A DNA stretch of 64,000 nucleotides, taken from the NCBI GenBank assembly GCA_049966795.1, contig JBMFTY010000001.1:14444-78443 (forward strand), in the 5' to 3' direction. Of the stretch, positions 1 to 64,000 are shown piece by piece. Made by a program: the position numbers and the translations under genes. Positions within the stretch are counted from its first letter, which is position 1, and each line of letters begins with the position of its first letter. This DNA is from Thermoplasmata archaeon. Its GTDB lineage: Archaea > Thermoplasmatota > Thermoplasmata > Thermoplasmatales > GCA-001856825. Under the pieces are notes generated by a model. It ran no database searches. It had not been told where the DNA came from and saw only the letters and a list, made by a program, of their open reading frames with translations.

Positions 1-298
1 GGAATCTCTTCCAGAGATGATAGCCCTGATACGCAAAGCTCGAATAGAGGGACCTGTCTGAAACGATGTTGATCCCCTCTGGCACCCTCCTCAGCATATC
101 TGCCCTGTCTGCCATGAACAGGAAGAAATCCGAAACTGGGTCCCATTCCCTTGACCTTATTATTGTTCCTATCTCGCCCGAGGAAGGCTCCTGAATCATG
201 AGAAAGTTGAACCTTTCCGCTACGTGCCTTGCCACGTACGTCTTCCCTGTCCCGTCTATGCCTTCTATCGCAAGGTAAATCCTAGAAGAAGGAATCAA
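1..298 (-). CDS. tmk: Thymidylate kinase, 5' portion (gene runs off the window start; start codon uncertain, possibly TTG at 298)
   Basis: My minus-strand translation reads IYLAIEGIDGTGKTYVARH...FMADRADML...VSDRSLYSSFAYQG. This has the P-loop and the DR(Y/S)xxS..YQG motifs typical of Tmk. It is not in the ORF track because it is truncated by the window edge. Confidence 0.75.
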   Translation of the reverse strand, partial: MIPSSRIYLAIEGIDGTGKTYVARHVAERFNFLMIQEPSSGEIGTIIRSREWDPVSDFFLFMADRADMLRRVPEGINIVSDRSLYSSFAYQGYHLWKRF

Positions 299-1292
299 TG
301 CTCCTCTGCACTCCCTGCCTGCGTGCTTCCCTGACCCTGGAAAGCGCCGAAATCACCCTCTCACGGGAGAAATCATGCGTATCAACAAGAATCTCAACAA
401 CCCTCTGCTCCCTGAACTCCGGAACCTTTATCTGTTCCTCATCCCTCACATCAGGGTTGATGAAAATTTCCCTTATCTCCTCGTAGTTCTCGATCTTTAT
501 CGAAGGTATCTTCTCTATGGAACCGTACCTCTTGACGAGCTGGTATGCCTTCTTGGGTCCTATCCCCCTTATCCCGTCGTTGAAATCAGTCCCTACGAGA
601 ATTCCTATGTCCACCAGCTGCTCCCTCGTTATGCTGAGCTTCCTGAGGACTTCGTCCGTTTCAATCATCTCAGGCTTGACCTCAACAACCCTTCCCGTCT
701 TGCCGTATCTCCTTTTCCCTGTGATTGTCAGGTTCCTTATGAGCCTCGGGGAACCGAAGAGAAGGGAGTCGTAATCCTGCGAAACGGCTGAGTAAACCAT
801 GCCTGTCTTGCAGAGGTGGGAAGCCTCGGCCTCCCCTTCCGAAGGTGCCTCAATGACAGGGATTCCCATAGCGGCAAGAAGCTCCTTCGATTCCGAAACC
901 ATCTCGGCTGTGAGCCTAGAGGTCCTTGAAGCGTAGCTCTTTGCCTTCTCGTAGTCGCCCATGGCGAGGGAGAGCCTGTATTCTTCCTCCGCCTTTTCCT
1001 TCAGAGCTATCCTCTCCTTTATCGTCTTTTCCTTCAGGGCGGGAGGCTTACCGTCAAATACATACACTGGAATCACTCCGTTTTCCAGGAGATTCACATT
1101 CCTATAGAACAGGCCTGAGAGGTGGGATGTGATGCTCCCTTTCCTGTCCTTCAGGGGGGACCCGTCATACTCCCTTATGTTGCTTAGGAATTGATATATG
1201 ACGTTGAAAGCATCTACCGCCACCATTCTCCCCTTCAAGCTCTTGATATCTATCTCCCTGCTCTCGACGAGCGAGGAAATGTCTACACCCAT
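282..1292 (-). CDS. fen: Flap endonuclease 1 (FEN-1)
   Basis: 336 aa. The N-terminus MGVDISSLV...VAVDAFNVIYQFL and the FDGKPPxLK motif mark the XPG N/I nuclease family. Confidence 0.95.
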   Translation of the reverse strand: MGVDISSLVESREIDIKSLKGRMVAVDAFNVIYQFLSNIREYDGSPLKDRKGSITSHLSGLFYRNVNLLENGVIPVYVFDGKPPALKEKTIKERIALKEKAEEEYRLSLAMGDYEKAKSYASRTSRLTAEMVSESKELLAAMGIPVIEAPSEGEAEASHLCKTGMVYSAVSQDYDSLLFGSPRLIRNLTITGKRRYGKTGRVVEVKPEMIETDEVLRKLSITREQLVDIGILVGTDFNDGIRGIGPKKAYQLVKRYGSIEKIPSIKIENYEEIREIFINPDVRDEEQIKVPEFREQRVVEILVDTHDFSRERVISALSRVREARRQGVQRSIDSFF

Positions 1293-1324
1293 TGTGAACT
1301 ATTAAGAGAAATGGAGTATATAAC

Positions 1325-1993
1325 CTATTCAATCCCTTTCTCCGTTATCCTGAACCTACACCTTATGCCCTCCGGCAGGCTCCTGTGTTTTACTACCACA
1401 AGCTCCCTTATCCCCCCTCCCATCTTCTCTATCTTGAATATGGCTTTCGCCATATGCGAGAGCGCGCTTCCTCCCACCGGCCTAACCTCGTTCGTTGTCT
1501 TTTCTGAGTAAACCTGGTTCACCATAAGAACTGGTATATCCAGAAAAGCGGCAACGTTGGAAAGCATTTCGACCTGCGTCAGCAGAGTGTTAGACGTTTT
1601 CTTCCGAAGCTCAGTCCTTATCTCCCTCTCCACCCGATAGTGCGCTGTTATCGTGTCAATTATGATTAAAACCACATCCTTCATTGATTGGGCAAGGTTC
1701 AGTATCCTGGGAACGGATTCCAGCTGTTCCTCATAGCTTCGGATCCTGAAAAATTTTACATTAGCCGGAACAGTCCCAGGTCCGGTCATCTGTGCCATCC
1801 TGTCAGCGGAGACACCCTCAGTATCAAGATAAATGACCTTCCCTAGACTTGAATTCCTTAGGGCCGTGAAGAGGGCTAGATTTGTCTTTCCGCAACCGGG
1901 TTCCCCGTATATCTCGGATATGATCCCGCTTTCAAATCCACCCTGAAGGAAGTCGTCAAGAACGGTTGAACCAGTGGAAACCTTGCCGCTCAT
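1325..1993 (-). CDS. radB: DNA repair/recombination protein RadB
   Basis: 222 aa short RecA/RadA paralogue with Walker A GEPGCGKTN and N-terminus STGSTVLDDFLQGG. Its ATG overlaps the upstream gene's stop (ATGA). Confidence 0.85.
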   Translation of the reverse strand: MSGKVSTGSTVLDDFLQGGFESGIISEIYGEPGCGKTNLALFTALRNSSLGKVIYLDTEGVSADRMAQMTGPGTVPANVKFFRIRSYEEQLESVPRILNLAQSMKDVVLIIIDTITAHYRVEREIRTELRKKTSNTLLTQVEMLSNVAAFLDIPVLMVNQVYSEKTTNEVRPVGGSALSHMAKAIFKIEKMGGGIRELVVVKHRSLPEGIRCRFRITEKGIE

Positions 1994-2607
1994 ATCAGTT
2001 CCCTGAGGACGCGGGCGAGCTCTCCAAGGTCGTTCCCCTTTATTACGAGGTCGACCCCGCTGACTTCCTTCTCTGAGTTGAAAAGGATGGAGTAGTCGGA
2101 GCTTCTGAACATGTCAACATCCCATTCAGAATCGCCGACGGAAATCTTGAAGCCTTCATATCTCTGCAGAATTTTTCCCTTGTCCCTGGGGTTCACGATG
2201 GCCTTTCCTCCTATCAACGTATCGCCGTTGAAAATCAACGCATTCGAGTATACCTCATCCAAGGGGAAAAAGGTTCTTACCTTTGACACTATGACATCCA
2301 CCCCTCCTGATACTGCAATCCTCTTTCCAGGGAAAACGGAGAGGAATTTCGACAGCTCCTGAAAATTCGGGTTGGGGTCCACGCTCTTCGCTATTTCGTG
2401 CATCTCCTCCTTCTTTATCACCCCCTTCTTTCTGAGCCAGAGGCCTACATCCCTGTCTATGAACTCCTGATAACTTATCTCTCCCCGCAGGAAGGCGTTG
2501 AGGGAGTTTTCGTTGTTCACCCCGAAGTACCTGTGGATGGTGCTCCAGCTGCTTTTCTGTCTGAGGAGGACCCCGTCCACATCAAACGCTATAACAGAAC
2601 TTTGCAT
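1990..2607 (-). CDS. HAD-superfamily hydrolase (phosphoserine-phosphatase-like)
   Basis: Carries the DxDG motif (AFDVDGVLL) and a C-terminal GDSxxD (VGDSEWDVD). I moved the start to the internal ATG at 2607 because the longer ORF runs into the 5S rRNA gene. Confidence 0.6.
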   Translation of the reverse strand: MQSSVIAFDVDGVLLRQKSSWSTIHRYFGVNNENSLNAFLRGEISYQEFIDRDVGLWLRKKGVIKKEEMHEIAKSVDPNPNFQELSKFLSVFPGKRIAVSGGVDVIVSKVRTFFPLDEVYSNALIFNGDTLIGGKAIVNPRDKGKILQRYEGFKISVGDSEWDVDMFRSSDYSILFNSEKEVSGVDLVIKGNDLGELARVLRELI

Positions 2608-2643
2608 TGCATCAAAATGCATTCTCCATATAAGAATATAGGT

Positions 2644-2766
2644 GGAGACGGCGAACCGCATTTCCCGTGCCCTCGCGGAACACAGTACGCGTGCGGAACG
2701 CGGACGGGCTTAACCTTCGGGTTCGGAATGAGACCGGGTGTTTCCCCGTCGCTATGGCCGTCAACC
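2644..2766 (-). rRNA. rrf: 5S ribosomal RNA (unlinked copy)
   Basis: The minus strand reads GGTTGACGGCCATAGCGACGGGGAAACACCCGGTCTCATTCCGAACCCGAAGGTTAAGCCCGTCCGCGTTCCGCACGCGTACTGTGTTCCGCGAGGGCACGGGAAATGCGGTTCGCCGTCTCC. This holds the canonical 5S blocks (CCATAGC, CCGAACCC, GTTAAGCC, GTACTG, GGGAA) and terminal helix GACGGC/GCCGTC. Ends are +/- a few nt. Confidence 0.85.
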
Positions 2767-2868
2767 GCCCCTTTATTCACAATCATTATTAATCATTTTC
2801 CATCGGTTTTCCTGCCTGAAAACTGCAAAGTGGGTAAATAGGACATCGCGATACTTGAAGGAACTGGA

Positions 2869-4020
2869 ATGAAAAGACTAGGCCTGATCGTGAATCCAGT
2901 TGCAGGCATGGGAGGTCCCATCGGTCTCAAGGGTACTGATGGACCGGATGTGCTAGAAAGTGCGATGAAGATGGGTGCGAAGCAATCATCTCCTGAAAAG
3001 GCTCTCAGGGCACTCAACAGGCTGAGGGAAATTGCAGGGGAGATGGAGATCGTAACCTGTTCCAGTGACATGGGCCAAAAAATTTCGGCGGAAGCGGGGC
3101 TAAATTACAAGGTTTTATGCACAGTCCCCGACGTTACCTCGAGGTCTGACACAATTCGCTGTGCGAAAAATATGAGGGAGGCGGGTGTTGATCTCCTGCT
3201 GTTTGTTGGTGGGGACGGCACGGCCAGAGACATATGCGAGGCCGTGGGGGAGAGCGTCACGGTTCTGGGAGTCCCGGCGGGGGTTAAGATGTACTCATCC
3301 TGCTTCGCAATCACCCCAGAGGCGGCAGGTGATCTAGCCCGTCTGTACCTGAAATCCAGAGTTTCTGAGACGCATTTGGCGGAGGTGCTTGACGTGGATG
3401 AGGAGATGTTCAGGAAAGGAACTCTCTCCACCAGACTTTACTGTTACCTGAGGGTGCCTTACGAGAGATCCTACTTACAGGGTTCTAAGGTTCCGACGCG
3501 GGGGGAAGGGGAAGTTGCCCAGCAGGAGGCCATAGCAGAGCAGGTTGTGGACAGCCTCCAGGAAGGCCACTGCTACATAGTGGGTCCAGGCACAACGGCG
3601 AAATCAATAGTGAGGATGCTTGGAATTGAATCCAATGTGCTCGGAATTGATATGATATGCAAAGATGGAGGAAAAGTGAAGTGCGTGGGAAAGGACATGA
3701 ACGAGCAGGCAATACTGGATGCAATCTCTAAGCTGGGCAGGGAAAGGATTCATCTTATCATAACCCCTCTCGGGGGCCAGGGATTTATCCTTGGTCGTGG
3801 AAATCAGCAGTTGAGTCCAAGGGTGATGGAGAATATAAGAAGAGAAAACATCATGATCGTCGCAACGCCTGAGAAAATAAGAACTCTGTCGTCAAAACAC
3901 CTCCTCATAGATACTGGTTCATTGCAGCTGGACAGAAGCCTAGAAGGTTACTACAGGGTTATCACCGGCTACCGCATGTTTTTCCTGCTGAGGGCAAAGA
4001 GCAGGCCATACGATTCCTGA
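2869..4020 (+). CDS. ATP-NAD kinase-like protein (COG3199-type)
   Basis: 383 aa with N-terminus LGLIVNPVAGMGG and a GGDGT motif (FVGGDGTARD). Confidence 0.6.
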   Translation: MKRLGLIVNPVAGMGGPIGLKGTDGPDVLESAMKMGAKQSSPEKALRALNRLREIAGEMEIVTCSSDMGQKISAEAGLNYKVLCTVPDVTSRSDTIRCAKNMREAGVDLLLFVGGDGTARDICEAVGESVTVLGVPAGVKMYSSCFAITPEAAGDLARLYLKSRVSETHLAEVLDVDEEMFRKGTLSTRLYCYLRVPYERSYLQGSKVPTRGEGEVAQQEAIAEQVVDSLQEGHCYIVGPGTTAKSIVRMLGIESNVLGIDMICKDGGKVKCVGKDMNEQAILDAISKLGRERIHLIITPLGGQGFILGRGNQQLSPRVMENIRRENIMIVATPEKIRTLSSKHLLIDTGSLQLDRSLEGYYRVITGYRMFFLLRAKSRPYDS

Positions 4021-4196
4021 ATCCCCCTGGCGCGGGCGAAAAATCATTTTGGTTCACGTGCCATTGCGTTTTTGGGATGAATAGGCAGATTTGGCATCTG
4101 CATCCCTTGCACGTTACTTTCATTCCTGATGAGCCCCTGCCGAAAGCATCGGCGAGGAAGAACAATTATATGCCATCCTGATTACGTCATGGATAT

Positions 4197-5534
4197 ATGA
4201 GGCTCAGCTATTATGCTGGCACCATAATGGTGGACGATCCGGAAAGGATCCCGGATTACCTGATTCTTGACAGAAGGAGTAATTCCTACAGGACGGAGGG
4301 GTATCTCTACGCAAGGTTGAAGGCAGATTTTCCCGAGGCCGAAGACCTCGTCTTCTCCAGCACCGGGATGAAGCTTAGCCACAAGGAAAATCTAAGATCT
4401 TATCAGAAGAAGGCGGTGGACGTGTGGGCCTCAAACTCCTATTCAGGGGTCGTGGTGCTTCCAACTGCAGCCGGCAAGACGCACATAGGCATAGAAGCTA
4501 TTTCACGCCTTTCTACGACCACCCTTGTTGTTGCACCAACAATAGAACTGGTTCAGCAATGGAGGGAAAAGCTACAGAATGTTTTTGGCATTGCAGTTGG
4601 TCAAATAGGTGGAGGGGAGAGGGATATCAAGGACCTTTCCGTCGCCACTTATGACAGCGCCTATCTGATGGCTGAGACCTTGGGGAACAGGTTCAAGTTC
4701 CTGCTCGTGGATGAGGTGCATCACCTCGCTGCAGAGAGGTTTGTTGAGATAGCAAGGATGTTCGCGTCTCCATACCGTCTTGGCCTCACGGCAACGTACG
4801 AAAGGACAGACATGCTTCATGAGAGGCTGAAGGAGTTCATGGGTGGCAAGATATTTGAGCTGGGTTACGAGGAGCTAACGGAATATCTGGCGGATTATGA
4901 GATCATCAGAATACCTGTGGAACTTGAGCAGGATGAGGAGGAGGAATACGAGCGAAACAGGAGAATATTCCTCTCGTATCTCAGGAAGCACAGAATGAGG
5001 ATGAGGGGGCCTTGGGACTTCGAGCGTTTCATCCTCTCCTCGTGGAATCCCGAAGGGAGGGAAGCGCTAATAGCTTGGAGAAAGGCAAGGAGCATAGCGT
5101 TCAGCTCAAGGGCTAAGGTTGACACGGTTCGCTACGTCCTCTCCAGACACAGGGGTCAGAAGGCGATAATATTCTCGGAGGATACTGAAACTGCCTATCT
5201 GATCTCCAAGGAATTTCTTGTTCCGTGCATCACCTATCTCACTCCTGGACCAGAGAGAAAAGAATATCTCCAGATGTTCAGGAAAGGAGAAGTCAGTGCG
5301 ATAGCAACCTCCAGGGTTCTGGATGAAGGGGTGGACGTGCCGGATGCATCTGTTGGAATTGTTCTCAGCGGCTCCGGCTCAACGAGGCAGTTCAGGCAGA
5401 GGCTTGGAAGGCTTCTCCGTCCGTCCGAGGGCAAGAAGGCCACGCTCTACGAAATAGTTGCCACAGGGACGAGTGAGTTTGCAACCTCAAGGAGGAGGAG
5501 AAAGGGTGTTCCCGATACAGCTGATGGCAGTTAG
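4197..5534 (+). CDS. xpb: XPB/Rad25-type SF2 DNA helicase
   Basis: 445 aa with Walker A PTAAGKTH, DEVH box (LLVDEVHHL) and helicase C motifs (TSRVLDEGVDVP, RQRLGRLLR). It is paired with a Bax1-like gene. Confidence 0.85.
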   Translation: MRLSYYAGTIMVDDPERIPDYLILDRRSNSYRTEGYLYARLKADFPEAEDLVFSSTGMKLSHKENLRSYQKKAVDVWASNSYSGVVVLPTAAGKTHIGIEAISRLSTTTLVVAPTIELVQQWREKLQNVFGIAVGQIGGGERDIKDLSVATYDSAYLMAETLGNRFKFLLVDEVHHLAAERFVEIARMFASPYRLGLTATYERTDMLHERLKEFMGGKIFELGYEELTEYLADYEIIRIPVELEQDEEEEYERNRRIFLSYLRKHRMRMRGPWDFERFILSSWNPEGREALIAWRKARSIAFSSRAKVDTVRYVLSRHRGQKAIIFSEDTETAYLISKEFLVPCITYLTPGPERKEYLQMFRKGEVSAIATSRVLDEGVDVPDASVGIVLSGSGSTRQFRQRLGRLLRPSEGKKATLYEIVATGTSEFATSRRRRKGVPDTADGS

Positions 5535-6849
5535 GAGGAGCAACAAGGGAATACTCAGACCGGTATTTCTGGGAGAGGAGAACAGTGACTATTGTTCTTC
5601 AGTAATAACGCTCTTCTCACGAAGCATCGGTAAGACACGGGGGGAGATAGAGGATGAGCTGAAGAACCTAGAGCTGAAGGTGCAGAATCCAAAGATTCTC
5701 AAAGGCCTTGCGCTTGTGATGTTCAGGCTCTCAAAGTTCGTAAGGGCGTCGCAACTTGATTCCGAGAGAGTGAGGAAGACAGTGTTCTCTATAGCCAGGA
5801 ATCCAGCAGTGAGTCCCGAGGAAAGAAGGAGCGTGATTGAGAGGGCAGCGATGCTTCTGGTCACGGAGCCGCAGGAGATAGAAGGGGCCCTATATGGAGA
5901 CATGGAGAGAAACCTTATCCTTGCTTCTCCCGCAAGCCTGACCGCGGACAAGCTCTCAAAGATGTTCAACATGGAGCAGATAGAAACAGTCATGATGAAG
6001 GCCCTCTGGGTCGAAGTCTCCACGGAAGGGCGCAAGAATGAGCTGGTCAGGAGCCTGAGATCCAAGGGCCTGATGTACAGTGAAAGGAGCGAGGGAAGCA
6101 AACACAAACTAAAGGTAGACGGTCCGGTTTCAATATTTGAGAAGAGCGAAAGATATGGCGTCAGGCTTGCCCTTTTCATCAGGGATGTTGTAAGGAGGGA
6201 CGACTGGGAGATCACAGCTCTCGTCTCGCTAAAAGACGGAAAGAGGAAAAGGGAGTTCATCTATCACATAGATGATTCCATATCTGATATCATCGACAGG
6301 GATGAAGGGCGGGAAGAAAAGCCCCCGGACTTTGTGAATCCCTATCCGAAGGAAATAGAAGTGGATGGAAGCGTGGTCACACCTGACTTCTCCATCGATC
6401 TGGACGGAGAGGTGTATATCTTCATATCGACGCAGAAGCAATATGAAAGCGATGCCTCCCTTGTCAGAAAAGCGGTGAGCTCAGGATACAGGGCGGAGAC
6501 CTTTTGTCTGATAGCGGATGGGGAAAAGTGTCCGCGGGGGGCAATCTGCTTTAAGGACAGGATTGACTGGTGGAGGATAAGGGAATATCTGGGTGAGAAA
6601 TACAGGACGAGAGGGGAATCAGGGAGCACCTCCGCAATAGGCGACAGGAATCTCAACCTCTCCGATTCAAAGCTAAACAGCCGGGTGGTTTCCCACCTTA
6701 ATGCGTTGTATCCAGATGGGCAAGCCATGGTTGAGTACCTTGAATTCATGGGGCTTCCGCTGGAAGCGACCCTCAATCTCGCGGGCTTCACCACAGCGTG
6801 GAAAGGTCTCAGACTTGTTGTCACCGGGAAGATGAAGGATCAGCGGTGA
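5524..6849 (+). CDS. bax1: Bax1-like nuclease (DUF790), XPB partner
   Basis: Sits immediately downstream of XPB. ATG 5524 overlaps the XPB stop by 11 nt (ATGGCAGTTAG). Size and position fit archaeal Bax1, but I did not verify the family motif by motif. Confidence 0.7.
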   Translation: MAVRRSNKGILRPVFLGEENSDYCSSVITLFSRSIGKTRGEIEDELKNLELKVQNPKILKGLALVMFRLSKFVRASQLDSERVRKTVFSIARNPAVSPEERRSVIERAAMLLVTEPQEIEGALYGDMERNLILASPASLTADKLSKMFNMEQIETVMMKALWVEVSTEGRKNELVRSLRSKGLMYSERSEGSKHKLKVDGPVSIFEKSERYGVRLALFIRDVVRRDDWEITALVSLKDGKRKREFIYHIDDSISDIIDRDEGREEKPPDFVNPYPKEIEVDGSVVTPDFSIDLDGEVYIFISTQKQYESDASLVRKAVSSGYRAETFCLIADGEKCPRGAICFKDRIDWWRIREYLGEKYRTRGESGSTSAIGDRNLNLSDSKLNSRVVSHLNALYPDGQAMVEYLEFMGLPLEATLNLAGFTTAWKGLRLVVTGKMKDQR

Positions 6850-7031
6850 CTCTCTAAGTCTGTGCTTTCAAAGAAAGCTAGGCAATTCTTTCCGAGCTGA
6901 AAGATAACATTAAGGCCAGGCACGGATAGCTGCGGCAGAACAGATGAATGAGGAAAAGCGGATCAAACCACTAGGCCAAAACACAAAACAAAAGCTGCAC
7001 GGAAATAAAATCGAGAGCTCAGAGTAATTTT

Positions 7032-7055
7032 GGAAACAAAAATTCGTTTGTTTCC
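7032..7055. terminator. Perfect 9-bp hairpin between convergent genes
   Basis: GGAAACAAA-aattcg-TTTGTTTCC lies between the Bax1 stop (6849) and the TusA-like stop (7201), with T-runs nearby. Confidence 0.35.
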
Positions 7056-7200
7056 TGTGTTAACTGAAGTTCCCTTGAACCGATATGGAAAGGAGGCATG
7101 AGGGTCGTTGGATTATGGAGGTCGCATCGGACCTTCTTCCTTTTGGTTAAAGATAATGAAGGGGAAGTCGTGTATCAATGGCTTCTGCGCCGTTCTACTC

Positions 7201-7428
7201 TCATCTCTTCTTTATTTTTATTTTGGCTACGATCACTCCATTGTCCTCTTTCATTTCCAGTATTTCATTTCCCGTCTTTGCAGCCCAGGCTTGAGTGTCC
7301 TTTCTCATTGCCTTATCCTTATCGGTGAACCAGAGCTCTATAACATCGCCCGTTTTGCAGTGCCTGTAAGCGTTTGAAAGATATGTTATCGATGCACAGG
7401 TTGCTACCCTACTATCCACCACCCTCAA
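7201..7428 (-). CDS. TusA/SirA-like small protein with a non-canonical active-site motif
   Basis: 75 aa with a TTG start. It has DSRVATCASI where TusA has DxRGxxCPxP: the Cys is kept and both Pro are lost. The overall size and alternating pattern look TusA-like. Confidence 0.45.
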   Translation of the reverse strand: MRVVDSRVATCASITYLSNAYRHCKTGDVIELWFTDKDKAMRKDTQAWAAKTGNEILEMKEDNGVIVAKIKIKKR

Positions 7429-7654
7429 CGTTTGCGCTTACATCACCTCCAGGGAGCCTTTGATTCCCTATTTATTATAATATTATTAGAGAAAAGGTGT
7501 ATCGCGTATGACTTAGTACCATACCTGTGAGGCACGAATGCATGCGTATACAAACAAAAAGGCTCCAATGATAATTAAACAGTAAACTATCATTCAATAT
7601 TCCTGTGGACTATTTGGTCATTGCCAATAAAATACCCTCACCTGTAAGTGGCAA

Positions 7655-8317
7655 TTGCTTAATCAACATGAAAAATCACGAATCACGGCAAGACCGGAAA
7701 ATAGGAAGCTTACGCGCGGACAGGTTGAGGTAACCGTGGAGGTTGAAAGGCAGAAATGTTTCATAGATGAAACTCTCTTCAGCAAGTGTTGTTCCATCGA
7801 ATGTCTCTCTCTTGGGCCGGATAGAACAATTCATAAGGTGGTCTGCAAGGAAGGCCAGGAGGAGTGCGTTAGAAAGCTTCTCGCGGGCAAAGACCTGAAA
7901 TTCAAAAGGGCCGGGAAAAATGTATTCTGGGTGGAGTCAGACAGTTGCGTTTCCTGCGCCTTTTTTGCAAGGTCTTTCTCAAATGTTATGGGGTCCATAC
8001 TTCAGGACAAGAACAAGCTTCAGTACAAGGTGCTGTTACCCTCAATCAGGGGGCTGAAGGACCTCAAGGAGGGAATGGAAAACGCAGGACTGAAGTACGA
8101 GATAGCAGAAATAAGGTCATACATGCATCAGGAGCTCACGGATAGGGAGCGTGAAGTGCTGCGGAAGGCACTCCAATATGGATATTTCAAGGAGTCCTCA
8201 AGAACTTCCCTCACGAGCCTGGCCGAAATCATCGGAATATCACCATCATCCCTCTCAGCCATACTGAGGAGGAGTCTCAGAAAGGTCGTAAATTTCTATT
8301 TCGATCACAAACCCTGA
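7655..8317 (+). CDS. HTH_10 (bacterio-opsin-activator type) transcription regulator with a Cys-rich N-terminal region
   Basis: The C-terminus LTDREREVLRKALQYGYF...SLTSLAEIIGISPSSLSAILRR is a typical HTH_10. Nine Cys lie in the first ~110 aa. The start is uncertain (TTG 7655; no in-frame ATG nearby). Confidence 0.6.
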   Translation: MLNQHEKSRITARPENRKLTRGQVEVTVEVERQKCFIDETLFSKCCSIECLSLGPDRTIHKVVCKEGQEECVRKLLAGKDLKFKRAGKNVFWVESDSCVSCAFFARSFSNVMGSILQDKNKLQYKVLLPSIRGLKDLKEGMENAGLKYEIAEIRSYMHQELTDREREVLRKALQYGYFKESSRTSLTSLAEIIGISPSSLSAILRRSLRKVVNFYFDHKP

Positions 8318-8324
8318 TTGCCGT

Positions 8325-8338
8325 CCCGGAGTTCCGGG
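8325..8338 (+). terminator. Short GC hairpin just after the regulator stop codon
   Basis: CCCGG-agtt-CCGGG begins 8 nt after the TGA at 8315-8317. Confidence 0.3.
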
Positions 8339-8664
8339 GATAACTGCGCAACATCCCAAAAAAAGGATCATTAATTGGAGGTGTCCCGTCTCCGAAAATA
8401 GGCGTTGCGAGCGCTTACCCGCGGGACAGATGAGTCTAGGCCGTCTGAAGGATTTCACGTTGGAACGCAACTCTTCACGTTAAAAGAATGGTAAATGCGG
8501 GGGGCTGGAGAGATCGCCTGACCTTGTGATCTGCGGGTGCGAAAGGAAAAAAGGGGAGCCTTTTGGCGAAGGTGGAGCAATCCGAGACGTAGCTCCTTTT
8601 CCCATCAGCGTTCACCGGGCCAGTACCCTTCAGGGAATCCCTTGAATAATGGCATCCATCTCCC

Positions 8665-8694
8665 CACATTTCCTTCGAATTTTTCGGAAATGTG
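8665..8694. promoter_or_regulatory. 9-bp perfect inverted repeat in the operon leader
   Basis: CACATTTCC-(12 nt)-GGAAATGTG. It could be an operator or an RNA stem. Confidence 0.35.
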
Positions 8695-8706
8695 CAATTT
8701 GAAAGG
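8687..8706 (+). promoter_or_regulatory. Repeated motif copy A (GAAATGTGCAATTTGAAAGG)
   Basis: Shares GAAAT-NN-GCAATTT-S-AA(A)GG with copy B at 8857-8875. Confidence 0.3.
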
Positions 8707-8856
8707 GACTCAGTCCCACTCAGGAAAAGGGTACCCCTAATTTCATCTCAAAACCAATACTTAGAAAGCTACGAGAATAGCTCCCTCATTTACAGCGGAA
8801 ATTTTGTGGTGATTGCTGAAAAAAATACCTTACAGGTAAGGTACGTCGCTTTTGTA

Positions 8857-8875
8857 GAAATACGCAATTTCAAGG
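8857..8875 (+). promoter_or_regulatory. Repeated motif copy B (GAAATACGCAATTTCAAGG)
   Basis: Ends 12 nt upstream of the ATG of the DsrE-like gene. It is similar to copy A, 170 bp upstream. Confidence 0.3.
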
Positions 8876-8886
8876 CGTGACCTACA

Positions 8887-9300
8887 ATGAGTAAGAAGAT
8901 GGCGATAACGGTATTCACAGGAGCGGTGGATAGGCTGACAGGTATGGCGGTACTTGTCGGAGGTGCTGCTGCTTCGGATATAGATGTTGATATATTCCTT
9001 CAGCTGTGGGGTGTCTATGCGATGAGGAAGGACGTGATTGAAAAGAACATGGAGTTCAGCGAGCATGATGATCTGAAGACTGAGGTGGTCGGGGGCCTAA
9101 CCAGGATAAAAGCGCCTTCCTGGATCGATATGCTAAGAGAGGCGAAGAAGGCGGGGAACGTGAAAATCCATGCCTGCTCCCTCGCACTGCAGATTTGGAA
9201 CAAATCAAAGGAAGACCTCGTCGATGTTGTGGACGATGTAATGGGGGCCGCTGAATTTCTCGATCTCTCTGCAAAGGCGAACATAACCTACTTCATATAG
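8887..9300 (+). CDS. DsrE/DsrF-like (DrsE_2 / COG2210-type) sulfurtransferase-like protein
   Basis: 137 aa. It has AITVFTGAVDRLTGMAVLVGGAAA...FLQLWG and a conserved Cys in KIHACSLAL, as in DsrE3-type proteins. Confidence 0.6.
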   Translation: MSKKMAITVFTGAVDRLTGMAVLVGGAAASDIDVDIFLQLWGVYAMRKDVIEKNMEFSEHDDLKTEVVGGLTRIKAPSWIDMLREAKKAGNVKIHACSLALQIWNKSKEDLVDVVDDVMGAAEFLDLSAKANITYFI

Positions 9301-9302
9301 AG

Positions 9303-9572
9303 GTGTTAAAGTTGGTGCTAAATGAAAAGGACCTGGCTAGTGTGAAGTCTGCCAAGCTGGTTGATGCCAGAGGGACAGCCTGTCCCGGTCCATTGCTAGC
9401 TGCGAAAAAGGCAATGAGCGAAGTTCCTCCGGGAGGGATACTGGAAGTCTGGTCCTCCGACCCTGGGACGAACAGGGACCTTCCGTTCTGGGCAAAGAAA
9501 ATGGGGCACGAGTATCTTGGAACTATAACGGAAGCGGGATACTGGAAGATATTCGTCAAGAAAGGAAAGTAA
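9303..9572 (+). CDS. tusA: TusA-family sulfur carrier
   Basis: Carries the canonical motif VDARGTACPGPLLAAKKA. GTG start 2 nt after the upstream stop. Confidence 0.85.
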   Translation: MLKLVLNEKDLASVKSAKLVDARGTACPGPLLAAKKAMSEVPPGGILEVWSSDPGTNRDLPFWAKKMGHEYLGTITEAGYWKIFVKKGK

Positions 9573-9574
9573 GC

Positions 9575-9988
9575 ATGAACGGAGAGCCAAGGATCCTGGT
9601 ATTCTCCACGAATCTGATCTCAGACCCGGGGATAGACCTGGCCGGCCTTCTCAAGATGCACTATCCCTCCACAGTACACATCATCAGCGTCCCCTGTTCC
9701 AGCATGGTCAAGCCGGAGTGGATCCTTCATGCGCTGGAGAAGGGGTATGACGGCGTGTTCATAGCCGCTGATGGAACTGACTGCCCCTGCATATCAGACT
9801 GTACGGAAAGAACATCAAGGAATGTGGGAAGGGCGCAGGAGATGATGAAGGAAAGGGGCATAGACCCCGCCAGGGTCAAGATGGCCGCTATTTGCTCTGT
9901 CTGCTCTGAGGCGTTTGTGAATCACGTGAAATATTTTAAGGAATCCCTCGTAAGCATAGCCAGCCAGATGGTAGGGGTGAAAGCATAG
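9575..9988 (+). CDS. MvhD/FlpD-like iron-sulfur protein
   Basis: 137 aa with RILVFSTN...ISVPCSSMV...GYDGVFIAADGTDCPC, typical of the methyl-viologen-reducing hydrogenase delta subunit family. Starts 2 nt after the tusA stop. Confidence 0.7.
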   Translation: MNGEPRILVFSTNLISDPGIDLAGLLKMHYPSTVHIISVPCSSMVKPEWILHALEKGYDGVFIAADGTDCPCISDCTERTSRNVGRAQEMMKERGIDPARVKMAAICSVCSEAFVNHVKYFKESLVSIASQMVGVKA

Positions 9989-10014
9989 GAAACAAGGAAG
10001 AATACGACACGCTT

Positions 10015-11292
10015 GTGATCGGTGCCGGTATATCAGGGATGGAGACGGCCCTCAATCTTGGGGACATGGGCTTCAGGGTGCTTCTAGTTGAGAAAACCCC
10101 AAGCATCGGCGGCACGATGATCCTCCTCAGCAAGGTGTTTCCAACCCTTGACTGCGCATCATGCATTTCCACTCCGAAGATGGCATCAGTCATGCATCAT
10201 CCGATGATAACAACCCTAACATACACGAACGTGGAAGAGGTGAAGAGAGAAGGAAACAGATTCTCCGTCAGGATTAAGAAGAATCCAAGGTACGTGAAGG
10301 AGGATGTGTGCACGGGCTGCGGCCAATGTGAGAGCAGCTGCCCCGTTGTTGTTCCAGACCAGTATGCATACGGCCTGGTAGGGAGAAAGGCTGCCTACAT
10401 TCCGTTTTCCACTGCCTCCCCCAGGGTCGCTCTCATAGACCTCAAAAACTGCGTTCTTTGCGGTATGTGCGAGAGAATATGTCCGGCGGATGCGATAGAC
10501 TTTACGCAGCAGCCTGTGGAAAGGGAAGTGAGGGTGAGGACCATAGTTATTGCAACGGGCTTCAACCTGTTTCCCGCGGAGAGGATGTCGAACTACGGTT
10601 ATGGAAAGTTCGAAAACGTCATAACTTCAATGCAGATGGAGAGGCTTCTTTCACCAACCAGGCCGTTCAACAATGTGTTGAGGCCATCGGACGGCAAGGT
10701 TCCCTCAAAGATCGCTTACGTACTATGCACGGGCTCAAGGGACAGAACGGTTGGGAACAGCATATGTTCGCAGGTATGCTGCATGTATTCTATCAAGCAG
10801 GCGCAGCTTCTCATGGGTGCGTTGCCCCTGGTCGAGGTGACGATCTTCTACATAGACATCAGGGCATTCGGCAAGGGCTATGAGGAGTTTTATCAGCAGT
10901 CGAAGGAGATGGGGATACGTTTTGTCAAGGGTAAGGTATCAAAAATTGACAAGAAGGAAGACGGCAACCTCGTCCTGAGATATGAGGACATAGGCGATTA
11001 CGGGAAGCTGAAGGAGGAGGAATTTGACATGGTTGTCTTGTCAGTTGGCCTACTCCCATCCTATGAGATCCTGTCGAAATTCAATGGTCTCAAGGTGGAG
11101 CAGGACGAGGCGCTTTTCATCAGGTCCCAGGATATCTTGAACGTCACGGAAACGAGCATTCCTGGGGTGTTCGTGACTGGAACGGCATTTGGTCCCAAGG
11201 ACATCCCAGATTCCGTCACTTCAGCAGGTGATGCGGCTGCTGGGGCAGCTGCGTTCATGAGGGAACAGGAGGTGGCTGCGAACGCCAAATGA
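10015..11292 (+). CDS. Short HdrA-like flavoprotein (QmoA-like) with an inserted 2x[4Fe-4S] ferredoxin motif
   Basis: Has GAGISG...LVEKTPSIGG, FPTLDCASCISTPKM, CTGCGQCESSCP and CVLCGMCERICP. The true start is probably upstream of GTG 10015 (see finding). Confidence 0.8.
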   Translation: MIGAGISGMETALNLGDMGFRVLLVEKTPSIGGTMILLSKVFPTLDCASCISTPKMASVMHHPMITTLTYTNVEEVKREGNRFSVRIKKNPRYVKEDVCTGCGQCESSCPVVVPDQYAYGLVGRKAAYIPFSTASPRVALIDLKNCVLCGMCERICPADAIDFTQQPVEREVRVRTIVIATGFNLFPAERMSNYGYGKFENVITSMQMERLLSPTRPFNNVLRPSDGKVPSKIAYVLCTGSRDRTVGNSICSQVCCMYSIKQAQLLMGALPLVEVTIFYIDIRAFGKGYEEFYQQSKEMGIRFVKGKVSKIDKKEDGNLVLRYEDIGDYGKLKEEEFDMVVLSVGLLPSYEILSKFNGLKVEQDEALFIRSQDILNVTETSIPGVFVTGTAFGPKDIPDSVTSAGDAAAGAAAFMREQEVAANAK

Positions 11293-11302
11293 AAAGATAG
11301 GG

Positions 11303-13237
11303 GTGTATATCTGCCATTGCGGAGGCAACATATCTGATTACGTTGACGTGAAGAAGGTAAAGGAGAAGCTTGAAGGGACGCCAGGTGTCGCGCTCATCAA
11401 GACCATGATGTTCACCTGTTCTGATTCCTCACAGCAGGAGATAATCTCGGATATAAAGGAAAAGGGGCTGGATGCCGTTGTTATTGCATCGTGCTCCCCA
11501 AAACTGCACCAGTTCACGTTCAGAAATGTTGCAAAGAGGGCGGGTCTAAATCAATATAAGTACGTGCAGGCAAACATCAGGGAACAGGTGTCCTGGGCGC
11601 ATTCAAATGACCCGAAAGGGGCAACGGAGAAAGCTATATCTGTGATAAGAGGCGCTATAAGCAGGGCTAGGGAGGCCGAAGCGCTGGAACCGATAGGTAT
11701 TCAGAGCAGCAGGTCTGTACTCATAATAGGAGGAGGTGTCAGCGGGCTCCGATCTGCCCTTGAATTTTCAAAAATAGGGGTGAACGTATACCTCATCGAG
11801 AAGTCCCCGTTTCTGGGAGGAAGGCTGATGCAGTGGGCACAGCTGTTTCCATCGGGGGAAAGTGGGAGAAATGTGGCGGGAAAATTGGTTGAGGATGTTA
11901 CGAGAAGGGAGAATATCACGGTGATGACAAACGCACAGCTGATTGAGAAAGCGGGGTGCGTAGGAAACTTCTCCGTCAAGATAAAGATATGGCCACGGGG
12001 AGTGGTGAAAAGAAGCGACAAGTTCCAGGAGGCAATCCAGAAATGTCCCGTGGAATACGAGGACGAGTATGAATTCGGAATCGGGAAGAGAAAGGCGATC
12101 TTCCTTCGGGAAGGCTCATATCCTGGACTGCCGGCAATAGATTTTGAAAAATGCACTCGATGCGGGGAGTGCGCGAAAATATGTGGAGATGCCGTAGACC
12201 TGCAGCAGAGGGAAGAGGTTATAGAGCTGAACGTTGGTGCGATCGTGGTCGCAACCGGTTTTGATCCCTATACTCCCAAATCCGGGGAATTCGGCTACGG
12301 GAAATTCAAGCGTGTCATAACACTTCCCATGCTTGAACGGTATCTGTCACATAGCACAGGGAAGGGGAGGTTGATTATAGATGGAAGGGAGATAAAGAGC
12401 GCAGCGTTCATCTACTGTGTGGGCAGCAGGCAGCACAGGGAGGAGGGGAAGGATGTGAACGAATACTGTTCAAGGTACTGCTGCACGTCCTCCATCTTCG
12501 TATCCCTCCACCTGAAGAAGGATTATCCGCATCTCAACATATACCATCTTTTCAGGGATATCAGAACCTACGGGAAGAACGAGCTTTATTACGAAGATGC
12601 GTCGCGGAGGGGGGTGGTCTTCGTGAAATACGATGAGGACGACCCGCCAACAGTCACCTCGGATGGGGATTCCCTCATGGTTTCCGTGACGGACCTCCTC
12701 ACTGACAGGGAGAGATTGGAGATTCCAGTGGATCTTGTCGTGCTCGTAACTGGTATGGTTCCCAGGGAAAATGGATCCCTCACGCAGATACTCAAGATCC
12801 CGACCGGGAGGGATAGGTTTTTCAACGAGGTGCATCCTAAGCTCAAGCCTGTGGAGACGACGATAGCAGGCATATACCTCGCGGGTACAAGTCAAGGGCC
12901 GAAGAACACTCAGGAATCAATTTCTTCAGCGCTATCTGCAGTTTCCAAGGCATCATCCCTCCTGATGAAGGGGAAAATCGAGCTAGAGCCAAACGTTGCT
13001 CATGTGAATGAAGAAATTTGCGAGTGGTGCGGGAAGTGTGCGGAAGCATGTCCATATGACGCAATCAGGAAGGTCCAAATCAACGGAAAGGAGGTTGCTA
13101 CAATCGAAGAGGGAATCTGCAAAGGATGTGGTGCCTGTGTTCCCTACTGCCCGGTCAATGCCATACAGGTTTTGGGCTACTCTGATAAGGAGATAATGGC
13201 TGAGATAGATGCTATGGCCGCCAAGGAGGTTGAGTAA
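11303..13237 (+). CDS. Full-length HdrA-like flavoprotein (QmoB-like, lacking a fused MvhD domain)
   Basis: The N-terminus YICHCGGNIS is the HdrA N-domain motif. It also has GGGVSGL FAD binding, CTRCGECAKIC, YCSRYCC, and a C-terminal CEWCGKCAEACP + CKGCGACVPYCP. Confidence 0.85.
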   Translation: MYICHCGGNISDYVDVKKVKEKLEGTPGVALIKTMMFTCSDSSQQEIISDIKEKGLDAVVIASCSPKLHQFTFRNVAKRAGLNQYKYVQANIREQVSWAHSNDPKGATEKAISVIRGAISRAREAEALEPIGIQSSRSVLIIGGGVSGLRSALEFSKIGVNVYLIEKSPFLGGRLMQWAQLFPSGESGRNVAGKLVEDVTRRENITVMTNAQLIEKAGCVGNFSVKIKIWPRGVVKRSDKFQEAIQKCPVEYEDEYEFGIGKRKAIFLREGSYPGLPAIDFEKCTRCGECAKICGDAVDLQQREEVIELNVGAIVVATGFDPYTPKSGEFGYGKFKRVITLPMLERYLSHSTGKGRLIIDGREIKSAAFIYCVGSRQHREEGKDVNEYCSRYCCTSSIFVSLHLKKDYPHLNIYHLFRDIRTYGKNELYYEDASRRGVVFVKYDEDDPPTVTSDGDSLMVSVTDLLTDRERLEIPVDLVVLVTGMVPRENGSLTQILKIPTGRDRFFNEVHPKLKPVETTIAGIYLAGTSQGPKNTQESISSALSAVSKASSLLMKGKIELEPNVAHVNEEICEWCGKCAEACPYDAIRKVQINGKEVATIEEGICKGCGACVPYCPVNAIQVLGYSDKEIMAEIDAMAAKEVE

Positions 13238-13239
13238 CG

Positions 13240-13518
13240 ATGCAAAAGAAAGTCCTAACAGTTGATTCGCTCAAGAACAAGATCGAGGTTCCCAAGGAAC
13301 TTCTGGAAAAGGTCCGTTCCGACAATCAGATAAAAGCATCTATACTAAAAGCCCTGAAGGATGGACCTAAGACCATACCTGAGATAGCTCAGGCTACAGG
13401 TCTTTCTTCCCCAACGGTAACGTGGTGGCTTATGACCCTCAGGAAGTACGGTTCCATAATCGAGGAGGAAGGTGGAATGGAGGATTATTACAGGTACAAA
13501 CTGAAAGGGGGAAAATGA
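13240..13518 (+). CDS. Small winged-helix (ArsR/MarR-like) protein embedded in the operon
   Basis: 92 aa with ILKALKDGPKTIPEIAQATGLSSPTVTWWLMTLRKYG. Starts 2 nt after the HdrA stop, and its stop abuts the next ATG (TGAATG). Confidence 0.5.
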   Translation: MQKKVLTVDSLKNKIEVPKELLEKVRSDNQIKASILKALKDGPKTIPEIAQATGLSSPTVTWWLMTLRKYGSIIEEEGGMEDYYRYKLKGGK

Positions 13519-14640
13519 ATGGTAACTGTCAAGCCTGATCTTCTGGATGAGATGAAGAAGCTGGGGGCGTTCGACGTATCTGCCTGCTACAGTTGCGGCA
13601 CTTGCACGGCAGTTTGTCCTCTGTCAACCAACGGTCACGAATTTCCAAGGAAGATGATAAGGTATGCGATGATAGGGGACGAGAATAAGCTTCTTGCCAG
13701 CACGGAGCCCTGGCTCTGCTATTACTGCGGGGAGTGCACAAGGACATGCCCTCGTGGCGCGGATCCTGCAGGATTCATGATGGCTGCAAGAAGGTATCTC
13801 ACAACAAGATATGATGTCACTGGCTTTTCCAGGAGGTTTTACAGGTCGAAAAGCTTGGAGATTCTTTCCGGAGTCCTCCTCTTTTTCCTGACGGTGTTTC
13901 TTGTCTACATGTTCCACGGTCCGGTGGTCACATCGTACGTGGATCTGGTATCCTTTGCCCCCTTGCGCATAGTGGACCTTGGAGATATTGCGGTGATGAT
14001 ACTCTTAGGTGGTCTCCTCCTCACAAACCTCTACAGGATGTTCAGGTTCACGGTTGCATCATCCCCAAACGGTAAGATTCGCATCTCCTCATACCTGAAG
14101 GAATTGATAAAGACAGTGCCGGTGCATTTTCTAACACAGAGGAGAACCCTTTCATGTGAGAAGGGAGACAGGGATTGGATAATGCACGTGCTTACAGTCT
14201 ATGGCTACGCCTCGTTCTTCGTTCTTGGTGTGTTCCTGCTTGATCTATGGCAAACAAATGTTATGTACCCAATATACAACCCTGTAAGGCTCATAAGCTA
14301 CATCGCCACGGTCATGCTGGGTTTAGGCGTTGGCTATGCCATCTACGGTCGCATAAAGAAGAGCTCAACGATGAGAGAGAAAAGTCACTCAACGGACTGG
14401 TACTTCCTAACGCTTCTGTTCCTAGTCGTTGTGACTGGAGTTGCGGTAACGGTCTTCAAATACACGAACCAGCCAATCGCCACCTATGTCTCGTATACGA
14501 TTCACCTGGGATTCATAGTCCCGCTACTCGTTCTGGAGGTTCCTTTCGCTAAATGGTCCCATCTGGCTTACAGGCCATTTGCAGTGTATTTCGCAAGGCT
14601 GCAGGATTTGCTGAAGGGGGCTGAGAAACCGTCCCCGTAG
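13519..14640 (+). CDS. QmoC-like fusion: HdrC-type 2x[4Fe-4S] domain plus NarI/HdrE-like membrane cytochrome b domain
   Basis: N-terminal CYSCGTCTAVCP and CYYCGECTRTCP motifs are followed by about 6 hydrophobic helices. Conserved His residues are present (MFHG, VPVHF, IMHVL, TIHLG, KWSHLAYRP). Confidence 0.75.
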   Translation: MVTVKPDLLDEMKKLGAFDVSACYSCGTCTAVCPLSTNGHEFPRKMIRYAMIGDENKLLASTEPWLCYYCGECTRTCPRGADPAGFMMAARRYLTTRYDVTGFSRRFYRSKSLEILSGVLLFFLTVFLVYMFHGPVVTSYVDLVSFAPLRIVDLGDIAVMILLGGLLLTNLYRMFRFTVASSPNGKIRISSYLKELIKTVPVHFLTQRRTLSCEKGDRDWIMHVLTVYGYASFFVLGVFLLDLWQTNVMYPIYNPVRLISYIATVMLGLGVGYAIYGRIKKSSTMREKSHSTDWYFLTLLFLVVVTGVAVTVFKYTNQPIATYVSYTIHLGFIVPLLVLEVPFAKWSHLAYRPFAVYFARLQDLLKGAEKPSP

Positions 14641-14781
14641 ATCATCATGATTTCGAAGGAAATCTGCAATGTCTCAGGTGCCAAAGTTCAGGGAACAACA
14701 GCAGTTAAAGAGCGCTGCGGCATCAGAGGCGATTAAGAGCTGGGTACCACAGTCTTACTCAGCCTCTTAAATTCCCGTGGC

Positions 14782-15153
14782 CTATTCGGAAGAGTACTTC
14801 GTCAACCTCTCCACGATGAGTTCCAGATTCACTTCTCCGGTCCTGAAGAAGGCCCCCACATTGCGCTTCTTTCCCGAAATAAGAATCATTGATACATCCT
14901 GGCTGCGGAATATCATCTCGTTCACGTGCTCAAATGGTATCCCGCAGTACATTGAATATATTGAAAAGATATTCGAAAGCAGAGAGAAGAGAGAGCCACT
15001 CAACCTTGCGGTGGAATCAGCCTGAACCGAGTTCAATTGTTCACTCTTGAAAGACAGGAGTTTTCCAGAATAATCGAATTCCCCGACTGCCAGCACACCC
15101 TTCATTTTGTAAATTTCCTCGATTTTCATAGTTACCACTTTCGTATGAATCAT
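14782..15153 (-). CDS. Roadblock/LC7-fold small protein (DUF2173-like)
   Basis: 123 aa. KGVLAVGEFDYSGKLLSFKSE resembles my recollection of DUF2173/roadblock proteins. The assignment is tentative. Confidence 0.4.
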   Translation of the reverse strand: MIHTKVVTMKIEEIYKMKGVLAVGEFDYSGKLLSFKSEQLNSVQADSTARLSGSLFSLLSNIFSIYSMYCGIPFEHVNEMIFRSQDVSMILISGKKRNVGAFFRTGEVNLELIVERLTKYSSE

Positions 15154-15236
15154 GAAAACAGCAGTTCAAAAATCTTGTCCCTAATGGCAATCAAACCGCG
15201 TCTGAGAAACTGAGAAAGTTTAACAAGGCGCGATAT

Positions 15237-15521
15237 CTAGTCTCCCAGTTCCTTCAATTTCTTATTGCTGAACAGATTTTCCTTCAATTCCTTATCAAGC
15301 TGCGGATCTTTCCTTCTGAGGTATTCAAGTATCATGGCGAAGTGTTCCTTCTCGTCATCTCTATTATGCATCATTATGTATTTCAACTCCTTGTCCTTTG
15401 TCACATCGGCACGTTCGTCATAGAACATTATTGCCTCAATCTCCTCAATAAGAGACTGTCTCGCTCTGCTGAGGTCCTTAACATCTTCGCTTATATTTTC
15501 GTCAGACTCATATCTTGGCAT
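15237..15521 (-). CDS. Encapsulated-ferritin (EncFtn) family protein, short form
   Basis: EEIEAIMFYDERADVTKDKELKYIMMHNRDDEKEHFAMILEYLRRKD closely parallels the EncFtn core (EELEAVDWYDQR...HNRDEEKEHAAM..EWLRR) with the Glu/Glu/His ferroxidase ligands. Confidence 0.7.
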   Translation of the reverse strand: MPRYESDENISEDVKDLSRARQSLIEEIEAIMFYDERADVTKDKELKYIMMHNRDDEKEHFAMILEYLRRKDPQLDKELKENLFSNKKLKELGD

Positions 15522-15904
15522 AGTTAATGATATCTGAATTCCGGTTTAAAGGTTGTCCCAGTCAAATTCAGCGATCCCTTTCCCAAAAGGGGAAAAATTA
15601 TGTCTAATTATAGATTGCAATAATGGCCGATGTTCATCAAGATGTTCTTCACTTGTTAATCTTCAGATCGTACCATCAAACTCTTTAAGATGCCATATAG
15701 TTCCAGTAATTTCCCTCGATTTTACGGTGTAGCTGCTTCTAGTTTTTGAACAATAGATGGAAATTATTTACCAGGAAGCCTATTTGTAACTATTCTTCGC
15801 CGGATACAAAGAAGAAACAAGGACCTACCTCGTTTTGAAGGAAGCGTTGTTATTCACACTGGGTTATAGAACGACGCTCCAGATTCTCGGATGACTTTGA
15901 TGGA

Positions 15905-15979
15905 TGGGCTTGTCCGGATTTGAACCGGAGTCTTCGACTCCCGAAGCCGAAAGGATGGACCAATCTACCCCACAAGCCC
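15905..15979 (-). tRNA. tRNA-Pro (anticodon CGG)
   Basis: Acceptor GGGCTTG/CAAGCCC, T-arm TCCGG-TTCAAAT-CCGGA, anticodon arm TCGGC-TTCGGGA-GTCGA. The D-arm/variable-loop spacing is slightly irregular in my hand fold. Confidence 0.7.
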
Positions 15980-16029
15980 CAACGTTCTGCATTTCAAAGC
16001 ATTTAAAAACATTTGCTTAATCCCTTCCC

Positions 16030-16728
16030 ATGGAAAAAGAAGTCATGAGCAACACGGATTCGATCATGTTCAACATTTCCGGAGAGATAGTCATGTCAAG
16101 CGATCCCGGGAAGACCATAAGAAAGTGGAGGGAGGAATTCAATATAACGCAAAAGGAACTTTCGGAGAAGATGCATGTGAACACATCCGTCATCAGCGAC
16201 TATGAGACGGGAAGAAGAAAATCTCCAGGCTCCCATTTCCTCAAGAGTCTCGTAAATGCGATGCTCGAAATTGATGATGAGAGGGGAAGCCCAGTCAGGC
16301 TAAAGTATTCGCTCGGTACGGACAAGGACGTGATAGTTGACATAAAGGAATTCTTCTACGATGTTGACATCGCGAAATTCACAAGGCTGATAAAGGGGGT
16401 CCAGGTGAGCAAAATCGATGTCAAGAGGAGCATAAGGGGCTACACCATACTTGATTCCCTGAACGCGATTCTAAAGCTAACGTCATTCGACTATTTCAAG
16501 GTATACGGCTGGACTACGGAGCGAGCACTGTTTTTCACGAACGTTGAATTTGGAAGGTCCCCAATGATCGCTGTCAGGGTTCACCCGATAAAGCCTGCTG
16601 TGGTAGTGTACATCCAGCCAAAGAGGGTTGACCCTCTTGCTATTAAGCTGGCGGAAATAGAGGGGATACCTCTGATTACCACTGACCTCTCCCCCTCGGA
16701 GATAAAAGAAAAGCTGAGGGAGGTCTAG
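16030..16728 (+). CDS. XRE-type HTH protein with a conserved archaeal C-terminal domain (COG1395-like)
   Basis: IRKWREEFNITQKELSEKMHVNTSVISDYETGRR is a classic Cro/C1 HTH. Confidence 0.6.
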   Translation: MEKEVMSNTDSIMFNISGEIVMSSDPGKTIRKWREEFNITQKELSEKMHVNTSVISDYETGRRKSPGSHFLKSLVNAMLEIDDERGSPVRLKYSLGTDKDVIVDIKEFFYDVDIAKFTRLIKGVQVSKIDVKRSIRGYTILDSLNAILKLTSFDYFKVYGWTTERALFFTNVEFGRSPMIAVRVHPIKPAVVVYIQPKRVDPLAIKLAEIEGIPLITTDLSPSEIKEKLREV

Positions 16729-17639
16729 GTCAGAAGCCTGTTCAGATACCAGTCCAACGTGAATGGTACCAGGTCAGAATAGGTCTGGCCAGTTCCTATG
16801 AACAGTATTGGCTTCTTCGTCTCGGCGAGAAGGGAGATGATGCTTCCCCCCTTCGCATCCGCATCTATCTTTGTAACTATGTACCCATCCACGCCCACAG
16901 CCTCGTCAAACAACTTGGCCTGATTAAGCGCGTCCGTTCCGGCAAGGGCGTCTATGGTGAGGATCGTGAAATCGGGAGAGGAAATCCTCTTTATCTTCTT
17001 CATCTCCTCAAGCAGATTCCTGTTCGTCTGCATCCTTCCCGCGGTATCTATCAGCACAACTGCCTTCTGGAATCTTGAGGCATGCTTCACCGCGTCAAAG
17101 GCCACCGCCGCAGGATCGCCGCCAGCCTGATGCTTGATGACCTTCACCCCAACCTTCTCTCCAAGGAGGGCAATCTGCTCTATCGCACCCGCCCTGAAGG
17201 TATCCGAGGCAGCTATGACCACGTAATCCCCGCGTGCTTTGAACATGTCTGCCAATTTCGCCACCGATGTGGTTTTTCCCGTACCGTTCATGCCGACGAA
17301 GAGGATCACGAAGGGGGACTTCCCTTCAGCCATTTCCATGATGTTGACCGGGGGAACATTTGCAATCTGCATTATTGTTTCCCTTACCGCCTCCCTCAGC
17401 ACGGCGTTCCTGTCCCCTCTGAGCTTCACGCTCCCTTCCCTTATCTTCGAGAGGAGGGTGCTGGATATCCTGTCCGCAACCGGAAGAACAACATCGGCCT
17501 GAAGGAGGGAAATCTTCAGGTTGGAGGAGATCTCTTCGGGCCTCTTCGTGGATGCAACCGCGGCGAACAGATCATCCGTTTCTACCTGTTGCTCATTTCT
17601 CTTGACCAAACCGAGCAATTCCTTCAGCTTCTCGAACAT
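16725..17639 (-). CDS. ftsY: Signal recognition particle receptor FtsY
   Basis: SRP GTPase motifs GMNGTGKTT, DTAGR and TKIDADAKGG. The start is placed at ATG 17639 (MFEKLKELLG), just after the prefoldin stop. Confidence 0.9.
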   Translation of the reverse strand: MFEKLKELLGLVKRNEQQVETDDLFAAVASTKRPEEISSNLKISLLQADVVLPVADRISSTLLSKIREGSVKLRGDRNAVLREAVRETIMQIANVPPVNIMEMAEGKSPFVILFVGMNGTGKTTSVAKLADMFKARGDYVVIAASDTFRAGAIEQIALLGEKVGVKVIKHQAGGDPAAVAFDAVKHASRFQKAVVLIDTAGRMQTNRNLLEEMKKIKRISSPDFTILTIDALAGTDALNQAKLFDEAVGVDGYIVTKIDADAKGGSIISLLAETKKPILFIGTGQTYSDLVPFTLDWYLNRLLT

Positions 17640-17643
17640 CTGC

Positions 17644-18048
17644 TCACTTCTTGTAGAGCGTGTTGATGTACTCTTCCAGCTGAGAATAACGCCTCTGGAG
17701 GTCGTTCTCAAGGTCGCTGTTCCTCTCTATCGCCCTCGTAACGTCATTCCTCCTTTCTTCGATGATCTTGAGAGCGTCTTCCACGGTAGCTTTCTTGTAA
17801 GCTCCAGACCCGAGGCTCACCAGAACTCTTTCCCTGTTCTTGATCTCAGCCTCCACGTACAGCCCTCTCCCTATGGGTATGAGAGAGTCCCCCTCAACCT
17901 TTCCGATGTTCCTGAGGAAATCGCTCGTGACTATGAGGTCCTGGAGCAGCTGGGAAAGCGACTGGTTCCTCTGCTCTATCTCCTCAATCTGCTCTCTGAT
18001 TACCTCCATGCTGTACGCAACCTCGTTGATTCTCGATTCCTGCGACAA
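17644..18048 (-). CDS. pfdA: Prefoldin alpha subunit
   Basis: 134 aa coiled-coil/beta-hairpin/coiled-coil layout with LIPIGRGLYVEAEI...VLVSLGSGAYKKATVEDA. Confidence 0.8.
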   Translation of the reverse strand: MSQESRINEVAYSMEVIREQIEEIEQRNQSLSQLLQDLIVTSDFLRNIGKVEGDSLIPIGRGLYVEAEIKNRERVLVSLGSGAYKKATVEDALKIIEERRNDVTRAIERNSDLENDLQRRYSQLEEYINTLYKK

Positions 18049-18049
18049 A

Positions 18050-19297
18050 TCAGTTCCCTCCGAATTTCTTCTTGGATGTGACCAGGGATTCTATACCCGG
18101 CATGGGTTCCCCTGCAAGGAAGCTTATCAGTGCTCCTCCACCCGTCGAAATGTGCTGTATCTCCTTTTCCGTGATGCCCATCCTCTCAAGAGCGGCGAGG
18201 GTGTGTCCACCTCCCGCGACCTTGTACCCCTTGGATCTCGCCACGGCAGCGAATATTTCCTCAGTCCCAGAGGCAAAATCCTTGAGTTCAAATACGCCCA
18301 TGGGACCGTTCAGTATGATTCCCTCTGAATCCCTAATCACCGAAATGTATTCAGCTATTGTATCAACACCTATGTCCATCGCCGGTATATCCTTCCTGAA
18401 GTCAGCCAGGGTGTAGTGCTTCGGTTTCCCATTCTCGTTGCCGATGAAATCCACCGGTGTCATCACCTTTTCCCCGTACTTGTCAAGTATCTCCCGGGCC
18501 CTGTTAACGGAGGTCTTGTAATCCCCTATCTCCTTTGCGAGCACCTCCTCATTCTTCTTGCCAAGATCAGCTCCTTTGGCCATAAGGAATATGTGGCCTA
18601 CAAGCCCACCTGTCACCACCCTATCCAGTCTGTCCTCTTTAAGCATCCTCCCTATTATCTTTATGGAATCGTCCGCCTTTGATCCTCCAAATATCCCGAC
18701 CCTGTTGCTCCCCTTGATCTCGTAGAATCTCTCAATCCCGGCAACCTCGGATTCCATCAGCTTCCCGGCAATGTTTGGCATAAGCCTGCTGAATCCAACA
18801 AGGGTCACGTTGCTTCTGTGTGCGGCGGCAAATGCATCGTTCACGAAGAAATCCGAATGAGCTGCGAGGTTCCTGACGATGTGCGTCTTCTCAATCACAT
18901 CCATCTTTTCCTCCGCAAGCACCACCTCCTCCGAATAGAACCTCGTGTTTTCCAGCATGAGAATATCACCTGGCTTTGCGGAATCTATCTCCTGAAGAAC
19001 GTTTTCCTCGAAAAGTCCGGGGATGAACCTGACCTTCCTCTTGGTAAGGTTGGAAAGGTGTGCGGAGTGGGTCTTGAGGCTCACGAAATCATCCTTTCCG
19101 GGCCTGCTCTGGTGAGCTAGGATGACAACCTTTGATTGCGAAAGCGCATCTATGGTTGCCAGATGCGCCCTGAACCTGGCATCATCCAGGATGTTTCCCG
19201 TCTTCGGATCAATGGGTGAATTTATGTCCAGCCTCAGAAGAACTGTCTTGCCTGTCAGGTTGAAGTCGTTTATCGTGAAGAAAGGCAGAGGGTTCAT
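18050..19297 (-). CDS. pgk: Phosphoglycerate kinase
   Basis: 415 aa with RLDINSPI, HQSRPG and a C-terminal STGGGA motif. Confidence 0.95.
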   Translation of the reverse strand: MNPLPFFTINDFNLTGKTVLLRLDINSPIDPKTGNILDDARFRAHLATIDALSQSKVVILAHQSRPGKDDFVSLKTHSAHLSNLTKRKVRFIPGLFEENVLQEIDSAKPGDILMLENTRFYSEEVVLAEEKMDVIEKTHIVRNLAAHSDFFVNDAFAAAHRSNVTLVGFSRLMPNIAGKLMESEVAGIERFYEIKGSNRVGIFGGSKADDSIKIIGRMLKEDRLDRVVTGGLVGHIFLMAKGADLGKKNEEVLAKEIGDYKTSVNRAREILDKYGEKVMTPVDFIGNENGKPKHYTLADFRKDIPAMDIGVDTIAEYISVIRDSEGIILNGPMGVFELKDFASGTEEIFAAVARSKGYKVAGGGHTLAALERMGITEKEIQHISTGGGALISFLAGEPMPGIESLVTSKKKFGGN

Positions 19298-19310
19298 GTT
19301 TCCTTATTTT

Positions 19311-20489
19311 TTAGTGGCTTAAATCAGTTTCTGACAGTCTTGGCTTTCCATCAACCAGTACAGTTCTTATGAGATCATCTCCGAATCTGTACCCAATGTT
19401 CCTGTAGCTTCCCCTAGTCACGATAATGTTGGCCCTTTTCCCCTCATGAATGCTTCCCGTTTCCGAGGATAGGGAGAGGGTGTAACTGGAGTTTATCGTT
19501 GCCATGTTCAGGAGATTCTCAAGCGTGAGGGGAGTGAACTGTCTTGCGATAGAAATGACGAAGGGGAGGGATGTGATGTAGGTGTTGGGGGACGAATCTG
19601 AACCAATGGCAACAGTGATCCCCCTTGCCTTCAACGCATTGAATATGTCCAGCTTTTTGCCAAGCAGCATCGCCGTATATGGGAGAAGCGTAACTGCAGT
19701 TCCAATTTCCCCTGTTTCCATCTCTCTCGTCTCAACCATGTGGTCAAAGGATGCGATCTTCAGTCCCTTGAGGCGGGAAACGCCCCCAAGGTTCTTCAGT
19801 TCGTTGAGATGAACCCTTCCAGGGATACCCAGGGAGTTGGAAAAGGCTATCGCCTGGTAGGCGAAGTCTGGCGTGAAAGCACCTTCATCCACAAAGACGT
19901 CCACATAATCTATCCTTCTCCTGAATTCTTCTATCATCTCCTTAAAATCTGAAAGGAACGCATTTTCGGATACGCCGCGAGGAGGAACGTGGGCAAGGAG
20001 CGTTTTCCTTATCGTTATTCCAAGTTCCTTCTCAAGCGCCTCCATCACGCGGATGCTCTTCTCCTCTGTCTCCAGATCCAAACCGTAACCGGTCTTGCAT
20101 TCAAGGACGGCTGTCCCATTCCTTATCACGCTGACCATCCTCTCCCTTGACTGGGCCAGCAGGTCTTCAAAGTCACACCGCTTCGTTGCAGCTACGGTGC
20201 TGTAAATCCCGCCCCCTGATTTGAGCACCCCTTCGTACCCCACCCTCTTCCTTAGGTCTATTTCATCCTCCCTGCTGCCGCAGAACACAATATGGGTGTG
20301 GGGGTCGGTGAACGCCGGTATTGCCCAATCCCCAGCTTCCTCTCCGTCCGAGCTTGGCCTTATCCTCCGGATCTTCCCCTCAGCAATTTCTATATCCTGA
20401 GCTAGACGTATCTCCAGGGTGTCAAGTGATTTTCCGGTTACTTTTTCAAGGTTGGGTGGGGTTGCAATGTTGACGTTCTTGATCAGCAT
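19311..20489 (-). CDS. hutI: Imidazolonepropionase-like amidohydrolase
   Basis: FTDPHTHIVFCGSREDE...GGGIYSTVAATK matches the HutI signature. No hutH or hutU gene lies nearby. Confidence 0.65.
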   Translation of the reverse strand: MLIKNVNIATPPNLEKVTGKSLDTLEIRLAQDIEIAEGKIRRIRPSSDGEEAGDWAIPAFTDPHTHIVFCGSREDEIDLRKRVGYEGVLKSGGGIYSTVAATKRCDFEDLLAQSRERMVSVIRNGTAVLECKTGYGLDLETEEKSIRVMEALEKELGITIRKTLLAHVPPRGVSENAFLSDFKEMIEEFRRRIDYVDVFVDEGAFTPDFAYQAIAFSNSLGIPGRVHLNELKNLGGVSRLKGLKIASFDHMVETREMETGEIGTAVTLLPYTAMLLGKKLDIFNALKARGITVAIGSDSSPNTYITSLPFVISIARQFTPLTLENLLNMATINSSYTLSLSSETGSIHEGKRANIIVTRGSYRNIGYRFGDDLIRTVLVDGKPRLSETDLSH

Positions 20490-21454
20490 TACTTCAGATA
20501 CAGGTCCCTGTAGCAGGAGTCGGCCGCAATGGCACCATCAGAGGCAGCAACAATTATCTGGGCAAAGGACCCGGCCACGTCACCGGCTGCATATACCCTT
20601 TCGACGTTCGTTCTCATGTTCCTGTCCACCTTGATGTAACCGCGCTCGTTTAGCTCGACCCCTATGGATTTCGCCAGTTCGGACTGAGGGGAGAGACCAA
20701 CGTATATGAATATCCCATCGAATTCCTCCTGGTATTCCTTTCCAGTTGCCCTGTCCTTGTACCTCACGCTCTTTGCCGATTTCTCGTCTCCCGTGATCTC
20801 CGTGACCTGGACGTTCTGCTTGTATTCTATTCCCATGGACTTTATCTGCTTCACGTACGCATCCTCGCACATGTACTTGGGCATGAACTCGAATATCTTG
20901 ACCTCCGATACTATATTCTTGAGGGATATAGCTGCGATGGCCCCCGAATTTCCCCCACCTATGACAAGGACCTTCCTGTTCTTGAAAAGCCAGCCGTCGC
21001 AGGTGCTGCAGTACGAGACCCCTTTTCCGAAGTACTTGCTCTCACCAGGGATTCCGAGATGCTTGTGTTTTGTACCCGTGGCAAACAGTATCGCCCTTGA
21101 TGTGAAGCTTCCCTTCTCCGTTTCAATCTCGAACCTCTCCCCCTTTTTTATTGATAGAACCCTCGTGTTTTCAAGTATCTTGGTGTAATTCCTCGCGTGT
21201 TCCACGAATGATTTCGCCAGTTCAGTACCCGGGATAGCTGTGAACCCAAGGTAGTTCTCGACCAGGGGTGCTTCAAGCGTGAGCCCTCCGGCAACAGATC
21301 CGTCTATCACAATGTTTGATAGGCCTGCCCTGGAGGCGTATATGGCTGCGGAAAGTCCCGCAGCCCCTGCCCCTATTATCAGGAGATCAAAGTCTCGTTT
21401 CTCAACCTCCTGCTTCTCCTCTCCGATGACAAGCTGCACTGGATCGCCCCTCAC
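20489..21454 (-). CDS. trxB: Thioredoxin reductase (NAD(P)H-dependent, low-Mr type)
   Basis: Has DLLIIGAGAAG, redox-active CSTCDG, GGGNSG and a C-terminal AAGDV. The GTG start overlaps the thermosome stop; the exact start is uncertain. Confidence 0.85.
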   Translation of the reverse strand: MRGDPVQLVIGEEKQEVEKRDFDLLIIGAGAAGLSAAIYASRAGLSNIVIDGSVAGGLTLEAPLVENYLGFTAIPGTELAKSFVEHARNYTKILENTRVLSIKKGERFEIETEKGSFTSRAILFATGTKHKHLGIPGESKYFGKGVSYCSTCDGWLFKNRKVLVIGGGNSGAIAAISLKNIVSEVKIFEFMPKYMCEDAYVKQIKSMGIEYKQNVQVTEITGDEKSAKSVRYKDRATGKEYQEEFDGIFIYVGLSPQSELAKSIGVELNERGYIKVDRNMRTNVERVYAAGDVAGSFAQIIVAASDGAIAADSCYRDLYLK

Positions 21455-23109
21455 ATGGGTGGCATTCCGCCCATGCCCTCAGGCCCTCCTCCCATCCCGG
21501 GACCTCCGGGCTGTCCGCCCTGCTGCCCCTCGCTCTTTGACTTCTTTGAGGAGATCACGTCGTCGATCCTGAGGATCATCGTCGCCACTTCCGTCGCACT
21601 CTCTATCGCATGCGATTTCACCCTTGTCGGCTCTATGACATTCTTCTTCAGCAGATCACCGACGCTTCCTGAAAGGGCATCAACACCGATGCTCCTGTTC
21701 CCCTTCTGGTGCTCAGACCTAAGTTTCAGGAGGGAGTCTATGGGATCCATCCCCGCGTTTTCGGCGAGGGTCCTGGGTATTATCTCGAGGGCATTCGAGA
21801 ACATCTCTATTGCGAGCTGCTCCCTGCCGCCAACGCTCGGAGCATATTTCCTGAGCTGATATGCGAGCTCAGCCTCAACTGCCCCTCCTCCAACCACGAA
21901 TGACTGATCCTCTATGGCCACTCCGACCACTTTGAGGGCGTCGTGCAACGCTCTTTCCACCTCGTCAATAGTGTGCTGCGTACCTCCTCTTATTAGCACT
22001 GAGACGGACTTGGGATACTTGCAGCCAGTGATGAAAGTTAGCCTGTCATCCCCTATCTTCCTCTCCTCCGTCTTTTCCGCAGAGCCAAGATCCTTCGATG
22101 ATAGATCATCCAGGTTTGTCACAATCCTGGCTCCCGTTGCCCTGGCTATCTTCTCCATATCGCTCTTCTTAACCCTTCTTACGGCATAAATCCCCTCCTT
22201 CGCAAGGAAGTGCTGCGCAAGGTCGTCTATGCCTTTCTGGCTTATCAAAACGTTTGCGCCCGCCTTCTTCACCTTGTCTACCATGGATCTCAGCGTATCC
22301 TCCTCCTGGTCGAGGAATGCCTGTATCTTGCTGGGATCAGTTATCTGCACCTTCGCGTCTATCTCCGTCTTCTTTATCTCGAGACCTGAATCGAGAAGGG
22401 CTATTTTGCAGCCCTTCACCTCTGTAGGCATCCTCGGATGTACCTTCTCCTTGTCTATAACTATCCCGTCTATTAACTCGGTATCTGTAATCCCCCCACC
22501 GATCTTCTTCTGCACGAGGATGTTGTCCACGTCGACAACCCTTCTGCCATCCCTCTCTTCCACGATGCTCTTCACGGCCCTTACCGCTATATCGGCGAGG
22601 AAATCAGTCACCCCACCGACATTCTTCCCAGTCATCGCTGTCTTGGCAATGTTCTTGAGTAGCTCATCGTCCACCTTCTTCTCAGATATGCTCGAAAGGA
22701 TCTCAAGGCTCTTGTTTGCAGCCATCTTATAACCGTTAGCTATTATCGTGGGATGGACGTTCTGGTCCAGCAGGACTTCTGCCTGCTTCAGCAGCTCTCC
22801 GGCCAGGACAACCGCCGTCGTAGTCCCATCCCCCACCTCCTGATCCTGACCCTTCGCTATCTCCACTATCATCTTTGCAGTAGGATGATCAACATCCATC
22901 TGCTTCATGATTGTGGCACCGTCGTTTGAGATTGTTATATCTCCGAGGGAATCCACCAGCATCTTGTCCATTCCCTTGGGTCCCAGAGCCGACTTGACAG
23001 TATCAGCAATGGCCTTTGCGGCTTCTATGTTGTTTCTCTGCGCGTCCTTTCCCGATTCCCTTGTTGAACCTTCCTTCAAAACTAGGATTGGGATCTGTCC
23101 TGAAAGCAT
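21451..23109 (-). CDS. ths: Thermosome subunit (group II chaperonin)
   Basis: 552 aa with [15 protein letters not shown] and a C-terminal GGM-rich tail. Confidence 0.95.
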
Positions 23110-23266
23110 CCAAATTCACCCTAAAACGGTAATTCGTCCTTCTATATAAATATTAAATATCAGGCCCTTCACGAGCACCTAAAATTCGAGCGAAATCCAT
23201 CGCTATTATCGCGGGATTGTGCCATTGCTCCATTAGTGTTTAATATTTCTAAGAACTGATGGGGCG

Positions 23267-23548
23267 ATGAGGAAATATCCCTGTAAGAAGGAGATAAGCG
23301 AGGATTTTGTCGAGAAAAAGATGAATGAGATATTTGGAAATACCACGAGAGAGGGTAAAATGCTGGTCTCTTCATATTCATCTCTGAAGGTGAAGGTACA
23401 GGTTACGGGAAGGAAGGAGCTCTCCGTGGAGACGGAAACATCACCTTCCCCAGACCAGGAGACCATAGTGAAGCTCTACAACAAATTCATTGAGGACGTG
23501 ACAGGTTACTCCGCCAAGGAAAGGAAGAATATGGTGTCCAAGATATGA
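23267..23548 (+). CDS. Small hypothetical protein
   Basis: 93-aa ORF whose stop overlaps the start of the downstream ACD gene (ATGA). No family recognised. Confidence 0.35.
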   Translation: MRKYPCKKEISEDFVEKKMNEIFGNTTREGKMLVSSYSSLKVKVQVTGRKELSVETETSPSPDQETIVKLYNKFIEDVTGYSAKERKNMVSKI

Positions 23549-24930
23549 ACCTCTCCAAGATATTCGAGGTGAAGAGGGTATGCGTGATCGGTGCATCAAG
23601 GGAACCTGGGAAGGTGGGAAACGTTATTCTGAGGAATCTCAAGAGGAATTTCAAGGGGGATATATTCGCAGTGCACCCGAGCGCGGAGGAGATAGAGGGG
23701 GTGAGGTGCTACAGGAGCATAGATTCAATCCCTGGAAAGATTGACCTCGCAGTCATTTCCCTTCCTGCAGGCAAGACGATGGATGTAATAAAGTCCCTTG
23801 CCTCAAGTGGCTGCAGTTTCTGCATCCCGATAGCAGGGGGGTTCGGAGAGCAGGGGGAATCGGGGAAGAGCATGGAGGAGGAGATGAGGAGTATTGCCCG
23901 TGAGTCAGGGATGAGGATAATCGGTCCAAACACGGTAGGCGTTATAATTCCAAGAATAGGTTTGAATACCGCTCTCACGACGGAAGAGAAGAGCGAATTC
24001 CCCGTAGACGGGAAGGTGGGCTTCATCTCCCAGAGCGGAGCTCTCGGCCTTCTGACGATGGACGAATTCACGGACCTAGGCGTGGGTTTCTCAGCATTCT
24101 TCTCTCTCGGGAACGAGGCGGATGTTGATGAAACGGACGCGATCGAAGCCCTGGGCTCCTACGACAGGACTGGATCCATAGCCCTCTATCTTGAGAGAAT
24201 ATCGAGGGTTGAGCAGTTTCTCTCCAAGTGCAGGGAGGTGTCCAGGCATAAGGGCATTGTGGCTATGAAAGGCGGCAGGACGGAGTCGGGCAACAGGGCG
24301 ACGTCCCTTCACACGGGTTCCCTTATGAAAACGAGCTTCTCGCTCACGAGCATATTCAGGCAGCATGGCATAGTAGAGGCAAGCAATGAGGTGGAACTCA
24401 TAGACTTCGCATCTGCCCTGGCTCTCTCCAGACCGGTCTTCGGCAAAAGGATCGCGGTGGTAACCTCTGCGGGAGGGGTCGGGGTGATAGCGACGGATCT
24501 ATTGGAGAGGGCCGGTTTTTCCGTAAAAAAGCCCTCAGAAAAATTAGCAGGGAAAATCATGAAGGACATTTCCCCCATAGGCTCTCCGTTCAATCCGATT
24601 GACATGACTGCGGAGGCGACGGATTCCCAATATGAGGCAGTCATCAATGACATCAGCGATTCTGGAGAGTATGATGCAATTCTTGCTTTCGTGCTATTTC
24701 AGACGTTTGGCGTAACGGAAAGAATAGTTGATTTCCTAGGGAAATATGTGAGGGAAGGGAAACTGCCAATAGTCGTTGGTACCATCGGGGGACTGTTTTC
24801 GAGGGAAATGACGAGGAAGCTCCTCGCCTCAGGTGTCCCCACTTATCCAAGCGTCCAGAGAGGCATATCTTCTCTTGCCGCACTGGCGGAAAGAGGGAAG
24901 TACCTCAGGAGGTTCGCCAATGCTGACTGA
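23545..24930 (+). CDS. acdA: ADP-forming acetyl-CoA synthetase, alpha subunit
   Basis: CoA-binding N-terminus VCVIGASREPGKVGN, followed by succinyl-CoA-ligase-like domains (ISQSGALG). Confidence 0.8.
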   Translation: MNLSKIFEVKRVCVIGASREPGKVGNVILRNLKRNFKGDIFAVHPSAEEIEGVRCYRSIDSIPGKIDLAVISLPAGKTMDVIKSLASSGCSFCIPIAGGFGEQGESGKSMEEEMRSIARESGMRIIGPNTVGVIIPRIGLNTALTTEEKSEFPVDGKVGFISQSGALGLLTMDEFTDLGVGFSAFFSLGNEADVDETDAIEALGSYDRTGSIALYLERISRVEQFLSKCREVSRHKGIVAMKGGRTESGNRATSLHTGSLMKTSFSLTSIFRQHGIVEASNEVELIDFASALALSRPVFGKRIAVVTSAGGVGVIATDLLERAGFSVKKPSEKLAGKIMKDISPIGSPFNPIDMTAEATDSQYEAVINDISDSGEYDAILAFVLFQTFGVTERIVDFLGKYVREGKLPIVVGTIGGLFSREMTRKLLASGVPTYPSVQRGISSLAALAERGKYLRRFANAD

Positions 24931-25519
24931 ACTCGAGTTCAAGGAGAAACTTGAGATGGAGGGTTTCAACCTCCCCAGAAGGTTCATCCTGGAATCCAGG
25001 GAGGATTTTAGAGGCAGCTTTCCTGCAGTGGTGAAGGTGAGCTCGGAGAGGATTACGCACAAGACAGAGGCGGGTGCCGTAATCACGGACGTGAGAAGCG
25101 TGGAGGAATTGGGAGCTGCAATTTCAAGGCTGAAAACCAGGTTTCCGGGGGAAGTGATATATGCTGAAGAAATGGTGCCCAAAGGTATAGAGGTCATGAT
25201 AGGCCTTACTTCGGACAGTCTCTTCGGCAAAATCATGCTTTTCGGTCTGGGCGGCTTCTATGCGGAGCTTCTGAGGGATGTGACGTTCAAGAGGGTTCCT
25301 ATAGATATTTACGATGCTGAGGACATGATAGATGAGCTGAAATTCTCAGAGGTATTCAGGGGTTACAGGAAACTTTCTGCAAACAGAAACGTGGTAACGA
25401 ATCTCCTTCTGAAGGTCTCGGATTTCGGCTCCAGGACTGAGTTCAGCCAGATAGATTTCAATCCCGTCTTCCTCTATGAGGATTCTTACGTGATAGTTGA
25501 CGCCAAGATATTTCCTTGA
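24920..25519 (+). CDS. acdB: ADP-forming acetyl-CoA synthetase, beta (ATP-grasp) subunit
   Basis: Start moved to ATG 24920 (MLTELEFKEKL), an 11-nt overlap with acdA. The content is ATP-grasp-like (VVKVSSERITHKTEAGAV). Confidence 0.75.
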   Translation: MLTELEFKEKLEMEGFNLPRRFILESREDFRGSFPAVVKVSSERITHKTEAGAVITDVRSVEELGAAISRLKTRFPGEVIYAEEMVPKGIEVMIGLTSDSLFGKIMLFGLGGFYAELLRDVTFKRVPIDIYDAEDMIDELKFSEVFRGYRKLSANRNVVTNLLLKVSDFGSRTEFSQIDFNPVFLYEDSYVIVDAKIFP

Positions 25520-25561
25520 TCCGGGCAGAGAAAAGATTAAGCTACGTTGTGATTAGCAGTT

Positions 25562-26887
25562 ATGGAATACACTCCGGATGAGATCGTAAAGGTAGTCGAT
25601 CAGAAGGACATTCGGTATTTCTATTTTCAATTCACGGACATAAGGGGAACACCTAAATCGGTGATGATACCTAGGAACAGGCTGGAGAAGGTTCTTGAGG
25701 AGGGAGTGCTCTTCGACGGCTCCTCGGTGCTGGGGTATGCGACAATAGAGGAAAGCGACATGAGGGCATTCCCGGACTACTCCTCGTTCGAAATCCTTCC
25801 CTGGGCTGTGGACGGGGGAAAGGCCGCCAGGTTCGTCTGCTCTATTATGACCCCTGAGGGCAAGCCATTCATGGGAGATCCAAGGTACATACTCCAGAGG
25901 CAGCTGGAGAAGATACGCAGGAAGGGGATGGAGTTCTTCGTGGGGCCGGAGTTTGAGTTCTTCCTTCTGGAGGAGAAGAATGGAAAGTATCAGCCGCACG
26001 ATTCCGCCGGCTATTTCACATTCGGCCCCCTGGACAGGGGGGAGCTCGTTAAGAAGGAGATAATGAACTATCTTGAAACTCTAGGATACATGCCGGAGGC
26101 AGCTCATCATGAGGTCTCCCCGGGGCAGCATGAGATAGATCTTCGATACGCTCCGGCTCTCAGCATGGCAGACAGAATAATAACGATGAGGACCGCAATT
26201 AAAACCGTTGCCGCAAAATTCGGGCTCTACGCAACATTCATGCCGAAGCCGTTCTTCGGCATCAACGGCACGGGAATGCACATACACCAGAGCATCATGA
26301 CCCCCTCTGAGGACAAGAATTTCTTCTGGGACTCCGAGGACAAGAACGGTATGTCTGAGACTGCTTACCACTATCTTGCAGGGATACTGAAACACAGCGT
26401 TGAAATTTCCCCGATTATCGCATCCTGGGTCAACTCCTACAAGAGGCTTATACCCGGGTTCGAGGCCCCGGTGTACATAGCGTGGGGGAGGAGAAACAGG
26501 TCAGCAATGATCAGACTGCCCGCGGGTGACGGGATCAAGAAGAGGCTTGAGTTCAGGGCACCGGATTCCGCCGGAAATCCCTATCTGCAGTTTGCGGTTA
26601 TATTGGGAGCTGGCCTCGACGGCATAGAGAAGAAGATGGAATGCCCGGAGCCTGTGGAAGAAGATATTTTCAAGCTCACACCTAAGCAGAGGCAGGAGAT
26701 GGCTATAGATGCGCTCCCTGAATCACTTGGGGAAGCGCTTCACCATCTCAGGAACAGCGCGTTCATGAGGGAGATCCTGGGGGATCACATCTACAGGAAT
26801 TTCCTCTACATCAAGCAGAAGGAATGGGATGATTTCCGATCTTTTGTGACGGACTGGGAAATAAACAACCTCCTTCCCATCCTGTGA
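25562..26887 (+). CDS. glnA: Glutamine synthetase type I
   Basis: 441 aa with FGPEFEFFL, HHEVSPGQHEID and NGTGMHIHQS. Confidence 0.95.
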   Translation: MEYTPDEIVKVVDQKDIRYFYFQFTDIRGTPKSVMIPRNRLEKVLEEGVLFDGSSVLGYATIEESDMRAFPDYSSFEILPWAVDGGKAARFVCSIMTPEGKPFMGDPRYILQRQLEKIRRKGMEFFVGPEFEFFLLEEKNGKYQPHDSAGYFTFGPLDRGELVKKEIMNYLETLGYMPEAAHHEVSPGQHEIDLRYAPALSMADRIITMRTAIKTVAAKFGLYATFMPKPFFGINGTGMHIHQSIMTPSEDKNFFWDSEDKNGMSETAYHYLAGILKHSVEISPIIASWVNSYKRLIPGFEAPVYIAWGRRNRSAMIRLPAGDGIKKRLEFRAPDSAGNPYLQFAVILGAGLDGIEKKMECPEPVEEDIFKLTPKQRQEMAIDALPESLGEALHHLRNSAFMREILGDHIYRNFLYIKQKEWDDFRSFVTDWEINNLLPIL

Positions 26888-26927
26888 AATTGATAAGCAT
26901 TATCTATCAAGCGCAAATCAGGTCTTA

Positions 26928-27000
26928 GGGCTCGTGGTCTAGCGGCTATGACGTCGCCCTTACAAGGCGGAGACCGCCGGTTCGAATCCGGCCGGGCCCA
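26928..27000 (+). tRNA. tRNA-Val (anticodon TAC)
   Basis: GGGCTCG...CGGGCCCA cloverleaf with anticodon arm TCGCC-CTTACAA-GGCGG and T-loop GGTTCGAATCC. Confidence 0.9.
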
Positions 27001-27201
27001 TCTGAAATTTCAGGGAAAGTTCTCAGAGAGAGGAAGAGCGAAAGCTTAAAAATCGCCCCGAGAGTTCCCCGGGGTCTATAATGTCTTCCCTGCTCCTCCA
27101 ATCCAAAATAAAACCAAACGTGTATGGGTCAGGAAATATGAGAAATATTATAATTAAAATGTAAAAGAAGTAAACTTAAGTCCCCCACCCCTTTGGCCTG
27201 T

Positions 27202-27858
27202 TTATTTCCCGGTGGGTTGTGTTGCCTTGGCCGCCTTCTTTCCGATCGGGAACAGAGGGAGCGGAGGACGTGATCCGGCATTCACCCATCTGTCGTTTAT
27301 CACGACTGCACCCGCCAGATAAGTTGTGAATATCACATCTATGATACCCGTTATTCCCGCCGGATATACAGCCCCAGGCATGGTCCCAAATATGGTGGTG
27401 GATGATTCAGTCATGCTCAGCAGTGGCAGCGCCCAAAGTATGAATGTTATCAGAAGGAAGAAGAGCATCAGGTTGTGCATCAGGGTCATCTTGAAGCTTC
27501 CGACCCAGTACACAAAAGTCATAAAGACAAATGCCAGAGCCATCATTCCTACTAAGTGAGCGTGCTCAACATCCGTTACCCAGCCAAGTTTAAGGCAGAA
27601 ACTGACAACGGCGAATGTCAGGAAGAATCCGGAGTACGTTCCAAACGCCGTGGCTCCGAATGTGTTGCCATTGTTGTACTCCCAGTTCGCGGCAACCAAC
27701 AGCAATAACCCGCTGAAAACGAGCGCTGGTGCCATCAGGGTCAGATGTTCGCCCCATTTGAAGACTCCAAGGGCGTAAAGGGAGAGGATCATAAGGCCAA
27801 ATCCATAAGCAAAAATCCCTAACGCTGTTGGGTCTCCTTTCTTCATTTCTTCACTCAT
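27202..27858 (-). CDS. GPR1/FUN34/YaaH (SatP) family acetate/succinate channel
   Basis: 218 aa with six hydrophobic helices. The N-terminus DPTALGIFAYGFGL corresponds to the family NPAPLGL signature. Confidence 0.75.
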   Translation of the reverse strand: MSEEMKKGDPTALGIFAYGFGLMILSLYALGVFKWGEHLTLMAPALVFSGLLLLVAANWEYNNGNTFGATAFGTYSGFFLTFAVVSFCLKLGWVTDVEHAHLVGMMALAFVFMTFVYWVGSFKMTLMHNLMLFFLLITFILWALPLLSMTESSTTIFGTMPGAVYPAGITGIIDVIFTTYLAGAVVINDRWVNAGSRPPLPLFPIGKKAAKATQPTGK

Positions 27859-28081
27859 TTAATTGCACCTCCTGGCTTGGCTTTCATCTTGAGGACGCTA
27901 ATAAGTAGGGGGCCTTATCTGTGAGGGTACCCCATTAATTCCAAAAAGATGAAAAACGGCCTTCACATAAGAAAAAATACACCTGGTTATAAGGCCGGTA
28001 CTCGACTCGTTCTGGGGATTTCGGATATCCTGAGTCCCGTGGCGCGAATCATTGTCTTCACCAGGAAGCATAAAATAATTT

Positions 28082-28315
28082 ATGCAAGGTCAACATGCAC
28101 AGGGAATGAGTGTTACTGGCAATAGGGTGCTCGGGTACCTGTCGATGGCGCTGCTAGCTGGATCAGTTGTGTTCTACCTAGGATGGTCGATAGCGTACGG
28201 GGACTGGAACGACATTGGCCTTTACTCCCTGTCCATAATACTCATCCTCTTCGGCATACTTGGCATAGTTCTTTCAAGGATAAGATTGAGGGAGGAAAGC
28301 CTGGGAACGGGCTGA
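28082..28315 (+). CDS. Small two-helix membrane protein (hypothetical)
   Basis: 77 aa with two clear hydrophobic segments. No family recognised. Confidence 0.3.
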   Translation: MQGQHAQGMSVTGNRVLGYLSMALLAGSVVFYLGWSIAYGDWNDIGLYSLSIILILFGILGIVLSRIRLREESLGTG

Positions 28316-28325
28316 TCTCCCTATC

Positions 28326-29702
28326 TCAGTATTTTTTGGAGATGACCGTCTTCTTCCCGGGGGAACCGCACACGATGCACTTCCCATCCCCATCAAGGGA
28401 CCCGAGGATGGATTTTCCGGTCGATTCTATCCTGTCCGCACAATCCTTGCTTCCGCACCAGTATATGACATTGGGCATCGTTCCACCGGCGTCCTTCAGG
28501 TCCATTATTTCCACCATGTAGCTTTTCATCTTCTCCTCCGCCCTCCTCGCTAGAATCTCCCTTATCTGGGAAAATGCGGCATGGACTGCCCTGGTAAGGG
28601 ATGGGAGCCTTACCTTTCTCTTACCTCCCGTCCTCAGGCTTATAGTTACGGACCTTGAATTAAGCTCTTCCCTGCCGATGTCCAGTCTCACGGGGACGCC
28701 CTTCTCCTCCCAGTCGTTGAACTTCCAACCCGGCGTGTATTGCTCCCTGTCATCCAGCTCTGCCCTTATGCCCTTTGACCTGAGGATCTCAAGGATGCCC
28801 CTCGCATATTCCAGCACGCCCTCTCCCGGGATTGGCACGATTATCACCTGTATAGGCGCTACGGAAGGAGGGAGAATAAGGCCCTTTTTGTCCCCATGCA
28901 CTCCTACTATTGCTGCGACCAACCTCTCTGATATGCCGAACGTTGTCTGGTGCACGAGCTTCCTCTCCCCATTTTCGTTAGTGTAGGCGATCTCGTAAGC
29001 CTTTGAGAAGTTGTCCTTGTATTGATGTATAGTTGCAATTTGCAGGCTTCTGCCCGAGGGAAGGAATGTGTCGACGCCTATGGAATAGTAGGCTCCAGGA
29101 AATTTGTCCCAGTCAGGCCTCCTTTCCATTATGTAAGGGATGGCAATGCTGTCCGCGATGCCCTTCCATATCTCAATATCGTCCATCACCTGCCTTTCGG
29201 AATCCTCAAAATCTTCGTGGCAGGTATGACCCTCTATGAAGTGTATCTCCCTCACCCTGATGAAAGTTCTGGTCTGCTTCGTCTCGTAGCGAAATGTGTT
29301 AACTATCTGGTATACCCTCAGGGGGAGGTCGGAATGGCTTCTTATCCAGAGGGAAAATATCGGGTACATCGCAGTTTCGCTCGTAGGCCTGAGAACAAGC
29401 TTCTCCTCGAGCTCAGAGGAACCCCCCCTTGTGACCCAGTAAACCTCGTTGGAGAAGCCCTTTATGTGCTCCGCCTCCTTGTCAAACTGGCTCTTCGGGA
29501 TCAGTGTCGGGAAGTTTACTTCTTTGTAACCTTTGTTCTGGAATTTCTCCCTTATGACTGAGTCAATGTTCTGCATCAGGGCCCACCCGTACGGAGGCCA
29601 AATGTTAAGTCCCTTCACGGGGTACCGCTTGTCCGTCAGGCCTGTCTTCTCAATTATGCTGTTGTACCATGCGGAGAAGTCGTCCTCGATTTCCTCTTCC
29701 AT
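28326..29702 (-). CDS. proS: Prolyl-tRNA synthetase (archaeal/eukaryotic type)
   Basis: 458 aa. Class II motifs (LRPTSET, FRYE) and a C-terminal zinc-binding domain with a CxxC pair. Confidence 0.9.
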   Translation of the reverse strand: MEEEIEDDFSAWYNSIIEKTGLTDKRYPVKGLNIWPPYGWALMQNIDSVIREKFQNKGYKEVNFPTLIPKSQFDKEAEHIKGFSNEVYWVTRGGSSELEEKLVLRPTSETAMYPIFSLWIRSHSDLPLRVYQIVNTFRYETKQTRTFIRVREIHFIEGHTCHEDFEDSERQVMDDIEIWKGIADSIAIPYIMERRPDWDKFPGAYYSIGVDTFLPSGRSLQIATIHQYKDNFSKAYEIAYTNENGERKLVHQTTFGISERLVAAIVGVHGDKKGLILPPSVAPIQVIIVPIPGEGVLEYARGILEILRSKGIRAELDDREQYTPGWKFNDWEEKGVPVRLDIGREELNSRSVTISLRTGGKRKVRLPSLTRAVHAAFSQIREILARRAEEKMKSYMVEIMDLKDAGGTMPNVIYWCGSKDCADRIESTGKSILGSLDGDGKCIVCGSPGKKTVISKKY

Positions 29703-29789
29703 CCCACCTTTATGGAGGTTTCATATTAAATCATGTCTCATTTCCCCTGGGAATGAATAAACATTTTATCGTATTGAGAATAACTGCCC

Positions 29790-31232
29790 ATGGAACTCAC
29801 AAACTCTGAGAAGAGGCTCATAAAGTATCTGAGGGATAAGGGTTACGTTAACGTTGATTCTCTCTTTCCGGAGTTTGACAGGAACGAGCTGGCAAGCTCC
29901 ATTTCGTGGCTAAAGGAGAAGAAGCTCGTTTCAGTCGTGGAAAAGCCCAGGTCCTATTACAGCCTGGGAGAGGAAGGAAGAAAGGTGCTTGAGTCGGGGC
30001 TGCCGGAGGAGATACTCATCTCCCTCTACGAATCCGGAATTCGAGACATAGGGGAGCTTGAAACCAGGATGAAGGGGGACCTTAGGTACGCAATCGCGGA
30101 ATTTCTAAAGTCGGGAGGTGTCGTTGACGGAGGGAAGCTGTATTCTCCGAACCTGGATGAACTCAAAGCGAGAGCCCAGAGAATAAAGAGGGCCCTCGAG
30201 AACGTTCGTTCGGGAAATGTGAGCGAGGATGATGTTAACCTCCTGAGAAAGAGAAAGGGATTTCTGAGCGAGAGAATAAGGATGGAGAGGATGATCAAGC
30301 TCACGGCCCTGGCCGAACAGCTGTCTCCCCCCGACCTCGAGGAGACGGAAGAGCTGACACAAATCACACCTGAGCTCGTGGAAAATTACAGGCCTGGTAT
30401 GAATTTCAGGCCATACGACCCTACGCTTTATGCTCCGAGATATCTTCCGTCAAAGGTCCACCCTCTTTCGGAATTCATATTTGAGGTTCGGAGGGTCATG
30501 CTGGATATGGGATTCAAGGAACTCAGGGGCCACATAGTGGAGACTGCCTTCTGGAACATGGACATCCTCTTCATCCCGCAGGACCACCCCGCAAGGGATA
30601 TGCAGGATACCTTCTATCTGGAAGGGAAGGGAGCACTCGATCCCCTTCTTTCTGAGAAGGTTAAGAAGGTTCACGAAAAGGGAATCAGGGGATCAAGGGG
30701 GTGGCAGTATCGCTGGTCCGAGGATGAAGCCTCGAGGCTCCTGCTGAGGACACATACAACAGTAAACACCATAAGATATATAGTGCAGCATCCAGATGAG
30801 GAGTGCAGAATATTCTCCGTCGAGAAGATATTCAGGAGGGAGGCAACAGACTCAAAACATCTAGCGGAGTTCTCCCAGGTGGAGGGGGTCATATCAGGAA
30901 GGGGGGTGACGTTCGGCGTGCTCATTGACACACTGGAGACGTTTTACGAAAGAATTGGCGTGAAGGACATCAGGGTCAAGCCCAGTTATTTCCCCTACAC
31001 AGAGCCTTCGCTGGAGGTGTACGGAAGTTTCAAGGGGAAGGAGATGGAGCTTGGCGGTGCCGGGATGTTCAGGCCAGAGGTGTTGAGGCCCTGGGGGATA
31101 AAGTACAATGTTGCGGCCTGGGGGCTGGGTCTTGAGCGCCTCCTGATGGTGGTCCTCGGGCTGGATGACATAAGGGATATCTACCGCAATGATCTCTCAT
31201 TCCTCAAAGAGAGGAGGATGATCGGGGTCTGA
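29790..31232 (+). CDS. pheS: Phenylalanyl-tRNA synthetase alpha subunit
   Basis: 480 aa with HPARDMQDTF, FRRE and a C-terminal GLGLERL. Confidence 0.9.
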   Translation: MELTNSEKRLIKYLRDKGYVNVDSLFPEFDRNELASSISWLKEKKLVSVVEKPRSYYSLGEEGRKVLESGLPEEILISLYESGIRDIGELETRMKGDLRYAIAEFLKSGGVVDGGKLYSPNLDELKARAQRIKRALENVRSGNVSEDDVNLLRKRKGFLSERIRMERMIKLTALAEQLSPPDLEETEELTQITPELVENYRPGMNFRPYDPTLYAPRYLPSKVHPLSEFIFEVRRVMLDMGFKELRGHIVETAFWNMDILFIPQDHPARDMQDTFYLEGKGALDPLLSEKVKKVHEKGIRGSRGWQYRWSEDEASRLLLRTHTTVNTIRYIVQHPDEECRIFSVEKIFRREATDSKHLAEFSQVEGVISGRGVTFGVLIDTLETFYERIGVKDIRVKPSYFPYTEPSLEVYGSFKGKEMELGGAGMFRPEVLRPWGIKYNVAAWGLGLERLLMVVLGLDDIRDIYRNDLSFLKERRMIGV

Positions 31233-31823
31233 TCACACCAGGCTGTCCAGCTCTTTCTGTATTCCGTTGTTCTCCCTTTTGATCTCGTACCTCTCCGAGA
31301 TGATCCTGCTGAGCACCCTGAGGGCAAGCGCGGGATAACTTGCCACCGGAACGTACGCGTCATCATCCGGCGGTATCTTTATCCCCTTTACCTCCGTCTT
31401 GGCGAGGAGTTTCTTCCTCTCTTTTTTGTCGAGCCTCTTTGCCTTCACGTTTCCAGTTATCCCCGCCTTCTCAAGCTCGCTTTCGAAGACGGGCCTCTCG
31501 AGGAGGGTATATAGGATGTAGAGCACCTCTTCCCCCCTCTTGTCCAGCGGGTCATTGGCGACCTGCTCCCCAACAACCTCATATATGGACCTCTCATCCT
31601 TCCTGACGGGGTAGTATATCTTTGAAGGCTTCACATACTTCTCCCTCAGAAGGTTAAGGTCTGTCATGGCCCACAGATAGCCGGTTAATGCCAGCCTGTG
31701 GATCTTGGTCTCCTCATCCATGTTTATTTCTTTGTATATGTCCGAAATTGACTTCCCGTCCCCGCCCAGGATGTCAAGTATCCTGTCCTTGAGGATCATT
31801 CCCTTGAAGTTGTTCGGTGGCAT
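31233..31823 (-). CDS. Conserved hypothetical protein, probable N-terminal winged helix
   Basis: 196-aa ORF packed between pheS and fbp; its start abuts the fbp stop. No confident family. Confidence 0.35.
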   Translation of the reverse strand: MPPNNFKGMILKDRILDILGGDGKSISDIYKEINMDEETKIHRLALTGYLWAMTDLNLLREKYVKPSKIYYPVRKDERSIYEVVGEQVANDPLDKRGEEVLYILYTLLERPVFESELEKAGITGNVKAKRLDKKERKKLLAKTEVKGIKIPPDDDAYVPVASYPALALRVLSRIISERYEIKRENNGIQKELDSLV

Positions 31824-32920
31824 CAGAGGTCAACCATTCTCGATCGAAGCTTCTTCTGAATGTTCGGAAGTGAGGTGTATTCCATCTCTGGCTCTGGAAG
31901 CCTGTGCGGCTCAAAAGGACCGTTTCTCCGCATGTAATCAGTTACCTGTACGGCGAGCTGCCTTGCTCCATCAAAGGCCTTGTCTCCAAGAAGGTCAGCA
32001 GGTCCTATCAGCCTTCCCTCTGCAAGCTGGAAACCCAAGCCGATCACCCTCGGAGGGCCATCAAATCTTGAAGGCGTTGCATCCTGCACCGAAACTGGCA
32101 TGAGCGGCCCGTTATGGCTGCCCCTCATCCATCCGGATACTAGGTGAGGAAATGAGAATGCCTCGAGAATCTCGCCCATTGCAGGTAGACCGGCCTGCGC
32201 TCTGACAAGAGCAACCGGATCATCCTTGCCAACGTACTTTCCAGCAATTTCGTGAAGTATATCTGTGCTCACCACCGCAACAGGCTCCTTCTCGTCGCTG
32301 GCTGGAAAAACTCTCTTTATTATGTACCTGCTCTTCGAGCCGATGAGCGCAAGGATGTCGTACATCTCCCCCGGTGTTCTCAGGAACACTTTCTTGTGCT
32401 CAATCACGTCCCACACTTCGAATACGAAGCCGTCGTGCATCGCAGGATCGATCACAAGTCCCGGGGTGTTGAACGGATCAGCGAACATCTTGAATATCGG
32501 GAGGTTGAAGGCTCCCGGCTCCGTCTTGTCCATCATGAAGGCTGCAACGGGCTCGCTCTTCCTCTCCTCGAACTCCATCTCCGCCACACCTGGTCCCATG
32601 CCCTTCAGGTTTCCCGAGAAGGAATCCTTCAGCAGGTCCTGTCCCGCGCCGTAAAGCTTGAGTTTCTTGGCTACCTCTGTCGCCTTTATGAAGGCGTCCC
32701 ACGCCAGCTTGTGGATTACCTCCGAATTCACTCCATGCTTGTGCGTCATAATTAGCTGGAGGTCGTCGCCAACTGATGTAACGTGATAATCAATTATTTG
32801 GCCATCGTTCTTGGCCTGTTCAAGGACTAACTTAGCCTCGTCCTTGAGTTGCGGGTGAACCCTGGAGTGTCCCGCTAGACCGCCGACATCTGCCTTAATC
32901 AAGCTAACAGTAACTTTCAT
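31823..32920 (-). CDS. fbp: Fructose-1,6-bisphosphate aldolase/phosphatase (class V FBPase)
   Basis: N-terminus MKVTVSLIKADVGGLAGH at 365 aa is typical of the archaeal bifunctional enzyme. Confidence 0.9.
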   Translation of the reverse strand: MKVTVSLIKADVGGLAGHSRVHPQLKDEAKLVLEQAKNDGQIIDYHVTSVGDDLQLIMTHKHGVNSEVIHKLAWDAFIKATEVAKKLKLYGAGQDLLKDSFSGNLKGMGPGVAEMEFEERKSEPVAAFMMDKTEPGAFNLPIFKMFADPFNTPGLVIDPAMHDGFVFEVWDVIEHKKVFLRTPGEMYDILALIGSKSRYIIKRVFPASDEKEPVAVVSTDILHEIAGKYVGKDDPVALVRAQAGLPAMGEILEAFSFPHLVSGWMRGSHNGPLMPVSVQDATPSRFDGPPRVIGLGFQLAEGRLIGPADLLGDKAFDGARQLAVQVTDYMRRNGPFEPHRLPEPEMEYTSLPNIQKKLRSRMVDL

Positions 32921-33020
32921 TAACTAACCACCCTAGCGGCACTATATCGTTATACACTTACAAATAGTTTCTGAAACCACCTGAATGAACTGTATGCCAT
33001 AGGCTATATTTTCTCCAGAG

Positions 33021-33932
33021 CTATTCACGTTCCCTTGGATAAGAGGTGAATGAATCGAAAAGTTCCCTTATGGCCTCCTCCCTGGATATCTCCCCCTTCA
33101 CCACCCTTCTGGCAAGCTTCTCTATGAAGCCGTCCCTTCCTCTGATGGCTGCGTCCGCCTCCCTCCTTATCCTCTCCTTCTCCTTTTTTACTAGGTCCTC
33201 CTGAGCCACCCCTGCTTCCATGGCTTTCCTCAGGGCATCTGCAAGTTCCTGCAGCCCTTGGCCGTTGAGGCAGGATACACGGAACAGCTCATGTTTTTTC
33301 GCCTTGTCAGGGATGCTCAGAACTTCCATGAGCTCCTTTTCCGCGATGAGGGCTTCAGGTTTGTCCGCCTTGTTAAGCACGACGAAGTCTCCTATCTCCA
33401 TCTGTCCTGCCTTTATCGCCTGTATCTCATCACCCAGTCCGGGGGAGAGGACCATGAGCACTATGTCTGCATAGTAAAGTATGTCCGTCTCGTCCTGTCC
33501 CGTTCCAACAGACTCCACTATGATCGTCTTGAAACCGAGGAACGAGAGCAGGTCTATTGAATCGCCTATCGCGAGGCTCAGGCCACCCGTTGAGCCTCGG
33601 GTTGCCATGCTCCTGACGTAAACCCTATCTTCCTCCAGCCTGAGCCTGTTCCCCAGAAGCGATCCCCCGCTGAACGGGCTCGTCGCATCGATCATAATTA
33701 TGGCCATCCTCCTATCGCTAGGAATGAGGGACGACAGCCTAGAAATCAGAGAGCTCTTGCCCACACCTGGAGGACCGGTGACTCCTATCACAAATGCCTT
33801 CTTTGCTCCCCTGATAATTTTCATTAGCTCTTCGTACCCTGCGCTCCTGTTCTCAACTACAGTGAGAAGTCTCCCGATATCCCTCCTGTTGCCATTCAGC
33901 GCGGACGAGACGAGCTCCGATATCATCTGCAT
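33021..33932 (-). CDS. MeaB/ArgK-like G3E-family GTPase
   Basis: Has GVTGPPGVGKSSL, ESVGTGQDE and VLNKADK. Confidence 0.8.
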   Translation of the reverse strand: MQMISELVSSALNGNRRDIGRLLTVVENRSAGYEELMKIIRGAKKAFVIGVTGPPGVGKSSLISRLSSLIPSDRRMAIIMIDATSPFSGGSLLGNRLRLEEDRVYVRSMATRGSTGGLSLAIGDSIDLLSFLGFKTIIVESVGTGQDETDILYYADIVLMVLSPGLGDEIQAIKAGQMEIGDFVVLNKADKPEALIAEKELMEVLSIPDKAKKHELFRVSCLNGQGLQELADALRKAMEAGVAQEDLVKKEKERIRREADAAIRGRDGFIEKLARRVVKGEISREEAIRELFDSFTSYPRERE

Positions 33933-33958
33933 CCAAATGCGATTCGTTCAAACGTAAT

Positions 33959-34315
33959 CTATTTTTCTTTGATCCCTCTTCTCAGCGCCCTCAGCGGAAG
34001 GAGGACGCAGTTCAGCCTGCCGGCCGTTATCTTTATGGGGAAATCGTTCACATACTTCTCCTCGTCCTCACCTGCAACCTCCCTCACATCCTTTCCTACG
34101 GCGTTTTCGCAGAAGGTATCAGTGGAGACAACCGATAAAATGCATCCCTCGCCCTCCCAGGTCATGTCGGAAATCTTCCCGTTATCCAGCTTCACATACA
34201 AAATTATTCTATCCCCGCACGTGGTGGATGCCTCGTCTATCTTGATGTCGAACTTCTCCATCTTGCCGTACTTGACCGGGTTCTCGTAGCGGTCCATTAT
34301 TTCATCTGTGTACAT
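33959..34315 (-). CDS. sufU: SufU/IscU-like Fe-S scaffold or sulfur acceptor
   Basis: 118 aa with YENPVKYG, TTCGD, GEGCILS and LNCVLLPL cysteines, directly downstream of sufS. Confidence 0.7.
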   Translation of the reverse strand: MYTDEIMDRYENPVKYGKMEKFDIKIDEASTTCGDRIILYVKLDNGKISDMTWEGEGCILSVVSTDTFCENAVGKDVREVAGEDEEKYVNDFPIKITAGRLNCVLLPLRALRRGIKEK

Positions 34316-35564
34316 CTATGCCACCGAGTGCCTCAAGAAATGCGTTCACGTCCTCCTCGTCGTTGTAAATGTAAAACGAAGCCCTGGCAGTTCCCGTCAG
34401 CCCGAGCGTCCTGGCAAGGGGTTCTGCACAATGGTGCCCGGATCTCACGTAAACGTTTGACCCGTCGAGGAACGTCGCTATGTCATGGGAATGATAGAGG
34501 TTATCGACCCTTACATTCTCCCTTTCCAGGCCGTACTTGACCTTCCGTGCTCCCTTCACGTTGAAAGCGATGACCCCTCCCCTCTTGTCAGGGTCCCTAG
34601 GGCCGTAGTACACCACGTTCTTCGTTTCTTCCATCCCCTTCAGGGCAAGTGAGGTGAGATGCTTTTCATGCGATCTCACGTTGCTCATCCCTACCGCCTT
34701 CAGGTAGTCTATTGCGGCAGCTAGACCCACCGCGCCTTCCACATTCGGAGTTCCGGCCTCAAATTTCAGCGGCGGGTCCTCAAACACGACGCTGTGGAAA
34801 TCCACATCCTTTATCATCTCCCCTCCCCTGTTGAAAGGTTCCATGCTGTCAAGAAGGTCGTACTTCCCGTAAAGGACCCCTATGCCCATAGGACCCAGCA
34901 TCTTGTGGCCCGAGAAAGCAACAAAATCGTAGTACTCACTCACCCGGAAAGGCATGTGAGGAACGGATTGCGCCGCGTCAACAATGAATATAGAACCGTT
35001 CTCCTTTGCGATCTTCCCGAGCTCCTCCACTGGATTTATCGTCCCCAGGACATTCGACTCATGCGTCACGGAAACGATCTTCGTGTCCTTCGTCATCTTC
35101 CCTTTGTATTCTTCCACATCAAGAAGACCTTCGTCGGTGAAACCAACGTAATCAAGCTTTATCCCCCTCTTCTCCAGCCGCATCCATGGAAGTATGTTGC
35201 TGTGATGCTCCATCGAAGTAATCAATATTCTATCCCCGCTCCTAAGGGTCCCTTCCAACGAATATGAGAGGAGATTCAGGCTCTCAGTTGTATTCCTCGT
35301 GAAGACGATTTCCTCGCTCTTGGAGCCGATGAATTCCGCTACCTTCTTCCTGGAACCCTCGTAAGCTTCAGTGGCCTCATCTCCCAGCCTGTAGACAGAC
35401 CTGTGAACATTTGCATTCAAGTTTTCGTAATAATTGACGATAGCCTCTATCACCTGTCTCGGCTTCTGTGTGGTTGCTGTGGAATCTAGATAAACGATTC
35501 TCCTTCCGTTCACCCTCTTCCTTAGTATGGGAAAATCATCTTTTATTCTGTTCGAGGCTATCAC
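34302..35564 (-). CDS. sufS: Cysteine desulfurase SufS (class V aminotransferase, group II)
   Basis: Has FPIL...YLDSTATTQKP, SGHKMLGP and RSGHHCAEPL. Confidence 0.9.
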   Translation of the reverse strand: MIASNRIKDDFPILRKRVNGRRIVYLDSTATTQKPRQVIEAIVNYYENLNANVHRSVYRLGDEATEAYEGSRKKVAEFIGSKSEEIVFTRNTTESLNLLSYSLEGTLRSGDRILITSMEHHSNILPWMRLEKRGIKLDYVGFTDEGLLDVEEYKGKMTKDTKIVSVTHESNVLGTINPVEELGKIAKENGSIFIVDAAQSVPHMPFRVSEYYDFVAFSGHKMLGPMGIGVLYGKYDLLDSMEPFNRGGEMIKDVDFHSVVFEDPPLKFEAGTPNVEGAVGLAAAIDYLKAVGMSNVRSHEKHLTSLALKGMEETKNVVYYGPRDPDKRGGVIAFNVKGARKVKYGLERENVRVDNLYHSHDIATFLDGSNVYVRSGHHCAEPLARTLGLTGTARASFYIYNDEEDVNAFLEALGGIDVHR

Positions 35565-36714
35565 TGCCTACCACTTCTTCCACTATTTCAAGGTATTTCC
35601 TCGAAATGTCCTCTGGAAGAGGATAAATTACAGGACTAATAAATCCTTCTATTATCGCCTTTTTCGCCTGCACCGGGTCAAGGCCCCTGCTCATCAAGTA
35701 AAACATCTCATCCTCAGATATGTTGGATACGGTTTCACCATGTTTCGCCCTGACCTCGCCGTTGTAGATTTCCAGCACGGGAAGGGCATTCCCGACCGCT
35801 TCCCTGGAAAGGAGTAGCAGGTTCGCAAGCAGATAGGACTGAACACCCTCCGCCCTCTCCCCTATTCTTATGAATCCCCGGAATATGAGGGACGATTTGT
35901 CTCCCAGAATTCCCTTGAAGACCGTGTCGTTCCTCCCGTTTGGAACCCTGTGGTCAGTGAATACCTCGAGATCAAGGTGTTCGCTTCCCTTGCCGATCGC
36001 CGCTCCGTAGTATCTTGATTCCACGTGCTCCCCCTCCTGTATCACGCGAATCCTGCTTATGCTCTTTCTCCCGGGCAGGGTGAGATGGTGGATGTTAAGG
36101 GTTGAATATCTTTCCATCACTATCGTCCTTTCCAGATAGCTGAGGTCGGTGCTCGCGTTGTCCTCCAGAAGATAGAGGTGAAGTGTGGAATTCTCTCCCA
36201 GTCTTATCACCGTTCCGTGAGAAACGTTAATATTTCCAGTCATCACGAAGTTTTCAAGGAGCTTCACTGAGGAGTTGCTTCCGATCTTTATCAGGTTCCT
36301 TGCATTGAAGTCCTGTTCTCCCGTATGGAGGATGCTGAACATTCTATCGTCGTTGAACTTTGCCGGTATACCCAGGTAGAAACCGTCGTTGAAGTACCCC
36401 TGATTTATAGCGCTGAGCTTATCATACTCCTCCGTGAAAAGTTCCTCCTCCTTCGCGGTCCCGTTGCGCATAGCATCCTCAACTGGTAGGAAAGTCATCG
36501 CGCCTACGCCGAAGAGCCTGCACGGAGAGCCATTGTGCGTAGTTATGCTCCTCTGCATTCCCGCACAACCCATTTTCCTGGTTCTAAGCAGCGGACCTAT
36601 TTCCTCCTCTTTGATCGGAGTGTAGCTTTTCACAGATGGAGAATCGTGTTGCATCACGATCGGGATCTGCTCAGCCTTCCTCCTCTTTTCAGAGATGATT
36701 TCCTGAAGGTTCAC
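35536..36714 (-). CDS. sufD: Fe-S cluster assembly protein SufD
   Basis: 392-aa SufB/D-family beta-helix C-terminal region (HGETVSNISEDEMFYLMSRGL) between sufB and sufS. Confidence 0.8.
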   Translation of the reverse strand: MNLQEIISEKRRKAEQIPIVMQHDSPSVKSYTPIKEEEIGPLLRTRKMGCAGMQRSITTHNGSPCRLFGVGAMTFLPVEDAMRNGTAKEEELFTEEYDKLSAINQGYFNDGFYLGIPAKFNDDRMFSILHTGEQDFNARNLIKIGSNSSVKLLENFVMTGNINVSHGTVIRLGENSTLHLYLLEDNASTDLSYLERTIVMERYSTLNIHHLTLPGRKSISRIRVIQEGEHVESRYYGAAIGKGSEHLDLEVFTDHRVPNGRNDTVFKGILGDKSSLIFRGFIRIGERAEGVQSYLLANLLLLSREAVGNALPVLEIYNGEVRAKHGETVSNISEDEMFYLMSRGLDPVQAKKAIIEGFISPVIYPLPEDISRKYLEIVEEVVGSDSLEQNKR

Positions 36715-38135
36715 CCTACAGCACCGTACTTCCCCATTTCAAGCTTTATGAGTTTGTTGAACTCTATCGAATACTCGAGAGGTATCTCCTTTAGGACATC
36801 ATCCAGGAAGCCAAGAACTATGAGGGAGCGGGCATCCTCCTCCCTTATGCCCCTGCTCATCAGGTAATCCACCTGCTCCTCGGAGATCTTTCCAACAGAT
36901 GCCTCATGAGAGAATGCCGCACTTTGCTCAAGGATCTCGTTGTGAGGATATGTATTGCTCTTTGAAGTGTCGTCAAGAATAAGGGCATCGCACTGAACTG
37001 ATGCCTTCGAGTTATAGGCCCCGTTGTTTATCCTTAGTTGCCCCCTGTAGACGGACATCCCTCCCTTGCCCGAGATGCTCTTTGCAACCACCTTTGAGCT
37101 GGTGTTAGGAGCGGCATGTATGACCTTTGCCCCGTTATCCTTCCAGACAGGACCTATCGCAAGAGCCACATTCAGGTTTGACGTGCTTGCGTATTCACCC
37201 CTCAGAATCGAGGACGGGTATGTCATGGTTATCTTGGATCCAAGAGACCCCTGGACCCACTCCATCCTGGCATTTTCTTCGACCCACGCCCTCTTAGTTG
37301 GGCCGTTTATTATGTTGTCTGACCAGTTCTGGACCGAGGTGTACCTGACCTTTGCACCCGACTTAACGTAAACTTCAACAATGGCCGCATGCAGGGAATA
37401 CTGGCTGTAGGTAGGAGCAGTGCACCCTTCAATGTAATGCACCGACGCCCCAGGCTCAGCGATTATGAGTGTCCTCTCGAACTGTCCCTCAAGCGCCCCG
37501 TTCATCCTGAAATACGCCTGGACAGGAAGATCAAGATGCACCCCTCTGGGCACGTAAAGGAAGGACCCCCCCGACCAGACCGCAGTGTTAAGCGCCGCAA
37601 ATTTATTATCTGAAGGAGGGACGATCTTCCCAAAGTGCTCCCTCACTATCTCAGGGTACCTCTGGACCGCGCTGTCCATGTCCATGAAAACTACTCCCTT
37701 TTCCTCCCACTGCCTCTTTAATCTCGAATACACGCCTTCAGACTGAAGCTGCGCGACCGTTCCCGAGAGATATTTCCTTTCCATTTCAGGCACACCAAGC
37801 TTGTCGAAAGTCTCTTTTATTTCCTTGGGGACCTCATCCCAGCTGTTTGCCTTTCTGTCCTCCGGTTTTATGTAATATGTGAGCTCATCAAAATTCAGCT
37901 CAGAGAGGTCAGGACCCCAGGTAGGGACAGGCTTTGAGAGGAATATTTCCAGGGCTTTCAAACGGATGTTGCGCATCCATTCAGGTTCCTTCTTCTCCTT
38001 CGAGATCTCCTCTACAACCTTCCTGCTGAGACCCTTTTCCGTCTGAAATGCGGGCTTCAGGTTCGTGACGAAATCGTACTTGATCTCGTTCACCTTCTTC
38101 ACATCTTCTACATCGTTTTCATTCAATTTTTGCAT
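36711..38135 (-). CDS. sufB: Fe-S cluster assembly protein SufB
   Basis: 474 aa with HEASVGKISEEQVDYLMSRGI and YVPRGVHLD. Confidence 0.95.
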   Translation of the reverse strand: MQKLNENDVEDVKKVNEIKYDFVTNLKPAFQTEKGLSRKVVEEISKEKKEPEWMRNIRLKALEIFLSKPVPTWGPDLSELNFDELTYYIKPEDRKANSWDEVPKEIKETFDKLGVPEMERKYLSGTVAQLQSEGVYSRLKRQWEEKGVVFMDMDSAVQRYPEIVREHFGKIVPPSDNKFAALNTAVWSGGSFLYVPRGVHLDLPVQAYFRMNGALEGQFERTLIIAEPGASVHYIEGCTAPTYSQYSLHAAIVEVYVKSGAKVRYTSVQNWSDNIINGPTKRAWVEENARMEWVQGSLGSKITMTYPSSILRGEYASTSNLNVALAIGPVWKDNGAKVIHAAPNTSSKVVAKSISGKGGMSVYRGQLRINNGAYNSKASVQCDALILDDTSKSNTYPHNEILEQSAAFSHEASVGKISEEQVDYLMSRGIREEDARSLIVLGFLDDVLKEIPLEYSIEFNKLIKLEMGKYGAVG

Positions 38136-38886
38136 CTATTTCACCGTCCTTGTAATACTCATATCCCCTCTCCTCTATCATCTTGGCCAGGTCCCCTCCC
38201 CCGCTTTCCGCAATTTTCCCTCCAATCAGGACGTGCACAAAATCAGGTTTTATGTGCTCCAGAATTCTCTGATAGTGCGTTATTATTATCACACCGGCCC
38301 CGTTGTCCCTGGCGCGGCTAATGGCCTTCGATACAACCCTCAGGGCATCCACATCGAGTCCGGAGTCAATCTCGTCCAGAATTATGAACTTGGGTTTCAG
38401 AATGAGCATCTGGAGGGCCTCCATCCTCTTCTTCTCCCCGCCGGAAAGGCCGTCGTTGAGGCCCCTGTCTATGAAACTGTTGTCCAATCCGAAATAAGCG
38501 AGAAGCTCTTTTACCTCATCGACGAACTTCCTATATTCAAGCCTCTCGTTTGGGTGAAGCGAGGTGTACGCGGTCCTGAGGTAATTTATGAATCTCAGTC
38601 CCTGGACGGAGACGGGTTCCTGGAAGGCCACGAAAAGACCCTCCCTCGCCCTTTCATAGATCTGAAGATCCAGGATGCTCTTTCCATTGAGCAGGATGTC
38701 CCCTCCATTGACCTTGTACTTCTGATTACCCATAACAGTCTGGGCCAGTGTGCTCTTTCCGGTTCCATTTGGACCCATCAACGCATGTATCTCCCCAGAC
38801 CTTACTGTGAGGCTCACATCTTTTATTATTTCCTTTTGACCCACAGAAACATTTAGATTCTTTATCTCCAGAATATCCGAGGACAT
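38119..38886 (-). CDS. sufC: Fe-S cluster assembly ATPase SufC
   Basis: Has GPNGTGKSTL, LSGGEKKR and ILDEIDSGLD. Confidence 0.95.
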   Translation of the reverse strand: MSSDILEIKNLNVSVGQKEIIKDVSLTVRSGEIHALMGPNGTGKSTLAQTVMGNQKYKVNGGDILLNGKSILDLQIYERAREGLFVAFQEPVSVQGLRFINYLRTAYTSLHPNERLEYRKFVDEVKELLAYFGLDNSFIDRGLNDGLSGGEKKRMEALQMLILKPKFIILDEIDSGLDVDALRVVSKAISRARDNGAGVIIITHYQRILEHIKPDFVHVLIGGKIAESGGGDLAKMIEERGYEYYKDGEIDAKIE

Positions 38887-38976
38887 TAGTTTACCGATGC
38901 GTCTATGCTATTTAAACATTTTTTCCTGTTTAAATTGATAAAAGTTATATACGGCCGCACACTTAGTTGAAATAGA

Positions 38977-39597
38977 ATGGACGAGATAAGCACCCTTGGT
39001 TATAGCAAGCAGAGGATACTCGAAGAGCTCCTTGCGGGTCCGAAGGGAATACACGAGCTGTCCAGGAAGCTGAACATAAGGAATAATGCGGTAAGGGAGC
39101 ACCTGAGTGCGCTTGAAAGCAGGGGGTATGTGGAATCTCGTTTCGTGAAGACCGGGGTCGGAAGGCCCAGAAAGATCTATCACGTTTCGGCAGAGGGAAT
39201 GAATCTATTTCCGAAGAAATACGATTTTCTCCTCAAGATCCTTCTAGATGAGCTCACGAAGGAAAACGGAATTGAATGGGTCAGGGAATTCCTCAAGAGG
39301 GCCGGACAGAGAATCGCGAATGAAAACCCCGGGAATGCGAATGGCGTTTCAGCACTGTTGAACTTCTACAACAGCCTCGGGTGCATGGCAACCGCCTTCG
39401 AGAGGGATGGTGCTCTGGTGATAAAAAGGAACAACTGCATATATTACTCCCTTGCACTTGACAAGGAGAAGCTGCTTTGCAGCACTTTCGAAGATGCCCT
39501 CATCAAGTCAATGCTCCCATCGTACAAGCTTGTGAAGAAGGATACGGTCACCGCGAACAAGTTCGACTGCGAAATGGTGCTCTCGAAGACACCATAA
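38977..39597 (+). CDS. SufR-like winged-helix regulator with a C-terminal 4-Cys region (COG2345-like)
   Basis: N-terminal wHTH (RILEELLAGPKGIHELSRKLNIRNNAVREHLSALESRGYV...GRPRKIY). The C-terminal cysteines are spaced C-X17-C-X13-C-X29-C. It is divergent from sufC. Confidence 0.55.
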   Translation: MDEISTLGYSKQRILEELLAGPKGIHELSRKLNIRNNAVREHLSALESRGYVESRFVKTGVGRPRKIYHVSAEGMNLFPKKYDFLLKILLDELTKENGIEWVREFLKRAGQRIANENPGNANGVSALLNFYNSLGCMATAFERDGALVIKRNNCIYYSLALDKEKLLCSTFEDALIKSMLPSYKLVKKDTVTANKFDCEMVLSKTP

Positions 39598-39628
39598 AGG
39601 TTTATTTTCATATTCTCATAACGTTGAA

Positions 39629-40675
39629 ATGCTCACCGTCATAGAAACGTTCTATTCACTGGAAGGGGAGGGTCCATACATCGGTATACCAACATTTTTC
39701 ATAAGGCTCTCGGGCTGCAACCTGAGATGCACGTGGACTCCTGCAGAAGATGTTCCCATATTGACAGGCGATTTGACATGGAAGGAGGCAGGGAAGATAA
39801 GGAGGGGCGACATCCTTCTGGGCTTCGCCGGTGGAAGATACATCGCCTCAAGGGTTATAAATACCATTAGGACGAGGTCGGAAACAGTGAGGGTCACTAC
39901 GGAATCCGGGAAGAGCATCGTCGTCACCCCTGAACACCCATTCTATGTTTCCGGCTCAAGGACGATCAGGGCCGACAGGTCAGTGGGAAGGATGATCAGA
40001 GTCCTGAATAGGGACTCCGTAGCGGCCGGGGGGAAACTGTCAGAGGATAAGGAAAGGGTTGTGGGGGTTGAATATACTGGTATCAGAACGATAAACCACT
40101 TCGAGACGGAGACTCACAACTACATTTCAGAATCGTTCATCTCCCACAACTGCGACACGAAGTACTCCTATTCTGGCGGCGAAAAGAGAACGGTGGACAG
40201 CCTAGTGGACGAGGCCAAGCAGTACGGAACCAGGTACATATCAATAACAGGTGGCGAACCTCTGCTCCAGCAAGACGTTTATCCATTGATGCATAAGCTT
40301 CTTGACAATGATTTCTTCGTCATTCTTGAGACCAGCGGTTCAATATCGGTGGAGGACGTTCCGACTGAGGACAACATGATAATTTCGATGGATATCAAAA
40401 CACCCTCGTCAAACATGGTGGAGCATAACCTCTATGAGAACATAGAGCTCCTCGGGAAGAAGGACTATTTGAAGTTCGTGATAGCAGATGAAAAGGATTT
40501 CATCTTCTCCAAATCGATAATTGAGAAATACCCTTTCGAGGGAGAGATAATCTTTCAGCCAGAGGGTGGCAAGAATCTCACATGGTTGGCAGAAAAAGTA
40601 TTAAAGGAAAGATTAAATATCAGAGTATTGCCCCAGCTTCATAAGTTTATTTGGGGGGATAAGCGAGGAGTATGA
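39629..40675 (+). CDS. queE: 7-carboxy-7-deazaguanine synthase QueE (radical SAM), interrupted by a mini-intein
   Basis: The exteins read FYSLEGEGPYIGIPTFFIRLSGCNLRCTW|CDTKYS...ITGGEPLLQ...QLHKFIWGDKRGV. Together they give a contiguous CxxxCxxC QueE once residues 37-174 are removed. Confidence 0.85.
   Translation: MLTVIETFYSLEGEGPYIGIPTFFIRLSGCNLRCTWTPAEDVPILTGDLTWKEAGKIRRGDILLGFAGGRYIASRVINTIRTRSETVRVTTESGKSIVVTPEHPFYVSGSRTIRADRSVGRMIRVLNRDSVAAGGKLSEDKERVVGVEYTGIRTINHFETETHNYISESFISHNCDTKYSYSGGEKRTVDSLVDEAKQYGTRYISITGGEPLLQQDVYPLMHKLLDNDFFVILETSGSISVEDVPTEDNMIISMDIKTPSSNMVEHNLYENIELLGKKDYLKFVIADEKDFIFSKSIIEKYPFEGEIIFQPEGGKNLTWLAEKVLKERLNIRVLPQLHKFIWGDKRGV
39737..40150 (+). mobile_element. 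Mini-intein (138 aa, no homing endonuclease domain) within queE
   Basis: Block A-like TPAEDVPILTGD...GDILL, block B VVTPEHPF, and blocks F/G INHFETETHNYISESFISHN followed by the +1 Cys. Confidence 0.8.
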
Positions 40676-41289
40676 TATCTCAGGAGTACACGGACGAAGA
40701 TGGTGAGATCGCCACAAAGATGGCCAGAAGGGCCATAGAAGAATATATCGACATAAAGCTCGTGATAAAGAACAGTTACGGGGGGAAGTTTGTGGAAAAG
40801 AGGGGTGTATTCACTACCCTCACAACCGTCTCGGGGGAGCTCAGGGGGTGCATAGGTTTTCCTGAACCGGTATATCCGCTGGGTGAAGCCATAATAAGAA
40901 GCGCTATAGCCGCGGCTGTCAACGATCCGAGGTTCCCGCCGGTAACGAAAGCGGAGATGGACAGCATAGTCGTTGAAGTATCGCTCCTCACGAAACCATC
41001 TCTGCTGAACGTGAAGAAAAGGGAGGAGATCCCAAAGTCCATTGTAATCGGAAGGGACGGACTGATAGCGGAGAGGGGCGGTTATTCAGGGCTGCTCCTT
41101 CCTCAGGTGGCGGTCGACGAGAAGATGAGCGCGGTTGAATTTCTGAACTCCGTCTGCTGGAAGGCAGGTATGGAACCCGATTGCTGGAAGGATCCGGAGA
41201 CATCAATCTTCACATTTGGGGCGGAAATATTCTATGAGGTGGAGCCAAGGGGTCCAGTGTTCAGGAAAATCATGAAAGTGGAGAAATAA
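40672..41289 (+). CDS. AMMECR1-domain protein
   Basis: Has GVFTTL...LRGCIGF and DPRFPPV motifs. Confidence 0.85.
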   Translation: MISQEYTDEDGEIATKMARRAIEEYIDIKLVIKNSYGGKFVEKRGVFTTLTTVSGELRGCIGFPEPVYPLGEAIIRSAIAAAVNDPRFPPVTKAEMDSIVVEVSLLTKPSLLNVKKREEIPKSIVIGRDGLIAERGGYSGLLLPQVAVDEKMSAVEFLNSVCWKAGMEPDCWKDPETSIFTFGAEIFYEVEPRGPVFRKIMKVEK

Positions 41290-42509
41290 TGGAAGCGTTT
41301 CGTGGACTGTTTTACGTGGACAGGGAATTCAGGGAAAGGTATGTCCTCGTGGAAGATGGAGTGATAAGGAAGATATCCGTGGATTCGGAAGGTTCGCGTG
41401 TCACCCCTGTTCCCGGTTTCATTCTGCCTGGCGGGGTAGATATGCATGTTCACTTCAGAGATCCGGGAGAGGAAGAGAAGGAGGATTTCAGGAGTGGATC
41501 AATTTCCGCTGCACTTGGAGGGACCACTACCGTTTTTGACATGCCAAACAATAAGATCCCGGTGAAGGATGAGAGAACGTTCAGAGCAAAGAGGGGGATC
41601 GTTTCAGGGAAAAGCTTCGTCGATTTCGGGCTTTATCAGCTTGCCTCGGAGAGCATAGTTGAATCAGCGACGGGTGAAAAGATATTCCTGGGAAAATCCA
41701 CCGGCGGGATAATAACCGATGTTTCCAAATGCAGTTGGTCAGGGAAGGTGAAGGTTGTCCACGCGGAACTTCAGGAATGCCTTGATTCCAACGCAACCAC
41801 TTCGAGAAACTTGGTGGAGCACGACAGGTCGCGGCCAATTGAGTGTGAGCTTTCCGCCATAGAAAAGGTTGCAGAATATTTAAGAGAGAATGTTCACATA
41901 GCCCACGTCACAAGCTCGAGGGGTCTGAGCCTGGCAAGGGCATTCAGGTTCAGCACAGAGGTCACGCCTCACCACCTCCTCCTGAACAACACAATGGATC
42001 TTGGACCATTCGGGAAGGTGAACCCGCCGCTCAGGAAGAAACCGGTACAGGAGGAGTTGCTGAACAGTCTGAATCTCGGAAACGTGGATGTAATCTCCTC
42101 GGATCATGCTCCTCACACCAGGGAGGACAAATCGGTCTTCCAGGACTCTCCATCAGGGGTTCCAGGGGTTGAAACGAGGGTCCCCCTCGTATTGAACCTC
42201 TTTAGGAAGGGTCTGATATCAGGCATAGACAGGGCAGTATCTCTCCTCATGGAGAATCCCGCAAGGATATGCAGGGTCAACAAGGGCTACATAGCGGTAG
42301 GATACGATGCGGATTTCATCTCGGTGGACTTTGACAAATCCAAGAAAATCAAGGGCGAGGAACTGCATTCAAAGGCAGGATGGTCGCCATTCGACGGATA
42401 TGAGGGCATCTTCCCCCAAGAGGTATACCTGCGGGGAGAATTGCTGGCACAGGAAGGGGAGATTGTGGGATCTCAGAGGGGTGTGTTCCTCGATGGGAAG
42501 GCAAAGTGA
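41289..42509 (+). CDS. pyrC: Dihydroorotase-like amidohydrolase
   Basis: Has PGGVDMHVHFRDPG and ISSDHAPH. Confidence 0.8.
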   Translation: MEAFRGLFYVDREFRERYVLVEDGVIRKISVDSEGSRVTPVPGFILPGGVDMHVHFRDPGEEEKEDFRSGSISAALGGTTTVFDMPNNKIPVKDERTFRAKRGIVSGKSFVDFGLYQLASESIVESATGEKIFLGKSTGGIITDVSKCSWSGKVKVVHAELQECLDSNATTSRNLVEHDRSRPIECELSAIEKVAEYLRENVHIAHVTSSRGLSLARAFRFSTEVTPHHLLLNNTMDLGPFGKVNPPLRKKPVQEELLNSLNLGNVDVISSDHAPHTREDKSVFQDSPSGVPGVETRVPLVLNLFRKGLISGIDRAVSLLMENPARICRVNKGYIAVGYDADFISVDFDKSKKIKGEELHSKAGWSPFDGYEGIFPQEVYLRGELLAQEGEIVGSQRGVFLDGKAK

Positions 42510-42804
42510 GGCAAGGATCGCGGAGCAAAGGATAAGGGAGCTCTTTCACCTGGCCCTTGAGGATGAAAAGGCCAGTGAGCACAGTAGGGCGGAGAGGAAG
42601 TTCGAGCTGATTTCCCTCTATTCTCAGAAATACAAAGCGAAACTGGCTCCAGAAGCAAGGATATGGATATGCAAGAAATGCAAGAAAGGAATATATTCAG
42701 GAGGCGGCCACGTCAGGATAAATAAATCTCACGTGACCATAAGCTGCAGGAGCTGCGGGTACATAAGGCGTATTCCTATCTCTCGTCGATTGTTTCGGCC
42801 GTGA
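42493..42804 (+). CDS. rnp4: RNase P protein component 4 (Rpp21/Rpr2)
   Basis: The internal ATG 42493 of ORF 42307..42804 gives RIAEQRIRELFHLA...ICKKCKKGIYSG...VRINKSHVTISCRSCGYIRRIP, the Rpr2 zinc ribbon. It overlaps the pyrC end by 17 nt. Confidence 0.7.
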   Translation: MGRQSEARIAEQRIRELFHLALEDEKASEHSRAERKFELISLYSQKYKAKLAPEARIWICKKCKKGIYSGGGHVRINKSHVTISCRSCGYIRRIPISRRLFRP

Positions 42805-43012
42805 ACAGGACATTGTACCCGCCGAGAGTGGCGTGTACCCTGTCTATCAGAGAAATCGCATCCGCAACAGTAGCATGGTCCCCCCATTCGTAAACAAGGT
42901 CCCTGCTACCGGTTATCGGACTGAAGCCAAGAGACTGCAGCCTCGCGATGATCTCTGACGGCCTCTCCCCTTCCGTGTTGAAGATTATTGAGAGGTAAGT
43001 CCTCTTGACCAT
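42776..43012 (-). CDS. Small hypothetical protein
   Basis: 78-aa ORF. Its 3' end overlaps the convergent rnp4 by 29 nt. No family recognised. Confidence 0.3.
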   Translation of the reverse strand: MVKRTYLSIIFNTEGERPSEIIARLQSLGFSPITGSRDLVYEWGDHATVADAISLIDRVHATLGGYNVLFTAETIDER

Positions 43013-43188
43013 GCCCTTGAATCACCATATGTTATTTAGTTTTATCCTGGTAACCAAAACTGAAATGTGCGGACATAAGCTTCACCACGAAAAGATTTTT
43101 CTCGCAATCAGATAAAGAATAACTTTTTCCATGTTTTCAACAGAAAGGAAAAATATCTTGATAATCGAGGGGAGGAGGGCGGACGTTT

Positions 43189-44100
43189 TCAGGCCCGGAC
43201 GATCAACCTTGTGAGGGACGAATGGACCCTGATCCTCTCCAATATCTCCGCATCTAGATACTGTCTGGCCAAATCGTACAGCTCATAGGATGGCAGCGCA
43301 AAAACTTTCGGAACCTCAATTTCAGCAAGCAGGGAAAAGAAACGGTCGTAAAGTGAATCCCTTGAGTCTGAGAATATCCTGGCGCCCCTGCCATACGGAG
43401 GGTCTGTTACCACGGCTGAAAATTCGGGGAGGGTTTTCATCAGTGAGAAATCCCCATGAATAACCTTTGCAGAAAGCCCAAAGTGGTCAAGGTTCCTCCT
43501 GCATCCTTCAACCATCCTTCTGTCCCTGTCTATCCCTATTCCCCGAATTCCCATTCTTTGCCCTTCGATCAGGAATGTCCCGGTGCCAACAAATGGGTCT
43601 ACGAAGACCTGATCCTCCCTCAGGGATGCGATATTTATCATCCCTCTTGCAAGAAGAGGGGAGATTGAGGAGGGATGATTGAACGGCCTGCTTCCGTATC
43701 TTTCATCCAGAAGGGCCTTCTCCTTCCTTTCAAATATCACCTCTGTGAGCATGGGGCTATCGTAATTGTAAATGAAGAAAAGCACGTCAGGCTTGCTCAA
43801 GTTCACCCTTCCCCTTACCCTCTTGGCAAAGAATGCAATCATGGAATCCCTCCCAGTTTCCTTCCTTTCCCTTATGGAAAATGTTTTCCCCCCGATGTCA
43901 GCGCTGTCACCTTCTATCACCCTTGCCAGCCTTCTCGAAAAGGTGATCCTGCTTGCAATTTCACGGGGATGTTCAGTTTCAAAGATCACATAGTTCTTTT
44001 TCACCTGATCTACGATACCTCCGTAAGCCTTTAGAAGACCAGCTATTTCGCTCATTGAGAGGTTCCTCCACTCCCCTAGAAACTCGGAGAGGATCTTCAT
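43189..44100 (-). CDS. THUMP-domain tRNA (guanine-N2) methyltransferase (Trm-G10/Trm11-like)
   Basis: SAM-MTase motifs VDPFVGTGTF and TDPPYG lie behind an N-terminal THUMP-like region. Confidence 0.75.
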   Translation of the reverse strand: MKILSEFLGEWRNLSMSEIAGLLKAYGGIVDQVKKNYVIFETEHPREIASRITFSRRLARVIEGDSADIGGKTFSIRERKETGRDSMIAFFAKRVRGRVNLSKPDVLFFIYNYDSPMLTEVIFERKEKALLDERYGSRPFNHPSSISPLLARGMINIASLREDQVFVDPFVGTGTFLIEGQRMGIRGIGIDRDRRMVEGCRRNLDHFGLSAKVIHGDFSLMKTLPEFSAVVTDPPYGRGARIFSDSRDSLYDRFFSLLAEIEVPKVFALPSYELYDLARQYLDAEILERIRVHSSLTRLIVRA

Positions 44101-44169
44101 CCCTGGTGCATCAACAACGTGCTATTTAATTGAGTTATCTTTATCTACTCGCCGATCTATCTTCCAAGG

Positions 44170-45174
44170 ATGCCGACATACAAGGAGAGCGGCGTAGATT
44201 TCGATTCCGTAGGCGCATTCAGGGATGCAATAATCAGGAATTTAACGTACAGGGGAGGAAAATACCGCAGGGCCATCAGCATAGGGCATTACTCCGGACT
44301 CGTGTCCTTCGGAGACCGTTATATCGCTGTCCACACGGACAACGTCGGCACGAAGACAATCCTGGCCCTTCGCTACAGGTATTTCGAGGAAATAGGGAAC
44401 GACCTGGTCGGCATGAATGTGAACGATATAATATGCATAGGGGCAGAGCCTATGGCGATGGTTGATTACATAGCAGGCTCAGTCCAGGACGGTGCGATAG
44501 GGGAAAGCATAGGAAGAAGCATAGATAGAGCTTCCAGGGATGCAAATGTTGCATTCGTTGGTGGCGAGACCGCATCCGTTCCGGACCTGATCCAAGGGAT
44601 TGATATCTCAGGGACAGTGGTTGGGCTGGTCAGAAAGGACAGGCTCTTGAAGGGAAGCGGTATCAGACCCGGGGACAGAATTATTGGTCTTCCATCAAGC
44701 GGATTTCATTCCAACGGGTTTTCCCTCTTGAGGAAAATATACGAGGGAAGAGAGGACGACCTTGAATTCGTGGTGGAAGGAACCCATTTTTGGAGAAGGC
44801 TGCTCGCAGGAACCAGGATATACTCAAAGAGCGTATTTCCATTGATCGGTAACATTGAGATACACGGAATATCGCATATCACTGGAGGCGGAGTAAGGAA
44901 CATTTCGAGGCTCAAGGGGATGCTGTACGAGATGGAATTCCCAGAAATACCTTATATCTTCAGGAAGGTAATCGAAGATGGCAGCATTCCAATCAGGGAC
45001 GCATTCCAGACATTCAACATGGGTATAGGTATGATTATAATCCTTCCGAAAAAGGAGGTGAGGAACGCGATGGATGAGCTTGATAAATTGGCCCCACAGG
45101 AAATTGGAGAAGTGAAGAGGGGGAATGGAGTGCATCTCAGGAATTACGATCTGAAGTATGAGGGATATTACTGA
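44170..45174 (+). CDS. purM: Phosphoribosylformylglycinamidine cyclo-ligase (AIR synthetase)
   Basis: YKESGVD..., HTDNVGTK and a PurM N/C domain pattern. Confidence 0.9.
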   Translation: MPTYKESGVDFDSVGAFRDAIIRNLTYRGGKYRRAISIGHYSGLVSFGDRYIAVHTDNVGTKTILALRYRYFEEIGNDLVGMNVNDIICIGAEPMAMVDYIAGSVQDGAIGESIGRSIDRASRDANVAFVGGETASVPDLIQGIDISGTVVGLVRKDRLLKGSGIRPGDRIIGLPSSGFHSNGFSLLRKIYEGREDDLEFVVEGTHFWRRLLAGTRIYSKSVFPLIGNIEIHGISHITGGGVRNISRLKGMLYEMEFPEIPYIFRKVIEDGSIPIRDAFQTFNMGIGMIIILPKKEVRNAMDELDKLAPQEIGEVKRGNGVHLRNYDLKYEGYY

Positions 45175-45380
45175 CCTATCCGTTGTTCCGGGCCGCTCTC
45201 ACTGGTTTGAAGGGTGCCAAAAGTTCTTCAGTCAAGATATTTCGTGGGGGCATCACTTTTCCCTGGTCTTAGGCTTACTTTAGAAACCAGATTTCGTGCG
45301 GAAAGCCTCTCCCGTTCAATAGGTTCACCAAATTTTATATGTATGTATTTGCTACCCTAAATGAATTAAAGGGTGATAAA

Positions 45381-45899
45381 ATGATAGGAAAATACGCGCC
45401 AGATTTTCAAGCGAGAGCGTTCGTCAACGGAAAGATTGAGGACTTCCGTCTCTCGAAGCTGAGAGGGAAATGGGTGATCCTTTTCTTCTATCCAGCGGAT
45501 TTCACATTTGTGTGTCCCACTGAGATCGAAGGATTTGCCGAAAAGTACGAGGAGTTCAAGAAGGCAGGAGCGGAAATAGTTGCAGTCAGCAGAGACACCG
45601 TATACGTGCACAAGGCCTGGGTGGAAAACGACGAAAGGGTTTCAAAGGCAAAGTACCCGATGGTGGAAGATCGTAAGGGGGAAATATCGAGGGATTATGG
45701 CGTTCTCAACGAGACAACTGGAAATGCATTCAGGGGCCTATTCATAATAAATCCCGAAGGCATCATAAAGTACATGGTTGTCACGGACGACAACGTGGGA
45801 AGAAGCACTGAGGAAACTTTCAGAGTGCTCGCTGCTTTGCAGTCAGGAGGTTTATGCCCGGTTGACTGGGAGCCAGGACAGGCAACGCTGAAGGTCTGA
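45381..45899 (+). CDS. Typical 2-Cys peroxiredoxin
   Basis: FFYPADFTFVCPTEI plus a C-terminal resolving Cys (GGLCPVDW). The start is set at ATG 45381, which is preceded by GGTGA. Confidence 0.9.
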   Translation: MIGKYAPDFQARAFVNGKIEDFRLSKLRGKWVILFFYPADFTFVCPTEIEGFAEKYEEFKKAGAEIVAVSRDTVYVHKAWVENDERVSKAKYPMVEDRKGEISRDYGVLNETTGNAFRGLFIINPEGIIKYMVVTDDNVGRSTEETFRVLAALQSGGLCPVDWEPGQATLKV

Positions 45900-45902
45900 G
45901 CC

Positions 45903-46169
45903 CTATTTCAGTATTTTAAAATCTTCAAAATTTTGTTCTTCCACATATATTTTTTTCATATCGGTGACAAGAGCATCAGGAATCTCCGATGTACAGTAGG
46001 CTATCAACGCTTCCACCTTATCCGGATCCCCCTGAATCATCGCCTCAACAGACCCATCGCTGAGATTTCTCACCCAGCCTTTCAGATTGAGTGACTTGGC
46101 CTTCCTTCTGGTCCTCTCCCTGAACCCCACGCCCTGGACTATACCGTAGAACCTGACATTGCACTGCAT
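45903..46169 (-). CDS. acyP: Acylphosphatase
   Basis: 88 aa with VQGVGFR...GWVRNLSDGSVE. Confidence 0.85.
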   Translation of the reverse strand: MQCNVRFYGIVQGVGFRERTRRKAKSLNLKGWVRNLSDGSVEAMIQGDPDKVEALIAYCTSEIPDALVTDMKKIYVEEQNFEDFKILK

Positions 46170-46251
46170 TGTTCGGTCATAATCTTCCGATTCATATATT
46201 TGGTGAAGCTAGGTCAAATAAATTTTAAATATTTCAAGTGTATTTGAAATT

Positions 46252-47205
46252 ATGAATAGAACGTCAGTGGCCGCAATAGCCGTAGTGGTATTAGTTATCA
46301 TAATTTCCTCGGTGGCCTTCGCTCTTCACGAGAATCGGTCCCCCTCATCTCAGGACAAGATTACCGTGACATACATCCTCGATGGGCAGAACGTCACGGA
46401 GACAATCAAGCTGCCTGTCAAGAGGGTCGTTTCCATGGATCCGTCAAACACACAGATGATGTTTGCAATAGGGGCAGGGAATCTGGTGGTAGCCGATACG
46501 AGCTATGACTGGTGGCCTTCGAATGCAACCAAGCTTCCAAAGGTGGAGATGGACAACGGAACGGCATCCGTGGAGGAAGTTATCTCTATGAACCCAGACC
46601 TTGTTCTGGCATACGGCGGGATTCAGCCTCCGCAGATAATCGATCAGCTGGAAAATAATTCCATACCTGTTCTTGTCTTCCAGCCTCAAGACATCCAGCA
46701 GATATACCAGGACATGCTCGTCCTTGGGAACGTGACAGGGCACGAAAGCGGGGCCGTGAAAGAGGTCAACTCCATGAAGCAGGAGATACAGAGCATCCAG
46801 CAGAAGGTATCCCCATATCCGAGGGTCTCAGTGCTTTACATGCTATGGTCGAATCCCATCTATACTGCCGGGCCAGGGAGCTTCATAAATAATATCCTTG
46901 AGGTTGCGGGAGCAGTAAACATAGCCGAGAATCTGTCATCCCCCTATCCGGAAATCAGCATGGAGCAGATCATATACTCTAACCCTCAGGCTATAATAGT
47001 GGACAACGATACGCCCATTTCAAACATGTCCTATTTCACGACCGGAGCCCAGGCTCCGCTTTGGCAGAACATAACAGCTATACAGACAGGCAGGGTTCTC
47101 TTCTTTAACGCAACTGAATCAAACTGGATGAATGAGCCAGGCCCATTGACCGTATATGCTGTGAGAACTGTCGCTGAATTCCTCTATCCCCAGGCATTCC
47201 AATGA
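46252..47205 (+). CDS. ABC transporter substrate-binding protein (FecB/BtuF-type, iron-chelate or cobalamin)
   Basis: Has an N-terminal membrane anchor and a periplasmic-binding-protein class layout. It is the first gene of a three-gene transporter with overlapping junctions. Confidence 0.75.
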   Translation: MNRTSVAAIAVVVLVIIISSVAFALHENRSPSSQDKITVTYILDGQNVTETIKLPVKRVVSMDPSNTQMMFAIGAGNLVVADTSYDWWPSNATKLPKVEMDNGTASVEEVISMNPDLVLAYGGIQPPQIIDQLENNSIPVLVFQPQDIQQIYQDMLVLGNVTGHESGAVKEVNSMKQEIQSIQQKVSPYPRVSVLYMLWSNPIYTAGPGSFINNILEVAGAVNIAENLSSPYPEISMEQIIYSNPQAIIVDNDTPISNMSYFTTGAQAPLWQNITAIQTGRVLFFNATESNWMNEPGPLTVYAVRTVAEFLYPQAFQ

Positions 47206-48188
47206 GGGCCAGGTACTATCTTTTCACAGTTTTTCTGGTACTTTTAACATTGGCCAATGTGATCATCTCCCTCTACATAGGGCCCGTCCACATATCCATC
47301 CCGGCAATCCTCGAGAACATGTTCAAATTCCTCGCAAGAAGGGACCCGAACTGGACGATTTCCACCATAATTTTCTACGTCCGCCTCCCAAGAATAATTC
47401 TGGCGGTCCTCATAGGCATGATCCTTGGGATATCAGGGCTGGTAACCCAGACGATTTTCAAGAACCCCCTCGGGGACCCTTACCTCACAGGGGTATCGAG
47501 CGGCGCGGCCCTGGGGGCTGCAATCGGCTTCCTTGTTTCACCATTCCTGGTCCCATTCCTGGCCTTTTTCTTTGCAATGCTTGCTGTCGGAATCTCGTTC
47601 CTCATATCCAGGTCTGGTGGAGAGGTGAGGGCTGAGATGCTCATCCTTGCCGGGGTATCTGTGAGTTTCTTGTTTTCCGCCGTTGCCTCGTATCTGATAT
47701 ACCTTAAGGTCTATAACCTTCGAGGGGTTCTGTTCTGGCTACTCGGAGGGCTCTACGGAGCAACCTGGACCGACGATTACTACCTCTTCATAGCTCTCCT
47801 TGTGGCAATGCCAGTTTTTCTCTACATGAAAAGGGAGCTTGACATCATGCTGATGGGAGACGAACAGGCGAAGAGCCTGGGCGTTGACACCGGAAGGGTA
47901 AAGACAGTCGCGCTCCTCCTTTCCAGCCTTGTGACAAGCCTGGCCGTGTCATTTGTTGGGATCATAGGATTCATAGGTCTCGTCTCCCCCCATATAGGGC
48001 GAAAGATCGTGGGGGAATCCCATAGCATCCTTGCCATTGTTGCACCTCTCATAGGGGCAAACCTTCTTCTAGTCAGCGACACCATAGCGAGGAGCAGCCC
48101 TCAGGGTGAGATACCTGTGGGGATCATAACAGCCTTCATAGGATCCCCGGTCCTCATCTATCTTCTATTCAGGAGGAGGGGTATGTGA
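47202..48188 (+). CDS. FecCD-family ABC permease
   Basis: 328 aa, polytopic, with LPRIILAVLIG and GEIPVGIITAFIGSPVLIYLL. Confidence 0.9.
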   Translation: MRARYYLFTVFLVLLTLANVIISLYIGPVHISIPAILENMFKFLARRDPNWTISTIIFYVRLPRIILAVLIGMILGISGLVTQTIFKNPLGDPYLTGVSSGAALGAAIGFLVSPFLVPFLAFFFAMLAVGISFLISRSGGEVRAEMLILAGVSVSFLFSAVASYLIYLKVYNLRGVLFWLLGGLYGATWTDDYYLFIALLVAMPVFLYMKRELDIMLMGDEQAKSLGVDTGRVKTVALLLSSLVTSLAVSFVGIIGFIGLVSPHIGRKIVGESHSILAIVAPLIGANLLLVSDTIARSSPQGEIPVGIITAFIGSPVLIYLLFRRRGM

Positions 48189-48916
48189 TCGAGATTCGAA
48201 ATTTAACGGTGATGTACGGAAGGAAGATTGCCGTGGAAAATGTGAACCTGAGGATTGAAGACGGGGAACGCATCATTCTCATGGGACCAAACGGATCTGG
48301 GAAGACAACGATTCTGAAAGCAATTCTTGACCTGGTGCCCTACGAGGGGGAGGTCAGGATGGACGGGGTTGAGGTTCGCCTTCTCAAGAGGAGGGAACTG
48401 GCGAGGAATGTTGCATACGTTCCCCAGATATTCTCCACTCCCTACACCTTCTCCGTGAAGGAGTTTGTCTCGATGGGGCTATACAGCGTGCTTAGGGACT
48501 GGCTTTCCGCTGACGGAGTGGTCGAGGAAGCGATAGAGAAGGTCGGTCTCTGGGATCTGAGGGAAAAGAGTGTCAACACGCTTTCCGGAGGGGAACTTCA
48601 GAAAGCCGTGATCGCGAGGGCTCTGGTCCAGGATGCCAGGTACATTCTCATGGATGAGCCAACCGCACACCTTGATATAAAGGCGGTCAAGGAGATACTG
48701 GATATTGTCGAGAGCATGCGTGACAAGGGCCTCATACTGGTATCCCACGATCTGAATCCCTTGAACAGGATTCACGGAACATTGGCCCTCCTCAGGAATG
48801 GGAGGCTGGAATTCGCCGGAAAGAAAGGTGACCCAAAACTCCCCGGGAAACTCGAAGAAGTCTTCGGAATAAAGGTGGCGGAGTTCAACGATGCCCTTCA
48901 GTTCGAGCTATCCTAG
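48185..48916 (+). CDS. ABC transporter ATPase (FepC/BtuD-like)
   Basis: Has GPNGSGKTT, LSGGELQK and LMDEPTAHLD. Confidence 0.9.
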   Translation: MIEIRNLTVMYGRKIAVENVNLRIEDGERIILMGPNGSGKTTILKAILDLVPYEGEVRMDGVEVRLLKRRELARNVAYVPQIFSTPYTFSVKEFVSMGLYSVLRDWLSADGVVEEAIEKVGLWDLREKSVNTLSGGELQKAVIARALVQDARYILMDEPTAHLDIKAVKEILDIVESMRDKGLILVSHDLNPLNRIHGTLALLRNGRLEFAGKKGDPKLPGKLEEVFGIKVAEFNDALQFELS

Positions 48917-49801
48917 ATTCAGCCCTGTGAAAGATATCCTTGTCCTTACGGGATCCCCGTACTTCTTCAGTATGTCCATGGTCTCCTCGTCGTAGAGGGC
49001 TATGATGCTTTCGCCTATCAGGGAAACCGAAGCCATCTTTCCCTCGAGATCATCAAGGATTGTCTGAGCCTTGGGAGATATCAACCCTGACTCTTCAGAG
49101 AACTTTCTGCCAAGCACGAAGGCGTTTTCCATCGTCGGTCTTCTCAGAAAAGAGGCCATGGCCCTGTTTCCGTTCCTGGTTATCTCGTCCAGGTTTGACT
49201 GCGATTTTATTATCTCCCCTGTTGGCACTTTTTTCTTGAATGGCAGAATTATCAGTTCTCTCTGTGTGTGGAGTATTCTCTCCGTGACTGAATACGGGAA
49301 CGTTCCCCCCTTGATCCTCACGTGGAACCCACCCGAGATCTGAGACTGCACGTCTCCCAGCCCGGTGCCACGCTCTATCTCGATTTCATGGGCAATCCTG
49401 TATACTTCCCCGATTCGTGCATTGTCTCCCAGAATTACAGCGCTTGTGGTGAGTGCGGCCCCTGCGCTCAGGCCGAAACCGCTCGAGGGCGGAAGCTGGG
49501 AGGTCGAGAATATCCTCCCCGTAAACCCGAGCTTTCTCGCGACCTCTTCCTGGATCGAGTTATCTATGGGGATCCCATTGAACCTTATGTCCATCGAGTC
49601 GCTTGCTTCAGCTTTGGTTACCATACCGGCCTCTACACAAATCGCAACCCCCCTTGAACCCTTCTTTAGGACGTCCCTCTCCTTGTTGGGAACGAACATG
49701 AGGGTAGCGCTGCCTGGGGAAAACGCGCTACGAGAGAAACTCAACGATTCTCTTTGCGACTTCAAGTTTATCACCTTCAATCTCCTTCTCCCCGCTGTCA
49801 T
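48908..49801 (-). CDS. Pantoate kinase (GHMP family, archaeal CoA pathway)
   Basis: GHMP motif PPSSGFGLSAGAAL and N-terminus AFSPGSATLMF, adjacent to coaBC. The start is uncertain (ATG 49801 or TTG 49744); both overlap the coaBC end. Confidence 0.6.
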   Translation of the reverse strand: MTAGRRRLKVINLKSQRESLSFSRSAFSPGSATLMFVPNKERDVLKKGSRGVAICVEAGMVTKAEASDSMDIRFNGIPIDNSIQEEVARKLGFTGRIFSTSQLPPSSGFGLSAGAALTTSAVILGDNARIGEVYRIAHEIEIERGTGLGDVQSQISGGFHVRIKGGTFPYSVTERILHTQRELIILPFKKKVPTGEIIKSQSNLDEITRNGNRAMASFLRRPTMENAFVLGRKFSEESGLISPKAQTILDDLEGKMASVSLIGESIIALYDEETMDILKKYGDPVRTRISFTGLNLG

Positions 49802-50897
49802 TTAGCACGATGACTTTCGTACTTCCCTCCTTCACGTCCCGGAGGTCGTTAGCAACGATAGCATCTAGGGAATATTCATTCATCCTCTTCCTCGCCCGTT
49901 TTTTGAGTTCCTTCCTGGAAATGCCGTACTCTGCCTTGAAACCAACGATTTTTCCCTTGAATTTATCCCTAAGCATCTTCAGGAATTTCGGTGCGGGTTC
50001 AAGATCAAGGGAAATCGAGGATTCAGATGGTATCTTTCCTTCTGCTTTCTTCGTAGTGAAGTCTGACAGGGCTGCAGGAACGAAGACGATATCGTTCCTC
50101 GCTATTTCCTCTATCTCTGAAATCAGAGAACTTACGTTGCTGAACTTTTTATATTTCAGGAATGGGGGAACCCTGGCCCTGACCATCCCAAGGTAAAGGG
50201 AAAGGTCTGCACCCATGTAGTAGCAGGCCGTGGCAAGTGCTATAGAGGTCTCGCCTGAAGACATGTTCGTAATTATTCTCACGTCATCCATGAATTCGAA
50301 ACTGGCCCCTCCCACCACACATACTTTCCTGCCTGAGAGCTTTCCGTTAAGCTTCCTGATAACTTCCGCAACAATCGTTTCCTGATCAGCTATCTTGGCC
50401 TTGCCCTCCTCAATCACGGGATCAACGAAAGACACTCCATACGACTTCAGGACCTCGATATTCCTCATTATTATGGGATTGGAATACATGTTCCGGTGCA
50501 TTGCGGGAGCCACGACCACGGGAATGGTGCCCAAGGAATTGGTGAAAACAGATGTAACAGGAGTATCATCTATCCCGTGAGCCATCTTTGATATGGTGTT
50601 CGCGGTTGCTGGGGCAATGAGAAGGAGGTCGGAATTATCCACCAGGTTAACATGCTCAATGCCACCCGTCAGCTTCTCAACAACCACGTTTCCGGATGCA
50701 TATTCGAGGGCATACGGATTTACTATGAGCTTTGCGGACTCTGTCATCACAGGGAAGACCTTGGCCCCGTTCCTCCTGAGTTCATGGATTAGTTTCACGG
50801 TTTCCACTGCCGAAATGGAGCCAGTTACCCCTAGCACGATATTCCTTCCATCGAGGAATGTCGTCTTGAGTTTAAGGTTCTCCCCTCTCTTTTTCAC
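49728..50897 (-). CDS. coaBC: Bifunctional phosphopantothenoylcysteine decarboxylase/synthetase
   Basis: 389-aa flavoprotein N-domain (VLGVTGSISA...PAMHRNM) plus a DFP C-domain. Confidence 0.9.
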   Translation of the reverse strand: MKKRGENLKLKTTFLDGRNIVLGVTGSISAVETVKLIHELRRNGAKVFPVMTESAKLIVNPYALEYASGNVVVEKLTGGIEHVNLVDNSDLLLIAPATANTISKMAHGIDDTPVTSVFTNSLGTIPVVVAPAMHRNMYSNPIIMRNIEVLKSYGVSFVDPVIEEGKAKIADQETIVAEVIRKLNGKLSGRKVCVVGGASFEFMDDVRIITNMSSGETSIALATACYYMGADLSLYLGMVRARVPPFLKYKKFSNVSSLISEIEEIARNDIVFVPAALSDFTTKKAEGKIPSESSISLDLEPAPKFLKMLRDKFKGKIVGFKAEYGISRKELKKRARKRMNEYSLDAIVANDLRDVKEGSTKVIVLNDSGEKEIEGDKLEVAKRIVEFLS

Positions 50898-50951
50898 CCT
50901 TCCACATATTATTTACGATAAATAATTTAATGGAGGTTGCCTTTTCAGATC

Positions 50952-52301
50952 ATGAAAATTTTCGACACGCTCACATCCTCGCTGAAAACTATTGAAGCCA
51001 TCAGGGGCAGAAGGATAAACATGTTCGTGTGCGGTCCCACTGTTTATGACAAGCCGCACATGGGCCATGCGAGGACCTACATTTTTTACGATGTGCTAGC
51101 GAGATACCTGAGATACAGGGGTTTCCGCGTATTCTACCTCATGAATATCACGGACATAGAGGACCATATAATCCAGAGGTCCAGGGAAACTGGAAGGGGA
51201 TGGGAAGAGATAACCGCAAATTACTCTGCGGAATTCTTCAAGATAATGGCAGAGCTCAAGAACAGCTCTGTGAACTACTATGCGTTTGCCACAGATTTCA
51301 TGGAGGAGATAAAGTCGCAGATTTCCCGGCTTATGGAAAAGGGGTATGCGTACGAAACTGCAGACGGGGTCTACTTCAGGGTCAGCAAATTCAAAGGTTA
51401 CGGGAAGCTTTCGCATCAGAACATAGATTCCCTTCAGGCGGGGGCAAGGGTGGAGGTTAACGAGAACAAGGAAGACCCGCTGGATTTTGCCCTCTGGAAA
51501 AAAAGAAAGGAGAGGGAGCCGTACTGGCAGAGCCCTTGGGGTGAAGGAAGACCGGGTTGGCACATAGAAGATACCGCAATAACGGAATCCATCTTTGGGC
51601 CTACGTACGACATCCATGGAGGAGCAAAGGACCTCATATTCCCCCATCACGAATCTGAGATTGCCCAGATGGAATCAATATCAGGCAGGGAACCCATGGT
51701 AAGGTTCTGGGTACACACTGGCCATCTCAACGTGGACAACATAAAGATGAGCAAGAGCCTAAAGAATTTCATTACCGTGGAAGATGCGCTCAAGAGCTAC
51801 TGGCCCGAGGCATTAAGAATAATGATGCTTTCGATGCACTACAGCGCAGGGGTGAATTTTGACCTGAAGGCCGCGACCGATGCGCAGGCCAACGCGGAGA
51901 GGATATCAATGGCGGCTCATCGCGTGATGAGCTCAGAGGCAAGGAGAACGGACCGGGGGGATGAGGTGCTGCAGAGAATATTCTCCACACTTGAAAATGA
52001 CATGAATACGCCCGAGATGATGAGGGAAATAATAGCCTACGTGAGGGATTTCCTTGGGAATGAGAGGATCAGCGAGGAAGAGAGGGGGGAGGCCAAGTAC
52101 ATTCTCTCGGAGATAGAGAGGGTCACAGGCATAGTGAGGATGAACCAGCTGCCTACCAGTCCCCTTGATATCCTGCTGAGGATGAGAAACGACCTCAGGA
52201 AAAAAGGGAATTTCAAGGATGCCGACAAAATCAGGGATGAGCTGGGATCGTCCGGTATAAGGATAGAGGATTCCGCGGAGGGGAGCTATGCATGGTGGTG
52301 A
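50952..52301 (+). CDS. cysS: Cysteinyl-tRNA synthetase
   Basis: Has CGPTVYDKPHMGHAR (HIGH), KMSKS and WHIED. The start is set at ATG 50952 (MKIFDTLT). Confidence 0.9.
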   Translation: MKIFDTLTSSLKTIEAIRGRRINMFVCGPTVYDKPHMGHARTYIFYDVLARYLRYRGFRVFYLMNITDIEDHIIQRSRETGRGWEEITANYSAEFFKIMAELKNSSVNYYAFATDFMEEIKSQISRLMEKGYAYETADGVYFRVSKFKGYGKLSHQNIDSLQAGARVEVNENKEDPLDFALWKKRKEREPYWQSPWGEGRPGWHIEDTAITESIFGPTYDIHGGAKDLIFPHHESEIAQMESISGREPMVRFWVHTGHLNVDNIKMSKSLKNFITVEDALKSYWPEALRIMMLSMHYSAGVNFDLKAATDAQANAERISMAAHRVMSSEARRTDRGDEVLQRIFSTLENDMNTPEMMREIIAYVRDFLGNERISEEERGEAKYILSEIERVTGIVRMNQLPTSPLDILLRMRNDLRKKGNFKDADKIRDELGSSGIRIEDSAEGSYAWW

Positions 52302-52819
52302 ACATCGATGCCATAGTTGCAATTGATTTCATAAACGTGTTCGTGACAGGAAGGATGGGTGCCAGAAAGTTCGAGAAGGCCGTTTCAGCAACAAGAAGGC
52401 TTATAGATAGTACGGGAAAGTTTACGATTCTCGCGCAGGATTCTCACTCTAACGAGGACCCAGAAATTCCTATATGGGGCCCCCACGCAATGGAAGGCAC
52501 GGACGAAAGCGAAACAGTCCCAGCCCTAAGGGGGGCGGGCATGATTATGAAGAAAAGAACGTATGACGCGTTCTTCAATACGGAGCTTGAGAGCATCCTG
52601 AGAAGCAGGGGGTTCAGGGACATAGCATTCTGCGGCGTTGTTACGGACATATGCGTCGTGCATACGGTGGCTTCCGCATTTTTCAGGGGATTCAGGCCAG
52701 TGGTTGTGAGAGAATGCACTGACACCTTTTCCGACGACGTTAAAAACAAAACGCTTGATTACATGGCAAAGAACTACGGAGCAAAGGTAATATCCATTGC
52801 AGATATCATTGGGCAATGA
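52292..52819 (+). CDS. pncA: Nicotinamidase/isochorismatase-family hydrolase
   Basis: Cysteine-hydrolase fold with a catalytic Cys context (GVVTDICVVHT). Overlaps the downstream NAPRT gene by 4 nt. Confidence 0.7.
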   Translation: MVVNIDAIVAIDFINVFVTGRMGARKFEKAVSATRRLIDSTGKFTILAQDSHSNEDPEIPIWGPHAMEGTDESETVPALRGAGMIMKKRTYDAFFNTELESILRSRGFRDIAFCGVVTDICVVHTVASAFFRGFRPVVVRECTDTFSDDVKNKTLDYMAKNYGAKVISIADIIGQ

Positions 52820-53979
52820 GGAACATCGCCTCCTATGAGGATATTGCAAACCTTAGGACAACGGACATTTATTTCATCCGGGCCAAGTCTGTTCTGGAAG
52901 CGGTAAATTTCAACCCTGAAGTGGTGATGGAAGTCACATCCTCATCAAGGGAGATGCCGTGGATAGCGCTGTCGGGCCTTGATGATGCGGTGGAGATCCT
53001 CAAGGGAAAGAAAGTTGATGCCTATTCCCTTCCAGAGGGAACCATATTCCCGCCCAGAGACGTGAAAGGTATTCCGATACCCGTGCTGAAAATATCAGGG
53101 AAATACCTTGAGTTCGGGATGTATGAAACTCCAATTCTGGGCTCCCTTTCCCAGGCCTCCGGAATAGCTACAAAAGCCTCGTATTTCAAAAAGAGGATCG
53201 GGGATCTCCCTCTGATATCCTTCGGAATAAGGAGGATGCATCCCTCGCTTGCGCCCCTTGTTGACAGGAATGCCTACATTGGGGGGTGTGACAAGGTCTC
53301 GAGCATCATCGGGGCGGAGAGAATAGGAAGGAAGCCTGAAGGTACCATGCCACATTCCCTCCTCCTCCTTCTCGGAGAGGAGAGGGGGTGGAAGATGTAC
53401 GATCAGGTCGTGGAAAGGGGTATGATGAGGATAGCGCTGGTTGATACCTACGGGGACGAGAAGGAGGCATCCATAAGGGCAGCAAAAACAGTAAACGGCC
53501 TAAACGCAGTCAGGCTCGATACACCATCCTCAAGGAGGGGGAATTTTGCCGACATAGTGAGGGAAGTCAGATGGGAACTCGACAGAAGGGGGTACAAGAA
53601 CGTGGGGATAATCGTGTCAGGAGGGATAAAGGAGGAAGATATTGAGGCCCTCAAGGAAGCGGGTGCGACAGGATTCGGAATAGGTACCGCAATTTCCAGC
53701 GCATCCGCAATAGATTTCGCGATGGACATAGTTCAGATAGAGGGCGAGGATAAGACGAAGAAGGGGAAGTTTTCTGGTAATAAGAACGTTTTCCGCTGCC
53801 CCGAATGTCATGCGTTTCTGGTCAGCAGTGAAAGCGAGGCAGCCTGTCCGAAGGACGGCAGGGAGATGGACAACCTGATGACCAAGATCATTGACCACGG
53901 GAACGTGCTTTACAGCGAGAATCTGGAGAGTACCAGGAATTACGTACTGGAGCAACTAGGGTGGTACGAATTATCCTGA
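52816..53979 (+). CDS. pncB: Nicotinate phosphoribosyltransferase (archaeal type) with a C-terminal zinc ribbon
   Basis: 387 aa with TDIYFIRAKSVL... and a TIM-barrel PRTase layout. The C-terminus has CPECHAFL...CPKDG. Confidence 0.8.
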   Translation: MRNIASYEDIANLRTTDIYFIRAKSVLEAVNFNPEVVMEVTSSSREMPWIALSGLDDAVEILKGKKVDAYSLPEGTIFPPRDVKGIPIPVLKISGKYLEFGMYETPILGSLSQASGIATKASYFKKRIGDLPLISFGIRRMHPSLAPLVDRNAYIGGCDKVSSIIGAERIGRKPEGTMPHSLLLLLGEERGWKMYDQVVERGMMRIALVDTYGDEKEASIRAAKTVNGLNAVRLDTPSSRRGNFADIVREVRWELDRRGYKNVGIIVSGGIKEEDIEALKEAGATGFGIGTAISSASAIDFAMDIVQIEGEDKTKKGKFSGNKNVFRCPECHAFLVSSESEAACPKDGREMDNLMTKIIDHGNVLYSENLESTRNYVLEQLGWYELS

Positions 53980-54545
53980 TAACTGGATTTGGACCTTTTT
54001 CCACGTACAAGAGAAACCCTTCCGGCGAGATTGCGGAATTGCTTGACGGAACCTACTTTAAGGGGGAAGAGGTCAGGGGGTTGAAACTTGAGGTCAAGCA
54101 CTCCGAAATAAGGGCGAAATACCTGAAGGAAATAGAAAGGGATTATTCCCTGATAATAAATACAGGCCTGGCCCCAGGGGCAAGGTCCGTGAACGTGGAA
54201 AAGGTTGCGCTCAACTGGCAGAGCGACACGAGGGACGAAGAGGGGATCTCCCCATCCCCAGGAAGGATAGTTGAAGAGGGACCGGATGCAATATTCTCCA
54301 GGATAAATGTGGAGGAAACGGTACATTCTCTCAGATCCGCGGGAATACCATCAGAAATCTCATACTTCGCAGGCACGTTCCTCTGCAACAAGATATTCTT
54401 TCACACGCTGTATTTCACGAAATCAGCTGCAGGCTTCATTCACTTTCCTTTAACCCCGGAAGCCTCAGTGGATGGAAAATTTCCGACCATGGAAATAGAG
54501 CATATGATAAAGGCGGTCGAAACAGCAATCCTGAAGAATCTTTAA
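53961..54545 (+). CDS. pcp: Pyrrolidone-carboxylate peptidase
   Basis: ILITGFGPF...NPS and AGTFLCN (catalytic Cys). Confidence 0.85.
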   Translation: MVRIILITGFGPFSTYKRNPSGEIAELLDGTYFKGEEVRGLKLEVKHSEIRAKYLKEIERDYSLIINTGLAPGARSVNVEKVALNWQSDTRDEEGISPSPGRIVEEGPDAIFSRINVEETVHSLRSAGIPSEISYFAGTFLCNKIFFHTLYFTKSAAGFIHFPLTPEASVDGKFPTMEIEHMIKAVETAILKNL

Positions 54546-54546
54546 T

Positions 54547-54678
54547 CTACTGTCCTCCCCTTTTCTCTCTGGCCTTGAGCCTCAGCTCATGACTGCCGCA
54601 CTTCCTGCAGGTTGTTGCCCTGATGGGGTTTGAAGCGTAGCAGTTCATGCATATCTTCTTGTTGAATATTCTATCCAT
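54547..54678 (-). CDS. rpl40e: Ribosomal protein L40e (43 aa; below the ORF-track size cut-off)
   Basis: My translation is [43 protein letters not shown]. The CxxC...CxxC ribbon and basic tail are typical of archaeal L40e. Confidence 0.8.
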
Positions 54679-54750
54679 TGCTTCCTTGAAGGGCATTCAA
54701 CCGTTATGTTCATTCCGTATAAATTTCTATTCATGCCTTCACTCGGATCA

Positions 54751-54823
54751 AGCCACCGGAGGGAATCGAACCCCCGACCTGCTGATTACAAATCAGCTGC
54801 TCTTCCGACTGAGCTACGGTGGC
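54751..54823 (-). tRNA. tRNA-Thr (anticodon TGT)
   Basis: GCCACCG...CGGTGGCT cloverleaf with anticodon arm GCTGA-TTTGTAA-TCAGC and T-loop GGTTCGATTCC. Confidence 0.9.
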
Positions 54824-55006
54824 GGATGAAGGGAAAATTATTGGCGTATTTTATCCTTTCCAGTGAATCTCAAAAGATCTGGATCCGGAGACATCCTTTC
54901 CGCCAGCGACCTTTACTTCGCAGCAAATGGGAGCTCAATGGCATCGTAACCTGCTGGAAGAGCGAGTGGAAGGCAGTGTTTGTGAAACGTTCCAGTTAAA
55001 TCGCCT

Positions 55007-56182
55007 TCATTCACGGTTAGTGGATCGCTCTGTGTCCTGGGATTCATGAAGGGAAAGTGCAATGCCCGAAAATATCTTCGGATGAAAGAACGTGGATTTT
55101 GGTGGAAGGATTCTTCCAGATGAAACAACGCTTAGAAATTTATCCTTGCTCCATCTGGGCATAAGTATTGCAGCGGTCGCACCTCCCCTGTTAACTTCCC
55201 TGATCGCTTCCGTCTCAAAGGGCGTATATTCCACCAAATTTTCCATGGAAACAATGTTGTGAGACTCTCCAGAGAGTATGAGATGGGAGTAATCCGGGGG
55301 CGTGTCTGGATACAACCCCAGCGACCTTACAAGGTCACGCGTTTCAGGAAGGGGCTCCATCTCCCTGAAGGATCCGTCGTACAGGATCATCCTTCCATCT
55401 CTTCCATCCTCCTGTATTTCGACGGTGCTGAATTCCGAATTTATCATTCCAAGGAGCTCCTTTCCCCCGCCCCTTATTATCCTGTGTATCCCGGATATTC
55501 TCAAACCAGGGGCATCAAGGGATGTTATGTAGGAAAGCAAAGGTATCCTCCCGAGACCCATTCTCTCCCTGTACCTGTTCACCTCAATGAGTGCCTTCAC
55601 CCTGTGGTGTCCGTCCGCAATTATTCCCCTCACGTCTCTCAGAGCTTCTGAAATTCTGGAGATGGCAGTGCCCTGCTTCACGGGATAGAGGGTGTTCACC
55701 ACGCCGGCGGAATCCACAAAGGAAAGCAGCGGCTCTTCCTTTTCCACAAGCGTTGAAATAAATTCTTCCACGTTCCCAGGGGCAACGATGAAAACCGGTT
55801 CTACCTGTGCCCCAGTGGCTGCCAGGAAATCCCTGCGTTTTATCACGTACTCTCTCATTGTACCCTCATGCGGGATCAGATCATTTTCGCTATCAAGTTC
55901 CAGCGAACATATCAGCCCTGTCCTTGAAACATTTTCACCGTCAAGAACAAAATCCTGTTTGAGGATCAGCATCATGTCCACCCCAACTTTCTTCAGCTTT
56001 CCTTCCTTTCTTAATCTCCCTAGCTGCCGCGATGGATTGGAGTTGAACATAATGGATGCCACATTATCCTCCCTCGAGGAAAGGCGAAGGGCCTCCTCTT
56101 TCCCTATCATGTCCATGGGGGGTGCTACGAAATCCGCTATGTTCCCGTGATACAAGTACGGTGAAAAGCCGCTGATCCTCAA
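55007..56182 (-). CDS. DUF1015-family protein
   Basis: 391 aa. N-terminus FSPYLYHGNIADFVAPPMDMI fits the DUF1015 'aPPYDvi' start, with DGHHR later. Confidence 0.7.
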   Translation of the reverse strand: MRISGFSPYLYHGNIADFVAPPMDMIGKEEALRLSSREDNVASIMFNSNPSRQLGRLRKEGKLKKVGVDMMLILKQDFVLDGENVSRTGLICSLELDSENDLIPHEGTMREYVIKRRDFLAATGAQVEPVFIVAPGNVEEFISTLVEKEEPLLSFVDSAGVVNTLYPVKQGTAISRISEALRDVRGIIADGHHRVKALIEVNRYRERMGLGRIPLLSYITSLDAPGLRISGIHRIIRGGGKELLGMINSEFSTVEIQEDGRDGRMILYDGSFREMEPLPETRDLVRSLGLYPDTPPDYSHLILSGESHNIVSMENLVEYTPFETEAIREVNRGGATAAILMPRWSKDKFLSVVSSGRILPPKSTFFHPKIFSGIALSLHESQDTERSTNRE

Positions 56183-56234
56183 TCCTTCACCCCCTTGAAT
56201 TCCCGATGCTGATGTACCGAAGGCATCGCTGTTC

Positions 56235-57581
56235 TCACACTATCTTTGGGAAATTGAATTCCTGCGGTTCCCAGTCTTCCAGTTTTTTGTGATTGTATAG
56301 GTCATAAGCCGCCAGGTCCAGGAGTCCATGGCCTGAGTTGTTGAACACGATCACCTCTTCCTTCCCTTCCCTCTTGCATCTCAGGGCCTCGTCGATCACA
56401 AATCTTATCTCGTGGGCGGATTCAGGGGCGGGAATGATTCCCTCAGTTTTTGCGAATATCGTTCCAGCCTCAAATACGGCATTCTGCGTATAGGCATATG
56501 ATTCCATGTAGCCTCTCTTGATGAGGTAAGATATTATGGGAGACATACCGTGGTATCTGAGCCCACCCGCATGAATTGGCGGGTTTCTGTAATCGCTTCC
56601 TAGAGTGAGCATCTTCAGGAGGGGCGTGAGGTGACCGGTATCGCCATAATCGTACGTGTACACACCCTTCGTGGTATGAGGAACTGCTGAAGACTCACAG
56701 GCCACGAATCTTGCATCCAGCTTTCCCCTGAGTTTCTTCCCCATGAATGGAAGAGAGAACCCACCAAAATTGGAACCGCCTCCAATGTTTCCCACGATAA
56801 CATCGGGGGTCTCATCCACGATCTCCAGCTGCTTTTCAACCTCCTGACCTATGACAGTCTGGTGAAGAAGCACGTGGTTGAGAACGGACCCCAGGGAGTA
56901 TTTCGTGTTTTCGTGCGTAAGAGCATCCTCTATCGCCTCCGATATCGCGATGCCGAGGGATCCAGGATTGTCAGGATCCTCTTTCAGCAGCCTTCTGCCG
57001 AATTCGGTATTTTCACTGGGAGAGGAATAGCATGTGGCCCCCCAGGTTTCCATCATTATCTTTCGTCCCGGCTTCTGCCTGTAGCTTGCGGAGACCATGT
57101 AGACCCTTGCCCTGAGGCCAAAGTAGGCCGCAGCCATTGAAAGCGCTGATCCCCATTGCCCGGCACCTGTCTCCGTAACGAGGGTTTCCACCCCTTCCAC
57201 CGAATTGTAGAATGCCTGAGCCAGGGCGGTATTAGGCTTATGGCTCCCCGCAGGATTCACCCCTTCCCATTTGTAGTAGATCCTTGCCGGAGTTTTCAGG
57301 AACTTCTCGAGACCGTATGCCCTGAATAACGGGGTTGGCCTTGGAAGCCATCTGTATGCCTCCTGAACCTCCTCAGGGATGTCGATGAACCTCTCCTGCG
57401 ATGCCTCCTGGCGAACAAGTTCCCTTGCGAATATTCTTGTAAGCTTCTCAGGATTCACAGGTTCATGAGTTTCGGGGTCGAGCGGAGGCGGAAGTGGTTC
57501 CGGCAGATCTGCCTGGATGTTGTACCATCTCTTCGGGATGTCCTCCTGGTCGAGGAATATGGCTCTATCCTTGTTCTTCAC
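56235..57581 (-). CDS. trpB2: TrpB2-type tryptophan synthase beta-like PLP enzyme (standalone)
   Basis: 448 aa with the N-terminal extension typical of TrpB2. Motifs include [11 protein letters not shown] (PLP Lys) and GGGSNFGG. No trpA gene is adjacent. Confidence 0.85.
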
Positions 57582-57802
57582 ATGGACGAAACAAAATCTT
57601 GCTCATTAATGTTTCTATCTGGACATTGATGATATATCTAATACTATAGCGTCTAAGAAGCAACAGATTTAATTCTTTCAGTAACCAGAGTAAAACAGTC
57701 AGTATGAAACAACATCAGACAAATACAGACTTTGCGGGAATGCTGCACATTGCCAAAAATTCAATAAGTTAAGGGTTAAATAAGCCTTCAAGCTGATTGG
57801 TT

Positions 57803-59260
57803 ATGAAGATTTCTTTCGTAAATGGTAGAATATACAAGCATTTCAACCCACCTGAGACCTGTGATGCAATAACTGTGGAAAACGGCAGGGTCATTTATGC
57901 TGGAGAAAGCGCGAGGGCGAGATTATTGGGCCATAGGATCATCGATCTTCATGGGAAAACCGTAATCCCGGGGATTATAGATGCGCACATGCATCTTGAC
58001 GAACTCGGAACATACCTGAACATTCTGGACCTGAGGGGAACAAGGTCAATCAGGGAAATGAGAGAAAGGCTCAGGGATTTTGCGGCGACACATGAGGGTC
58101 CCATAATGGGGCACGGCTGGGATCAGGAAATGTTCGAGGAGAAGAGATGGCCAGTGAAAGAGGACATAGATGATATAGTGAACGACAGGCCTGTTCTTCT
58201 TTCAAGGGTGTGCCTTCATGCTGCTCTTGTCAACAGCTTCTTCATAAATGCTGCAGGATATAGAAGCACTTCAGGGATCGTGAAGGAGGAGGAGTTTGAA
58301 GCATTCAGGACTAAGTTCAACTCCCTCGTTCCTTCTGAATTGAAGAGGAAGTTCATCAGCGACGCTTTAAAGGAACTAGCCAGGAACGGAATAACTTCCG
58401 TGGGTTTCGTGTCCTGCAGCAAGGAATCATTCAACATTCTAAAAGACATGGACAAAAACGGGGAAATAGCGATAAGGGTGAATGTGTATATGAACGCAGA
58501 AGACCTTGAGAGCGCTTTGAAACAAAGCAATACGGATCATCTTAGGGTGAAGGGGGTCAAGCTGTTTGTGGACGGTTCCCTAGGCGCAAGGACAGCTCTT
58601 CTGAGTAGGGATTACGATGACGAAGCCACCAGGGGCGAGCAGGTGTTCTCATGGGACTTCCTGAGGGGGAAGATTGATCTTGCTGTTAGAAACGGTCTAC
58701 AGGTTGCGATGCATGCGATAGGTGACGGGGCCATGGACATTGCGATCTCCCTGCTAAGGGATCATCCCCGCCAAAGGATTGAGCACTGCTCCGTGGTTAG
58801 GGACGACCAGCTTGTCAAGCTCAAAGGTTTCAATGCCGTGGTTCAGCCACATTTCCTCATAACAGACTTCTGGATAAAGGAGAGGTTGGGGGAAGAAAGG
58901 GCCAGATGGGCTTACAGGTTTAGGGATCTATCGAAGGTTGCCAATGTTGCCTTCTCAACAGATTCGCCCGTGGAACCAATTGATCCATTCCAGACAATCT
59001 ATGCAGCAGTGACCAGAGGCTTCAATGAGGGGATTTTCCTCTCCAAATTTGAAGACCAGAAGTTCTCCGTCACAGAGGCGCTGCGCTATTACACTGAAGG
59101 GGCTGCAATAGCGCTGGGAGAGAAATACTGCGGGAGAATTGATGAGGGCTACTTCGCAGATTTTGCCATTCTCCCAAGAGATCCCCTTTCGATTGATCCC
59201 AAAGAATTGCTCTCTGTGAAGCCTGATTCCGTTTACGTGTCTGGAGTAAGGATATTCTGA
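57803..59260 (+). CDS. Amidohydrolase_3 (YtcJ-like) metal-dependent hydrolase
   Basis: Has PGIIDAHMHL, KLFVDGSLGART and HAIGD. The start is set at ATG 57803. Confidence 0.75.
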   Translation: MKISFVNGRIYKHFNPPETCDAITVENGRVIYAGESARARLLGHRIIDLHGKTVIPGIIDAHMHLDELGTYLNILDLRGTRSIREMRERLRDFAATHEGPIMGHGWDQEMFEEKRWPVKEDIDDIVNDRPVLLSRVCLHAALVNSFFINAAGYRSTSGIVKEEEFEAFRTKFNSLVPSELKRKFISDALKELARNGITSVGFVSCSKESFNILKDMDKNGEIAIRVNVYMNAEDLESALKQSNTDHLRVKGVKLFVDGSLGARTALLSRDYDDEATRGEQVFSWDFLRGKIDLAVRNGLQVAMHAIGDGAMDIAISLLRDHPRQRIEHCSVVRDDQLVKLKGFNAVVQPHFLITDFWIKERLGEERARWAYRFRDLSKVANVAFSTDSPVEPIDPFQTIYAAVTRGFNEGIFLSKFEDQKFSVTEALRYYTEGAAIALGEKYCGRIDEGYFADFAILPRDPLSIDPKELLSVKPDSVYVSGVRIF

Positions 59261-59345
59261 TGTAATCCCGAATAATTCAAATTGTGAATTTGGAAAAGGC
59301 GTCAGGGAAGTGCGACTCCCCTCTCAAAAGCAATGCTATAGATAA

Positions 59346-59430
59346 CGCCAGGGGGGAGATTTGAACTCCCGAGCTCTTTCGAGCAATAGATCTCGAATCT
59401 ATCGCCTTGGCCGGACTAGGCTACCCTGGC
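59346..59430 (-). tRNA. tRNA-Ser (anticodon CGA), long variable arm
   Basis: GCCAGGG...CCCTGGCG with anticodon arm ATAGA-TTCGAGA-TCTAT, variable arm TGCTCGAAAGAGCTC and T-loop GTTCAAATC. Confidence 0.85.
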
Positions 59431-59576
59431 AGCTGGCTTCTCGTAAAACGATTAAGGGGATATAACTATTTACAGGAATAAGGGGAAGAAATCCATGGCT
59501 AATGGATGAAGTAAATCGCAGCCACATTGGATGGGTCACGAGAAAGATATTTAGGCGGTATTGGCATCAAAAGAAT

Positions 59577-60131
59577 ATGGTGAGGCTCTCGAAGGGTTCG
59601 GTGCTAGTGGTTATAGATGTGCAGGAAGCGTGGTCGGATGAGCGCATGGGGCACAGGAATAATGAGAAAGCTGAAAAGAGAATTGGGGCCTTGATAAAAA
59701 TCTTCAGGGAAAGGAGGATGGGCCTCATACATGTGAGGCACCACTCACTCGATCAAAACTCACCCTTCAATCCAGGAAAGAAATCCTTCGAATTTAAGAA
59801 GGAGGCTAAGCCTCTTGAAGGGGAAGTCGTAATCACGAAGAGGGTCAACAGCGCTTTCATCGGAACAGACTTGGAGAAGAGGCTGAGGGAGATGGGATGC
59901 AGTCAGGTCTTTTACGTCGGGCTCACGACGGACCACTGCGTAAGCACCACAGCGAGAATGTCTGTAAATCTCGGGTTCAGGAGCTACGTGATAGATGATG
60001 CCTGCGCTACCTTTGACAGGAGGTACACTTCAGGGAGAATGATACCGGCGGAGGAGGTCCACAGGGTAAATCTTGCTTCGATAAACGGGGAATTCGCAGA
60101 CGTGATAAACTCGGGGGAAATAGAGTTGTGA
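59577..60131 (+). CDS. Isochorismatase-family cysteine hydrolase
   Basis: VLVVIDVQEAW...GLTTDHCVSTTAR is the family signature. The start is set at the internal ATG 59577. Confidence 0.75.
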   Translation: MVRLSKGSVLVVIDVQEAWSDERMGHRNNEKAEKRIGALIKIFRERRMGLIHVRHHSLDQNSPFNPGKKSFEFKKEAKPLEGEVVITKRVNSAFIGTDLEKRLREMGCSQVFYVGLTTDHCVSTTARMSVNLGFRSYVIDDACATFDRRYTSGRMIPAEEVHRVNLASINGEFADVINSGEIEL

Positions 60132-60285
60132 GTCCCTTCCTCCAATTGCATTTGGCCTTTTCCAATCTTCCTTCGGCGTGGAGGGAGCAACCGGATCGGA
60201 GCAATTTGTATACAGCTAAGCTCCGAGCGTTCATAGAGTGGCCTCATGGGCAAAACCATAAAATAGTGCCTCAAAATCGAATCTG

Positions 60286-61341
60286 ATGAATCCGGTCCTC
60301 ACGATCGACACCTTGAAGATAAAGAGGAATGCGCTCAAGCTTAAAGAAATGTTATCGAGAAAAGGTGTTGACGTGGTCGGAGTTACGAAAGTCGTCCAGG
60401 GTGATGTGAGGATAGCGCAATCTCTGTTGGAAGCCGGCCTGAGCTGGCTTGGTGAATCTAGAATAGAGAACATAGCGAATATGAGAAAGAAGGGGATAGA
60501 GGCAAGCATTCTGCAGATAAGGTCTCCCCAGTTGTCAGAGTCCATTCGTTCGGTCAGGTACGCCGACGCTGCCCTTGTCAGTGATTCCACAATTGCAAGG
60601 GCTCTCTCTTCAAGCGCCAAAAGAATTGGGAAGAGGTTCGGAGTGATAGTGATGATCGAACTCGGGGACTTGAGAGAGGGCATAATGCCTGAGACTGCAG
60701 TTAGTTTTGCGAAGGAGATGAGAGATAACGGCGTGGAATTCCTTGGGATAGGTACCAATCTAGGATGCTACGGCGGTGTGATACCAACAAGGGAGAAGCT
60801 GGAGAATCTTTTGTCAGTGAGGGATGAACTGGTCGACAGGGGATTCGATGTTCCCGTCGTTTCAGGAGGAGCTACAGATACAATCAAGCTCTTCGAGGAT
60901 GGGGGCATAAGTGGGATAAACCAGCTCAGGATAGGCGAGGCGATCATGTTCGGGAACGACACGACAAGAAACAGGGAAATACCTTATCTGGAGAGAGACA
61001 CGATGATCCTCAGGGCGGAGGTCATTGAGTGCAGGAGGAAGAGATCCCTGCCGTACGGGGAGATAGGTAGGGATGCCTTCGGCAACATTCCGAAGATTGA
61101 GGACAGGGGTGAGAGACTCAGGGCAATAGTGGCCCTTGGAAAGCAGGACATAGAGATAGGGAGCCTGAAGGCCGTGGACCCCGGAATAGAGATCCTGGGA
61201 GGGAGCGGGGATCATCTGATCCTAGATATTGAGGAGAGCGAGAACAGGTATGGACCAGGTTCAACGGTGGAGTTCATCCCGGGGTACCAGAGCGTTCTTA
61301 GATTGATGCTCTCCCCATCCATCAGGAAACATTACGTGTAA
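60286..61341 (+). CDS. Alanine-racemase-fold PLP enzyme (predicted amino-acid racemase, COG3457-like)
   Basis: VVGVTKV (putative PLP Lys) and barrel-like periodicity. Tentative family-level call only. Confidence 0.55.
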   Translation: MNPVLTIDTLKIKRNALKLKEMLSRKGVDVVGVTKVVQGDVRIAQSLLEAGLSWLGESRIENIANMRKKGIEASILQIRSPQLSESIRSVRYADAALVSDSTIARALSSSAKRIGKRFGVIVMIELGDLREGIMPETAVSFAKEMRDNGVEFLGIGTNLGCYGGVIPTREKLENLLSVRDELVDRGFDVPVVSGGATDTIKLFEDGGISGINQLRIGEAIMFGNDTTRNREIPYLERDTMILRAEVIECRRKRSLPYGEIGRDAFGNIPKIEDRGERLRAIVALGKQDIEIGSLKAVDPGIEILGGSGDHLILDIEESENRYGPGSTVEFIPGYQSVLRLMLSPSIRKHYV

Positions 61342-61438
61342 CTTTCGCAACGGCCTTGCATTTTCGGGAAAATTACAGCAATGAACTGAAAAAAGATGAG
61401 CTTTTTATAGGCTCGGATTCTCCCGGAAATGGATTCGA

Positions 61439-61510
61439 TGGACTGGCGGGGATTTGAACCCCGGACCTCCTGCTTGCAAAGCAGGCGATCTTCCGCTGAT
61501 CTACCAGCCC
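61439..61510 (-). tRNA. tRNA-Ala (anticodon TGC)
   Basis: GGGCTGG...CCAGTCCA with the G3:U70 identity pair, anticodon arm CCTGC-TTTGCAA-GCAGG and T-loop GGTTCAAATCC. Confidence 0.9.
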
Positions 61511-62244
61511 TCTTGTCTTGACCTGATCTTCTTCTCCTTTGAAATCTTTATTTCATTAAGAGTCTGCTCATCTATGCTGCCACTGAATTCCTGGGGTTCC
61601 ATCATGCTCTCCGCAGGCACGAACTTGCAGATGAATACCTCCTGGCCCGCGTGGTATATCCTTTCCCCACTCTCAAGTATGGCCTCGCTTCTTATGGGGA
61701 TAAGCAGGGGGGAATCAAAGTGGTAAAGGCCGGCGATGTATGCTTTCTCCGCCGAGCTGGATAGGTGCACCCATCTTCTGTCGGAAGGGAGTATCCCGTT
61801 TTCCTTCAGGATATCGAACTCCTCCCTGTTCGTCGGATAGTAGAGAATTTCAGGAATCCCGTCCGATGGAAGGTCAGTCAGGTCCACGTCAATGGTGTGC
61901 CCGTAGGTAGCCCTTAAATACCTCTTGTTGTCAGAAAGCTGGTACCTCCCCTTTCCGTCCGTCAGGACAATCGCAAATATGTGGGATGGTCCAACGAAGT
62001 GAAGCCTCCTGTTGTAGAACCTTATCTCCTGGACCATCTCGTCTATGTTCACATAGCCGTGCTCATTTATCTCAAGATGGTACTTCTCAGGCTTGTGGCG
62101 AAGTATCTTTGTTATCGTCCTCCCCAGCATATCCACCTCTTCCTCGGACAAGATGAATTTACCTTCCTCGCCGCACTGGGGGCAGGATGTTCCCCTGTAG
62201 TACCCATGGACGGCGCATTTCCTTATCTGGTTGCTGGGCACCAA
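61501..62244 (-). CDS. kptA: RNA 2'-phosphotransferase Tpt1/KptA with an N-terminal zinc ribbon
   Basis: Has ILRHKPEKYHLEINEHGYV, RATYGHTIDV and WVHLS. The N-terminus reads CAVHGYYRGTSCPQCG. Confidence 0.8.
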   Translation of the reverse strand: MVPSNQIRKCAVHGYYRGTSCPQCGEEGKFILSEEEVDMLGRTITKILRHKPEKYHLEINEHGYVNIDEMVQEIRFYNRRLHFVGPSHIFAIVLTDGKGRYQLSDNKRYLRATYGHTIDVDLTDLPSDGIPEILYYPTNREEFDILKENGILPSDRRWVHLSSSAEKAYIAGLYHFDSPLLIPIRSEAILESGERIYHAGQEVFICKFVPAESMMEPQEFSGSIDEQTLNEIKISKEKKIRSRQEGW

Positions 62245-62327
62245 CTGGCATCGTAAAATGAATTATAATCTTTTACATAGCCCGTGGCTCAAAAGATATA
62301 TAACACAGGGGGATTGGACGGGGGAAG

Positions 62328-63059
62328 ATGGACGAATACAACCTGCTCCTCCTCATAACAATACCAGTGCTCTTTGTTCTTAGCCTGAAGATAAAGGCGT
62401 TCAGCAGAGCCGGAGCTATAGCATCTGCAGCCATTGGAGCTATAATAATAATGGGTGGGGGGTGGCTTTATTTCGTCATGCTCTTCCTCTTCTTGGGTCT
62501 CTCTTACATCTCTACTCTTGCGGGTTTCGAAAGGAAGAGCAGAAGAAAATTGCAGGAGGGAATAAAAGGAGAGAGGGGGGCAAGCAGCGTCCTTGCCGCA
62601 GGTCTTATCCCTGCGGCATCTTCCCTTATGATCCTCTGGGGCGTCAATGCAACGGATGTCTTCTTCCTTTACATGGTGGCCCTTGGAGTCATACTTGCCG
62701 ATACGGCCGCTTCGGAAATAGGCTCCCTCGATGATAACACCTACATGATTCTGACACTTCGACCGGTGGAAACAGGCGTCAACGGTGGAATTTCAATTCT
62801 GGGAACAGCTGTCTCCTTCTTTTTTCCCCTTCTCTTCTCTCTCATAGGATTCACCATATACGGCATTTCCAACTTTGTTGCGCTCTCATCCCTTTCCTTG
62901 TTCATTGTTCTCACGACTGTGCTTTCATTCGCGGGTTCCATGTTCGATTCAGTCCTGGGTGAAACCCTAGAAAACAGGGGGCACATCTCCAAGTACGGTG
63001 TCAATTTTCTCTCCGCGCTTTTCTCATTTCTGGTAGGTTTGGCGATAGTCTTCAGATAA
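62328..63059 (+). CDS. DUF92/TMEM19-family integral membrane protein
   Basis: 243 aa with multiple hydrophobic helices and a DTAASEIG motif. Confidence 0.6.
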   Translation: MDEYNLLLLITIPVLFVLSLKIKAFSRAGAIASAAIGAIIIMGGGWLYFVMLFLFLGLSYISTLAGFERKSRRKLQEGIKGERGASSVLAAGLIPAASSLMILWGVNATDVFFLYMVALGVILADTAASEIGSLDDNTYMILTLRPVETGVNGGISILGTAVSFFFPLLFSLIGFTIYGISNFVALSSLSLFIVLTTVLSFAGSMFDSVLGETLENRGHISKYGVNFLSALFSFLVGLAIVFR

Positions 63060-63089
63060 CTTATTCTAAGGAGTTTGATATACAAGGGA

Positions 63090-64000
63090 ATGAAGATTTT
63101 GCTAGTGATTGCAGATGGCCTCGGAGACAGGCCTGCGCAGTCCCTAGGAGGGCACACCCCCCTCGAGGCTGCAAATACGCGGAATCTTGACGAGCTTTCC
63201 AGGGAAGGTATGGTGGGTCTCATTGATCCGATCAGACCTGGCATAATTCCAGGCTCGGATACCTCGCATCTAAACTACCTCGGCTACGATCCTGAGAAGT
63301 ACTACTCAGGGCGGGGACCATTTGAAGCTCTTGGAACGGGATTGAAATTGAAGGGCGGTGATGTCGCATTCAGAGCAAACTTCGCAACGGTAGACGAGCG
63401 GGGCATCGTTGTGGACAGAAGGGCGGGAAGGATCAGGGAACGCACAGACGAACTTGCGGAGTCGTTAAACATGAGGATCGAGGACGTGGACATCTTATTC
63501 AAGGAGGGGACAGAGCACAGGGCTGCGCTTGTTCTCAGGGGTCCGGGAATTAATATGAATGTGACGGACAACGATCCCCATTCGGATAACCTTCCCCCCA
63601 ATGAGATCAGGGCAACGGACAGCAGTGGGGAGAAGACTGCCAGAATACTGAGGGAGTTCTTTTCCAGGTCACTTGAAATTCTTAATAATCATCCGGTGAA
63701 CAAGAATCGGAAGACGCGCGGTCTCAGGGTAGCAAACGCGATCCTGTTCAGGGGTGGGGGCGTGGTACCAGCTCTTCCAGACTTCAAGGAGAAGTTCAAG
63801 ATCGCCGGTGGATTCGTTGCGGCCGTCGCCTTGGTCTCGGGAATATGCCGTCTGGCGGGACTGAGGGACTTCACACCGAAGGGCGTGACAGGTTCCCTCG
63901 ACACAAATGTATCCGGAAAGATTCAGGCTGCACTGGACGCACTCAAGGAGGTTGATTTTGTTCTCGTGAACATAAAAGGGACGGATATCGCGGGACATGA
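63090..64000 (+). CDS. apgM: Cofactor-independent phosphoglycerate mutase, archaeal type (3' end beyond the window)
   Basis: My translation is MKILLVIADGLGDRP...TPLEAANTRNLD...GSDTSHLNYLGYDP...NIKGTDIAGH. It is not in the ORF track because it is open at the window end. Confidence 0.85.
   Translation, partial: MKILLVIADGLGDRPAQSLGGHTPLEAANTRNLDELSREGMVGLIDPIRPGIIPGSDTSHLNYLGYDPEKYYSGRGPFEALGTGLKLKGGDVAFRANFATVDERGIVVDRRAGRIRERTDELAESLNMRIEDVDILFKEGTEHRAALVLRGPGINMNVTDNDPHSDNLPPNEIRATDSSGEKTARILREFFSRSLEILNNHPVNKNRKTRGLRVANAILFRGGGVVPALPDFKEKFKIAGGFVAAVALVSGICRLAGLRDFTPKGVTGSLDTNVSGKIQAALDALKEVDFVLVNIKGTDIAGH

Follow-up and report, generated by a model that had tools for sequence, protein, structure and literature searches.

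A TusA/DsrE-linked type II QmoABC cassette in a Thermoplasmata archaeon with a probable role in sulfur-linked energy metabolism

Gene layout and protein families

The window (the whole 64-kb stretch of DNA that was analysed) carries seven co-directional, nearly abutting ORFs at positions 8887-14640 (Table 1), separated in order by 2, 2, 26, 10, 2, and 0 nt. The tightly packed run that the earlier note had claimed is thus confirmed, all seven ORFs lying on the + strand; moreover, profile-HMM searches gave every ORF a family assignment and bear out a split Qmo/HdrA-type complex with a free-standing MvhD and no HdrB, and the outcome at the operon boundaries also favours the earlier reading. The 26-nt gap between the MvhD-like gene and the short HdrA is probably an artefact, because, upstream of the first canonical start, the same frame still encodes a Rossmann beta-1 strand ('EYDTLVIG'); the real start of the short HdrA is probably upstream of 10015, near the ATA at 9985 that overlaps the stop of the MvhD-like gene. 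The HTH_10 gene directly upstream of the run is a possible local regulator, and it is not kept in the related loci L001-L004 and L084-L088.

Table 1. Genes of the seven-gene run and the regulator gene upstream of it
Feature	Coordinates	Strand	Remarks
HTH_10 (archaeal Bat-type) regulator	7655..8317	+	Pfam HTH_10 2.6e-16
DsrE-family sulfur carrier, DsrE2B-like	8887..9300	+	137 aa; single Cys, Cys97 in 'HACSLAL'
TusA sulfur carrier	9303..9572	+	89 aa; single Cys, Cys27 in 'CPGP'
MvhD/FlpD-like subunit, free-standing	9575..9988	+	137 aa; non-canonical cysteine set
Short HdrA-like flavoprotein ('QmoA')	10015..11292	+	425 aa; ORF4
Full-length HdrA ('QmoB')	11303..13237	+	644 aa; ORF5; all four domains
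Winged-helix protein (wHTH)	13240..13518	+	92 aa; ORF6; between QmoB and QmoC
QmoC	13519..14640	+	373 aa; ORF7; HdrC-like domain + membrane domain

The first two proteins are sulfur carriers by family, as proposed before: the first ORF passes the Pfam cut-offs for DrsE_2 (1.4e-14) and DsrE (1.3e-5), and the second matches Pfam TusA (5.5e-22). The former reaches only 44.9 bits against the NCBIfam DsrE2 model (cut-off 210) and aligns over its full length with 2QS7 from S. solfataricus (E 2.9e-23), its best solved relative, which refines the plain 'DsrE-like' label to the DsrE2B type. The best solved relative of TusA is Thermoplasma Ta1170 (1PAV, 4.7e-17), with further matches to TusA of E. coli and to the YeeD domain of YeeE-YeeD. 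The quoted motifs HACSLAL, DARGTACPGP, and, in the HdrA N-terminal domain, CHCGGNI are all present; specifically, Cys97 ('KIHACSLAL') is invariant in 69/69 cassette-linked DsrE-family homologues, and Cys27 with its Cys-Pro-x-Pro motif in 61/61 TusAs.

The third ORF is a separate gene of the FlpD family (Pfam FlpD, 4.3e-30; MvhD 5ODC_D, 1e-14), as had been noted, but the canonical MvhD cysteine motif is missing. Its cysteines are Cys41, Cys70/72/76, and Cys107-x-x-Cys110; in alignment with five solved MvhDs, 'FSTNLIS' replaces 'FCCNWC' and 'ICSVCSE' replaces 'WISASEGE'. Whereas canonical MvhD has an N-terminal 'CCNWC'-type motif, the cassette MvhD has lost it and gained a CxxC, which occurs in 53 of 56 cassette MvhDs; neither canonical MvhD nor QmoC-first-type MvhDs have it, and the MvhD domains of type-I QmoB lack it too. 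The CxxC co-varies with the presence of TusA/DsrE, lies beyond the last beta-strand, a position expected for cluster ligands, and supplies the only two cysteines of three Chloroflexota members. It may provide simple stand-in FeS ligands for the lost N-terminal cysteines; it is also the only candidate site for sulfur chemistry in the cassette, in which no HdrB/CCG, DsrK, molybdopterin/Mo, or siroheme site was recognised.

The two HdrA-like flavoproteins complement each other. The full-length protein matches positions 4-644 of the NCBIfam HdrA2 model and residues 8-649 of 5ODC_A (E 1.9e-135), and comprises the N-terminal domain (Cys4/6/39/64), the FAD domain, an inserted ferredoxin, and a C-terminal ferredoxin. 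The short one matches HdrA2 positions 144-568 and 5ODC_A residues 149-567 (E 3.3e-119); it retains the thioredoxin-reductase/FAD domain with the inserted 2x[4Fe-4S] ferredoxin and has no N-terminal or C-terminal domain. Conversely, the equivalents of HdrA Cys194/Cys197 are kept in the short protein ('FPTLDCASC') and lost from the full-length one ('LFPSGESGR'). This complementarity of QmoB N-domain and QmoA Cys197 recurs in every cassette locus and matches the HdrA heterodimer pattern and electron paths set out by Chadwick et al. 2022 (PMC9012536).

QmoC aligns end to end with the NCBIfam qmoC model (residues 9-357 to positions 6-359 of 360; 1.6e-57), with a score of 195.6 bits that falls under the equivalog cut-off of 300. 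Its residues 5-100 match HdrC 7BKB_C (1.9e-13) and form an HdrC-like 2x[4Fe-4S] domain with two CxxCxxCxxxC motifs, followed by a membrane domain with six hydrophobic segments and His133/223/290/329/348. The heme-ligand histidines, on which the earlier reading depended, are present, and His223, 329, and 348 occur in every sequence (83/83); neither they nor Cys213 vary within or between types I and II, so that Apr-linked and cassette QmoCs share one set. By its sequence, QmoC is predicted to be the quinone module, with a six-helix, multi-His membrane domain of the di-heme b type.

Distribution and conserved linkage of the cassette

The order TusA-MvhD-HdrA(short)-HdrA(full)-wHTH-QmoC is identical in 62 of the 84 loci examined (83 fetched loci and the window), which span four archaeal lineages and about ten bacterial phyla. 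It is found in closer Thermoplasmata relatives, in another archaeal MAG, and in Vulcanisaeta, the nearest cultured relatives (QmoC identity 61-65%), and it is most frequent in Anaerolineales, Bacteroidales, Planctomycetota, Acidobacteriota, and others. The synteny suggested for comparison across Thermoplasmata and other archaea is thus conserved in bacteria too, and the cassette is widespread rather than a Thermoplasmata peculiarity. The functional tie between carriers and redox complex gains strong support from this cross-phylum linkage: TusA precedes MvhD in 46/47 cassette loci, compared with 0/13 of the other Qmo-type loci (p=2.7e-12), and a DsrE-family gene adjoins in 39/40 against 0/13 (p=1.7e-11), p-values that overstate the evidence because the loci are not phylogenetically independent. 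In some lineages, the cassette is joined by genes for YeeE/Sulf_transp (4.5e-79), rhodanese, a type III SQR-like protein (286 bits), and ArsR regulators in which two Cys positions are conserved, and at L087 a second TusA with YeeE lies upstream of it.

As the earlier note had stated, sulfate-respiration genes are not visible nearby. HMMs built from verified sequences found no AprA, AprB, or Sat in the whole 64 kb, and the 20 largest of the other ORFs gave housekeeping families only in Pfam scans, with no dsr or hdrB; across loci, 0/62 cassette loci have aprBA within 10 kb, against 4/12 canonical Qmo loci. The view that the combination is uncharacterised stands in part. The Qmo portion is already published as 'type II QmoABC', functionally unresolved (Neukirchen et al. 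2023, PMC10504309), and archaeal dsrEFH type II genes near qmoAB are mentioned in passing by Plum-Jensen et al. 2026 (PMC13293266); in the literature searched, no description or characterisation of the TusA-MvhD-HdrA-HdrA-wHTH-QmoC cassette, or of a coupling of Qmo to TusA/DsrE, was found.

Proposed reaction and alternatives

Because the cassette recurs in many unrelated anaerobes without adjoining sulfate-respiration genes, it probably carries out a still-uncharacterised, sulfur-linked energy reaction. Our preferred reading, with a probability of roughly 0.45 as a whole, is that the products of the seven genes are a single membrane-bound complex and its two dedicated sulfur carriers, the complex being a menaquinone-linked, HdrA-type bifurcating/confurcating enzyme whose third partner is TusA/DsrE-bound sulfane sulfur. 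Bifurcation/confurcation logic has been proposed for canonical Qmo (PMC3333476), and DsrE/TusA relays into Hdr-like complexes are established for sHdr (PMC11094781), a precedent for the proposed carrier feed. By homology, the core is an asymmetric HdrA heterodimer, to which QmoB gives the N-terminal FeS domain and QmoA the Cys197-type ligand. QmoC, with its HdrC-like FeS domain and b-hemes, connects this core to menaquinone, and the inserted ferredoxin domains connect it to a low-potential carrier, as in bifurcating HdrA; the divergent MvhD-like subunit would be the third port. Sulfane sulfur, possibly from S0 or polysulfide, from SQR, or in other lineages from YeeE-imported thiosulfate, would be taken up as persulfide on Cys97 of the DsrE2B-like protein and Cys27 of TusA and offered to the MvhD-like subunit for exchange with the CxxC, alone or beside an FeS cluster. 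From there, electrons would pass through the C-terminal ferredoxin domain of QmoB to FAD, which would either divide them between menaquinone and ferredoxin or combine those from the two.

The potential of S0/HS- (E0' ~-270 mV) is about midway between those of menaquinone (-75 mV) and ferredoxin (~-450 mV), which would place the proposed reaction close to equilibrium and make it reversible. In sulfur-respiring heterotrophs (Thermoplasmata, Vulcanisaeta) we favour the reductive direction, with menaquinol and reduced ferredoxin reducing TusA-SSH to H2S; in sulfide excess, it would reverse into sulfide-driven quinone and ferredoxin reduction. Several points weigh against this reading. Gene linkage is no proof of TusA as a redox substrate, a role that we infer; a catalytic site for sulfur redox is not recognised in the cassette, and the CxxC may be plain FeS ligands; one cassette locus (L005) lacks both TusA and DsrE; and the DsrE-family partners fall into at least three subgroups. 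Moreover, a QmoA variant of ~900 aa in Acidobacteriota, Verrucomicrobia, Bacteroidales, and others bears a GltD/NfnB-like NAD(P)H module (Fer4_20 + Pyr_redox_2), which therefore points to a conventional soluble donor in at least some versions.

The literature also counts the homologous type II Qmo of V. moutnovskia among the genes of a sulfate reducer (PMC10504309), and the complex could accordingly be an archaeal or 'type II' QmoABC that moves electrons between menaquinol and an AprAB encoded elsewhere, with TusA/DsrE serving the Dsr/DsrC side. In that organism, the listed QmoC/QmoB/QmoA genes skip one gene between C and B, hence the cassette layout, while sat-aprAB-dsr lie at a distant locus (PMC10504309); the shared QmoC family and His set, the kinship with Vulcanisaeta, the clustering of Apr-linked Ammonifex QmoC with archaeal cassette QmoCs in an NJ tree, and the archaeal dsrEFH type II genes near qmoAB (PMC13293266) agree with such a role. 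We nevertheless consider it unlikely, given the lack of aprBA near cassette loci and of apr or sat in the window, the bacterial groups in which the cassette is commonest, and the TusA linkage, wHTH, and altered MvhD cysteines that it leaves unexplained. Alternatively, the complex could be a conduit for an unlinked sulfur enzyme (of the DsrC/DsrAB, sHdr, or sulfur/polysulfide reductase type), which would dock at the MvhD-like subunit and itself be fed by TusA/DsrE; this would account for the missing sulfur-catalytic domain. Methanogen MvhD docks and admits electrons from a separate hydrogenase or formate dehydrogenase (PMC9012536, PMC3333476), and TusA and DsrE proteins pass sulfur to DsrEFH/DsrC or sHdr (PMC11094781, PMC13293266). 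However, none of the 62 loci has a conserved partner enzyme of this kind within 10 kb, and the subunit has exchanged the cysteine motif of the Mvh/Fdh context for its cassette-specific CxxC, which makes such a conduit improbable. The chances are similarly slim for a sulfur-independent bifurcating/confurcating ferredoxin/NAD(P)H:menaquinone oxidoreductase, merely co-regulated with TusA/DsrE for sulfane-sulfur handling or detoxification by an autoregulatory wHTH. Every cofactor module for this reaction is present, the ~900-aa QmoA variant has its NAD(P)H module, and the wHTH fold is that of generic ArsR/SmtB DNA-binding proteins. Yet co-regulation by itself seldom holds genes in one order and so closely packed (gaps of 0-2 nt, or overlaps) in phyla of both archaea and bacteria, and TusA stands directly before the MvhD-like gene almost without exception. 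Separate ArsR and LysR regulators already exist in bacterial loci, and the wHTH lacks any Cys that could sense sulfur.

The winged-helix protein

The Cys-free wHTH matches Pfam ArsR-type HTH_5 (3.2e-6), and its AF2 model (pLDDT 82) shows a generic ArsR/SmtB-like winged helix (best Foldseek E 1.8e-4). Its gene is translationally coupled between those of QmoB and QmoC, holds the same position in ~60 loci, and encodes the invariant residues 'DGPKTIPEI ... Y70 G71 ... Y84 x Y86'. Subunit or adaptor and autoregulator are both candidate roles, and it is most simply seen as a structural adaptor. The wHTH is a marker of the cassette, and its profile finds 468 clusters at 50% identity, of which 145 reach E<=1e-10.

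The conserved seven-gene operon

The operon consists of seven co-directional ORFs, all on the forward strand and separated by 2, 2, 26, 10, 2, and 0 nt, in line with the tight packing read from the sequence, and profile searches return the proposed identity for each of them, namely a DsrE-family protein, TusA, FlpD, two HdrA, HTH_5, and qmoC (see the table). The closest solved relative of the DsrE-like protein is 2QS7, a DsrE2B-type protein of S. solfataricus (2.9e-23, PDB comparison), and its score against the NCBIfam DsrE2 model is 44.9 bits, below the equivalog cut-off of 210 bits and with only the C-terminal half aligned. The DsrE-family cysteine, Cys97 in the window protein, is invariant in 69/69 sequences, as is the cysteine of the TusA CPxP motif (61/61), which reads Cys27-Pro-Gly-Pro in the window. 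Upstream of the first canonical start of QmoA (GTG 10015), an in-frame Rossmann beta-1 strand, 'EEYDTLVIG', is encoded (window 9940-10015), the stop of MvhD overlaps with an ATA at 9985 ('ATAG'), and the QmoA homologues begin further upstream, pointing to either a non-canonical start or a sequence error.

Coordinates of the operon genes, their surroundings, and features of related loci
Locus	Feature	Position	Strand	Match or remark
Window	DsrE-family gene	8887-9300	+	Pfam DrsE_2 1.4e-14, 54.8 bits (cut-off 25)
Window	TusA	9303-9572	+	Pfam TusA 5.5e-22, 77.8 bits (gathering score 28.6)
Window	MvhD/FlpD-like, 137 aa	9575-9988	+	FlpD 4.3e-30
Window	Short HdrA ('QmoA')	10015-11292	+	HdrA2 model positions 144-568
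Window	Full HdrA ('QmoB')	11303-13237	+	HdrA2 model positions 4-644
Window	ArsR-like winged helix (wHTH)	13240-13518	+	HTH_5 3.2e-6
Window	QmoC	13519-14640	+	NCBIfam qmoC 1.6e-57, aligned end to end
Window	5S rRNA gene	2643-2765	-	
Window	TusA-like ORF, 75 aa	7201-7428	-	Pfam TusA 27.2 bits (cut-off 28.6)
Window	HTH_10 (Bat-type) regulator	7655-8317	+	
Window	DUF2173 gene	14782-15153	-	
Window	EncFtn-like gene	15237-15521	-	Encapsulated-ferritin type
Window	Five tRNA genes	15905, 26928, 54751, 59345, 61439		
L005 (Thaumarchaeota MAG)	MvhD-like protein	5788-6435		
L012 (Verrucomicrobia)	QmoA variant, ~900 aa	5251-7965		Also L030, L039, L048, L051, L053, L058, L060, L070
L012 (Verrucomicrobia)	SQR-like homologue, 33% identical	11274-12446		Downstream of cassette
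L014 (bacterial)	ArsR gene	5240-5578		Upstream of TusA
L084 (Thermoplasmata)	Type III SQR-like	848-1990	-	Divergent from cassette; also L085, L086
L087/L088 (archaeal MAG)	Heme o synthase; UbiE-type methyltransferase	11157-12089 and 17169-17948		Synthase directly 3' of QmoC, methyltransferase nearby

The reported absence of apr and sat from the whole 64 kb is borne out by HMMs built from verified AprB (PF12139, 5e-38), AprA-like flavoprotein, and Sat (PF01747, 6e-82), which find no AprA, AprB, or Sat anywhere in the window. Moreover, the flanking genes are unrelated and the strand downstream is convergent, so that apr and sat cannot share the transcription unit of the operon, and the objection that aprBA/sat might lie directly outside the window in the same unit is excluded. 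The 20 largest other ORFs are housekeeping genes (Pfam scan). No HdrB (CCG domains) is found by profile scans among these and the seven operon genes; the claim that the 64 kb hold no such gene stands for this set.

The cassette is real and strongly conserved. A QmoC alignment scan was run over one genome per GTDB species, and tblastn, ORF clustering, and HMMs derived from the clusters were applied to the best 80 loci. Of 84 loci (83 fetched and the window), 62 have in common the core TusA - MvhD-like - short HdrA - full HdrA - wHTH - QmoC, and the synteny across archaea that the earlier note had proposed to examine extends to several archaeal and bacterial lineages. Specifically, Vulcanisaeta sp. 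JCM 14467, from another archaeal phylum, has all seven genes in unchanged order, their stops and starts overlapping, and the seven-gene order recurs in closer Thermoplasmata relatives (L084-86) and in another archaeal MAG (L087/88); the core also occurs in Thaumarchaeota and Archaeoglobales MAGs. The bacterial hosts include Chloroflexota (many of them Anaerolineales), Planctomycetota, Verrucomicrobiota, Acidobacteriota, Bacteroidales, Desulfobacterota, Elusimicrobiota, Krumholzibacteriia, and others.

Counted over loci with enough flanking sequence, TusA lies upstream in 46/47 cassette loci and in 0/13 other Qmo-type loci (Fisher p 2.7e-12), a DsrE-family gene adjoins TusA on its upstream side or QmoC on its downstream side in 39/40 and 0/13, respectively (p 1.7e-11), and aprBA occurs within 10 kb of 0/62 cassettes versus 4/12 canonical (type-I) loci (p 4e-4), p-values that are indicative only, because the loci are related by descent. 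The only cassette locus with neither TusA nor DsrE is L005, which has a PhoU-like gene upstream. The DsrE partners do not form one orthologous group, as they fall into at least three subgroups. A third arrangement, QmoC - HdrA - HdrA - canonical MvhD, without TusA, DsrE, or wHTH, is present at L009, L016, L018, L034, L062, and L081, in Thermoprotei, Archaeoglobaceae, Methanoperedens, and some bacteria.

Redox subunits and the winged-helix protein

The 'QmoB' protein aligns over residues 1-638 to residues 8-649 of M. wolfeii HdrA (5ODC_A, 1.9e-135, PDB comparison) and has the four HdrA domains, FAD, and six [4Fe-4S] motifs, but not Cys194/197, which QmoA supplies; 'QmoA' spans residues 149-567 of the same chain (3.3e-119, PDB comparison). 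No Qmo structure was found in the PDB. At all cassette loci, the short HdrA retains the motif 'FPTLDCxxC' (Cys194/Cys197) without an N-terminal domain, whereas the long one has a Cys-rich N-terminal domain but not the Cys194/197 pair. According to Chadwick et al. 2022 (PMC9012536), Cys197 of one HdrA fills in the N-terminal cluster of the other, and such complementarity is the mark of obligate heterodimers. The Cys197 motif was considered as a type II-specific trait and ruled out; type-I QmoA has the pair as 'FPKLCPPxC', and the complementarity of N-domain and Cys pair is therefore general to Qmo. A QmoA variant of ~900 aa carries a GltD/NfnB-like module (Fer4_20 and a second Pyr_redox_2) in the region of the inserted ferredoxin, an arrangement similar to HdrL that implies NAD(P)H as partner in the lineages concerned.

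In QmoC, residues 9-357 align to positions 6-359 of the 360 of the NCBIfam qmoC model, with a score of 195.6 bits that lies under the equivalog cut-off of 300 bits. The protein contains a pair of CxxCxxCxxxC motifs and six hydrophobic segments, and His133/223/290/329/348 are conserved in it, with His223/329/348 invariant over 83 QmoCs of all types; a lack of heme-ligand histidines, named beforehand as grounds for dismissing the assignment, is thus not what is observed.

The MvhD-like subunit departs from its family. Five solved MvhDs all carry 'FCCNWC...VMCSG...GGCHxGDCH' and 'WISASEGE', and at those places the window protein reads 'FSTNLIS', 'VPCSS', 'DCPCISDC', and 'ICSVCSE', so that the canonical cysteine set (CCxxC ... 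C ... GC ... C) is incomplete. Its C-terminal CxxC is present in 53/56 cassette MvhD-like proteins, the remaining cysteines being variable, and it supplies the sole cysteines of three Chloroflexota proteins. Neither the MvhD domain of canonical QmoB nor the MvhDs of the QmoC-first loci have this CxxC, which thus co-varies with TusA/DsrE, although it may possibly be only a replacement for the lost FeS ligands. The L005 protein has an extra N-terminal stretch of ~80 aa.

The wHTH is a generic winged helix with a conserved signature of its own, and its family comprises 468 clusters at 50% identity; its AF2 model (pLDDT 82) finds SmtB/CzrA as best Foldseek match (E 1.8e-4). A DsrD-like activator and a persulfide sensor were both rejected, as the protein has no cysteine and the model returns only generic ArsR/SmtB, MarR, and Z-alpha matches at ~1e-4. 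Its position, fixed and translationally coupled across phyla, and the occurrence of ArsR/LysR regulators apart from it in bacteria suggest that it acts as a subunit or adaptor.

Relation to known complexes and the proposed sulfur partner

The redox core is a known Qmo variant, the 'type II QmoABC', a name that is reportedly also due to Chernyh 2020. Neukirchen et al. 2023 (PMC10504309) divide Qmo into a type I and a type II that is HdrA-like, and treat the latter as QmoA, QmoB, and QmoC only, leaving its function open. Their supplement lists, for Vulcanisaeta moutnovskia, QmoC WP_013605692, QmoB ...694, and QmoA ...695, far from sat-aprAB-dsr at WP_0136038xx. One accession is skipped exactly at the place of the wHTH, and the published type II Qmo is therefore almost certainly this cassette, with the same HdrA-like QmoA/B, a Vulcanisaeta QmoC 61-65% identical to that of the window, and identical seven-gene synteny. 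Hence, of the combination that the earlier note did not know to be characterised, the Qmo core was already published, and the coupling to TusA/DsrE was not found described. Archaeal dsrEFH type II genes near qmoAB have been remarked (Plum-Jensen et al. 2026, PMC13293266), and in a full-text literature search, Chernyh 2020 and Appel 2021 excepted, neither the TusA, MvhD-like, or wHTH membership nor an assigned function turned up; as far as found, the obligatory pairing with a sulfur relay and the modified MvhD subunit are undescribed.

Canonical QmoABC and the cassette agree in the QmoC architecture with its conserved His/Cys set, in a pair of HdrA-like flavoproteins whose N-domain and Cys pair complement each other, in an MvhD-type module, and in a proposed quinone-linked confurcation. 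The complex of sulfate reducers and green sulfur bacteria is reportedly also to be credited to Pires 2003. In the canonical form, MvhD is fused to the QmoB C-terminus (e.g., L029, L046, and L056), whereas in the window it is a separate upstream gene; moreover, the cassette QmoB is a complete four-domain HdrA, its QmoA keeps 'FPTLDCxxC' and both inserted-ferredoxin clusters, the MvhD cysteines differ and include CxxC, a wHTH stands between QmoB and QmoC, and TusA and DsrE are attached at nearly all loci, with aprBA never adjacent. Canonical QmoABC contains two b hemes and two FAD, its QmoB includes an MvhD-like domain, its genes are linked to aprAB, and confurcation has been proposed for it with a third partner not identified (Ramos 2012, PMC3333476).

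HdrABC-MvhAGD of methanogens (5ODC) and the tandem or fused heterodimeric HdrA clusters of ANME (PMC9012536) have in common with the cassette full HdrA domains, an MvhD-family partner, an HdrC-like module, and a Cys197/N-domain complementarity indicative of an asymmetric heterodimer of HdrAs. Conversely, the cassette has no hydrogenase or formate dehydrogenase and no HdrB, hence no heterodisulfide site, its HdrC module carries a fused membrane anchor with heme b, and its MvhD cysteines are altered. The sHdr sulfur-oxidation system, with its TusA/DsrE3 relay, likewise ties an Hdr-related redox complex genetically to TusA and DsrE-family carriers, and the window DsrE is of the DsrE2B (2QS7) type found in archaeal clusters like DsrE3A-DsrE2B-TusA of Metallosphaera cuprina. 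The latter cluster is said to have been described by Liu 2014. TusA/DsrE relays are established for the HdrB-containing sHdr system, whose gene set is shdrC1B1AHC2B2 or B3-etfAB-emo (Tanabe et al. 2024, PMC11094781). That system is soluble, with HdrB/HdrC pairs, a short one-cluster sHdrA, and lipoate-binding proteins, whereas the cassette has full methanogen-type HdrAs and a quinone-reactive QmoC, and a profile search finds neither HdrB nor the separate HdrC genes of the sHdr set among the operon genes. No gene for the lipoate-binding protein LbpA or its maturation is apparent in the scanned ORFs. SQR is a functional analogue only; it connects a sulfide/persulfide couple with the quinone pool via a Cys pair in a flavoprotein and hands sulfane sulfur to carriers, and it is architecturally unrelated, being one monotopic flavoprotein that lacks an FeS, heme, or ferredoxin branch.

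By homology, QmoA and QmoB are predicted to form an HdrA heterodimer with three electron paths, one leading through QmoC to the quinone pool, another through the N-terminal cluster that both share to the inserted ferredoxin domains, and the last through the ferredoxin domain at the C-terminus to the MvhD-like subunit. We tentatively propose, with a probability of about 0.45, that the redox partner at the MvhD-like port would be TusA/DsrE-bound sulfane sulfur, that the cassette-specific CxxC would be the site of thiol/persulfide exchange or its neighbour, and that the complex would bifurcate or confurcate between menaquinone and ferredoxin, near equilibrium. The chief points against this reading are the absence of any recognised sulfur-catalytic domain among the cassette proteins, the chance that the CxxC stands in for lost FeS ligands, and a negative apr and sat result that covers the 64-kb window.

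An Apr-linked Qmo would fit the shared core architecture; with no aprBA near any cassette, such a function seems unlikely. The missing catalytic domain would suit an electron conduit for some other, unlinked sulfur enzyme, a role in which the CxxC that co-varies with TusA/DsrE has no evident place and which appears less likely still. Equally improbable is a sulfur-independent Fd/NAD(P)H:quinone enzyme whose carriers are merely co-regulated; the NAD(P)H-type QmoA variant is compatible with it, and the near-constant presence of TusA and DsrE speaks for the sulfane-sulfur reading. A further, unlikely conjecture is a 'bifurcating SQR', a flavin-based enzyme that would couple the persulfide/sulfide pair on TusA to reduction of menaquinone and ferredoxin at once, or would run the other way as a confurcating sulfur reductase, and that would be spread over anaerobes of >10 phyla. 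The Apr-linked QmoABC of sulfate reducers would then derive from this older complex; in the NJ tree of QmoC (midpoint-rooted, no bootstrap), Apr-linked QmoCs are a clade nested among cassette QmoCs.

Qmo-type complexes are commonly read as indicators of APS reduction or oxidation, but the commonest relatives of the window QmoC are tied to a TusA/DsrE relay and have no aprBA beside them, so that Qmo matches in metagenomes may be over-read as sulfate metabolism. The cassette also offers a handle on the 'third partner' of Qmo/HdrA-type complexes, and it bears on how many non-sulfate-reducing anaerobes process S0, polysulfide, and thiosulfate in the cytoplasm and on whether sulfur couples can drive flavin-based bifurcation; the identical cassette in cultured Vulcanisaeta strains gives experimental access.

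Accessory genes and surroundings of the operon

The lineage-specific additions to the cassette are all sulfur-trafficking genes. Specifically, Chloroflexota loci add a second TusA, YeeE (Sulf_transp, 4.5e-79), and a second DsrE, Bacteroidales loci add rhodaneses, and the closest Thermoplasmata relatives have a divergent type III SQR-like gene (NF049943, 286 bits). SQR as a constant partner is ruled out, as it occurs only at L084-L086 and L012, weakly at L063, and not in the window. In ~20 bacterial loci, ArsR genes lie upstream of TusA; their products conserve Cys at two positions (17/20 and 13/20), of which one precedes the HTH and the other is in the C-terminal helix, and these proteins presumably resemble the dithiol persulfide sensors SqrR, BigR, and sHdrR. 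The heme o synthase (NF003349, 215.4 bits, under the 246-bit cut-off) and the UbiE-type methyltransferase beside the L087/L088 cassette suggest that the host of this copy is aerobic or microaerobic; as general support for a quinone link, the two genes were discarded, being confined to a single lineage.

In the window, the HTH_10 gene just upstream of the operon may encode a local regulator and is not conserved in Vulcanisaeta or in the closer Thermoplasmata loci. The second, divergently transcribed TusA-like ORF, ~1.5 kb upstream, has 'ATCASI' in place of CPxP and is absent from related loci. The DUF2173 and EncFtn-like genes are convergent to the end of the operon. Lastly, the 5S rRNA gene is an orphan with no 16S/23S nearby, unlinked rRNA genes being typical of Thermoplasmata, and the five tRNA genes are scattered between 15905 and 61439.

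Follow-up and report, generated by a model that had tools for sequence, protein, structure and literature searches.

A tail-less EncFtn-like protein of a Thermoplasmata archaeon is an ordinary member of a described shell-less class, and its roadblock-type neighbor an accident of gene order

A gene for a protein of the encapsulated-ferritin (EncFtn) type that has neither an encapsulin shell gene beside it nor a targeting tail, and that is followed on the same strand by a gene for a roadblock-like protein, raises the question of whether the protein works with a different partner, serves as cargo of a shell encoded elsewhere, or functions without a shell. Such an arrangement occurs in a 64,000-nt stretch of DNA from a Thermoplasmata archaeon (GCA_049966795.1, JBMFTY010000001.1:14444-78443), which was analyzed over its full length and is called the window here. 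The two genes are placed as follows, in window coordinates:

15237..15521, minus strand: EncFtn-like gene, 94 aa, of the short tail-less class (s-FLP / Non-EncFtn), assigned by PF22277, a TIGR04535 match below cut-off, the 3k6c match, and an AF2 model
14782..15129 (ORF to 15153), minus strand: DUF2173 gene of roadblock/LC7 fold, 115 aa from the probable start Met9, assigned by PF09941, ortholog length, and AF2 with Foldseek

The 94-aa ORF is EncFtn-like in both family and fold and has an intact set of ferroxidase ligands. Its match to PF22277 (EncFtn-like) scored 111 bits, where 27 is the cut-off, with an E-value of 2.5e-32 and an alignment spanning profile positions 3-84 of 85, and its best match among solved structures was 3k6c (95 aa; E 1e-25), followed at ∼1e-17 by 5da5 and 5n5f, the encapsulated ferritins of R. 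rubrum and Haliangium ochraceum, respectively. The AF2 model (pLDDT 84) has the two long antiparallel helices and short C-terminal helix expected of the EncFtn-like superfamily, which correspond to one half of a ferritin four-helix bundle, at residues 12-40, 44-71, and 73-84, and Foldseek aligned it to 3k6c with a TM of 0.83-0.86 and 50-54% identity, and to 5da5 with a TM of 0.8-0.9. When the protein is aligned to R. rubrum EncFtn, a five-residue offset brings Glu27, Glu57, and His60 onto the ferroxidase ligands Glu32, Glu62, and His65, Tyr34 onto Tyr39, and Glu26 and Glu29 onto the entry-site residues Glu31 and Glu34. All six residues are invariant in an alignment of 17 homologs, and both ligand motifs (Glu and Glu-x-x-His) are present in 109 of 120 homologs. 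The preliminary description of this DNA, which had called the ORF an EncFtn relative that keeps the Glu/Glu/His ligands, was thus right on both counts. Because of its identity to 3k6c, a crystal structure from 2009 that has ten chains in its entry and is said to form decamers in a 2024 review (PMC11202242), we infer that the 94-aa protein would form a metal-dependent decamer with ferroxidase activity.

The chain terminates in ...LFSNKKLKELGD, which places its end 8-10 residues past the last helix (...KKLKELGD), with no flexible linker of 10-40 residues. A targeting peptide (L/F-x-V/I-x-x-L/I, e.g., SLGIGSLK) was sought at this end and was absent. The absence of a tail had been correctly described: the match to TIGR04535, the encapsulin-associated NCBIfam profile, covers positions 4-90 of 114 and at 98 bits falls below the cut-off of 125. 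The C-terminal tripeptide is itself strongly conserved, as LGD was found in 119 of 120 close homologs; of the best 80 of 265 species loci, 55 have LGD and 15 have LWD.

The statement that no shell-sized ORF lies within the 64 kb was inaccurate as worded, since many ORFs of the window are shell-sized, but none of them is encapsulin-like. A Pfam scan of all 32 window ORFs of 200-410 aa found no match to Linocin_M18/encapsulin (PF04454), and nearly all of these ORFs received ordinary housekeeping assignments. With the T. maritima encapsulin (identical to 3dkt_A) as query, phmmer returned nothing from window ORFs of 50 aa or longer, although matches up to E 10 were admitted, and tblastn against the 64-kb window gave a best E-value of only 2.1. 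The same phmmer query was run against ORFs of at least 50 aa in 94 fetched loci, comprising 80 EncFtn homolog loci (±10 kb) and 14 further loci, and again nothing was found at E≤10; a shell gene within ±10 kb of an EncFtn homolog was thus detected in 0 of the 80 loci.

A shell-less, tail-less copy had been presented as anomalous, implying a different partner or role, but it is not unusual. In 2016, He et al. (PMC5012862) named as 'Non-EncFtn' a tail-less class that has no encapsulin sequence or targeting peptide, and the 2024 review (PMC11202242) uses 's-FLP' for shorter ferritin-like proteins without a long disordered C-terminus or an apparent targeting peptide. With an EncFtn core of ∼95 aa, no targeting peptide, and no associated encapsulin gene in the 64 kb, the 94-aa protein has the defining features of this class. 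A profile search of 1.84 billion cluster representatives yielded 990 EncFtn-like clusters; among the best 150 of these, 76 representatives have at most 8 residues past the core and 71 have tails of at least 15 residues, so that about half of the nearest representatives are without a tail and tail-less forms are therefore common. Many of the short-ended representatives finish ...DYLFTDKPIAHE, and many of the long-tailed ones show LGIGSLK-type peptides. With the putative s-FLP consensus LFTD(E/N)KPIAHE of the review, which is not a formal criterion, the window protein has L-F-S/T-x-K in common, but it ends in ...LKELGD. A search of the EncFtn literature from 2021 onward for a functional study of a tail-less member found none; a Pasteurella paper deals with a putative shell protein and not with an EncFtn.

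Among characterized relatives, the prototype of the class, NE0167 of Nitrosomonas europaea (3K6C), is the most similar. Like the window protein it has ∼95 aa, the same Glu/Glu/His center, no targeting peptide, and no known shell. The NE0167 type ends in ...LFTD(E/N)KPIAHE, whereas the archaeal clade to which the window protein belongs ends in ...LFSxKxxxxLGD and forms a very tight cluster of its own, confined to acidophilic archaea. The cargo proteins of family 1 encapsulins (R. rubrum Rru_A0973, H. ochraceum, and T. maritima Flp) belong to the same Pfam family, with 38-46% core identity and the same ferroxidase ligands and fold, but they carry a linker of 10-40 residues with an LGIGSL-type peptide and are encoded next to an HK97-fold shell gene; the 94-aa protein lacks linker and peptide, scores below the TIGR04535 cut-off, and has no shell gene adjacent. 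The Flp-fusion encapsulins (Pyrococcus furiosus PF1192, Sulfolobus, and Vulcanisaeta) also contain an archaeal EncFtn-type domain, and 2e0z was matched at E 0.002. In contrast to these fusions, the window protein stands alone, and its similarity to the short forms of bacteria greatly exceeds that to the fusion domain.

Relatives of the window's EncFtn were found in at least 265 species genomes in a scan of one genome per species, and the best 80 of the 265, which share 60-95% identity with the window protein, belong to Thermoplasmata, Micrarchaeota, Marsarchaeota, Nitrososphaerota, Thermocladium, and Parvarchaeota. The nearest species-level genome in the collection has a 95%-identical copy, close homologs are exactly 94 aa long in 105 of 120 cases, and those of Thermoplasma volcanium, Picrophilus, Ferroplasma, Acidiplasma, and many metagenome-assembled genomes (MAGs) are annotated as 'ferritin' in the source. 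Only one representative was retrieved at E≤1e-30 from a 50%-identity library, and the whole archaeal clade is therefore a single 50%-identity cluster. Members of the clade occur almost universally among acidophiles of the Thermoplasmatales type and their DPANN partners, with extremely high conservation. Identity across phyla is 61-76%, as high as within Thermoplasmata, which suggests strong constraint, transfer between cohabiting acidophiles, or both; to judge from isolate labels, many of the MAGs with EncFtn homologs appear to come from acidic hot-spring or mine-drainage samples. A possible link of the clade to orthogroup OG1052 of an acidophile oxidative-stress paper, described there as 'small Rbr domain without di-iron motifs', was considered and dropped; the members listed were Marsarchaeota and Metallosphaera accessions.

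These data bear on the possibility that the protein is encapsulin cargo after all, with its shell encoded elsewhere and the short C-terminus, ...K-x-L-G-D, acting as a minimal noncanonical docking motif, which we consider quite improbable. The conservation of the C-terminus is in keeping with such a motif (LGD in nearly all close homologs, and LGD or LWD in 70 of the 80 species loci), as is the L-G-I/L-G core contained in canonical targeting peptides. The review (PMC11202242) calls the encapsulation status of s-FLPs unclear and allows that they could in theory be encapsulated via a short tail, and one marine Thermoplasmata MAG has been reported with an encapsulin, which also counts for this alternative. 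However, classical EncFtn genes adjoin their shell gene, whereas none was detected in the 64-kb window or within ±10 kb at the 80 loci, and the tail of the 94-aa protein lacks the flexible linker. Members of the family also occur in Micrarchaeota, some of them on contigs 0.77 and 0.93 Mb long, and Micrarchaeota are DPANN archaea with genomes of only ∼1 Mb. A weaker point is that the entries listed from a census of 6,133 encapsulin systems, in the part of that census which they represent, include no Thermoplasma, Picrophilus, Ferroplasma, Acidiplasma, or Micrarchaeota.

The second gene was aptly called roadblock-like. The 123-aa ORF matched PF09941 (DUF2173) at E 1.5e-9 with 38.6 bits, above the cut-off of 26.1, and its AF2 model (pLDDT 77), in keeping with an alpha-beta-alpha roadblock fold, was matched by Foldseek to LAMTOR/Ragulator, MglB, and archaeal Roadblock proteins with a probability of 1.00 and a TM of 0.6-0.7. 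Translation probably begins at Met9 (position 15129) because the orthologs are 115 aa long. The importance attached to the pairing of the two genes, on the other hand, did not survive a survey of their co-occurrence. An HMM built narrowly from DUF2173 orthologs had no match in any of the 80 EncFtn loci, and DUF2173 was absent from the 25 most frequent neighbor families listed per side for these loci. The 95%-identical EncFtn ortholog (loci L007/L008) is flanked by DUF973 and by a gene of the acetyl-CoA synthetase (ADP-forming) type, the 87%-identical one (L004-L006) by a tRNA synthetase gene and pyruvate kinase, and neither has a DUF2173 neighbor. Conversely, the DUF2173 ortholog at 72% identity adjoins acetyl-CoA synthetase and catalase-peroxidase, that at 68% is in L013/L014, and no EncFtn was found within 8 kb of DUF2173 orthologs in loci L009-L014.

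Comparison of the window with L013 delimits the region in which the two gene orders differ, and the features concerned are these:

15905..15979, minus strand: tRNA-Pro(CGG), the L013 synteny boundary upstream of the EncFtn slot (ARAGORN, Rfam)
15187..15902, no strand assigned: variable slot, from tRNA-Pro to the conserved DUF2173 upstream region (blastn against L013, local alignment, L013 gene table)
15130..15236, minus strand: spacer of 107 nt from the EncFtn stop to the DUF2173 start, with T-runs TTTTT and TTTT (read from the sequence)
15545..15550, minus strand: TATA-like TTTAAA, 23 nt upstream of the EncFtn ATG, putative archaeal promoter (read from the sequence)

By blastn, window positions 15903-21001, containing genes for TrxR, an amidohydrolase, PGK, prefoldin, and FtsY and an HTH gene, align to L013 positions 2-5107, and the alignment ends exactly at tRNA-Pro(CGG), whose L013 counterpart is at 5030-5107. 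DUF2173 and a DUF790-XPB-NAD kinase-HAD-RadB-FEN1 block align as well. The slot in between holds the EncFtn gene alone in the window and an MFS transporter gene in L013. The ∼57 nt upstream of DUF2173 (from ∼15186), including a T-rich element, are conserved with L013 (score 66 against ∼18 for shuffled sequence); DUF2173 therefore keeps its own upstream region whatever adjoins it. The TTTAAA element would serve EncFtn as an archaeal promoter of its own, from which the mRNA would have a short leader or none, and since the spacer also contains T-runs, the two genes probably form two separate transcription units.

That EncFtn and DUF2173 constitute a two-gene module, in which the roadblock protein replaces the shell as partner, scaffold, or regulator, would fit their common strand and their spacing (107 nt, or 83 nt from the EncFtn stop to the first ATG of the DUF2173 ORF). 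We give this idea almost no credence, because each gene has close orthologs without the other, no DUF2173 match occurs at any of the 80 EncFtn loci, L013 keeps the DUF2173 slot and its upstream 57 nt with an MFS transporter adjacent, and the spacer T-runs and TATA-like element point to separate transcripts. DUF2173 is an independent gene whose adjacency is an accident of gene order, and it is not part of an EncFtn system. The preliminary description had also put the EncFtn gene directly downstream of a Qmo-like operon on the opposite strand; a Qmo/Hdr-like operon is indeed present, but the gene that it converges on is DUF2173 rather than EncFtn. Two further observations were considered and not used. 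An 18-nt imperfect direct repeat around EncFtn (15109-15126 and 15706-15723), a candidate insertion scar or att site beside tRNA-Pro, was attributed to chance because it does not extend and its alignment score of 26 is within the shuffled range (maximum 28). The low GC content of the EncFtn gene (40.7%; mean of genes 50.3%, sd 2.5) is a weak argument for recent transfer because GC3 lies only ∼2 sd below the mean and Lys, Glu, and Asp are abundant in the protein.

To see what EncFtn genes of this clade do adjoin, the nearest ORF on each side at the best 80 of the 265 loci was scanned against Pfam. The neighbors are heterogeneous and mostly lineage-specific housekeeping genes. Triosephosphate isomerase (TIM) is encoded immediately downstream of EncFtn in 12 loci of Nitrososphaerota, PCNA is encoded upstream of it in 5 loci of Micrarchaeota, and 7 loci have genes of the purine nucleoside phosphorylase type. 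Oxidative stress is the one functional theme that recurs, represented by an immediate neighbor in about one fifth of loci. A 1-Cys peroxiredoxin gene lies directly upstream in nine loci, from Picrophilus (L002/L003), Acidiplasma (L082), Ferroplasma (L054), and five MAGs (L018, L038, L041, L043, and L051); the clean gaps are 0-6 nt, the ORF calls overlap in three, and EncFtn appears to be translationally coupled to the peroxiredoxin in these loci. Hemerythrin is encoded 54-124 nt upstream in five Thermoplasma-type loci (L001, L027, L031, L032, and L053), Fe/Mn superoxide dismutase and a DsbH-like thioredoxin each adjoin EncFtn in three loci, and catalase-peroxidase (KatG) does so in one. Several MAGs have two EncFtn copies, only one of which is linked to peroxiredoxin (L041/L042, L051/L040, L038/L059, L054/L048, and L043/L078). 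In the window, the nearest peroxiredoxin gene is 30 kb from the EncFtn gene.

Neighbors of this kind could also be accommodated by another di-iron role, whether as a rubrerythrin-like peroxidase, in O2 or NO binding, or as an iron donor for Fe-S assembly. The apparent coupling to peroxiredoxin and the adjacency of hemerythrin are in line with such a role, as are weak rubrerythrin and COQ7 profile matches, FeS_assembly_P neighbors of EncFtn in two loci, and the window's own wealth of Fe-S genes (SufBCD, Hdr/Qmo-like). Against this, the protein has the ligands and the fold of an EncFtn ferroxidase center, no rubredoxin-like domain, and no identifiable electron-donor partner. On balance we think such a role unlikely, though less so than encapsulation.

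Our preferred reading, which we hold with somewhat better than even confidence, is that the protein is a free-standing, shell-less, decameric ferroxidase that limits Fenton chemistry, is transcribed alone, and is unrelated in function to DUF2173. By analogy with the solved relatives, it would most likely form a ring of ten subunits (five dimers), in which two subunits would jointly build each di-iron ferroxidase center from Glu27, Glu57, and His60. Transcribed on its own from the variable slot beside tRNA-Pro, it would probably oxidize cytoplasmic Fe(II) with O2 or H2O2, without an encapsulin shell, and would thereby lower Fenton chemistry in an iron-rich, acidic habitat. It would not serve as an iron store but act together with peroxiredoxin, hemerythrin, and superoxide dismutase. 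Several observations count against this model: by itself, EncFtn stores no iron (He et al. 2016, PMC5012862; a second source agrees), most of the neighboring genes are housekeeping genes, with oxidative-stress genes as immediate neighbors in only about one fifth of loci, and the peroxiredoxin gene of the window is distant from the EncFtn gene. The model also leaves unexplained the invariant C-terminal Leu-Gly-Asp, which hints at a conserved contact.

The role so proposed, removal of Fe(II) and peroxide against Fenton chemistry, is that of Dps and Dps-like proteins, members of the ferritin superfamily with peroxide-dependent Fe(II) oxidation. The two differ in architecture: Dps is a four-helix bundle that assembles into a 12-mer cage with a storage cavity, whereas the 94-aa protein, which falls outside the Dps family, is a two-helix hairpin that, by analogy with its relatives, would form an open ring without a cavity. 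We speculate that a mildly acidic cytoplasm might make a storage cavity less needed. A comparative-genomics paper on acidophilic archaea reports that neither Dps nor a Dps-like protein is widespread among acidophilic Euryarchaeota and proposes that another protein replaces it. A broader proposal, which we advance tentatively and rate well short of even, is that the clade could be the main cytoplasmic iron detoxifier, a shell-independent open-ring ferroxidase, of acidophilic archaea that lack Dps and ferritin cages; that it may have spread by horizontal transfer among phyla that have acidic, iron-rich habitats in common (61-95% identity across those sampled); and that its terminal Leu-Gly/Trp-Asp may dock a non-HK97 partner or an Fe(III) acceptor.

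The window gene is thus an ordinary member of a described class, and what made the locus striking, the pair of genes, is an accident of gene order, so that this locus in itself carries little weight. The fate of the Fe(III) made by a shell-less EncFtn is a matter of the whole s-FLP class and not of this locus. Taken across the clade, the conservation of the protein, its linkage to peroxiredoxin and hemerythrin, the invariant LGD, and the reported lack of Dps lead to a testable hypothesis of how acidophilic archaea may cope with very high Fe(II) loads.

The 94-aa EncFtn-like protein ends in Leu-Gly-Asp, encoded by positions 15237-15245, and these are also the final three residues in 119 of 120 close homologues. 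Among the 80 species loci compared, the best of at least 265 genomes with a relative, 70 have LGD or LWD at the C-terminus; bacterial short forms, in contrast, end in KPIAHE. Across the wider family, N-terminal extensions of 13-186 residues with no C-terminal tail were found in 34 of the best 150 cluster representatives (of 990 EncFtn-like clusters; e.g., P0128-P0143 and similar), and these extensions may stem from wrongly called start codons or represent signal peptides or domain fusions.

Comparison with L013, the syntenic locus of a relative, revealed two departures near the EncFtn gene. The first is a block of ∼8 kb (6850-14780) with no counterpart in L013, which appears to be an insertion with DUF790 (Bax1-like) on one side and DUF2173 on the other. 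It is a Qmo/Hdr-like module for sulfur or electron transfer, and its contents are as follows.

7655-8317, HTH_10 regulator
8887-9300, DsrE-like protein
9575-9988, MvhD/FlpD-like protein
10015-11292 and 11303-13237, two HdrA-like flavo-FeS proteins
13240-13518, small winged-helix protein
13519-14640, FeS plus membrane subunit

The second departure lies at tRNA-Pro(CGG) (15905-15979, minus strand), exactly where synteny with L013 stops. Because gene content in the adjoining slot differs by genome, with EncFtn in the window and an MFS transporter in L013, the slot suggests a tRNA-flanked hot spot of gene replacement; an att-like repeat was sought there and none was convincing. At another point of the same comparison, the HAD-like hydrolase ORF at 1990-2661 is 223 aa in the window versus 205 aa for its L013 orthologue, and its real start is probably further downstream than called. 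The 5S rRNA gene (2643-2765, minus strand) shares 19 nt with the start of this ORF.

The window carries other iron and redox genes, none of which the EncFtn gene adjoins:

34302-38886, minus strand, Suf-type region for Fe-S assembly (the genes confirmed, at 35536-38886, are SufD-like and SufC-like)
45339-45899, AhpC/TSA peroxiredoxin, a separate gene
46252-48916, plus strand, FecCD/Peripla_BP_2/ABC-type transporter, iron-siderophore or cobalamin

A QueE-like radical-SAM ORF (39629-40675, plus strand) is seemingly split by an insertion of ∼150 aa, which sits between GCNLRC and CDTKYS and has His-Asn as its last residues. This insertion may be a mini-intein; the ORF gave a weak Pfam Intein_splicing match (E 1.8e-4, below the cut-off).

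Several Thermoplasmata and Ferroplasma MAGs carry the 94-aa gene in two copies (locus pairs L041/L042, L051/L040, L038/L059, L054/L048 and L043/L078), with a 1-Cys peroxiredoxin in translational coupling to one copy and the other copy located elsewhere. The genome from which the window derives may also possess a second copy.

What the first reader, a model, noticed from the sequence alone, without database searches (positions are those of the whole stretch)
39737..40150. Mini-intein splits the radical-SAM CxxxCxxC motif of QueE and appears to begin with Thr
The QueE ORF reads ...RLSGCNLRCTW-[138 aa]-CDTKYSY.... Removing residues 37-174 restores CNLRCTWCDTKY, the [4Fe-4S]-binding CxxxCxxC of 7-carboxy-7-deazaguanine synthase.

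The insert has intein blocks: TPAEDVPILTGD...GDILL (A), VVTPEHPF (B), and THNYISESFISHN followed by Cys (F/G plus the +1 nucleophile). It has no endonuclease domain.

Two points are unusual. First, the +1 splice nucleophile is itself the third cluster-ligating cysteine, so Fe-S assembly and enzyme activity strictly require prior splicing. Second, the residue at intein position 1 is Thr (ACT at 39737-39739), not the usual Cys, Ser or Ala. That raises the question of how, or whether, the first acyl shift occurs. The gene sits next to the SUF Fe-S assembly operon.
Basis: partly seen in the sequence, partly recalled or inferred. Interest (0 to 1): 0.7.

Follow-up and report, generated by a model that had tools for sequence, protein, structure and literature searches.

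The report
QueE mini-intein that starts with threonine
The archaeal tRNA-modification enzyme QueE is interrupted, inside its iron-sulfur-binding motif, by a self-splicing protein element whose first residue is threonine, a residue the intein papers I could search say had not been seen in nature, and that threonine is conserved across a whole clade of hot-spring archaea.

Summary
ORF 39629-40675 (+) encodes a QueE-type radical-SAM enzyme with a 138-aa insert (39737-40150) between Trp36 and the third Cys of CX3CX2C.

Intein-free orthologues (72-80% identical) read CNLRC[TE]WCDTKY, which fixes both junctions. The insert is a HINT domain: profile hits to solved inteins reach E 1e-10, and an AF2 model (pLDDT 93.7) aligns to mini-inteins with TM up to 0.84. 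It has block B TPEH and ends in His-Asn followed by Cys.

Position 1 is Thr in all 13 distinct nucleotide alleles from Thermoplasmatota. All four ACN codons occur there, and synonymous sites between lineages are saturated. Every catalytic-block residue is invariant. A second QueE lineage carries a Cys1 intein at the same site.

Among about 145 related HINT N-termini, none truly starts with Thr. The literature I could search says Thr1 had not been observed naturally (2010) and that only one Ser1/Cys+1 intein was known (2023).

Splitting the rSAM motif just before its third Cys is recurrent, and SUF adjacency is shared by intein-free alleles.

My best reading is a splicing-competent class 1 intein using a Thr1 N-O acyl shift. 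A class-2-like direct attack by Cys+1 cannot be excluded. This is a new variant of a known kind.

The parts
39629..39736 (+). N-extein of queE (residues 1-36). It holds the first two cluster cysteines, Cys30 (39716-39718, position -7) and Cys34 (39728-39730, position -3), and Trp36 (position -1).
   Evidence: It aligns colinearly with intein-free QueE orthologues up to ...CNLRC[TE]W.
39737..40150 (+). 138-aa mini-intein (HINT domain) with no Cys and no endonuclease domain.
   Evidence: The boundaries are defined by intein-free alleles.
39737..39742 (+). Block A start: Thr1 (ACT) and Pro2 (CCT).
   Evidence: Thr1-Pro2 is invariant in 13 distinct nucleotide alleles. The codons used are ACT/ACC/ACG/ACA and CCT/CCG/CCA. 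The register I8-L9-T10 is canonical.
39926..39937 (+). Block B T-P-E-H (Thr B:7 and His B:10), within the invariant VTPEHPFY.
   Evidence: It is invariant in both the Thr1 and the Cys1 QueE inteins.
40091..40126 (+). Block F, I-N-H-F-E-T-E-T-H-N-Y-I. His at 40097-40099 occupies the position that is usually Asp (F:4).
   Evidence: The HMM alignment to the Pho CDC21 intein places this His on the Asp of VYDLQ. The position is His in 10/10 Thr1-clade inteins and Asn in 5/5 Cys1 QueE inteins. In 79 related HINT domains it is N 56, D 13, H 3.
40142..40150 (+). Block G end: Ser-His-Asn (G:5-G:7). The terminal Asn is the residue that cyclises.
   Evidence: It is invariant, with synonymous codon variation (CAC/CAT, AAC/AAT).
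40151..40153 (+). Cys+1. It is the C-extein nucleophile and also the third Cys of the CX3CX2C [4Fe-4S] motif.
40151..40675 (+). C-extein of queE (residues 175-348) plus the stop codon.

Best explanation
The insert is a genuine, vertically inherited, splicing-competent mini-intein in the archaeosine-pathway enzyme QueE of a Thermoplasmatota lineage. It sits between the second and third cysteines of the radical-SAM CX3CX2C motif.

I propose the following mechanism; every step in it is inferred.
1. After translation the HINT domain folds and brings both junctions together.
2. Thr1 makes an N-O acyl shift at the Trp(-1)-Thr1 bond. Block B Thr/His assist, and the clade-specific His at block F position 4 probably does too.
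3. Cys+1 takes over the N-extein by transesterification.
4. The terminal Asn cyclises and releases the intein.
5. An S-N shift restores CNLRCTW-CDTKY.
6. Only then can the third Cys ligate the [4Fe-4S] cluster.

Shown here: the anatomy, the exact junctions, the HINT fold, conservation of every catalytic-block residue, and purifying selection on Thr1. Inferred: that splicing occurs, and that Thr1 rather than Cys+1 is the first nucleophile.
For: Junctions: intein-free orthologues fix them exactly, and the spliced product is a colinear QueE.

HINT identity. The AF2 model has pLDDT 93.7 and aligns to the Npu DnaB intein with TM 0.84 and rmsd 2.0 A.

Conservation: Thr1 is present in all 11 database proteins of the clade and in 5 GTDB species representatives. 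Across 13 distinct nucleotide alleles all four Thr codons are used. B:7 Thr, B:10 His, F:4 His, G:6 His, G:7 Asn and Cys+1 are each invariant with synonymous variation.

Selection: pS is saturated (0.71-0.94) in every pair. Intein pN is only 0.16-0.35, against 0.05-0.12 for the extein, and there are no frameshifts or stops. About 32% of intein positions are invariant, yet all 7 catalytic positions are. As a rough estimate, 0.32^7 is about 3e-4.

Optional-element signature: intein-plus and intein-free alleles interleave in the extein tree, and intein groups match extein groups. One clade member (P0009) retains a degenerate LAGLIDADG-like insert at the usual position.

Chemistry: there is no Cys inside the intein, which excludes a class 3 route. 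[quoted passage not shown] The GOS TerL Ser1/Cys+1 intein shows that an oxygen-1/Cys+1 pairing works (PMC10189870).
Against: There are no experimental data on splicing.

The NX-motif His that characterises Ser1 oxyester inteins (PMC10189870) is absent or not conserved upstream of block B.

Transfer from an oxyester to Cys+1 is thermodynamically less favourable than the reverse direction (argument in PMC2807308).

Invariance of Thr1 alone does not prove it is the nucleophile. Ala1 is also described as shared by all class 2 KlbA inteins (PMC4031507).

F:4 is His rather than Asp. Asp is the residue shown to be required in characterised class 1 and class 2 inteins (PMC4031507).
Confidence: 0.55

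Rival explanations
1. Class-2-like mechanism. The intein splices, but Thr1 is only a structural placeholder. Cys+1 attacks the Trp(-1)-Thr1 amide directly, as in the Ala1 KlbA inteins, and forms the branched thioester without a linear ester. This would be a second, independent origin of the class 2 route.
For: Cys+1 is present and invariant. All known class 2 inteins use Cys+1 (PMC4031507). An oxyester-to-thioester transfer is disfavoured (PMC2807308). The Ser1-specific NX histidine is missing. A secondary alcohol is a poorer nucleophile than Ser or Cys (general chemistry, from my own knowledge).
Against: The defining features reported for class 2 inteins are not met: position 1 is Thr rather than Ala, G:6 is His rather than Ser, F:4 is His rather than Asp, and the host is not KlbA (PMC4031507). 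The review states that class 1 inteins cannot perform the direct attack. Strict retention of a hydroxyl-bearing residue through four synonymous codons, never the isosteric Val or the one-step neighbours Ala or Ser, suggests the OH matters.
Confidence: 0.25
2. Non-splicing, domesticated HINT insert. The domain stays in the mature enzyme. Because the N- and C-termini of a HINT fold are adjacent, Cys30, Cys34 and Cys175 could still assemble the cluster around the retained domain.
For: Thr1 is a non-standard nucleophile. QueE tolerates extra residues in this loop: Bacteroides-type QueE reads CNLRCTW-TTPDGEISI-CDTPY (L043, L052), and a Cx14CxxC QueE family exists (TIGR04508). Only one clade member shows remnants of a homing endonuclease.
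Against: Residues needed for splicing chemistry but not obviously for folding are all invariant at saturating divergence: the terminal Asn, the penultimate His and the block B Thr and His. Closely related lineages function with the precise intein-free allele. No non-HINT sequence feature has been gained.
Confidence: 0.1
3. Dead gene or artefact. The queE is a pseudogene disabled by a decayed intein, or the Thr codon is a sequencing or assembly error or a misplaced junction.
For: None beyond the non-canonical first residue.
Against: There are 13 independent assemblies with intact 348-354 aa (or 526 aa) ORFs. Extein pN is 0.05-0.12 against saturated pS. Synteny is conserved. The junction is unambiguous against intein-free alleles.
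Confidence: 0.03

Closest known systems
Class 1 (canonical) mini-inteins, e.g. Npu/Ssp DnaB, Npu DnaE and Mtu RecA splicing domains
   Same: HINT fold (TM 0.73-0.84). Block B TxxH, block F H-N-[FY], C-terminal His-Asn and a +1 Cys are all present. The element is inserted in a conserved active-site motif of its host. It is about 138 aa with the endonuclease lost.
   Different: Position 1 is Thr rather than Cys or Ser. Position 2 is Pro. F:4 is His rather than Asp. The intein contains no Cys at all.
[quoted passage not shown]
   Same: It pairs an oxygen nucleophile at position 1 with Cys at +1. It also lacks the NX-motif histidine of Ser1/Ser+1(Thr+1) inteins.
   Different: It has Ser rather than Thr. 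It is a split phage terminase intein, not a contiguous archaeal QueE intein. I made no sequence comparison with it.
Class 2 Mja KlbA inteins (Ala1, direct attack by Cys+1)
   Same: Archaeal mini-intein with Cys+1, a non-Cys/Ser first residue and a block B T-x-x-H-P-x-Y. Mja KlbA (2jmz) is a profile hit at E 2.6e-8.
   Different: KlbA inteins have Ala1, Ser at G:6 and Asp at F:4, and all are KlbA orthologues (PMC4031507). Here these are Thr1, His G:6 and His F:4, and the host is QueE.
Cys1 inteins inserted at CxxxCxx|C of radical-SAM enzymes: the Cys1 QueE intein clade (P0025, P0026, P0047-49), L074, at least 14 other rSAM clusters, NCBIfam NF038136, and probably the P. abyssi MoaA intein
   Same: The insertion point is identical, immediately before the third cluster Cys, which serves as the +1 nucleophile. 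The TPEHP block B is shared with the Cys1 QueE inteins. The Pab MoaA intein has a native Cys-3/Cys1 disulfide that controls splicing (PMC3922620), which is consistent with the same site, although I did not verify its insertion point.
   Different: All of these have Cys1, so the precursor keeps a pseudo-CX3CX2C and a CxxC redox pair. With Thr1 neither is possible. The Thr1 inteins are only 21-28% identical to the Cys1 QueE inteins.

Membership tests
Intein (HINT superfamily) | HINT (Hedgehog/intein) fold | tested here: met
   The AF2 model has pLDDT 93.7 and pTM 0.86. The Foldseek top 50 are all HINT domains, the best being the Npu DnaB intein at TM 0.84 and rmsd 2.0 A. The profile search of the PDB gives 40 HINT hits.
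Intein (HINT superfamily) | In-frame insertion in a conserved host protein, with intein-free homologues that define precise junctions | tested here: met
   P0013-P0024 read CNLRC[TE]WCDTKY. The spliced product is colinear with QueE models.
Intein (HINT superfamily) | C-terminal His-Asn followed by Cys/Ser/Thr at +1 | tested here: met
   S-H-N|C is invariant in 13 alleles.
Intein (HINT superfamily) | Block B Thr (B:7) and His (B:10) | tested here: met
   VTPEHPFY is invariant.
Intein (HINT superfamily) | Demonstrated protein splicing (excision plus extein ligation) | not testable with these tools
   Only indirect evidence is available: purifying selection on the catalytic residues.
Class 1 inteins | N-terminal nucleophile at position 1 (Cys or Ser in all described natural members; Thr allowed by Perler's definition) | tested here: inconclusive
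   Position 1 is Thr. The definition 'Ser1, Thr1 or Cys1' appears in PMC5222942, but 'Thr1 has not been observed' appears in PMC2807308. Whether Thr1 acts as the nucleophile is untested.
Class 1 oxyester (Ser1) inteins | NX motif [RK]-His upstream of block B | tested here: not met
   There is no conserved His upstream of TPEH. The window intein has none, and some relatives have a non-conserved His near position 34. The motif is described in PMC10189870.
Class 2 (KlbA-type) inteins | Ala1, Ser at G:6, Asp at F:4, Cys+1, KlbA host | tested here: not met
   Here the values are Thr1, His G:6, His F:4 and a QueE host. Only Cys+1 is shared (the criteria come from PMC4031507).
Class 3 inteins | WCT triplet: Trp B:12, Cys F:4, Thr G:5 | tested here: not met
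   B:12 is Phe, F:4 is His and G:5 is Ser. There is no Cys in the intein.
Bacterial intein-like (BIL) domains | No +1 nucleophile; found in variable, non-conserved host proteins | tested here: not met
   Cys+1 is present and the insert lies in the catalytic motif of a conserved enzyme.
QueE, 7-carboxy-7-deazaguanine synthase (radical SAM) | CX3CX2C cluster motif and full-length match to QueE family models | tested here: inconclusive
   After in-silico splicing the motif is restored. The top four NCBIfam hits are all QueE models. TIGR04349 matches residues 3-209 to profile 2-209/210 at E 1.2e-64, but its 217.9 bits is below the curated cutoff of 300. Sources name the orthologues QueE. The Cys1 allele sits next to queC.
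LAGLIDADG homing endonuclease domain | Two LAGLIDADG motifs with acidic catalytic residues, nested in the intein | tested here: not met
   It is absent from the window intein (138 aa). Homologue P0009 has a 178-aa insert with WLAGVIDGT and YVAGMIDSSGS. Both lack the acidic residue. Pfam gives no hit, and there is a weak I-MsoI hit at E 0.034.

The most novel reading that the evidence does not exclude
This clade would be the first natural family of inteins that initiates splicing with a threonine hydroxyl, or else a second independent invention of direct Cys+1 attack.

On this reading the Cys1-to-Thr1 replacement, together with Pro2 and a His at F:4, was selected because of the insertion site. 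An intein Cys1 at this site recreates a pseudo-CX3CX2C and a Cys-3/Cys1 CxxC pair in the precursor. Those can be trapped by Fe-S insertion or by disulfide formation. Thr1 would then uncouple splicing from redox and iron status in these acidophilic hot-spring archaea.
Probability: 0.2. Interest if true: 0.8.

Novelty: new variant of a known kind. Interest (0 to 1): 0.6.

Why it matters
Intein papers list Thr1 as chemically possible but, in the literature I could search, never as observed in nature. That literature also describes an oxygen nucleophile at position 1 paired with Cys+1 as known from a single split intein.

This finding supplies at least 13 diverged natural sequences with Thr1/Cys+1. 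It also supplies matched Cys1 inteins at the same site and intein-free alleles. Together these form a ready-made comparative set for three questions:
- How is a secondary alcohol activated for the N-O shift?
- Has the class 2 route arisen more than once?
- Which co-variations (Pro2, His at F:4, loss of all intein cysteines) accompany the change?

The intein body contains no cysteine and comes from thermoacidophile-related archaea, so it may also interest protein engineers.

Biologically, it bears on how an intein placed inside an Fe-S ligand motif interacts with cluster assembly and redox state.

Tried and rejected
- An intein-only word-index search and a profile search returned almost nothing useful and did not even recover P0001-P0010. 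I drew no conclusion from them.
- The metagenome scan was swamped by the GCNLRC[TAS]W pattern of intein-free QueE. It yielded only one further intein-containing QueE (L074, Cys1).
- The first AF2 run, on a 10-sequence alignment with extein flanks, gave pLDDT 53 and I discarded it. A 38-sequence alignment fixed this.
- Five apparent Thr1 hits among related inteins (P0126, P0153, P0156, P0234, P0239) were alignment mis-registers. A Cys precedes TPAE in each, so they are Cys1 inteins.
- A class 3 mechanism is rejected: there is no WCT triplet and no Cys in the intein.
- Alternative junctions are rejected. For example, an intein starting at Cys34 would yield CNLR-CDTKY, which lacks a cluster Cys and does not match the intein-free alleles.
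- A functional link to SUF is rejected. The synteny is shared by the intein-free L010 and absent from the Cys1 L011.
- Literature searches using T1A/T1C/T1S and 'QueE' as a word-start term returned noise.
- No model coordinates were available, so I could not measure distances from Thr1, His F:4 or Cys+1 to the scissile bond.

Full report
**Observation**

The + strand ORF 39629..40675 encodes 348 aa. The sequence reads ...RLSGCNLRCTW / TPAEDVPILTGD...THNYISESFISHN / CDTKYSY.... Codon 37 is ACT (39737-39739, Thr). Codon 174 is AAC (40148-40150, Asn). Codon 175 is TGC (Cys).

Pfam and NCBIfam see a split radical-SAM/QueE match on both sides of residues 37-174 and intein models inside it. TIGR01445 is above its cutoff, and PF14890 gives E 1.9e-5.

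**Junctions**

A search of 5.8 billion protein clusters and the resulting alignment gave three groups.
- Ten proteins at 64-84% identity carry the same insert. All read W|TP... ...SHN|CDT.
- Twelve or more 210-aa proteins at 72-80% identity over the exteins have no insert and read CNLRC[TE]WCDTKY.
- Five proteins at about 40% identity carry a HINT insert at the identical site, but it begins with Cys (SW|CLPGD...THN|CDT).

The intein-free alleles fix both junctions. No shifted junction gives the same product. The in-silico spliced 210-aa protein matches QueE models colinearly in one stretch (TIGR04349 E 1.2e-64). That score is below the curated cutoff, so the QueE assignment rests on family-level similarity and source annotations.

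**The insert is a HINT domain**

- The 139-aa query found 311 proteins at E<=1e-3 among 1.84 billion representatives. All those I inspected are inteins or HINT repeats.
- A profile of 15 QueE inteins hit 40 PDB sequences at E<0.01. All are inteins, BIL domains or hedgehog, led by the Pho CDC21 intein at 1.4e-10.
- An AF2 model built on a 38-sequence alignment reached pLDDT 93.7 and pTM 0.86.
- Its 50 best Foldseek matches in the PDB are all HINT domains. The Npu DnaB intein gives TM 0.84 and rmsd 2.0 A.
- The window contains no other intein.

**Thr1 is real and selected**

I retrieved the DNA of clade members and five GTDB species representatives, all Thermoplasmatales/Thermoplasmatota MAGs, several from the DRTY series. 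This gave 13 distinct nucleotide alleles.

Position 1 is Thr in all of them, encoded by ACT (3), ACC (6), ACG (2) and ACA (2). Pro2 is also invariant, with three codons. B:7 Thr, B:10 His, the His at F:4, the block F His of H-N-Y, G:6 His, G:7 Asn and Cys+1 are each invariant with synonymous variation.

Pairwise pS is saturated (0.71-0.94). Intein pN is 0.16-0.35 and extein pN is 0.05-0.12. The intein has therefore been under purifying selection, weaker than on QueE itself, across lineages whose flanking genes are only 67-84% identical at the nucleotide level.

The register is canonical. Thr1-...-Ile8-Leu9-Thr10-x-Asp12 matches the Cys1-...-[IV]8-L9-[TM]10-x-D12 of related inteins.

**Distribution**

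In an extein NJ tree, intein-containing and intein-free alleles interleave within one clade, and intein subgroups mirror extein subgroups. This fits vertical descent with losses, or local homing.

One member (P0009, 526 aa) has a 178-aa insert at the usual endonuclease position. It carries two LAGLIDADG-like motifs that lack the acidic residue. Pfam does not detect it, and it gives a weak I-MsoI hit. It is probably a decayed homing endonuclease. On this reading the 138-aa form would be a derived mini-intein.

**How unusual is it?**

I extrapolated about 146 N-termini of the nearest HINT relatives. Of these, 135 are Cys, and a few are Pro, Ala or other residues. The five apparent Thr cases are mis-registers, because a Cys precedes TPAE in each.

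The literature I could search says the following.
- Tori et al. [quoted passage not shown]
- Later reviews list 'Ser1, Thr1 or Cys1' as class 1 options without natural examples.
- A whole-word search for 'inteins' plus 'Thr1' found four papers, none describing a natural case.
- Pasch et al. [quoted passage not shown] Cys+1'.
- No paper linked inteins with 7-carboxy-7-deazaguanine synthase.

The library is incomplete, so the novelty claim is 'not described in what I could search'.

**What is not unusual**

Insertion immediately before the third cluster Cys of a radical-SAM motif recurs. At least 14 other 50%-identity clusters among the top 149 relatives have CxxxCxx|C-intein, all with Cys1. The Cys1 QueE clade and L074 do too. 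NCBIfam curates intein-containing rSAM families. The P. abyssi MoaA intein has a native Cys-3/Cys1 disulfide that controls splicing (PMC3922620), which fits the same site, though I did not check its insertion point.

SUF adjacency is real. sufC and sufB score above NCBIfam cutoffs. There is a sufD-like gene. A SufR-like HTH gene lies between sufC and queE. However, the intein-free L010 has the same synteny and the Cys1 allele L011 lies beside queC instead. The adjacency is lineage synteny.

**Mechanism**

There is no Cys in the intein and no WCT triplet, so class 3 is excluded. Two routes remain.

The first is class 1. Thr1 performs an N-O acyl shift, Cys+1 transesterifies, Asn138 cyclises, and an S-N shift completes ligation. 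Points in favour:
- The hydroxyl-bearing residue is strictly retained rather than replaced by Val, Ala or Ser.
- There is precedent in the S1T mutant and in the Ser1/Cys+1 GOS TerL intein.
- G:6 is the class-1-like His.

The second is a class-2-like direct attack by Cys+1. Points in favour:
- Cys+1 is present.
- The Ser1-specific NX histidine is absent.
- An oxyester-to-thioester step is energetically unfavourable.

Against the second route, the intein lacks all the features reported for KlbA inteins except Cys+1.

One clade-specific feature may matter. The position that is usually Asp (F:4) is His in 10/10 Thr1 inteins and Asn in the Cys1 QueE inteins. In 79 related domains it is N 56, D 13, H 3. 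It could act as a general base for Thr1 or for Cys+1. This is an inference.

My weights are class 1 at 0.55, class-2-like at 0.25, a retained non-splicing domain at 0.10, and pseudogene or artefact at about 0.03.

**A possible selective rationale (speculative)**

With Cys1 at this site, the precursor still displays C-x3-C-x2-C (Cys-7, Cys-3, intein Cys1) and a Cys-3/Cys1 CxxC pair. Thr1 removes both. That would prevent Fe-S or disulfide trapping of the first nucleophile.

**Verdict**

The Thr1 point is the interesting part. The 'split Fe-S motif' and 'SUF neighbour' points are ordinary. This is a new variant of a known kind: a natural Thr1/Cys+1 intein clade. The mechanistic question is directly testable.

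Noticed in passing
L043:2001-2210 and L052:2001-2207 (Bacteroidaceae MAGs): Bacteroides-type QueE reads SGCNLRCTW-TTPDGEISI-CDTPY. A 9-residue non-HINT insert sits at exactly the site where the intein sits. It begins T-T-P-D-G-E, reminiscent of the intein N-terminus TP[AV]G.. . This could be coincidence, a tolerated loop, or a remnant of an intein.
   Followed up: no
L017, L020, L032, L075, L092; proteins P0121-P0124, P0132, P0145, P0265: The closest non-QueE relatives of this intein are tandem arrays of 3-5 HINT domains joined head to tail as ...VHN-K-G(G)(G)-CFLPDTPIL.... They occur in Planctomycetota, Lentisphaerota and other bacteria. The residue after His-Asn is Lys or Gly, so these domains lack a +1 nucleophile. 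They are HINT-repeat proteins rather than inteins in enzymes.
   Followed up: partly
window 38977-39597 (+): A 206-aa ArsR-type HTH protein with C-terminal cysteines lies between the divergently transcribed sufCBD operon and queE. Its best NCBIfam hit is cyanobacterial SufR (E 3.5e-11, below the cutoff). It is probably an archaeal SufR-like regulator, and it is conserved in the same position in all related loci.
   Followed up: partly
P0009 / L008:1548-3128: This is the only clade member with a large (316-aa) version of the intein. The extra 178 aa carry two LAGLIDADG-like motifs (WLAGVIDGT, YVAGMIDSSGS) in which the catalytic acidic residue is replaced. Pfam does not recognise the region. It looks like a decaying homing endonuclease.
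   Followed up: partly
P0139, P0170 (representative-search hits): Some radical-SAM proteins carry an intein one cysteine earlier in the motif (..CNLA|CFVAGT..), so that the second cluster Cys position is the junction. P0170 holds three inteins. Both cluster-ligand cysteines can therefore serve as intein insertion points.
   Followed up: no
window 2643-2765 (-), 15905-15979 (-), 26928-27000 (+), 54751-54823 (-), 59346-59430 (-), 61439-61510 (-): The window holds a 5S rRNA gene and five tRNA genes (Rfam gathering threshold). These are ordinary and I note them only for orientation.
   Followed up: no
window 40672-41289 (+) and 41289-42509 (+): queE overlaps an AMMECR1-family gene by 4 nt (ATGA). 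That gene abuts a dihydroorotase-family gene. This three-gene arrangement is conserved in all Thr1-clade and intein-free loci.
   Followed up: no
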